DNA of 34,262 nucleotides from Octopus sinensis (lineage: Eukaryota): the NCBI RefSeq assembly GCF_006345805.1, contig NW_021831956.1, forward strand, positions 1 to 34,262, read 5' to 3'. Position 1 is the stretch's first letter. Every line of letters begins with the position of its first letter. Both the position numbers and the translations under genes were made by a program. This document shows, piece after piece, positions 1-34,262 of the stretch. The notes beneath the pieces are model-generated. The model was not told where the DNA came from. It saw only the letters and a list, made by a program, of their open reading frames with translations, and ran no database searches.

Positions 1-850
1 AGAATAAAGAAAGAAGGAGGAAGAAAGAAAGAAGGAGAGAAATTAATGAAGAAAAGAATACAGAAAGGAAAGAAAGAAGTAAAGGTACACAAAAGAAAGA
101 AAAATTGAGTGAATAGAGAGGAAGGCGACGTAAATTCTGTAAAAACGATGAAGAGAAAGAGTGAGAGGGAGAGAGAGGGGGAGGAAGTAGTAGGGATTTG
201 AAAATAAATTTTAAGAAGAGATGATGAGTATGAGATGAGAGACAAGAGCAAAAAGGCGGTGCATTAATATATAATAAGGTATAGAGAGAGGAGAGGAGAG
301 AAGAGACTAGAGATACAGACCAAACAGAGACACAGATACAGAGAGAGACATAAGAAGCGAGAGGGCGAAAGAGAGAGCTGAAATAGAGAAATCAAGAAAG
401 AAAGACAGACATAGAGAAGAGAGGGAGATGGAAAGGGAGGAGAAAGGGAGGGAAAGAATGAGGTAAGAGAATGAGAGAATATTATATAAGGAGGTGAGGG
501 AGAGAGAGAATGATACATAGGTTTAAAAGAGAGGGAGAGTGTGAGTTGGGCGATCGCAAAATAGGTAGGGGATGTATGAGATATGAGGAGGTAAGAGAGG
601 CAAAAGTTGATGGAGGTTGAAGGAAACATGTGATGAAGATATATTGAATATTGTGAGGAGGGAGAGTAAGAGTTGAGAGAAAACGAGGGATGAGGGAGGC
701 GGGGTTAAACAATAACATAAATAAATGACAGGGGGAGAGGGAGAGGAGTATAGAAAGGAGAGGAATGATGTGTGTGATAAGAGAGGAGTCTATCATGTAT
801 TAGAGCAAGGAAGAGGGGAAGGATGGGGTATTAATACAGAATGAGGAAGG
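1..850. repeat. GA-rich polypurine low-complexity tract
   Basis: Almost entirely A/G on the + strand; source of the spurious L/S/P-rich ORFs. Confidence 0.85.
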
Positions 851-869
851 AGAGAGAATAGTTTTGAAG

Positions 870-1445
870 TGTCCTTCATTTTCATATGAAACACAAAACC
901 AAACTTTAACATACTTGGCTGTTATTTCTAGCATCACATTTGATCCCCAACTGGACCATATTTCTCCAGATGCTTCTTAAAGTGTCCTTCATGATTACAA
1001 TATAAAGTATAGCGTAATGGGCTGATATTTCTAGTAAGATAACAGACCACCAATACGTTTTATAGACGCTTCTTCCTTCACTCGTTTCTCATTCGGAGAA
1101 GAAGTCTGACCAGATCCGGAAAAGTTTTATAATGCTTCTTAAATTGTCTTTCAATTTCGTATGAAAACCAGCAAATTTGAGTGTGGGGGCTGTTATTACA
1201 AGCATGACGCCAGACCACCAATACGTTTTATAGACGCTTCTTCCCTTGTTTTCTCATTCGAGTAGAAGTCTGACCAGATCCGGGAAAAAGTTTTATAAAT
1301 GCTTCTTTCTTAAATTGTCTTTCACTTTCGTATGAGAAACAAAGCAACTTTGGGTGTAGTGGGCTGTGATTTTCTAGCATAATGTCAAACCGCGTGTAGG
1401 ACGATTCTTCTTTGAATAAATGCTTCTTAAATTGTCCCTCATGTC
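870..1445. repeat. About 168-bp tandem repeat (two good copies at 1043-1210 and 1211-1382 plus degenerate partial copies)
   Basis: cagaccaccaatacgttttatagacgcttcttcc...gaagtctgaccagatccgg recurs at 1043 and 1211. Confidence 0.9.
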
Positions 1446-1579
1446 TCGACTATTTAATTTCCTCATTAAGAACTACACGGTAATTATGTAATAATCGTTA
1501 GTTAATAATTAGCTTCTGGTAAAATAATTAGCGAGAGAGAAATTTGAAGGTAAATCTGAAAATATAATTTAATTGTAAG

Positions 1580-2300
1580 AAAGTAACGTTTCTTAGGAAT
1601 AAAAGGAGAGGAAGAGGGAGAGGGTAAGATATAAGGAGGTGGGGAGATAGAGAGAGAAAGAAAGGAAGAAAGAGTGAGCGAGAGAAACCCTAGGGAAGGG
1701 GAGGGATATATTAATGTATGAGGAAGCAGAGAAAGAATGAGAGTGGGAGAGAGAAGGGGAGAGAGAAAGAAAGGAAAAAGAGAGATAGGGAAATTTAGGG
1801 GAGGGGTAGGGATACAGTAATGTATGGGGTGCTGAGAGGGAAAGAAAAAGGAGAGAAAACCAAAGGAAGGGGAGGGATATATTAATATATGAGGTAGCAG
1901 AGAGAGTGTGTGAGTGAGTGCGTGAGAGAGAGAGATGGAGAGAGGGGGAACTGATATATATATACGTTTAGGATGTGAGGGAGAGGATGAGGTGAAAGAT
2001 ATAGTAAGCCAGGCGGGGTGGTTAAAAATGAATATATAATGAGGTGCTGAGAGAAAGGAGAGAAAGAGGGAGTAGTGGGAGGATATTTTTTGAGGACGGG
2101 AGAAAATGCTATTTGTGTTTAATAAGAAAGAGAGAAGGGGAGTTAAGACAGAAAGCAAGGGAGGGGGGAAGCATTGGGTAATTTATGATGAGGTGAGAGA
2201 GGGAGGAGAAGAGGTAGAGAGAGAGAGAGACATAGAAAGAGGGAGAGAGCGCGAGAGAATAATAAATATATTTACCAATAGAGGAAGAGTATGAGTTAAT
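1580..2300. repeat. GA-rich tract with an internal repeat of about 170 bp period
   Basis: ggaaggggagggatatattaat(g/a)tatgagg(a/t)agcagaga occurs at about 1695 and 1865. Confidence 0.8.
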
Positions 2301-3179
2301 AAAGGAAGCAAAAATGGGCGGAGACACGTATACGATGTAGTGGGAGGAGTCAACTTTGAATCGGTAAGAATAATAACTCTTAGTATATCCCTTTTACTTT
2401 AAATTCTATTTTCTTTTATGCGTAATATGATTTAGTGCAAATAATAGATCGAAGTGTTTATAATATATTATCAATAAATATCGAACACTTCTCTTCATCA
2501 CTAATTCGTTTTTCGTTTGACATCTAAAAATTTCGCTTTTTTAATATTACAATTCTTATCCCTTAGCTTCACTCCTCCTGCAATCGTCACACAGCCTCAA
2601 TTGTGGTTGCACCTGCTAGAAACAACAGCCAAATCTCACATGATAAAGTATGAAACGTTTTTATCATTTGTTTTCTTAATTTCTTGAAAATAAATTAATT
2701 TTCTATTTTCTGATTGGCATTTGGTCAGAAAACTCCGAAGATAAGCCAGTGCCTGAGCAATACAAAGAGGAGAGAGCAAGAATATGCAAGGCTAGTACAG
2801 TTTAGTGCAGCCGTGCACCGGTTGTCGTCCTATTTTAAGCTGCAAAAATGTGAGAGTCAAATACGAGAGGAAAGGGATCAGACCGGAAGGGATGTGAATG
2901 GAACAGGAAACAAGTGAATGCCATGGAATAGAAAAAAAGGTGAACTAAATCCTAAAATTTGCGAATATATTTAGGTAATAGGGAAAAAAAGTATGTTTAA
3001 TTTAAAATGTAATTTCCATTTTTAAAAGAAAGAAAATTTTGGAATACCTGTTTCTTATAGTTGAACGTCCGCGTGTATTTATGGAGAGAAGAGGTCGGTT
3101 TGTTCCTGCTGTGGGCGAGAATTTGTTTATTTTAATTTGGCTGACATCCATCTCGATAATGTGTTTCTTTAAGTAGCCT

Positions 3180-4830
3180 AGGGTTGAAAGCACGAATCCC
3201 AATAAAACCGCTGACAAAATGAAATCGATTTTCTGTCCCAACTGAAATATGCATGCCAGGTGATCGTCCTGTTTTCTGGAAGAATTATGTTGCTGAAGAA
3301 AATATGCACCAGAACAATGAAGAAATCGTCTCTAAACGGAAAGTGAACATTTTTCTTATAAATATCCAAAGGAAACTTGAAGTTGACAGCTTCGATATCT
3401 ACAGCCACAATGGTCTTCCTTGACCAGATACAAGAACTGTTGAAGTAGCTAATATTCCAATTGGGCTTAGAGAAGAAACCATTTTTAAGGCAAAAAAAAA
3501 AGTATTAATAAACTTCTGCCAACTTTAGACATTGAACAACGACTAGATTTTGATAAAGCTATCAGGTCCATAAATAGTAAAAGACGGATGAATTCTGTTC
3601 TTAAATGCAAATGGTGGCACAGGGAAAACCTATGTGATCAACATCATACTTGATAGTTGCTACTGCCACGTCTGCTATTGCAACCACTTTGCTTCTGAAA
3701 GGGAGAGTTCTTCATTCTATGTCCAGGATTATTCTCAGTGAGACTACAAAATCAACATTAAGACTCACAAAGAGAGATGCCACAAGAGATATTGTGCCTC
3801 AATCTGGTCTCTTAGTTATCGATGGGACCAGGATGGGGCCTAAGCATCTCTGTGAGTGCCTTGAAACGGGATTGCATGATGTGTGAGACTGTAACAAACC
3901 TGTTTATGAATTTACTATATTACTGTCTGGTGATAGAAGACAAATTCTTGCAGTTATGTCATCTTGGGAGATTATAATTTGTTGATGCAGATCTTTTCTT
4001 GATGATTGAGTAGAAATAGTGAGGATAGGAACCAATCTAAGACTTCTTACAAAAGGTCATTCTGATGAAAAAGAGTCTGTTAATCACCATTTCGATGTTG
4101 GAAATGGTGATATTTCTGTCGAACAAAGTCTAGGTGCATCCAAAATCAACCTGCTTTACAACTTTGGCCTGTCAAGTTTATGTGATGTTGTCTTGCAAAT
4201 AATTTCACAGACCCCATGTGGCTTGCAAACAGACCCACTATTACTCCAACAAATGAAATATCACAATTTGTAAATGAATTCATGTTGACCAGGATCCCTG
4301 GTGAGGTAAAGATATGCAGAAGTTCAGATACAGTTGATAATGAAGCTCTGTACCTAATCAAATTCATCAACAAGCTCATAAAATCAGAGTTTCCATGGAC
4401 ATATCCTCACACTAAAGACAAGAGGCTGCATTGGGTTATTGAAGAATTTAGATGTTAAACAAGACCATTGCAATGACACAGGCTACGTTATTATCTGCTT
4501 GCACAATCTTATTATTGTGGCTGAGGTTGCTTGTGGTCCTTCTACAGGATCAATCTCAGGGATTCCAAATGGGTCTCAAGGAATGGAGTTCCCATTCATA
4601 GTTACCATACAAACAATTTCCTGTGGAACCACTCTTTGCCTTCACATGCAACAAAGCACAGGGACAGACATTTAAACAAATTGGAATTTATCTTCCAACA
4701 CAATTATTCTCACGTGACCAGCTGTAAGTTTCACTTTCTAGAGTTTGGATGAAGCCTAATGTAAAACTATTGGCAGAGAGAAATAGAAACTGTATATTTA
4801 CTAACAATCGTGTCTACAAGGAGGTTCTAT
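3180..4830 (+). mobile_element. Helitron Rep-helicase pseudogene (PIF1-type helicase part), frameshifted and with stops
   Basis: Fragments: LPTLDIEQRLDFDKAIRS, NGGTGKTYVINII (Walker A, 3613-3630), ATSAIATTLLLKGRVLHS, LLVIDGTRMGPKHLCECL, LLSGDRRQILAV, HCNDTGYVI, and a QSTG/QGQT-like motif near 4650. Confidence 0.85.
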
Positions 4831-4996
4831 TTGACAGCAAAATATACATTTTAAGTAAGTTTCACAAAATGGAATTACACTTTTCTTTTTTGGGAAAATT
4901 TCACAGGATATTTAAACTGTTTATATAACAATGGAAGTATTTAGGGAGATGCCGGGGCTTACAACAACAACACCAACAACAAATGAAATTTCAATC

Positions 4997-5002
4997 TTTA
5001 TT
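4997..5002 (-). promoter_or_regulatory. Candidate polyadenylation signal AATAAA for the gene
   Basis: tttatt on the + strand, about 235 nt downstream of the stop. The region is AT-rich, so it could be chance. Confidence 0.4.
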
Positions 5003-5236
5003 TCCAAAGTTAATCTCCAACAAAAAGGGAGCTAAACAAATAAAGAGATCTCCATGTGGTAAATAGATCTGCTAGAATTAGTAGCCGAATCCTACTCCAT
5101 TCATCACTTATCATCTTAAAGAATGACACATTAGACAAGGAAAACATGATGGTCCTGGATGGAAGGCATTTAATCATATGCCTGTGTGTGGTGAAGGTAG
5201 ATTTGGGGTTAAACAACAGCAATATTTACAAGAAAT

Positions 5237-5442
5237 TCAACTGAAGTCTGATAATAAACATTCAAGCGCCGTGAAACATTCCGTTTCTAAAAGAGCTTCT
5301 TTTAATGTTTGAGGTGTACGTTTCGCTGGATCGCAACCTCGAAACCATTTTAGAAGCATCTGAAAGCCTTGTTCCATAATGTTATAAGGATTGTCGTGCT
5401 TGATGATTTCCAGGTCATCTTGTGTAATTTCTAATTCCCTTC
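5237..5442 (-). CDS. Death domain last exon: [68 protein letters not shown]
   Basis: Part of ORF 5237-5569; acceptor gtatcttttgcag at 5443; death-domain pattern EQ...ML..W...T...L..AL; TGA at 5239-5237. Confidence 0.92.
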
Positions 5443-8400
5443 CTGCAAAAGATACAATAAAAAATAATTGCAAAAGCATTAAATGATAATATAAAACCTG
5501 TGAACAGTAAATTATAGATATGACAAAGAAATTATGTGAATAGACGAATGAGAAATACTGAAGAAACACGGAAAATAGAAGACATTGTTATCTGTTTCTA
5601 AAGATTTTGAGAAAAATAAGAAACAAGTTGAAATAAAAGCTGGAATTGGAGAAAACATTTAAAGATCGAATAAAATTGAAAGTTACACATGAGAAATCTT
5701 CTGGTAAACAACTGGCAGGAGAAGTGTTTGTGTGGGCAGCAGTATACGAAAAGCTCAAGAATCAACAAAGACTACCAATAGTTACACCATTTCATCTATC
5801 CATTCATTTTCTTTGCCCTCTCTTCATAGGAGGGTTATAAGGGTAGAGTCCTCAGGCACCTCCTTCATACGATTCTATCTAAAGTAAGCTTGATTAGAAA
5901 TTCTGAGAGAATTTCCAAGCACAACCAATTGAACCTATGGGTATTATGCAACAATTTATTCTTGGTTTAGCCCCAGGTCTTCTGTCAGTTGGCTCAGCTC
6001 GATGAATCCCTCTTTTGATTCTTTCCTGAGACATTTTAATCACATGCCGGTAGTATTGGAGCAGCTGTGACCTCTCAATGCAGAGAAGCAGTCGTTTGAC
6101 CTGGAGAGACACCCAAATTTCGAAGCTGCACGCGTTACTCCAGAGACTCCTCAGAGGAACTCAATTTCAGTCGTTTTGATAACATCCCATATTCAAAGAC
6201 TGAAATAGTCACCTGTGATGTGGTCCCTCCTATGATTAGTAAATAATAAAAGATTATCAAAATTCAGAAATATCTCGAAAGTGGGATATGACTTCAACGG
6301 CACAAAGTAAAAATATAACACTGTTAGGTACATATCACATATTATAGAAGATACCAGCTGAAAAGTTAGTTTTGAAATACTGACTCCTAAAAAGGAATTC
6401 CTTCACTGGTTGAAGGCCACAATTTCAAAAGATACTCATACAGGAGAGGCCCAAGAGTAAACAAAGCAATGAGAAAGGTTTTAGTTTGTAAGCAATAACA
6501 GAACATCTACACCATACACTTACAACACTTGGGTCCTGAAAGAATCCCTGCATCCTCAAACATCTACATCATCTGGAAAGTTATCACAATTTATATGCAG
6601 GGGAGAGAAAAGGGGTTAATAGGAATTCTATATGGTTTATCTAATGTACGCAATAGGTGCAGTGGTATCACAGGCAAGTTTACAGGGAGGACGGGTTAGG
6701 GTTGGGGAAGGACTTTTTAAGTAGCAGATACACGGGATTAGTTTGTAGTAAGAACAAGTATGAAAGACATATAGTTTCTCTAACCTAAGAGACATAATTA
6801 GAAGTGGGTGGGTGGGGGTCTATTCTCAAAGTGCAGTACTTTGAGGAAAAATGGGATGGAAAATGTACAGGGAACTGTTATGTCTACTGGCAACTAAGGG
6901 ATTCCGTCTCCAAATGAAGGAGAGATTGCATGAGGCGTATTTGTAAAGTGCAATGTTGTATTTAATGTAGAGGATGCATGAAAACTGGCAAGAAATGAGG
7001 TGAGCATACATCACTAGAAGTGTAATGTTAATGTGTTGAAAACCTGGGGTTAGGGAAAACTGGGTCCCAGAAGAATCTGTGATAGTGCACAATATAGTAT
7101 AGATTTAGAATGGATATGGTAAATGAAATTTGGATAAAGAAGTGCCTGGAATTCAAGTGAAAGAAAACAAGCGATTAAACCTGACAAACAACCACAACGA
7201 CTGTGGGAGAAGTCATCTGACACATACAAACTTGGAGAAATGAACGTAATATGCTGATTATATTGGACTGGTGTTAATGGATTGATTTTTACCTCAGTAT
7301 ATGACTGGTACATTTTGTATGACTGCCAGAGAGATAACAAATTGGCAATGTCACAGATGATGTCCTCTCTTAATTTAGATAAATCATTTCTATCAGCTGA
7401 CTGAGGGGATAATGTTACGACCTCTTGAGTCAGGGGTGAAAGGTTCAAATCTAGTCCCCCAACACAGCTCAATGTCCTGGTAAAGACATCTCTCTTCTGG
7501 TTCAGTCTACGAACCACGATAGGGAGGTAAAGATATTGCTGTAAATAATAGGAATATTGTATAAATGATATTTTATGTTGTTAAACTTTCAGACAAGAGG
7601 AAATGGGATACTGTGATGTTCATGCCTTTCCAGTAAAGGAGAGTGAAATGATTTCAATTGATAAACAAAATCAAGTTGAGTTTGAATTTTCGGATGAAAC
7701 GTGAGTTTCATTAATTTACAATACTGAGTTCAATCCAGCCATGGACACAGGCAGCAATGGGGGACTGTTTTCTATAGAGACTGGCACTATATATTGACCA
7801 GGGACTAAAGAACTACAATCAAAGAGAACACAGCATGTCACACATAATGCAAACTCTCGTGTTTAAAAAGGTTGCTTTCGATAATGTGGTCCTCTTCATC
7901 CAAGAGAAAGAAGGATGTTACATCTGGAAACCTTCCCTCTTAACTCTGCCAGATTAAAACAGATATCTGCCTCAGCAACAACAACAATAACAACCAATCT
8001 GTGAACTTTCCAAAAACGTAAACAAACAAAAACATTGTCATTAACTCACCTGTTTACTCTTTAACACCATTATTCTTGAGTCCCCTTTTACAAACGACAA
8101 TATTAACTCGACTGTATCTTCTAATTCAAATATTTTACACCTGTGCTGACCTCGGTGGATATTTTATGAAATTTCAGTGATATCTTTACTATATAGCTAA
8201 ACTTTCAATTGGAAACTAGGAATGGAATCTGTTCTCAGTCAAAAGTTTAACTGAAAGCAAAATTTATAGAAATCAATTAGGTATTTTATACTCACCAAGT
8301 TGCTGCCATTTACCCGCCAACTTTTTGGACACCCGATGTAGATGCTTCACCTCTAGCGTTAGTATATCTGAAATAAATGTTTCCACATTTTACATTTCAT

Positions 8401-10231
8401 AGTATAATTTCCCTATCTCTGTTAATGGTTTATATCTTATTATTGTAAGACATTCCTATCATCAATGGCCAACTGCTGACCACTATAGGTTTCGTCGACA
8501 GTTTTATACTTTCTACAGTGGTCCTATATAATGGCTCAATATTTAGGTCCATAACAAAATAGACTGATCTTCCTAAACCTCCTTTTTCTATTAAGACAAC
8601 CTTCTTGATCTATCAATGTTGCATTCATCTCATTTAATTATCACATGTTAACACCTTTTATTTCTTTTCTTTTTTTATATCTGTGCTAAACCTATGAGAT
8701 AGCACTGTTCCCTCATCAGTAGACTTCAGTAATCCAGTGGTAACCAAGTTGGTCATAAATGCTCTTGACACAAACTCATATCATACCACTTGAAGCAGGA
8801 TCAACACACACCTGTTTTCTTTGTTTTAACCTTTAATTTTATCTATGCAACTCACAGTTCACCAGAATTTCATCTGATTCATAAAATATTTTAAGACTCC
8901 TTAATGAAACAGTTTTCATTCCAGATGAGCAATGATTATTTTTACAGAGGTGAAACAGAAAGTGATAACAAGTGTCCTAAAACACTGTATACTTGCACAA
9001 AACATCTTTAACAACATGCAAATGTTTATACACAGATTATTGCAAAAGAAAAATATTTGAAAAGGTACAAAAGAAGTGATATTCAAGAATATATAAACAA
9101 GATGGTGATATAGATCAAACTTCAAGCACCAAATCTTGTTTTTGCCCAGAAGTTTTGACTTGGCAAATGCTTATTGCCCATCCTCGGTTTCTGCAATGAC
9201 ATCAATGCCTCTACTCTTATTAGACAATGTGGGATTGTAGCATCGTCCTCAAATTATTTTTTTACTTTTGGCATAGTTTCTCCTACTATTTTGAACGTTA
9301 CCTGTTTCTGTTGACCTTTGACATATGTCAGACTGCATCAAGTATTTGCTTAGACAGCATTCTAGACCGAGTAATTAGTCCAACCAGTCTATCCAGAACT
9401 AATTGCATAAACATTTGATCTCTTCTTCTTATTTTTATGTCATCCATAAATGCCTTCTTAAGTGATTTCCCTTGAGTAATTTCTTCTGATAAATCTGCTA
9501 ATCCCCATAAAAGCATCCCCATAACAAGCAAAACCAAGTAACGGATATTGTGCAATCTACAGCTATTCTAGTTCCAATGTTGGGCACATGAAAATCTTTT
9601 TCTAGTGCTTTTGCCACATTAAAATGTACTCAGGAACCTTTATAAAGTGGTTGGTGTTAAGAAAGGCATACTACCATAGAAAAGGTGGAATGTTTCAGGG
9701 AGATGTGTTTCTCAAGCAATCGAGGTGGACAGTAATTCTGAATAAGGACATGGATAGTGACTACCCAGCCAATTCGATAATGAAGACACTATAATCGATT
9801 GCATTGTATCTTGCACCCAATCTTGAGGAGAGAGAAAGAGAGCAATTGTCTCAGCAGCAGACCAAAGTCTCCTACTGGGATAAACACAACGTTTAGGGGA
9901 TGTAATGATAGATTTACTATCAGTGAAAAAAAGAGAGTGTGTTCACACTTGTAACAATTTTCAACTTAGTCACCTTGTTAAAAAAGACCGACAACAACAA
10001 CAACAACAACAACAATTAGGAAACTTATTAAATTGTACAACAAACAAGCTCTCTCATTATCTCATCTGGTTTTACCTTTAAACGACAAATTGTTTTCCTT
10101 TATTCCAAAGAGAATATGAAGTCTGTTGTGTTTTCTAATTTAGCCATTTTACCAACAGCGCCAACACTGCTGGACATTTTATTAAATTTCAAATCAGTAA
10201 TATCAATGGACTTGTAAATGCATCCATAGTA

Positions 10232-10292
<61 letters not shown>

Positions 10293-13200
10293 GACAATAT
10301 GGCAAATATTCCTCTTAAGGGGAGCGAACCGCTTCTCAGTCATTCACACAAATTATGTAGTTTAGGTGGAGGTAAAATTTGTAGAAGTCAATTAGATATA
10401 GTTATTTTATACTCACCAAGTGGCTGAGCCTCTGTCTGGGATGCATTGTCTTCAACCTTTGGATGCACTGAAATAAACATTTCCAAGTTTTATACTTCAC
10501 AGTAAAACTTCTTTAACTTTATGTATAATTCTGTATTTTATTATTGTGAGACATTCATGTAATCAATGGTCAACTGGTGAGTAATATGGCTTTGGTCAGC
10601 ATTTTTATACTCTCTACCATGGGACCGTGTAATAACCCAATATATAGGTCTACAACTAAATAGACTGACCTTCCTCAATCTCCGCTCACTATTAAGACAT
10701 CCTACATAATCTAACAATATTGCACTTCTCTCATTTAATAATCACTTGTTAACACTGCTAATCTCTTTCTTATATTTAATCTAATCTATGACATGATTGT
10801 CCTCTCATCTCTAGACTTCACTAATCAACATTCTTCTCGTTTTCTACTTAATTCCTTGACAACCAAATTGGTCCTCAAAAGTCGGACCATGACACATCGT
10901 TTCAGGTAGGATAGACATAACCCCGCTCTCTTTTTAAAGGTCACTGTTGGCAATCTTTAATTTTAACTGACCACATCACACTTCCCCAGAATATCATCTG
11001 ATTAAGGAAATATTTGAAAATATTTCAATGTCATTCATTTTCCTTAATAAGCGACGTTTTTCAGGTGAGCAATGATTAGTTCTACAACGGTGGAGAGGTA
11101 AGCGATAACAGGTATCCTGAAACACTGTACTTTTGTACAAAACCTACTTAACTACAAAATAACTGTTCATGTACACATTATTACAAAGGGGTTATATCCA
11201 AATTGAGAACTAACAATTTATTCGGAAGAATATATAAACAAAATCGAACTGGAAACATGAAATTTTGCATTTTTTTAGTAGTTTTGAATTATCAGTTGTT
11301 TTCTGTCCATCTTCAGCTTTGCCATGGTCTCACTACCCCAGTATGTATCAGTCAACAAGATAACGTACCACCAAATTTAACTTTTGGTTTGTCTTTAACT
11401 TTTGGCATGAGTTCTCCTGCCGTTCGTAACTTCCCTTGCTCCAGCTGACCTCTCACAAATTATAGACTGCAATACTTATTTGTTTGAAACCACATTCTTG
11501 ACTAAGTACTAACTCTATGGAGTCTACTAACCAAAACTATTTGCATATCCTTTTAGTCTCTTGTTAGTATTGTTATGTCAGCCATGAATATCTTTCCGTT
11601 GAGCAATTTCTTCTGGACATTCTGTTAATCTAATTAGCATAACTATAAAGATCACCAACCAACTGATATTGCGCAACATTCAGCTATTCCAGATCCAGAA
11701 CCTGGCAGTCTTTTGTGAAATTTTATCCTATAAAACACATTTTGAAACTGTTATAGCATCTCATCATCAGATCCTTAATCTCCTCCCATTTATGAAAGAA
11801 ATTCCTTGTTTCCATCAACAATGTGTGTGGTACAGAACAATAAGCATTAGCCAGATGAAGCCATACTACATCCGAATCTCTTTTATTCTTCTTTGCTTTT
11901 TATATGGCATCCCAGATTTAAAATGCATGTTCTACACACACAGACATTCTCCGAATTCTAGTCTTCTGGACATTTTCAGTCATATAACCATTATTTTGCT
12001 GACATGTAGCTGATTTCATGGCAAGTACACCCATGTAAATCTAGCCATTCAAGATTGAAATCGGCTTCAATTGGCCACTTAGTTCTGCATTAACTTACTT
12101 TGATGAATACAATCCTTTTGTCTTGCATCATTCATCAGTCAGTCCACCTTTATCCCACAACTCCCTAAATAGTAATTAATGCTTATAACACCTGGGCACA
12201 ACATTTGTACACGTTCTATGGTACACAATCACCTCCCGTTGCAATCTCGGTTCTTGCCTTCTTCACTAAGCTTTATACTTGTTTCTTGCTGAAATCGCAA
12301 AGCTGAAATGTTTGATTACTGGTTTCATTGGACATTTCAAACCAAACATGAGCAGGAATGTTAGTACCGTATGAAGGGTTCTTAAGGAGCTGCAATTTAA
12401 AGTGTTCACTATCCTTTCTTCTTTCAACCCGTCCGATGTCTCTTTGAATGTATTTGATTGTATTGTATCATACAGCCTCTATGAAGTTTGAAAAAAGGGA
12501 AAGAGACAACGGTTTTCTGAGCAGCAAACCAACGTCTTCCACTTGAATAAATACAATGTTTATTGGATGCAATGATATATTTATTATCAGTGAAAAGCGA
12601 CAGGGTGTTCATATTTGGAACGCATTTCATTGTAAGTCTGCCAGATTATGAGAGATATCAGCTAAAATAACAACAATAACTTGTCAGTAAACATTTAAAA
12701 TGTATAAAACAAACAAAACCTTTGTCATTACCTCACCTGTTAAACCACAACATATATAATTTGGCTGTTCCAAAAGAGAACCTGAAATCTATTTCGCTTC
12801 TAATTTATCCATTTCACCAACCGTGCTAACCTGATTGGATACTTTATTAAATGTCAATAATATCGATATGTTTAATATGATTAGTTTACTGCTAAAACCT
12901 CCCATTCAAAAGTAAGAATGGAAGCTGATCTTTATCATTCTGATATCAAAATAGTTCAGCAGGGGATAAACCTTACAGAAATCAATCAAGTGCTGTCATT
13001 TTATACTCACCAACAGGTTCTTCCTGTGTCTGTGTTTCTTTGTCTTTGAATGTTCGATTCTCTGAAATAAATATTTCCAAGTTTCAAACTATATAGAAAA
13101 ATGTCTTTATATTTATTAATAATCTATATTTTATTATCAGAGATTACTGTGATCGATGATCAACTGTTGATGACAATGATTTTGGTTAGAATGTTTATAG

Positions 13201-16200
13201 TTTGAACAGGATTACCATGTAATAGTTTAATATTTACAGTCTTCCAAAATGTCTTTTATCTCTTGAGACATTCTACATAATCTAACAACTGTGTCATTAT
13301 TTCATTTAATTATCACTTGATAACACCATTCTTTTATTAGGTTTGTCTTTCCTGTCTCATATCTGCACTAAACATATGACGTGAAATTGTGCCCTCACTT
13401 CTGCCCTTCTCTAACCAACATTATTCTCATCTTTGCTTAATTCCGATGGCAACCAGTTTGGTCATCAATGATCTTACCATAAACACATGGCAGACACTTC
13501 ACGTAGAATAAACCTGCTCACTTGATCTCCTTGTTAAACATTTTCATTCGTGTATCCAACATATTTTCAGGATTTTAACTTCGAAATATTTTAATCAGAT
13601 GCTGCCTGCTCCTCACCTAAAAGAGTGAAATTGTTATCGGCTGATATTCTTTTCATTAGAAGATCAGATCTTGAAGAAACAATGAAGCAGTGATGGGATC
13701 GTGTGCCAATTAATTTCACTGTTCTACTGTTTTCGTTTCGGACGTAAAAGAACATTATTCCTGGAATGCTTGCACATACTCAGCAATACACCTTGGAATC
13801 CGTGAGAAAATGTCTTTCTGTGGCTACTTGTTGACTTTTTTGCACATGACATGGAGAAAAATGCCACTCTGCTGCAAGTCCTTGATCATTCTGATGATGA
13901 CAGAGATTTGTTTGGTGTCTCTAGTTCTTGTATTGGTCGTAGGCACCATCACTGAAGTACAGGAGATGGTTTATGAATGGAAGTTCTGTCTTTATATGCG
14001 ATATCACTCTCGAAATAAAAGCATGCACAATGGTGTTGTCATGTTTCAAACAATCAGATATGACACAGACTGGAGTGCATTGTGGGTTTGAACCAGTCTT
14101 ATAGTAGATCGCGAATGGATGAATATTTGCCTGGGATTTGTTCCGATGAAACCCTTGCAGGGCGTCCTGTACTACAAAGCTATAATTTTCTGTAAAGTCC
14201 AACAATACTATTGCTTCACTTGATGTCAGGTCATCTTTTTGATGATTAAGGAAATAAGATCGGGCCTCTGCTATGAAATGATGTTGTTGTGGAGATTCAA
14301 ACACACTTTCAGCGGTTTGAATGAAGGCATTCACTGGGGAAGTGAGTCATAAAGGAGCTGACCAGTCCACATGTGCCAACTGTTTGTGCGTTAATAAACC
14401 TCCAAGTGAATAAAATACGTCTAATAAACGTTGTTCAAAAGGACAGGACTCACATAGGAGCAACATACAATCTCGATTGCTCACGGAAGAGACCATTTTG
14501 CCAAGCAAGTCTCTGTAGTCGTGACTACCAGGAATGGCAGCGGCGATACGTTTTGCATGTTGGTGATTCTCACAGACACATACTGAATGCGTGCCTGAGG
14601 TAGTAACTGGATCACACAGCATTTTGGTTGCAAGTCACAAAGAAGCGAATATTCCTCCGACTCATACAATTGTATTATCCGTTCATTTCAGTTGCAATTC
14701 ATAAAACTTTCAAAACTCTACCTTATTATATTCAGCGTTTTCCTTGTATTCCACACAAAACTTCTGAAGATTCACAAGCAATGGCTATTTTAGTCGGTGG
14801 ACTTGTAATCCGTTCTCAATTACAGTAACAATTTCCTTTTTAGCTGGACAAACACGTGAATATTCCTCCGATTCTGACGTCCCGGGACGTACCTTTCCTT
14901 GGGTCAGGATGAACCAAAATAGCCTCTTCTTTGCTCAGTTGCTGTGATTTCCGCACCATATGATCACTTAAATCAAAGGTTCCAGTAAATTATTTCCGTG
15001 ACCAAATTACTGGCACAAAGGTTAATAATGCGCATTGGTGCCTCTTCGAAATTTATATTTAATGTCGCCAAAATACGGAGTAAAATAGAATGCAAAATGC
15101 TTACCATACATTTCTGTATTGATGGATGTAAATATTTTGGATTTAGAGGACTATTGCGCATACACACCAAGAGTGTGCGGGTGAATTCACTTGGGGGCTT
15201 TCTCAATCTAAGCGTATCTCCCAAGATCCCGGTGTCCTGTTATTGCCATTGTGAGGCCAATGTTTGAAGGTCATACTTCATCACCTCATCCCATGTCTTC
15301 CTGGGTCTACCTCTTCTACAGGTTCCTTCTACCGTGAGGGAGTGGCACTTCATCACACAGCTGTCTTCATTCATACGTAACACATGACCATACCAGCACA
15401 GTCGCCTCACACGTACACCACATTTGATGCTTCTTATGCCCAACTTTGTCGTGATTGCACACTGACATTACACATCCAGCGGATCATACTAACTTCATTT
15501 CTTTCAAGCCTACGCATGTTCTCAGCATCCATGGCCCATGTTTCCCTGCCCTGTAACATGGCTGTTCGCACACATGCATCATGCAGTCTACCTTTCACCC
15601 TGAGTGATAGACCTTTAGTTGCCAGCAGAGGTAGGAGCTCCCTGAACTTTGCCCAGGCTATTCTTACTCTAGTCTCTACACACGCAGAGCAATCACACTC
15701 ACTACAGACTTGAACCCCTAGGTAGCAGAAGCTATTAACTACTTCTAGTTTCTTCCCCTGGCATGTGATGGAATCTGTTTTCTGTACACTTTCAGTGTTT
15801 ATTGCCCCAGAGCAGCTGCCACACACAAAAACTATTTTCCCGGTTAACTTTCTTTGATATTGCGGCACCTTTTATGTGTCCATAGCTTCCTCCGGGTACA
15901 TCGTGTGGAGTTTCTACCCTCTCCATTTTTACAGATAGAGCAGGGCCATCTACCTGAAATGGGTTGTGATTTGACAGCCTTCCTACTAACAAGGACTTTG
16001 GTTTTGACTAGGGTTTTGACTAAGGCCCTTCAATTCTAGACTTTGCTCCCACACCCTTAACTTTGTCTCTAGTTCTGGCAGTGACTTGTCTGTAAGAGCA
16101 AGGTCATCAGCATAAAGAGGCTCCCAGGGGCAGAGTGCCTTGAATTCCTCTTTTATTGTCTGGAGGACTATAATGAATAGGAAAGGGCTGAGGACGGATC

Positions 16201-19200
16201 CTGGGTGAACCCTGATGTGTATTTGTAAAATGGAATGTTTCACAGAGTATAGAGGATGTATGAAAACTGTTAAGAAATGAAGTGAGCATACTTCAGAAGA
16301 AGTGTAATATTAATGTGCTGAAGTCCCGGAGCAGAGATGAGCTGGAAGCAAAACTAGGGTTTAGAAGATTCAGAGATAGCGCACAAGAGACGAGATGGCA
16401 TAGAAATGGGAGGAGTATGGAGGATTTAAAAAATCAGGATAAAGAAGTGCCAGAAGATCCAAATTGAAGGAAATAAGAAGTTGAACCTGACAAAGGATAA
16501 CAACAGCTGTGGGAGTAGTCTAATTTGAATGCAACAATCAAGTCAGAACTAAAACCACAGGCGAAACACTCAGAAAATTGTGCCTCTTTTAGTTTTAATA
16601 TCATCTAAAATCTAACAAGTGTGAGAAAAACAATTACTTTATGGATGGTAAATGTTGTTCAAACAATGTAATAAGTGTATATTATATATAGTTACAAACA
16701 AGGATTTGTGAGATCAAGTCACACAGGGAACTCATATTTAATTCCTATCTTTATATTTTATGTCAACACCAATATTTTGTTTAAATGTGAATATATGTTC
16801 ACCGTTCAATACTAAATTTAATATTTAATCAACGTTAATGATCATTATACGTATAATCTTAGAGATTTGATTTTTAATTCTTTTAATTTATAACAATGTT
16901 ATTCTGTGGTTTGTTGCCAGTTCCGCCTGCCTGGTTCCCTGTCCCGGGGGAAAGTAAAAAGCACCCACCACACTCTCGGAGTGGTTGGCGTTAGGAATGG
17001 CATACATATGTGGAAACCTTGCCAGATCACATTGGAGCCTGACGCAGCCTACTGCCTTGCCAGTGAAATCGTCCGACCCATGCTACTATAAAAACGGACG
17101 TTAAACGATGATGATGATGATGATGATGATAATGATGATGATGATGATGATGAGTTCCGTGACCAAATGACAAAATTAACTCTATTGTGTCTTCTAATTT
17201 GAACATTATTACCAACAGCATTAACCTCAATGGGTATTTCATAAACTCATAGTAAATCGATATCTTTAATTCAATTATTATACAGATAATCGTTCAATTG
17301 GAAAATAGGAATGGAAGCTGTTTTCAGTTATTCTTTCAAGCACAATATAGTCGGGGGAAGTAAACCTTACAGAAATCAATTGGGAACTATTATTTTATAC
17401 TCACCAGTTTCCTGAGATGCAACCTCTAATTCCTGACATGTAGCCTCTGTTTGTACACACCTGTCTTCAAACTTTCGAGCCTCTGAAATAAATATTTCCA
17501 AGTTTTACATTTAATAATAAAATATCTGTTTCTTTATTTTATTAAACTATATTGTTATTGCGAGTCATTCAATTCCTGTCGTTACTGGTCAAATGTTGAC
17601 CATTATGGTTTTGGTCAATATTTCTGTGCTTTCTACAGTGGCCCCATGTAATAGCCCAATATGTCCACAATAAAACAGACTAACATTTCTAAATCCCCCC
17701 TCTCTCTCTCTAAAAACACATTAAATATTCTAACAATGTTGCAATTATCTCATTTAATTAACACTTGATGACAGTTTTCTCTTAGCATTGTCTTTCTTTT
17801 CTTATAACTGTGCCAAATCTATGGCATGGCACAGTCCTCTCATCTCTAGAATTCACTAATCAACATTCCTCTCTAATTAAGTAAATCTGAGGCCATTAAG
17901 ACATGTTCTTTATGTGCATACCCTCCACCCCGCACACAATCTGTCCCCTAAAAAACATCTCCACAAGCCAAATTCCATACACCCTTCTCCAACATGATCC
18001 CTAACAAGATATAAAATGTAAGGTGAGGGTACACGATGTCCATACGACAAAATAAGTTTACATTTCAGACATACAAATGTAAGAGAGTTAATGAATTATA
18101 GCTTATTAATTATCATGATAATTGGGTATATATGTAATACAATGGCACTGTGCTTGACGGTGCAATACTAGATATCAATATAGATTGTATATAATCTGAG
18201 TAAAGAACATATAACCTTCATTACTATGAATATGATTGTGTCTCAGCACAGCTAATATTATGGTAGTTCCATGAGCAAACGAAGAAAGATATAACCAAGT
18301 CCACTGCCAAATACTAATGATTAATTCACTTCTTGGTCAAATAACAATGACTATCTTTCATTAAATAATTTGAACGCAACAATCAAGACCAAAGGGTGAA
18401 ACACTCAGAAAACTGTGCCTCTTTTAGCATTAATATCATCTAAAATCTAACAAGTGTGAGAAAAAGAATGACTATATGGATGGTAAATGTTGTTCAAACA
18501 ATGTAATAAGTGTATATTATATATAGTTACAAACAGAGATTTGTGTATTCAAGTCATATTCAATTTCTGTTTCTATATTTTGTATAAGCACCAATATTTT
18601 ATTTAAATATAAACAGATGTTCACGGTTCAATATTTAATTTAACATTTAATAAAATTAAAATTAAGTTCATGATGAATATTTTTATACAGAGTTAATATT
18701 TAATTATAATTTTCTAATTTGCAACTACAAAATGTATTCTAACCAGAGACATTCAGGGTACACAACCCCAGAAAATACAACATATTACGACAGACATCTG
18801 GCTACATAACAACATCAAGAATAACCTATCAGAAAACTTACGAAAAATCTTAGTAGAAAAACAACCAATTATCTTATTAACTCACGAGTTTACACCTAAA
18901 AAAATACATTATAGTTCCCTCTTCCAGAAGACAATATTAACTCTATTGTGGCATTTAATTTATCCATTTGACCAAACATGTTAACCATGACTTTATGAAA
19001 TTTCAGTAATATTTTTAATACAATTACTTTAGAGCTAACCTTTCAAATGGAAATTAGAAATGGGATTTGTTCTCCACCATTCTAATACGCAAAATAGCTG
19101 AGGTGAATGTAAAATCTATAGAAATTAATTAAGATCTCTAATTTTAAACTCATCAACTGTCTCTGCCACAGTCTGCACTCCCTTCTCATCAAACTTTGGA

Positions 19201-21220
19201 CTCTCTGAAATATGTGTTTGCAAGTTTTATATTTATTTATAGCACAATTTCTTCATATTTATTAATAATCTATATTTTATTATTGAGAGACATTCATATC
19301 ATCATTATGATCACCAGCGATCATAATGCTTTTGGTCAATATTTTTATACTTTCAACAGTGGACCCATGTAATAGCCAATATTTAGCTCCAAAACGAACT
19401 CTTGTTGACATTTGCAAATTTCCTCTCTCTGTTAAGATATCCTACATAATCTAACAATGCTATAATTATATCACTTAATTATCACCTAATAACAGTTTAT
19501 CTGTAGGATTTGGTTTCCTTGCTTATATCTATGCCAAATCTATTGCATTTTCAAAACCCTGATCTTCACTAACAACCTGTTTGATTCCAGTGTCAACAAA
19601 TTTAGTCATCAAAGATATAACAACAAACACATGTCACAACCACTTCAAGAAGGAGAAACATACACCTAATCTCTTTGTTAAACATTGTTGCTGATAATCT
19701 TTAATTTTAACTTCACAGTCCAACAGAATGCCATCTTATTCAGGATATATTTGAAGGTTTCATGATCTGGTTGGAACGTGACACTCAAGTCAGAACCAAA
19801 ACCAAACTTTGAGCGATGAACAAGAATGTGTCTCTGTTAGCCTTGGTATCACCCAAAGACCAACACAGCAACATGGAGTTGTGTGTTGAAGTCTCAAACA
19901 CTGGTGACACATACTTTTACTCCTTTATAATATTCTACTAATTTTAATACTTTACCAAAGATGACACTGATGTCCTTGTAAGTACTGTTGTATTTACTTA
20001 TCTTCTAATAACTCATAATTAATCATAGAGTTGATGGAGATTTATTGATACTTCAGTTACTCATTAATTATTTGCAGAATCCTCCATTATCTTTATGTTG
20101 CAGACTACAACCCTCTTGAAGTGTGACATGTTTCCTACTTGGATAAGGTCAATGTTTAGTGGATGTAGTGTGAGAGATATACTATTACAGAGAACAGACA
20201 CTAGGAACACCTTTTATCATAAATCTGCCAGATTATGTCAGACCTCTGTCTACATAACAACATGAAGTATATCATTCTATACAATAAGGGCAATGGGACA
20301 AGCAGGACAAACAGACAGATCAGCAAAGGAAATTCTTACCAACTCGACCTCTGCTTGTTACAGGTTTCAAACACCTCAGGCATCGTTTAAGTGGAACTTT
20401 TGAACATTCTTCACATGTCAGAAGGTGTTCACAGGGATGAACTTTTGTTGTGGCCTCTTTATTTCTGCACAACAAACATCTGTGGACAAAACAGAAACAT
20501 CCAATCAATAACATTCATTTATAACAAATATTATATTATTTACATGTTCGGAATAGAGAGTATTATAAGATACATCAGTAACTACCAAGAGTACAGCAGA
20601 AACTCTTCTTTAAACATTTACATACATTCAGCATTTTGTGTAGTTAAATGACGCAGAAACACACACACACTCATACAAGTATACACACTCATGCATACAT
20701 ACATTGATAAATGTTTGTCTTGACCCTGATACATCATAGAAATTGGTTGACACACAGTGAACTGCATATATTCCAGAAATATATTTCACTTCTAACGTCG
20801 AACTCATTTCTTCTGAACAAATATATCTACACAGGTTTCTTTATAGACACATACTTTATTATATGCACTTTATTATATACATCCCTCCCGTCTCCACAGA
20901 TTAACAGATGAGGTGTCCAGTACTGAGCAGTGGCAGGAATAGCCCGAAACCAGACCTAGTCTTCTGGTCCTGTTGCTATAAGATGGTAGGGGCTTGATCC
21001 CCTGCTCGCAATTAATCGGATGCCCCTCTGCATCGTTAACTATCTAGAGGAGGTGTTCTCTTGGGATTAAACATTCACAGTAGCGTCCATTCGAACAGAT
21101 ACTCATGTTGGCGTGCCTACAAATATTACTTATATATATTTTCGTGCAACCCGTGCTAGCACGGAAAACGGATGTTAAACGATATGATGATGATGATATG
21201 ATATATATATCATATATATA

Positions 21221-21284
<64 letters not shown>

Positions 21285-21768
21285 TGATAGGTTCGGCCAG
21301 TATTAGCGCAGGTCATGTTTAACGTAATCCCACTACCGGGCAAATCAGGATACGGACATGACCCACTCGAGGTGAGAGTTGCTGTTTACGGGGACATATC
21401 CTGGTGTTGGAGTTTTATCCGGGATTTCTTGAAGGATATTTCAAAATACTTCTTGAACTTTATGGCGGTCTTTTTCTGCTTTAATGTATTTTAGTGTAAT
21501 GCTAAATGGAGCGGGGCCACTTGAGGTGAAATAATTTTGCCGTATTGTTGTTATGTGATGCGAGTTTGATTTATGTTGTGGGTAGATAATACGGGGTCTA
21601 GGCCTTGGGTATATCTTAAAGCTGATGCCAACATCATTTGGGCAATGCTGATGAGATATTTTCCACCATGATTTTGGGATGCTTTATTATATGTATCGTG
21701 CATGTAGTTCTAGTTTTCTGTCCCTTATTTTGCCCCTTTCCAATAATATCAGCTGCGCTCTGTAGACA

Positions 21769-21825
<57 letters not shown>

Positions 21826-23761
21826 AACATTCACATAAACGATTATTTGTAAAAGCAAAGAAAATCTTCCGAAGCTTGTCAATTGAAGAAAACAGATCAA
21901 TATTTATACAGTCCAAAAATCAATATCTATAAACAATAACTGAATTTCAACAGACAAAGAAGTTTTGTATATTCACTGAGGGGGAAATGTGTCTGCTTCT
22001 TAAGTAGCTAATACAGAGAGATGTATGGCAAAGAAATTGCCAAATCTTATAAAATACGGGAGTCAAAGGCGACTAAAACACCTAGTAATGGTATATGTGT
22101 TACTTGAATTATTTACGTTTCCTGGCAGTTTTTTCTCTATGAAGATATGTGGCAATATTCCATCAGTATTTGCAGAAATATAATATATACACTGTTGGTG
22201 TGTGTTTGTAGGTTATTTTTCTACGAAATCATTCTTAATATTGACTGATTCGGGCATAGAAGAGTGAGAAAAAGATGTTGGTAGACAGATAAATTCCACT
22301 TAATCCTAAGTAACAGTTTCAAAATGGAATTCATTCACTTCATTATTTAGATCTATATTTTCCTATTGATCACAAATCTTTAAAATAGGGAACGAAGAGA
22401 GGTAGGTGTGGGTGGACAGTGAAGTATAACTGTTAACACTACGAATCATGTGAATGTAATCAAAATCGTGTTCTTTCTTTGATCTCCTGAGAACTGCATA
22501 TTGTTTATTGTGTGGCCTTTGTCAAAAACACTAGCGACAGTATAATGTATTGGTAGAATTAAAACGAAATAAACATATAAACATGGTTATATACAAAATA
22601 GAAAATGTACTGGTTTATCTTTTCCATTGCCAGGAAATACTTACTGTGGTGGTGAAAATGTTTCTAATTTTTTTCTCAAATTTGGGTCCTTAATGAGATC
22701 GAATGGTGTGTTATATTTGTTGTTTCTATGGTGAAAGTCAGCTCCCTGGCTGGCGAGATATTTAGCAGCAACTACACCAGAGAGCATTTCATCCTTTTTC
22801 AGGTTAAGGGCAGTGCAGCACTACAAATAATGAAATATAAAATGATGACAATATTACACAAATATTCAAAATAAATGCCCCTAATTACACAAAAGTTCAT
22901 CTAAATTTACTCATAGCTTGTTTATCCACTAATTAAAGCAATTACAAAGTATTGAGTTCCTACATATTCTTTGATTGAGTCCATTTCCTATTTTCATGTT
23001 TTTACTTTATTTTCAACACTGAGACACCCTCTAAATATATTGTCATTACATTGAGTAGGACAAACCGTATTGATTAACATCAAGCTTATTGATAATTAAT
23101 GAGTAAATATTTACTTGTAAATCACAAATATCACAATATATTCAATAGAAAAGTCAGAAATAGGAAGAACAAACCAAAAAGAACCTATCTATATAATTGG
23201 TTTGATAAAGGCGACTATGTAGCCATAAGAAAGAGTATTGTATATATAAATATAACACAACATGAGAAGAAAGAACATAAGTTATATCAGAAACAAAAAC
23301 ACTTATAACATAACACAGTCAATACCACACAAACATAACCAAACATATCAATAATGTTTCCATAATTAAGCAAGAAGCATTTTTGAATGATGACGGTAAA
23401 GTAAAGGAAGCAGGAATTAGTGTCAAGTCAGAAGAGTAATGGAGGAGTATTTTTAATCACGGACAAGTGAATTTTGGAAGAGGCGACTTGCAATTCTACC
23501 AGATAGATGGAAGAGCATTGTAGAAAATGAAGGAGAATATGTTTTAGATTAACAGAAAAAAGTACTTTGTTTATCTTAATTTTGAAAAATATAAGAATTA
23601 TAAAAAACTGCTTCATTTATGAGATGACAGCAAAAAGTCCAGTAGTATTAAAGTCCATACTGTTGATGACATCAGATAGCCGAATACAGTAAACGGGCTT
23701 TAAACAGCATTTTAGAAGATATATACTCAAACTCAAAATCATTACTTGTGTGTGTTTGTCT

Positions 23762-23815
<54 letters not shown>

Positions 23816-24372
23816 TGTGCCAAAGTACAGAACTTAAATACAGGAAATCTCACTAAGGACCATGCTTTATTGTATTCATTCTCTAGTGTCTTAACATTGA
23901 ACAATGTTATGACATGTCGACAAGCAGTCAGTGGATGTCGTGTACAAGAAGTAGGACAGAGAGCGGTTTCACTCAGAATTCTTCATAGAATGGACTAGAT
24001 GTATTTACCATGGCACCAGCACTATAAAGCTCAGACATCTCTTCTATCCTGCATCATTGTTAATTGAGAATAATATCTCCTCTATTAAATAGGCCACTTC
24101 TCCGTCACTATGTGATGGCTGTGTTTATATGGTCAACAACCGAGATGGGTCACCTCTCGACCGTGGTGAGATGACATCTTTGAGAGTGAAAGGAGATGGA
24201 ATATTGTTTGTTACATAATATCACTCGGGTCATAAGGGAAGACTGGATCAGGAATGGTAATGGAGGATGGGGTTGATAGGGGAGAATTGATACATGACAA
24301 GCTAAGCTTGTCTGTCTGTCTGTCTCTCTCTCACACTCACACAAAGACTCACAAATGCACAAATTCACACAG

Positions 24373-24414
<42 letters not shown>

Positions 24415-25114
24415 ATACAGACACATACAGACACACACACACACAGACACACACGCATGTATATACACAAACAATTTAAAAACTTACTTCGTTTAGTAAA
24501 TCCATGGGTGCATCCTCGGAATTAAACACTTCTGTTTCCATGGCTAGGTGCAAACAGCTGTTACCTTCACCATCAACAGCATTTATGTTTGCACCCAGGG
24601 CTATTAACAGGTGTGTCATTCCGAGGTGACCCCGGGAAACGGCTTCAAGCAATGGTGTCATTTTCTTTTTGTTCTTAATATCCAACTGAACAGAACCCTT
24701 TGTGGAAGTAAAAATAGAAAATGAAAATTTACATGAAAATCAGGATGGATATCAATGTCTTCTACTGTATACTTGATCAAACTTATCATGTACATTTGAT
24801 GTTTGTCCGTAAAATCAACCTTCGTAAGATCCTCTAGATGTTGCTATGAGAATGTGTTCTAGACAGGATAAAGATGTCCTAAATAGATTGTTTCAGCTTA
24901 ATCTACCTTTCTTCCTAACTATAGTAAGTTTTAGGGGAGCTGAACACGAGTGAACACATGATTAACAGATCAAGACTAGTAAAGAAGAATTAAAATTTCT
25001 AAAGTATACTTTTGATGTTGCTATAATTAATAAGAGGTTCATAAAACTGTTGAGGTGGTTAGTGTCCACCACCATGAAATTAATGCACACACACATACAC
25101 AGAGACACACACAA

Positions 25115-25153
<39 letters not shown>

Positions 25154-27228
25154 TTTATATACATTACTGTTGGATATATAAATATATATGTTGAATGAGG
25201 AATATGTAAAATGAAGTTCACGAGAAAATTTATTCATCACAACAATTGGTTTGGCCCATCTTGCATCGATTCCTTGTGGGTGGGAGAGATCTCGGTATCG
25301 CTTGGTATGTTGTTGTTGTCAAGCCAACAACCTCCTTGCAACAACATGCCAAGCGAAACCGAGAATATTTAGTGAGGTTTCTTCTGTAAAACAAGACACC
25401 AGATGAGATGCATATGCACCGGAGGATGCAACACATCCAATTGTACAGTATCCAACTCACAAGGGTCCGATGCAAAATGGGTCAATACTCCATTTCCCAA
25501 TCCCCCATTTGTAATAAAACTCAAAAAACCGTGAAATTTCTGAGGTAGACTAAGTGACAATTATATCATAACGTGTGTGTGTAATTGTGTGTAGACATAC
25601 ATACATACATACATACATAATACACACACACATACACACACACACATATACATACATATATACATACATACATACATAAACTGTTCACAGTTGAGGGAAT
25701 TAGCTGTCCAGCGGATGTTGACATAAAGTGAAATATAGAATATCTGGAAATAAACTGAATAATGACATACTTACGTTTATATGTTTTGTTTGTAGAAAAG
25801 ATAAATCCGGAGAAGAAGCATACTCTAAGATGTAGAGCAGTGTATATTTTAAAACTGGGGAAGGCCGGTTTCCGGTATTACCCTTTTTTTCCGGTCCAAA
25901 AAGGATTTAGCTTCATGGCGTATCATTAGACCCCAAAACCTGTTGTCCTAAGACCTCTTCCAAATATGGAGGGTGGAAAAGCCTTTCACCTCATACGCCT
26001 AATCCCGTCCAATAGCTTTTCCAGCTGCATACGCGTGTATAGTTCGTTGGATGACGTGGGGATGTTATTGCTGGAGTATCCGAGGTCAAATTCTTTCATA
26101 TTTATGGGAGACCCGTGGTTTCAGTGAATATGTAGAAATGCTTCAATGGTGAGATATTTAACAGAAACCACATGGTCACTGGGATAATCTCTTGCTAGGG
26201 AGCTGAAAAGGATCGTTTGCAGAAGAAGTAAATCCCAGGCTTTTCCCCTTCCATATTTTGAAGGGGTCTTAGGCCAACAGGGTCTTACGAAATGGTACAA
26301 AGCTAAACCCTTTATGAATGGGAAACCCTGGGTAATCCCATAAACCACCCCAATTTTTAATATACATACATACATACATATGTATATGTATATATATATA
26401 TATATATAAGTGTATATGCATGTATGTATATTTACTGCTTCCTTTTTGATATCTTACTAAATCTCCTTCTCTCTTCTATAAAAAACTGTTTTGTAAATTA
26501 TTGTCTTCCATACATTGATATTTTGAAAATAAAATTCTGTTCTTGTATATGTATATTGCATAGAAGAATGGATGTAAACATGATATTCTATGAACTGAGG
26601 TGCTTGTCATTTATACCTGTTTTACTTTGTAAATTGTACGATGGCACTGTATGATTTATAACCTATACACTAATGCAGACATGTAAAAGGATTTATCATA
26701 CACAAAAATTTCTGTGAAACGATGTAAATGGAGAAAGAAATATATTCATCTTATAATTTCTTACTTTATATGTATATATATATGTGTATGTGTGTATAAA
26801 TATATACATATTTCTACACATAGACACATACACACACACACATACAGACTTCATCGTGTGTGTATGTATGTATATATATATGAGTATTCATCTTGTATGT
26901 GTTTGCGTATACGTGTGTGTATGTGTTATATGTGTGTGTGAATGTCTTTTTGTCTTGACATCTGTGTGATAGTTGTAAATGAGTGCCACTGTCATATAAG
27001 CAGGGTCTATTATTTCCAACATTCTGCAGGATCATGTCTAGTTCTTGGCAAATGTTAGCTTCCTTAAAAAGAGGAGGAGAAGGTTGGCGATAGGGAGAGC
27101 ATCCAGCTGCAGAAATTCTGCCTCAATATAATCTATCTGAGCCAAGCAAGCATGATAAAGTTGATTCTGTGTGTGTATATATATACATATATACATACAT
27201 ACACACATACATACATACATATTTATAT

Positions 27229-27325
<97 letters not shown>

Positions 27326-27364
27326 GTATATATATATATATAAATGTATATAATATATAAATAT

Positions 27365-27398
<34 letters not shown>

Positions 27399-30120
27399 AA
27401 CAGAAATGGTGGTGCACACCCATACATATATACATGGTTGTAGTGTAAGAAGCTTTTTTCCCAGACATACACGGTTCCACGTTGAATCCCTGTGCATTGA
27501 AACTGAGGCAAGAATAATTTACTCTTACCTAGGGCTAAAAAAATCTTGTTAGTGGATTTGGTAAATGAAAACTGAAAGTAGCTTCATAACAGGTGTCTAT
27601 GTGTGTGCCTATGTATGTGTGTGTTAGTGAGTGTTTTTGTATGTGTGTGGTGTGTGTAGTGGTTCAGTAAAGAGGCTGAGAGGATAAGTGATATGCTTAA
27701 AATAATAAAAGTACTGGGATCGATAAGTTTGACTAAAAATTCGATGATGCCCCAGCATGGCCGTAGTCAAATGCCTAAAACAATTAATATATATATATGT
27801 ATATATATATACATACACATATATATATATGTATATATATATATATACATGATATCTGTTATATTTTAGTTCATCCCATAATGACCTTGTTTCATTTGAC
27901 CATTATATGTATTATTATTGTATTATTATCAGTGGTGGTGGTCAGCCGGACTGTCAACACCGCTAATATCAACATCAACATGATCAATATCAAGGGATTT
28001 GTAGTACATGTGATTGAATCTATACCCATTATTTTTCTGGTACCTTGATAATATTTATATTATACAGATCAATAAAATGCTGGAGAGTGTATATAATATG
28101 TATTTATTAACTAACCTGGTTCAGCAATAGAGACACAACACCATTGCGTTGGCTGAAAGTAATAGATAAGGAAAGAAAAACATGAAAAGAAAACAAACAT
28201 CACACAGCTTGAGATAATAGCTATTAGGTCATTAAAGAAAACAAATGTAATTAGGTCACAATAACTTAATTACAGCAATTATTACGCATATACTCACACA
28301 CATATGTATTTATTCAATACACACTCTACACAGTAGAACAATAATTTATACACGCCTGTGTAAACCCAGAAATGTAAAAACTGGAAAATACTGCTAAGAA
28401 TTCTGACAGCTTATATAAACATGAAATTTAGGAAGGAAAGAAGGGCTACAGGTAATCATATGAACCCCAGGACATTACTGGTATTGTATTTTATCAACCT
28501 TGCAAAGATGGAAGAAGTTGACCTTGGCAGGATTTGAACTCTGAACGTAAAGAATCGTAAATAAAATAACACAATTTATTTCCTCTAAAAGTAATAAGAA
28601 ACAAGAACTGGAGAAATGAAGGAAGACAGTTTATTAAAGGAACCCCTGGGTATTACTGGTACATATTATATTGACCCCAGAGTGATAGTAAATATTCTGG
28701 TAGGATTTGAACATGGAACATAAAAGAGACAAATGTAAATACTGTAAGGGAATGATTCTGTATTTAGCCCAGGGTCGGAGTAAATAGGGAAGCTACAAAG
28801 GAGAGAGAGTGAGGAAGAAAGAGAGAGAGAGAGAGAAAGTAGTTCTAAATGGGATGAAAAGAAGAAGAGAGAGGATTTGAACCTGTGACGTTGAGGAAAT
28901 GGAGAACGAGATGAAGTAAAGTTTCCAGTCAGGCAACAACAATAACAATTATGGTGATGATTAATTAATAAAGTAGATAACAGTGTTATTTCAGTGCGAA
29001 AGAGAGAAGAAAGACAATGACCCCGTGGTGGGATTATGACATGAATGACTGAATGAAAAAGAAACAAACATTATTGAAAACATAAAAGAAACAGATTTGG
29101 ATATTCCAGATCCAATGGGGACTTACCCCCGAACTGCCTCATGCAGTGGTGTGTCTCCAGCGTTGTCCATCACATTGACATCGATGCCATTGTGACCCAA
29201 CAATAGGCCGACTGTGTGTGTGTGTCCCCATGTACAGGCCCAGTGCAGCGGTGTTAGACCATCTTTATTTCGAGGATTCACCTGATAAAGAAAAGAATAA
29301 AAACATTAAAAATGGTGTCTGAAAGGGGAGTCGGGTGGCGAAGAATTAAAAGAAAAACTCACAGAAAAAGAGATGAGAAGGAATGAAATTAATTAAACAG
29401 GTGGAATGACTGGGGTGGGGAGTGGTTAATGGAGATTTCTATTGTATATACACACACGCGTATACACACTTGCATATGTACATATAAATATATTTATACA
29501 CACACACACAAACACCGCTTATAGGATGAATAACTCAATAAATAAACACATAGAGCAGCAAAATGTGTGTGTGTGTGTGTGTGCATATATATATGTGTGT
29601 GTTCGCGTGTGTGTGTGTTCATAGTTACATTTATTCTTTTATTCTTTAATTTCTTTCAGTCATGTGAGTGTGGCCATGCTGGAGCACTGTCATTGGTCGA
29701 GCAAATCGACCCCAATAAGCCTAGTACTTATTTTATTAGTTTCTTTTGCAGAACTGCTTGGTTATGGGGACGTAAACACACCAGCATCGGTTGTCAAGCG
29801 ATTTTGGGGAACAAACACAGACACACAAACACACGCACGTACACACAGACACACATAACACACCCACACATACACAAACTCATATGTATATATATGTACA
29901 CACACACACACACACACACGTATATATATATATATATATATAGATTTATACATATTTATATATATATACATACGACGAGCTTCTTTCAGTCTCCATCTAC
30001 CAAATCCTGGGGCTGTAGCAGAAGACACTTGTACATTGTGCCATGCAGTGAAAATGAACCGGGAACCATGTGGTTGGTAAGCAAGTTACTTACCACACAG
30101 CCACACCTGCGCCTCTCTCT

Positions 30121-30166
<46 letters not shown>

Positions 30167-30438
30167 GTGTGTGTATGTATGTAAATAGATCTTTTTTACT
30201 CTTTTACTTGTTTCCATCATTTGACTGTGGCCATGCTGGAGTACCCCATTAGTCGAGGAAATTGCCACCAGGACTTATTATTGTAAGTCTAGTACTTATT
30301 CTATCGATCTCTTTGCCGAACCGCTAAGTTACGGGAGCGTAAGCACACCAGCATCGGTTGTCAAGCGATGGTGGGGGAAAAACACAAACAAATGCATATA
30401 TACAATATATATATAATAATAATATATATATATATATA

Positions 30439-30500
<62 letters not shown>

Positions 30501-30640
30501 TTCGTCTACCAAATCGACACACAAGACTTTAGTCGGCCTGAGTCTATGGTAGAAAACAATAACCGAAGTTACCACGTAGGGGACTGAACCGGAACCATCT
30601 GGTTTGTAAGCAAGCTACTTACCACACAGCCTTCCTGTGC

Positions 30641-30680
<40 letters not shown>

Positions 30681-30687
30681 CTATATA

Positions 30688-30764
<77 letters not shown>

Positions 30765-32445
30765 CTATATATATATAATATATATAGTAGATAACTAAGT
30801 AGATAACTAAGAGTTCTCACACTACAGTTATCTTTTTCCTTATATCTGCTTCAGTTTTTTGAGAACAGGGAAATGAATAGTACTTATACGCTGCTTAATT
30901 GAGGCTTTATTTAATTTCAAACTCATAATTTTGAATTCTTAATTTTAAATCTTAATGTAATTTTTATTTTATTTTAATTCCTAACTTAATCTAATTTAGT
31001 AGCATAACTCTAATAAAATAAATGAGATGACTATAGCCCCATACTTCTATTTCAAAATTAAATAAATAAGGCTACCCCCTCGGTGATATATGATTATCTT
31101 CATTATGATAGACAATCCCCTAACACCTGTAAATGATCTTCTAGATTTGACCTGTAGTCCGTCAATGTATGAATAATAACGGCAACTCCTTAAGACATAA
31201 AATGAATAAATTAAATAAGTAAGTTTTATTGATTTTGATAAGATTATACTTAGATTTTCCTAATGTATTTTCTTTGATTTTAGCATCTGACCCCTAAAAC
31301 CCTGACTGTGTGTTATCTCTTTAGATTCTCTTTAAATTCATAGCTGATTTCAACAGCAATAAATTAGCTGTTTTACTGGCCAAAGAATAATATTCCCCTA
31401 GTTCCTAGATGCCCTGTAATTAAAACAGACTTGCCGTCACTAATCTGCTGTATAACTAGAACCCTCTTTTATTTTATTTTTCCCTTTTTCCCCTATTTCT
31501 TTCTTTCTCTTTCTCTTTTTTCTGTTTCTTCTTCTTATCTCTTTTTCTTTTCTCTTCTCTTTAGTCCCCTTTCCCCCCCCTTTTTTTGCTCCCTCCTCCT
31601 TTATTTTCTCTTTTCTTCATTCCCTTCCTTTCTATCTTGGCCTCTCTAGAAAGCCCTTCAGCCTTAAAAGTTAAATAGCTACAGCCTCTTGTAAATAGCA
31701 GTATGTGATTAATGTGGCAAATACCTAATCATATAACAAGTTTTGATACCTACCTCATTGTGTTCAACCATTGATAAATTATCGCCTGTGAATATGAAAT
31801 TCCTCTTCATTTCTCTGGAACTTACATCTACACATTGGAAATTGTGCATCTATACAAAAGGATTAATTCACCCTCTCTGTAATGCTAATAAGCAGGAATT
31901 GAGACCACCTCGTTGTGATTAAAAATGGATAAATTTGTCTTCTGTGAGTATGTAATCCCTCATCATATCTCTGGAAATTCATATGTGCTCTATGGATTAG
32001 GTCACCTTCTCTGTGATGCTATTAGAAATTTTTAAATTCTGTGATAAGATGGTACATCATCTTTAAAGAACTTTAATGAACTTTGGAAATCTGTTTACGT
32101 TACTTAATTATCTACATTACTTCATGAGTATAGCCTCAACCACTAGGATGTCTAGAGAACTCACATGTATTTTAGCTGATGAGTACGGGACACGTTTATA
32201 TGATGTAATTTTTACAACTTTTAATAAAGCCTGTCCTTGTATGAACGATTGTACTAAAACCTATCCATTCTTGTTGCTTCTTCTCGCTTATAATCACCCC
32301 ACATTACTGTATTGTTAAAACAGTATAGTTTTTTGGTGCATCAGTTAGGTTACCTTCAAGTAAATTCATTTAAATTAACTTGAATCTTATTGCTTTTGTA
32401 TATATATAATATATAGATATATATATATATATCTATATATATATA

Positions 32446-32489
<44 letters not shown>

Positions 32490-32708
32490 ATGTTCCTCAT
32501 GAAGCTTTTAATATAAACATTTCTTAATGAAATTTTCTGAAAATCCATCCTATCCATGTCTTAATCAACAATTATTCTGGAGTTGCGATTGGTTTGAACA
32601 AAACAAATGCTTCGTTTTCTCAACATAATAGTCATCGAAAATCAATGATTTTCATTAAAAGTAGGAAACACCAGAAAGTTATGGGGAAAAAAAAACGTGG
32701 GCTCGGAA

Positions 32709-32768
<60 letters not shown>

Positions 32769-32844
32769 TATATATATTATATATATGGGTGGTGTGTGTG
32801 TGTTTGTGTATACATACTCATATATAGGTGTGCATACATATTTC

Positions 32845-32880
<36 letters not shown>

Positions 32881-33491
32881 GTGGTGTGTGTTTGTGGGTG
32901 TATATATATATACATACATACTAATATAGGATGAAGTTTTTTTTACAGAAAAAATATTCCATCAAAAAATGTGGCAGCATATTAAAATAATTTTACAGTT
33001 AAATTATAAACAACTTATAAATAAGGGTTAAAGAAAATTATTTCAATGCCAATTTACTGATAACAGACTTTTAAATCGTCAATTTCCACATATTATTTAC
33101 TCGCTACAGAAAAAAAACACTAAGAACTGAAATCGGCGAAAGCCGGACAATAGAATGTTTTTTAAAAAGTTCGTTATTTCTATATTGAATCAATTTCGGA
33201 ATTAATCTCATAATAGATTCTTTCCTCTTCAGTAGAACATACGAAAGGATATAAATAAGATATTTACCTCACTGCCCCGAGATAATAATATCTCCACTGC
33301 TTGAAGGTGATCCCTGAGAGTAAAAAATAGAAACATTGACTAATTTACATTAAATATGAAAATATTTTGGCTTTGAGACGTAACATCATCGTCATCATCA
33401 TCATCATTATCACCTGCACTATTATCATCAATATCATGCTCATCAACATCATTACCATCATCATCATTGCCACCACCTCCATCATTGACAT

Positions 33492-33531
<40 letters not shown>

Positions 33532-34262
33532 GCCATCATCACCATCATTATCATCACCATCATCATCATCACCATCATCATCATCACAGCCTTCATCATC
33601 ATCACCCTCATTGCCAACACCATCATCATCATCATCGTTCATAGCCACCATCATCTTCAACATCTCCAACATCATCATAATCAATATTATCTTCATTCAT
33701 CACCACTATAATCGTAATCATCCTCATCCTCATCATCATCAACATCATCATCACCATCATCATCATCATCATCATCAACATCATCATCACCATCATCATC
33801 AACAGAGTCATCATCATCATCATCATCATCAACAGCAAGATCGACCTCATCAATATCATCATCATCATTATCACCATCATCATAATCACTATCATCATGA
33901 TCAACATCATCATCATCGTCATGATCGTAAACATCACCATCATTAGCCACATCACCACTATCATCACCATCATCATCATCATCATTATCATCATCATCAT
34001 CCTCATCATCATCATCATCATCGGCATCATCGTCATCGGGATTGTTATGATTGAATAATGACTAATTAATTGGATCGATGACTAAAGAGAAGCTTGTTGT
34101 TGTTGTTGTTTGCTAGTCTGCTGTTGTGCTGCTGTCCCACTGTCCCACAACTATGGCCTCTTTGGATATTGAACATGTGTCTGCAATTGCAACAAATTTA
34201 CAAACAAAACACATCTGGAGATTTTACTTGATTCTCAACTTACCTCCACACAGCCAAATGTA
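5237..34262 (-). CDS. Spliced gene, 5'-truncated by the window: ankyrin-repeat + RING + QT-motif repeats + death domain protein (Mind bomb/MIB-like E3 ligase derivative). Model: join(34244-34262, 33268-33313, 29127-29281, 28116-28152, 24488-24697, 22645-22820, 20340-20479, [19154-19204], 17405-17482, 13011-13061, 10417-10467, 8296-8367, 5237-5442)
   Basis: All listed exons have AG acceptors and GT donors except 19154 (see entry), and phases chain 2-0-2-0-0-2-1-1-1-1-1-1 without stops. The translation gives continuous ankyrin repeats, [23 protein letters not shown] (like the MIB1 post-ankyrin segment [23 protein letters not shown], from recall), a C3HC4 RING and a death domain ending in TGA. 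Confidence 0.88.
6600..7225 (+). mobile_element. Old degenerate RTE-clade LINE fragment
   Basis: tggcaactaagggattccgtctccaaatgaaggagagattgcatgaggcg = [17 protein letters not shown], matching [17 protein letters not shown] of the RTE at 15.6 kb; agaaatgaggtgagcat = RNEVS. Confidence 0.7.
8296..8367 (-). CDS. Death domain exon 1 (72 nt): [24 protein letters not shown]
   Basis: Has the same cassette splice flanks as the QT exons. Joined to 5442 it gives the typical death-domain L..V...L...W..LGREL.I. Confidence 0.88.
9328..9580 (-). mobile_element. Degenerate non-LTR reverse transcriptase fragment (R2/HERO-like)
   Basis: Translations [12 protein letters not shown] and KAFMDDIKI...LDRL...SRM resemble the GCTISV / RAFMDD / WARM motifs recalled for HERO-type RTs. 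Confidence 0.55.
10230..10290. repeat. (GA)n microsatellite
   Basis: Direct reading. Confidence 0.95.
10417..10467 (-). CDS. QT micro-exon copy 4 (51 nt): [17 protein letters not shown]
   Basis: aaacttggaaatgtttatttcag| ... G|gtgagtataaaa; phase 1-1; open frame. Confidence 0.8.
11460..11710 (-). mobile_element. Paralogous copy of the same RT remnant, duplicated with the cassette
   Basis: DNA aligns to 9300-9560 (gagcaatttcttctggacattctgttaatc vs gagtaatttcttctgataaatctgctaatc); the translation includes [12 protein letters not shown]. Confidence 0.55.
13011..13061 (-). CDS. QT micro-exon copy 3 (51 nt): [17 protein letters not shown]
   Basis: aaacttggaaatatttatttcag| ... G|gtgagtataaaa; phase 1-1; canonical KxTQT motif. 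Confidence 0.82.
13700..15100 (-). mobile_element. Decayed DNA-transposon transposase (DDE-type, Cys/His-rich), superfamily unassigned
   Basis: Co-linear fragments: [106 protein letters not shown]. Multiple stops and frameshifts. Confidence 0.75.
15170..16245 (-). mobile_element. 5'-truncated RTE-clade LINE (RT C-terminal half), frameshifted
   Basis: [77 protein letters not shown]. Confidence 0.93.
16246..16520 (+). mobile_element. Old RTE 3' fragment, paralogous to about 6965-7220
   Basis: gaggatgtatgaaaactgttaagaaatgaagtgagcat vs gaggatgcatgaaaactggcaagaaatgaggtgagcat; both share aacctgacaaa...ctgtgggag.agtc. Confidence 0.7.
16900..17155 (+). mobile_element. Octopus-type SINE (3' part) with a (GAT)n tail
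   Basis: aaagcacccaccacactctcggagtggttggcgttagg...aaaacggacgttaaacgatgatgat; inserted inside a cassette copy. Confidence 0.75.
17405..17482 (-). CDS. QT micro-exon copy 2 (78 nt): [26 protein letters not shown]
   Basis: aaacttggaaatatttatttcag| ... G|gtgagtataaaa; phase 1-1; open frame. Confidence 0.8.
19154..19204 (-). other. QT micro-exon copy 1 (51 nt, [17 protein letters not shown]) with a non-canonical donor (G|atgagt); skipped exon, pseudo-exon or base error
   Basis: The acceptor catatttcag and the open frame match the sister exons, but the donor reads AT where the sisters have GT (gtgagtataaaa). Confidence 0.6.
20340..20479 (-). CDS. RING (C3HC4, MIB/IAP-type) exon, 140 nt: [46 protein letters not shown]
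   Basis: C-x2-C-x11-C-x-H-x3-C-x2-C-x7-C-x2-C pattern; ttttgtccacag| ... |gtaaga; phase 2 to 1. Confidence 0.95.
20900..21770 (-). mobile_element. Degenerate non-LTR fragment (possibly R4/Dong-like), interrupted by a SINE tail and (TA)n
   Basis: [17 protein letters not shown] resembles DRKTRKLLT.H..HHPK; aattgcgagcaggggatcaagcccctacca resembles an IAAQDQ.LP motif. Heavily decayed. Confidence 0.45.
21140..21205 (+). mobile_element. SINE 3' tail fragment
   Basis: acccgtgctagcacggaaaacggatgttaaacgatatgatgatg has the same end as the 16.9-kb SINE. Confidence 0.7.
21770..21822. repeat. (ATT)n microsatellite
   Basis: Direct reading. Confidence 0.95.
22645..22820 (-). CDS. Exon, 176 nt: [58 protein letters not shown](Q), MIB-like terminal ankyrin segment
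   Basis: ttttatatttcattatttgtag| ... |gtaagt; open frame; resembles the MIB1 segment [23 protein letters not shown] (recalled). Confidence 0.9.
23427..23632 (+). mobile_element. Mariner transposase 3' end and probable right TIR
   Basis: [40 protein letters not shown] is the typical mariner C-terminus (L..RW..+V...GEY). A TIR-like aaaactgcttcatttatgagatgac follows. Confidence 0.8.
23768..23814. repeat. (TG)n microsatellite
   Basis: Direct reading. Confidence 0.95.
24488..24697 (-). CDS. Ankyrin exon, 210 nt: [70 protein letters not shown]
   Basis: ORF 24476-24685 is ankyrin-like. The acceptor ttttacttccacaaag at 24698 restores a 34-aa repeat spacing; donor gtaagt. Confidence 0.92.
25842..26365. 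mobile_element. MITE-like element with long degenerate inverted repeats
   Basis: 25939-25984 cctgttgtcctaagacctcttccaaatatggagggtggaaaagcct vs reverse complement of 26238-26282 cctgttggcctaagaccccttcaaaatatggaaggggaaaagcct. Ends are gtatattttaaaactgggg / ccccaatttttaatatac. Confidence 0.75.
27075..27155 (+). mobile_element. SINE fragment
   Basis: ggttggcgatagggagagcatccagctgcagaaattctgcc matches the ggttggcgttaggaatggcat... core of the 16.9-kb SINE. Confidence 0.55.
27165..27398. repeat. Compound (TA)n/(TACA)n microsatellite
   Basis: Direct reading. Confidence 0.95.
27430..27785 (+). mobile_element. Degenerate tRNA-head SINE with an internal (TG)n
   Basis: gtggatttggtaaatgaaaactgaaag and gatgccccagcatggccgtagtcaaatg are reverse complements of blocks in the 29.6-30.6 kb copies. 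Confidence 0.65.
28116..28152 (-). CDS. Ankyrin micro-exon, 37 nt: (G)[12 protein letters not shown]
   Basis: ctattactttcag|CCAACGC...AACCAG|gttagt; phase 2 to 0 bridges the flanking ankyrin exons. Confidence 0.85.
28440..28720 (-). mobile_element. Two decayed tRNA-derived SINE fragments
   Basis: B-box-like gagttcaaatcctgccaaggtcaac and tgttcaaatcctaccag on the minus strand; both contain the repeated ttactggta block. Confidence 0.45.
29127..29281 (-). CDS. Ankyrin exon, 155 nt: [51 protein letters not shown](G)
   Basis: cttttctttatcag| ... |gtaagt; contains two TPLH ankyrin motifs 34 aa apart. Confidence 0.95.
29630..30114 (-). mobile_element. Near full-length tRNA-head SINE with an internal microsatellite
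   Basis: Head aggcgcaggtgtggctgtgtggtaagtaacttgcttaccaaccacatggttcccggttc; body ccagcatggccaca; internal CA/TA repeat. Confidence 0.8.
30190..30642 (-). mobile_element. Second adjacent copy of the same SINE
   Basis: Shares acaccagcatcggttgtcaagcga and gtaagcaagctacttaccacacagcc with the 29630-30114 copy. Confidence 0.8.
30645..30785. repeat. (TA)n microsatellite
   Basis: Direct reading. Confidence 0.95.
32398..32480. repeat. (TA)n microsatellite
   Basis: Direct reading. Confidence 0.95.
32710..32912. repeat. Compound (TA)n/(TG)n microsatellite
   Basis: Direct reading. Confidence 0.9.
33268..33313 (-). CDS. Ankyrin exon, 46 nt: (R)[15 protein letters not shown]
   Basis: tttctattttttactctcag|GGATCAC...AGTGAG|gtaaat; phase 2 to 0; completes the ankyrin repeat into VNPRNKDG. 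Confidence 0.85.
33384..34036. repeat. About 650-bp degenerate (CAT)n trinucleotide tract, intronic
   Basis: Direct reading; generates the poly-H/D/M/I ORFs in the track. Confidence 0.95.
34244..34262 (-). CDS. Partial ankyrin exon (xHLAVW, phase 2)
   Basis: Minus strand TA CAT TTG GCT GTG TGG AG|gtaagt. This is the LHLAV-type ankyrin helix and joins in frame to the next exon. Confidence 0.7.

Follow-up and report, generated by a model that had tools for sequence, protein, structure and literature searches.

Tandem micro-exons derived from the first death-domain exon probably encode a copy-number-variable disordered linker in an expanded Octopus ANK-RING-DD family

Analysis of a 34,262-nucleotide window of the Octopus sinensis genome (contig NW_021831956.1, positions 1 to 34,262; all features described here lie on the (-) strand) leads us to read the short exons located between a RING and a death domain as tandem, frame-neutral cassette micro-exons, which would derive from the first exon of the death domain (DD) in a lineage-expanded ankyrin-RING-death-domain (ANK-RING-DD) family and would encode a disordered spacer of variable copy number, and we assign this reading a probability of about 60%. 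By inference, the array would act mainly as a flexible spacer between the ubiquitin-ligase module and the DD as oligomerisation module. Duplication and loss would make its length and sequence differ from one paralogue to the next, cassette splicing would do so from one isoform to the next, and this variation would set the reach between the RING ligase and the death-domain modules. Some of the xQT motifs encoded by these exons, which resemble LC8/DYNLL-binding sites and were the focus of the original prediction, may bind LC8, yet the xQT would not be what selection preserved family-wide.

The locus is represented by the RefSeq model P0009 of the same contig (Octopus sinensis "MIB1-like", 354 aa), which, like all RefSeq models used here, is a prediction and not a set of RNA reads, and which maps to the contig at 98-100% (tblastn) and contains three of the micro-exons, B, C and D, exactly. 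Its start is the Met at 29170 within an ankyrin-repeat exon (29126..29305; Pfam Ank_4 59.5 bits, Ank 51 bits), where P0009 residues 1-15 align to 29170-29126 at 100% by tblastn; further ANK-like ORFs are found upstream of this exon, towards the contig end. A second ankyrin-repeat exon (24488..24700; Ank_4 40.6 bits) covers residues 27-97, and the final ankyrin-region exon (22644..22820; residues 98-156, 100%) ends with ...ETFSPPQ right before the RING. The C3HC4 RING exon (20340..20479; residues 156-202) ends in phase 1 (...GTT G|gtaaga) and was confirmed as zf-C3HC4_3 with 27.2-29.4 bits (Pfam cut-off 27). Downstream of the array, DD exon 1 (8296..8367; 72 nt, phase 1-1, residues 263-287) is followed by DD exon 2 (5237..5442; starting in phase 1, residues 287-354, stop codon 5237-5239), and the spliced product is recognised as Death (PF00531) with 27.7-28.4 bits (cut-off 22.6). 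Since both flanking domains pass their Pfam cut-offs, the predicted position of the micro-exons between a RING and a death domain holds. In the AlphaFold2 model of P0009 the RING and the DD reach a pLDDT of 79-93, with the DD forming six helices at about 90. The best sequence matches of the DD among solved structures are the death domains of ankyrin-3 (E 2.8e-5) and RIPK1 (E 8.3e-5), at low similarity.

The earlier description of the protein as MIB-like goes back to an automatic name only. MIB1 and MIB2 likewise have a C3HC4_3-type RING after their ankyrin repeats, and in addition MIB/HERC2 domains and a ZZ zinc finger N-terminal to the repeats, with the RING(s) at the C-terminus, whereas in P0009, P0001 (478 aa, Met start) and P0005 Pfam detects Ank families, zf-C3HC4_3 and Death alone, and neither MIB/HERC2 nor ZZ domains. 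Because these domains are absent and the single RING is not C-terminal but followed by a death domain, the octopus protein is not a MIB orthologue.

The four units of the array, A to D, span 10160..19500 (about 18900-19500, 17150-17780, 12750-13360 and 10160-10770, respectively), and each consists of an exon with approximately 300 bp of homologous intron per side. In the MAFFT alignment their homology extends through about 600 bp, introns included, at a mean column identity of 67%, and they are therefore paralogous and not chance matches. Micro-exons B (17405..17482; 78 nt, VQT, P0009 residues 203-228, 100%), C (13011..13061; 51 nt, canonical KETQT, residues 229-245) and D (10417..10467; 51 nt, SQT, residues 246-262, 100%) are all phase 1-1, and the A-type unit (19154..19204; 51 nt) encodes VQT. 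The four in-register peptides that had been proposed are indeed present, at 19167-19202 (A), 17445-17480 (B), 13024-13059 (C) and 10430-10465 (D), with an acidic residue at -4 (E/D/D/D), K or R at -3 in three of the four (K/R/K/N) and Q-T in all. A peptide identical to that of C is also encoded at C27:18135092 and on C4053. The B-C intron is longer because it harbours a retroelement fragment (15434..16309; Pfam RVT_1 24.7 bits on ORF 15986-16309, under the cut-off of 29.6), which lies outside the gene product.

All four short open frames begin after ...TTTCAG, and in B, C and D the frame is followed by G|GTGAGTATAAAAT. The acceptor 22-mer AACTTGGAAATATTTATTTCAG has four occurrences at up to three mismatches against 0.00 expected, B, C and D deviating from it at 0-1 positions and DD exon 1 at three, and the donor 14-mer is matched in full (14/14) by B, C, D and DD exon 1; no other part of these old duplicates is as well preserved as the splice signals, compared with 66-67% identity overall. 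Exon lengths of 51, 78, 51 and 51 nt (A-D) and of 72 nt (DD exon 1) are multiples of three with phase 1-1, so that any copy number keeps the frame. The homologous tandem exon-intron units with their symmetric phase bear out the earlier proposal that exon duplication built the array.

Inclusion of the exons, which had also been anticipated, applies to B, C and D in the predicted model P0009 and does not extend to A, which is absent from P0009 and from every complete RefSeq model examined. Exon A has a good acceptor and is evidently a pseudo-exon or a non-canonical exon, because its donor, G|ATGAGTTT, reads AT and not GT. As A has no GT donor and stands outside the gene model, the gene expresses no more than three motifs. 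The AT donor (TT in one case) recurs in seven paralogous A copies, and the exon body of A is conserved, with a pi of 0.005 versus 0.04 in its flanks.

Regarding their origin, the micro-exons are tandem duplicates of the first coding exon of the DD (8296-8367), as shown by the 150 nt flanking DD exon 1, which are 70-76% identical to the flanks of A-D (z 23-38 upstream and 4-17 downstream). Between the body of the gene's own DD exon 1 and the bodies of A-D, nucleotide similarity was not significant (z < 2), and exon-body homology becomes visible only against other DD exon 1 types and via intermediates: A compared with a paralogous DD exon 1 matches at 38/51 nt (z 6.2, 0/500 shuffles), and intermediate forms of 72 and 78 nt exist elsewhere in the genome. 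In the scenario we propose, the units would have been generated when the DD first coding exon and the adjoining intron ends underwent repeated unequal duplication, most copies would afterwards have lost 21-27 nt, thereby losing the LGxxW part of helix 1, and the LC8-like xQT would represent inherited and modified helix-1 remnants (from LQD through VQT to TQT). The E/D-K-x-V-Q-x-V-A-E pattern common to the copies is likewise inherited from the DD first exon (SPVLDEKFLQDVAQNF...), and four paralogous copies sharing it are no evidence of selection for LC8 binding.

The array is not restricted to this locus. Searching the genome with ATTTCAG-N45-84-GGTGAGTATAAAAT gave 235 matches versus one in the control, and at least 235 such exons occur in the Octopus-expanded ANK-RING-DD family, with 0-8 per gene, in arrays of 1-8 exons that recur every 154-166 bp or about every 2 kb; in some arrays the introns measure merely about 103-115 nt. 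Linkers range from 11 to 124 aa in the annotated models retaining the death domain, and many annotated paralogues have a linker without a QT anchor or no micro-exon whatever. Moreover, isoforms X2 and X4 of one paralogous gene (P0010 and P0011, predicted models) differ by exactly one cassette. The frame is open in 97 of the 100 matches to the 51-nt exon pattern, and this type of array is already found in O. bimaculoides. A dispersed repeat with chance ORFs was considered and rejected: the copies are tandem inside paralogous genes, they keep frame and splice sites, and they are part of RefSeq proteins. Among the best 120 profile matches, the ANK-RING-linker-DD architecture was found in Octopus only, and the literature searched held no description of an ANK-RING-death-domain family or of LC8 in connection with RING or death-domain ligases.

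Together, B, C and D are predicted to form a disordered linker of about 60 residues that separates the E3 RING from the death domain. AlphaFold2 assigns a pLDDT of 27-31 to P0009 residues 205-264, in agreement with the disorder suggested originally, and 25-29 to P0001 residues 319-388, with no stable secondary structure in either stretch. A TRAF2-type motif, [PSAT]x[QE]E, can be seen by eye in B (TCQE) and C (TQEE), and a caspase-like xExD was considered by eye too; both are too degenerate to weigh.

How well the individual copies fit an LC8 site differs considerably. The anchors, [TVIS]-Q-T at -1, 0 and +1, are VQT in A and B, TQT in C and SQT in D. Published work on LC8 flanks (PMC6607443) favours D or a polar side chain at -4, where hydrophobic residues should not exceed Ala in size, a residue that is large or positively charged at -3, the absence of bulky aromatics at -2, and P, D or E in place of a hydrophobic residue at +2. 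B (EDRCVQTE) and C (KDKETQTQ) fit these preferences, D has a small N at -3 and A a V at +2; at +2, B carries E, C carries Q and D carries E. For scoring we used a home-made matrix built from 79 binders and 32 non-binders (PMC6607443 Table S4), an approximation and not LC8Pred. On this matrix C scores 17.0, the 77th percentile of binders and higher than any non-binder, B scores 13.1 (35th percentile, with flanks beating 94% of non-binders), D scores 10.7 (18th percentile) and A lies at the 9th percentile. C also matches the ELM-style LC8 pattern [^P].[KR].TQT. Judged by sequence, C looks like a strong LC8 binder, B like a plausible one, D is marginal and A poor. Of the LC8-type QT motifs claimed for each exon, B and especially C fit the published rules and are the better candidates, while A stands outside the gene model.

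These scores are relevant for the reading put forward originally, in which the duplicated exons would form a multivalent LC8/DYNLL motif array, LC8 dimers would pair two linkers and thereby dimerise or stiffen the RING-DD protein, and exon number would correspond to valency. We regard this as conceivable without considering it probable. It draws on the anchors VQT (B), TQT (C) and SQT (D), all preceded by D at -4 and, at -3, by R in B, K in C and N in D, features that are exactly those favoured by the published rules (PMC6607443), on VQT and SQT anchors being known among validated binders (MAST1, SON, ZFPM1, BSN and WWC3; PMC6607443 Table S4), on the predicted disorder of the linker and on the 22 matches to the Dynein_light family encoded in the genome. 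Several of these observations also speak against a mere spacer: C and B score like true LC8 binders on the Table S4-based matrix, a disordered linker with three motifs at even spacing is typical of multivalent LC8 clients, and an ancestral-looking copy, SDK[GA]VQTV, which is identical in 7/8 positions to the validated ZFPM1 site SDKGVQTP, is present in two Octopus species, O. bimaculoides and O. sinensis. Some copies may dock LC8. Against an LC8-based array, exon A is unspliced, many TQT peptides fail to bind LC8 (PMC6607443), many family members are without any anchor, entire paralogue arrays carry VKT, VQA or AQA and score about zero or below, and the commonest C-type variant, EVKETQTL, has disfavoured hydrophobic residues at -4 and +2, placing its flanks at the 1st percentile of binders.

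A further point against it is the conservation of the anchor. The impression that Q-T is kept while other positions drift is correct for the four copies of the window and fails genome-wide: only 40 of the 97 spliceable 51-nt exons contain [TVIS]QT, with VKT, VQA, AQA, SQR and VKK among the substitutes, and the best-kept residue is E14 (92/97). Among 41 B-type exon sequences compared for residue variation, E5, D6, R7, E12, A13, C15 and Q16 are invariant and Q and T rank with the most variable positions, Q being replaced by K in seven and T by K, R or I in seven, so that 10/41 lost Q or T. The constraint expected at motif positions was not seen in the paralogue comparison either, as pN/pS at the anchor codons of the 51-nt exons is 1.20 compared with 0.87 for the rest (about 0.93 for all), and in the non-CPK subfamily, to which the gene of the window belongs, 0.73 compared with 0.38 (0.43 overall), all being pairwise values from non-independent paralogues and very short exons. 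Across the family there is no anchor-specific constraint on Q-T, and nothing here shows selection maintaining the resemblance to LC8 sites. It seems doubtful as well that within the subfamily truncated DD-exon copies became a new linear motif array, with LQD changing to VQT and TQT in LC8-favourable flanks and with cassette number, through duplication and splicing, tuning LC8-mediated dimerisation.

The exon bodies diverge at the intron rate or faster in both C-type and B-type copies: pi is 0.10 for C-type exon bodies versus 0.03-0.06 for introns, and 0.073 versus 0.063 for the 11 B-type copies used in this comparison, values that are again pairwise, from non-independent paralogues and very short exons, and that come from copies partly ascertained via intact splice sites. 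The near-invariant splice regions of the B-type units are partly an ascertainment effect, because the units were chosen by their splice-site pattern, and no weight is placed on them. Such divergence, together with the pN/pS near 0.93 over all 51-nt exons, the copy number of 0-8 with some members devoid of the exons and the persistence of the dead copy A in all paralogues examined, would suit an array of neutral passengers, that is, tolerated by-products of segmental duplication that are included via inherited splice sites and frame and whose length and sequence are unselected. This explanation is improbable in our view: the splice signals of B, C, D and DD exon 1 stand out from the 66-67% background, the frame is nearly always open, the array type is found in O. 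bimaculoides already, and the window gene's subfamily has a pN/pS of 0.43. The last value reflects some constraint on the peptide, which is not obviously needed by a pure length spacer either.

Tandem exon duplication giving rise to frame-neutral cassette arrays is a general phenomenon, as seen for repeat exons in large modular proteins. The octopus array shares with these the homologous exon-plus-intron units, the symmetric phase and a number that varies between paralogues and isoforms, whereas here the parent exon is the one that opens a folded death domain, and the copies have lost the part that the fold requires and encode predicted disorder. Among LC8 clients, binding by ASCIZ/ATMIN is demonstrated experimentally (PMC5963919, PMC10046861). 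With ASCIZ/ATMIN and other multivalent clients the octopus linker has in common several xQT about 17-26 residues apart, predicted disorder and, in B and C, fitting flanks; in contrast to ASCIZ/ATMIN, each motif is a candidate only, sits on its own duplicated DD-derived micro-exon, and its anchor is not conserved family-wide. The KETQT core of exon C (KDKETQTQ) is identical to that of the dynein intermediate chain (Dync1i1 YSKETQTP), a validated binder (PMC6607443 Table S4), yet exon C has Q and not P at +2 and stands in a RING-DD context, and the commonest paralogous variant breaks the -4 and +2 preferences.

In conclusion, the locus documents the stepwise way in which a disordered linker can be constructed from a folded domain's own exon, with the intact 72-nt parent, 72- and 78-nt intermediates and 51-nt derivatives coexisting in one genome, and offers a clear natural example of exon duplication leading to intrinsic disorder and candidate linear motifs. 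If the LC8 reading is true for the subfamily, LC8 would gain a new class of client and an instance of motif birth would be added, and if the motif-array reading is true, it would document how a multivalent LC8 scaffold was born from the exon of a folded domain; if the LC8 reading is wrong, the array is a caution that a motif common to paralogous repeats is no evidence of selection. The fast-changing linker of this family may matter for the coupling of ubiquitin-ligase and death-domain signalling modules in cephalopods.

The original prediction placed four micro-exons between the RING and the death domain (DD), and all four peptides were found on the minus strand (A, 19167-19202; B, 17445-17480; C, 13024-13059; D, 10430-10465), each short open frame starting directly after AAACTTGGAAATATTTATTTCAG and those of B, C and D stopping ahead of G|GTGAGTATAAAAT. 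The exons (A, 19154-19204; B, 17405-17482; C, 13011-13061; D, 10417-10467) are 51, 78, 51 and 51 nt long, every one divisible by three, and in phase 1-1, with two split-codon bases at the start and one at the end. The acceptor 22-mer has four matches at up to three mismatches (0.00 expected), the donor 14-mer is matched perfectly at four sites, and homology among A-D continues for about 300 bp of intron on either side (mean column identity 67%). Because similarity runs this deep into both flanking introns, A-D are duplicated exon-plus-intron units and not chance ORFs. The array is real, larger than first reported, and one member, A, is dead.

In the 4.3-kb B-C intron lies a fragment resembling reverse transcriptase (RVT_1, 15986-16309, minus; 24.7 bits, below cut-off), and three long minus-strand ORFs in the same intron (13921-14346, 14347-14634, 15434-15871) had no Pfam match; together these are probably decayed mobile elements. 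Long simple repeats (about 10230-10300, 27100-27500, 30300-30800, 32400-32900 and 33340-34080) account for many spurious entries in the ORF list, including a (TC)n tract immediately downstream from exon D, stretches rich in TA/TATG and, close to the end of the contig, a GAT/ATC-like tract giving long poly-D, poly-H and poly-I frames.

On the minus strand, Pfam places ankyrin-repeat exons upstream of the micro-exons together with a RING exon (20340-20479) that ends in phase 1 (27.2-29.4 bits, cut-off 27). Downstream of the array, the 72-nt DD exon 1 (8296-8367) is completed by DD exon 2, the last exon (5237-5442), and the two spliced together score 28.4 bits as a Death domain (cut-off 22.6). 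The RefSeq protein P0009 ('E3 ubiquitin-protein ligase MIB1-like', 354 aa) maps to the window at 98-100%, and therefore B, C and D belong to the annotated mRNA and A does not, so that at most three of the four proposed motifs would be expressed. The 'MIB-like' label did not survive, as Pfam found no MIB/HERC2 or ZZ domain in the window protein or its full-length relatives; the name is an accident of the ankyrin and RING combination. By eye, the ankyrin-RING part is closest to the paralogues on C27 and C10104 (P0004, P0008), and the DD hardly differs from the one in the paralogues on C29 and C11317 (P0001, P0002), a mosaic whose sequence pattern suggests recombination or gene conversion inside the family. 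The intron that separates the DD exons contains an open frame of 176 codons (7050-7580, minus), which had no Pfam match and lies outside the RefSeq model.

Exon A carries G|ATGAGTTT at the donor position where the others have G|GTGAGTAT. This defect is present in 7/7 readable paralogous A-type copies, with an AT donor (one TT) in all eight including the window, and the exon is skipped in every complete gene model; the one model that runs through it into the intron, P0029, is partial. Nevertheless, its 51 bases are almost invariant across the window and the paralogous loci L024-L030 (pi 0.005 versus 0.04 in the flanks), and each of the 50 intron windows shows more variation than this body. The A-type unit may serve as an alternative terminal exon or help to regulate splicing.

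The likely source of the array lies next to it. DD exon 1 shares its donor 14-mer with the micro-exons and, at three mismatches, their acceptor, and its flanking introns align to those of A-D at 70-76% identity (z-scores 23-38 upstream, 4-17 downstream). The exon bodies of A-D give no significant alignment to that of DD exon 1 in the window, divergence being too great; exon A compared with a paralogue's DD exon 1 matches at 38/51 bases (z 6.2; 0/500 shuffles), and the corresponding 16-residue peptide comparison with SPVLDEKFLQDVAQNF gives 8/16 residues in common. The 51-nt form equals DD exon 1 less 21 nt, and the pattern 'acidic, K, x, V/L, Q, x, V, A, E' was already there in the DD helix-1 exon. 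Surviving intermediates occur elsewhere in the genome, namely 78-nt B-type exons still with '..ELG..', a 72-nt SPKFADKGVQTDLQLLEPTSEQS, and a 72-nt SLNLEENRSHSTSKEVAVKQQQV located between an array and a true DD exon. Because the domain is ancient and such intermediates exist, we infer that the direction was from DD exon to micro-exon.

In the genome searched (2.72 Gb, 13,516 contigs, the window being the complete 34,262-bp contig C8427), the pattern ATTTCAG-N45-84-GGTGAGTATAAAAT gave 235 matches against one for the reversed control, and its 51-nt version 100 against none, 97 of these being family members with open frames. Tandem arrays hold one to eight exons with a period of about 2 kb (window type) or just 154-166 bp. 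The micro-exons stand between RING and DD in annotated proteins from O. sinensis, O. vulgaris and O. bimaculoides, with linkers of 11 to 124 residues and 0 to 3 QT anchors in models retaining the DD, and a single cassette is the whole difference between isoforms X2 (P0010) and X4 (P0011) of one gene. In the 120 best profile hits, proteins that combine ANK, RING and Death all come from Octopus, and no description of the family or array was found in the searchable literature. The short-period arrays (C27:8164673-8165238, C27:10124129-10124528, C27:15807859-15808886, C11515:88-1480, C10645:29208-30101, C10766:24759-25490) reach eight consecutive 51-nt exons with introns of only about 103-115 nt; many copies encode CP[KR]C[KR]EK..VKTV, without a QT anchor, and the resulting CPxC every 17 residues might form zinc knuckles between adjacent repeats.

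The linker is predicted to be disordered: AlphaFold2 pLDDT is 27-31 across P0009 residues 205-264 (exons B-D) while the ankyrin part is mostly at 83-96, the RING at 79-87 and the DD at about 90, and residues 319-388 of the paralogue P0001 behave alike (25-29). Whether the QT motifs resemble LC8 sites was scored on 8-mers with a simple log-odds matrix made from the 79 binders and 32 non-binders of PMC6607443. The rules given in that paper ask for a TQT-like anchor, with D or another polar side chain at -4 (hydrophobic ones no larger than Ala), a residue that is large or positive at -3, and P, D or E but nothing hydrophobic at +2; many TQT peptides, it notes, fail to bind. Exon C (KDKETQTQ) scored 17.0, at the 77th percentile of binders with no non-binder as high, and exon B (EDRCVQTE) 13.1, at the 35th, its flanks beating 94% of non-binders; exon D (EDNASQTE; 10.7, 18th) is marginal, and exon A (DEKGVQTV; 8.1, 9th) is both poor and unspliced. 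By these scores, the resemblance appears real in two of the three expressed exons. It is reasonable to propose that C and B dock LC8, and binding by at least one peptide in vitro is likely. The peptide [CG]PKLSDK[GA]VQTVAE.., common to P0046 (O. bimaculoides) and P0036 (O. sinensis, exon C29:12215508), contains SDKGVQTV, identical at 7/8 positions to the validated motif SDKGVQTP of human ZFPM1. The Dynein_light (LC8) family PF01221 itself has 22 genome matches, at least nine of them complete single-ORF copies at 85-148 bits (e.g. C25:12066054-12066305, C8597:280489-280740, C8459:191318-194076), a set that could reflect expansion or retrocopying of this hub protein.

A selected, multivalent LC8 function is a different matter, and the evolutionary pattern does not favour it. 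Q-T stands in all four window copies but is not preferentially kept across the family: only 40 of the 97 spliceable 51-nt exons carry [TVIS]QT (VKT 17, VQT 16, TQT 15, VQA 13, AQA 6, IQT 6, SQT 3, SQR 3, plus others), and their best-kept residue is E14, three positions past T (92/97). Among 41 B-type exons, Q has become K in seven and T has become K, R or I in seven, with E5, D6, R7, E12, A13, C15 and Q16 invariant. DNA similarity yielded 19 C-type units, four of which have lost the core (IQK, MQT, THT, MKT); across the 19, the exon is more divergent than the introns (pi 0.10 versus 0.03-0.06). The commonest C-type variant, EVKETQTL, is hydrophobic at -4 and +2, and its flanks rank at the 1st percentile among binders. 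For pairs sharing 80% identity or more, pN/pS by the Nei-Gojobori method was 0.93 overall, 1.20 at anchor codons and 0.87 at the rest (0.43, 0.73 and 0.38 in the subfamily that includes the window gene's exon types). The triplet, divergence and pN/pS statistics all point in one direction, being indicative only, as the exons are very short and the paralogues not independent of one another; neither they, nor the B-type and C-type copies, nor the flank scores give a sign of selection for LC8 resemblance, and we consider such a function unlikely.

Overall, the best-supported account is a disordered spacer of variable copy number that is alternatively spliced. Duplication of the DD's first exon would have produced this spacer, which would couple the RING to the DD in a family expanded in Octopus.
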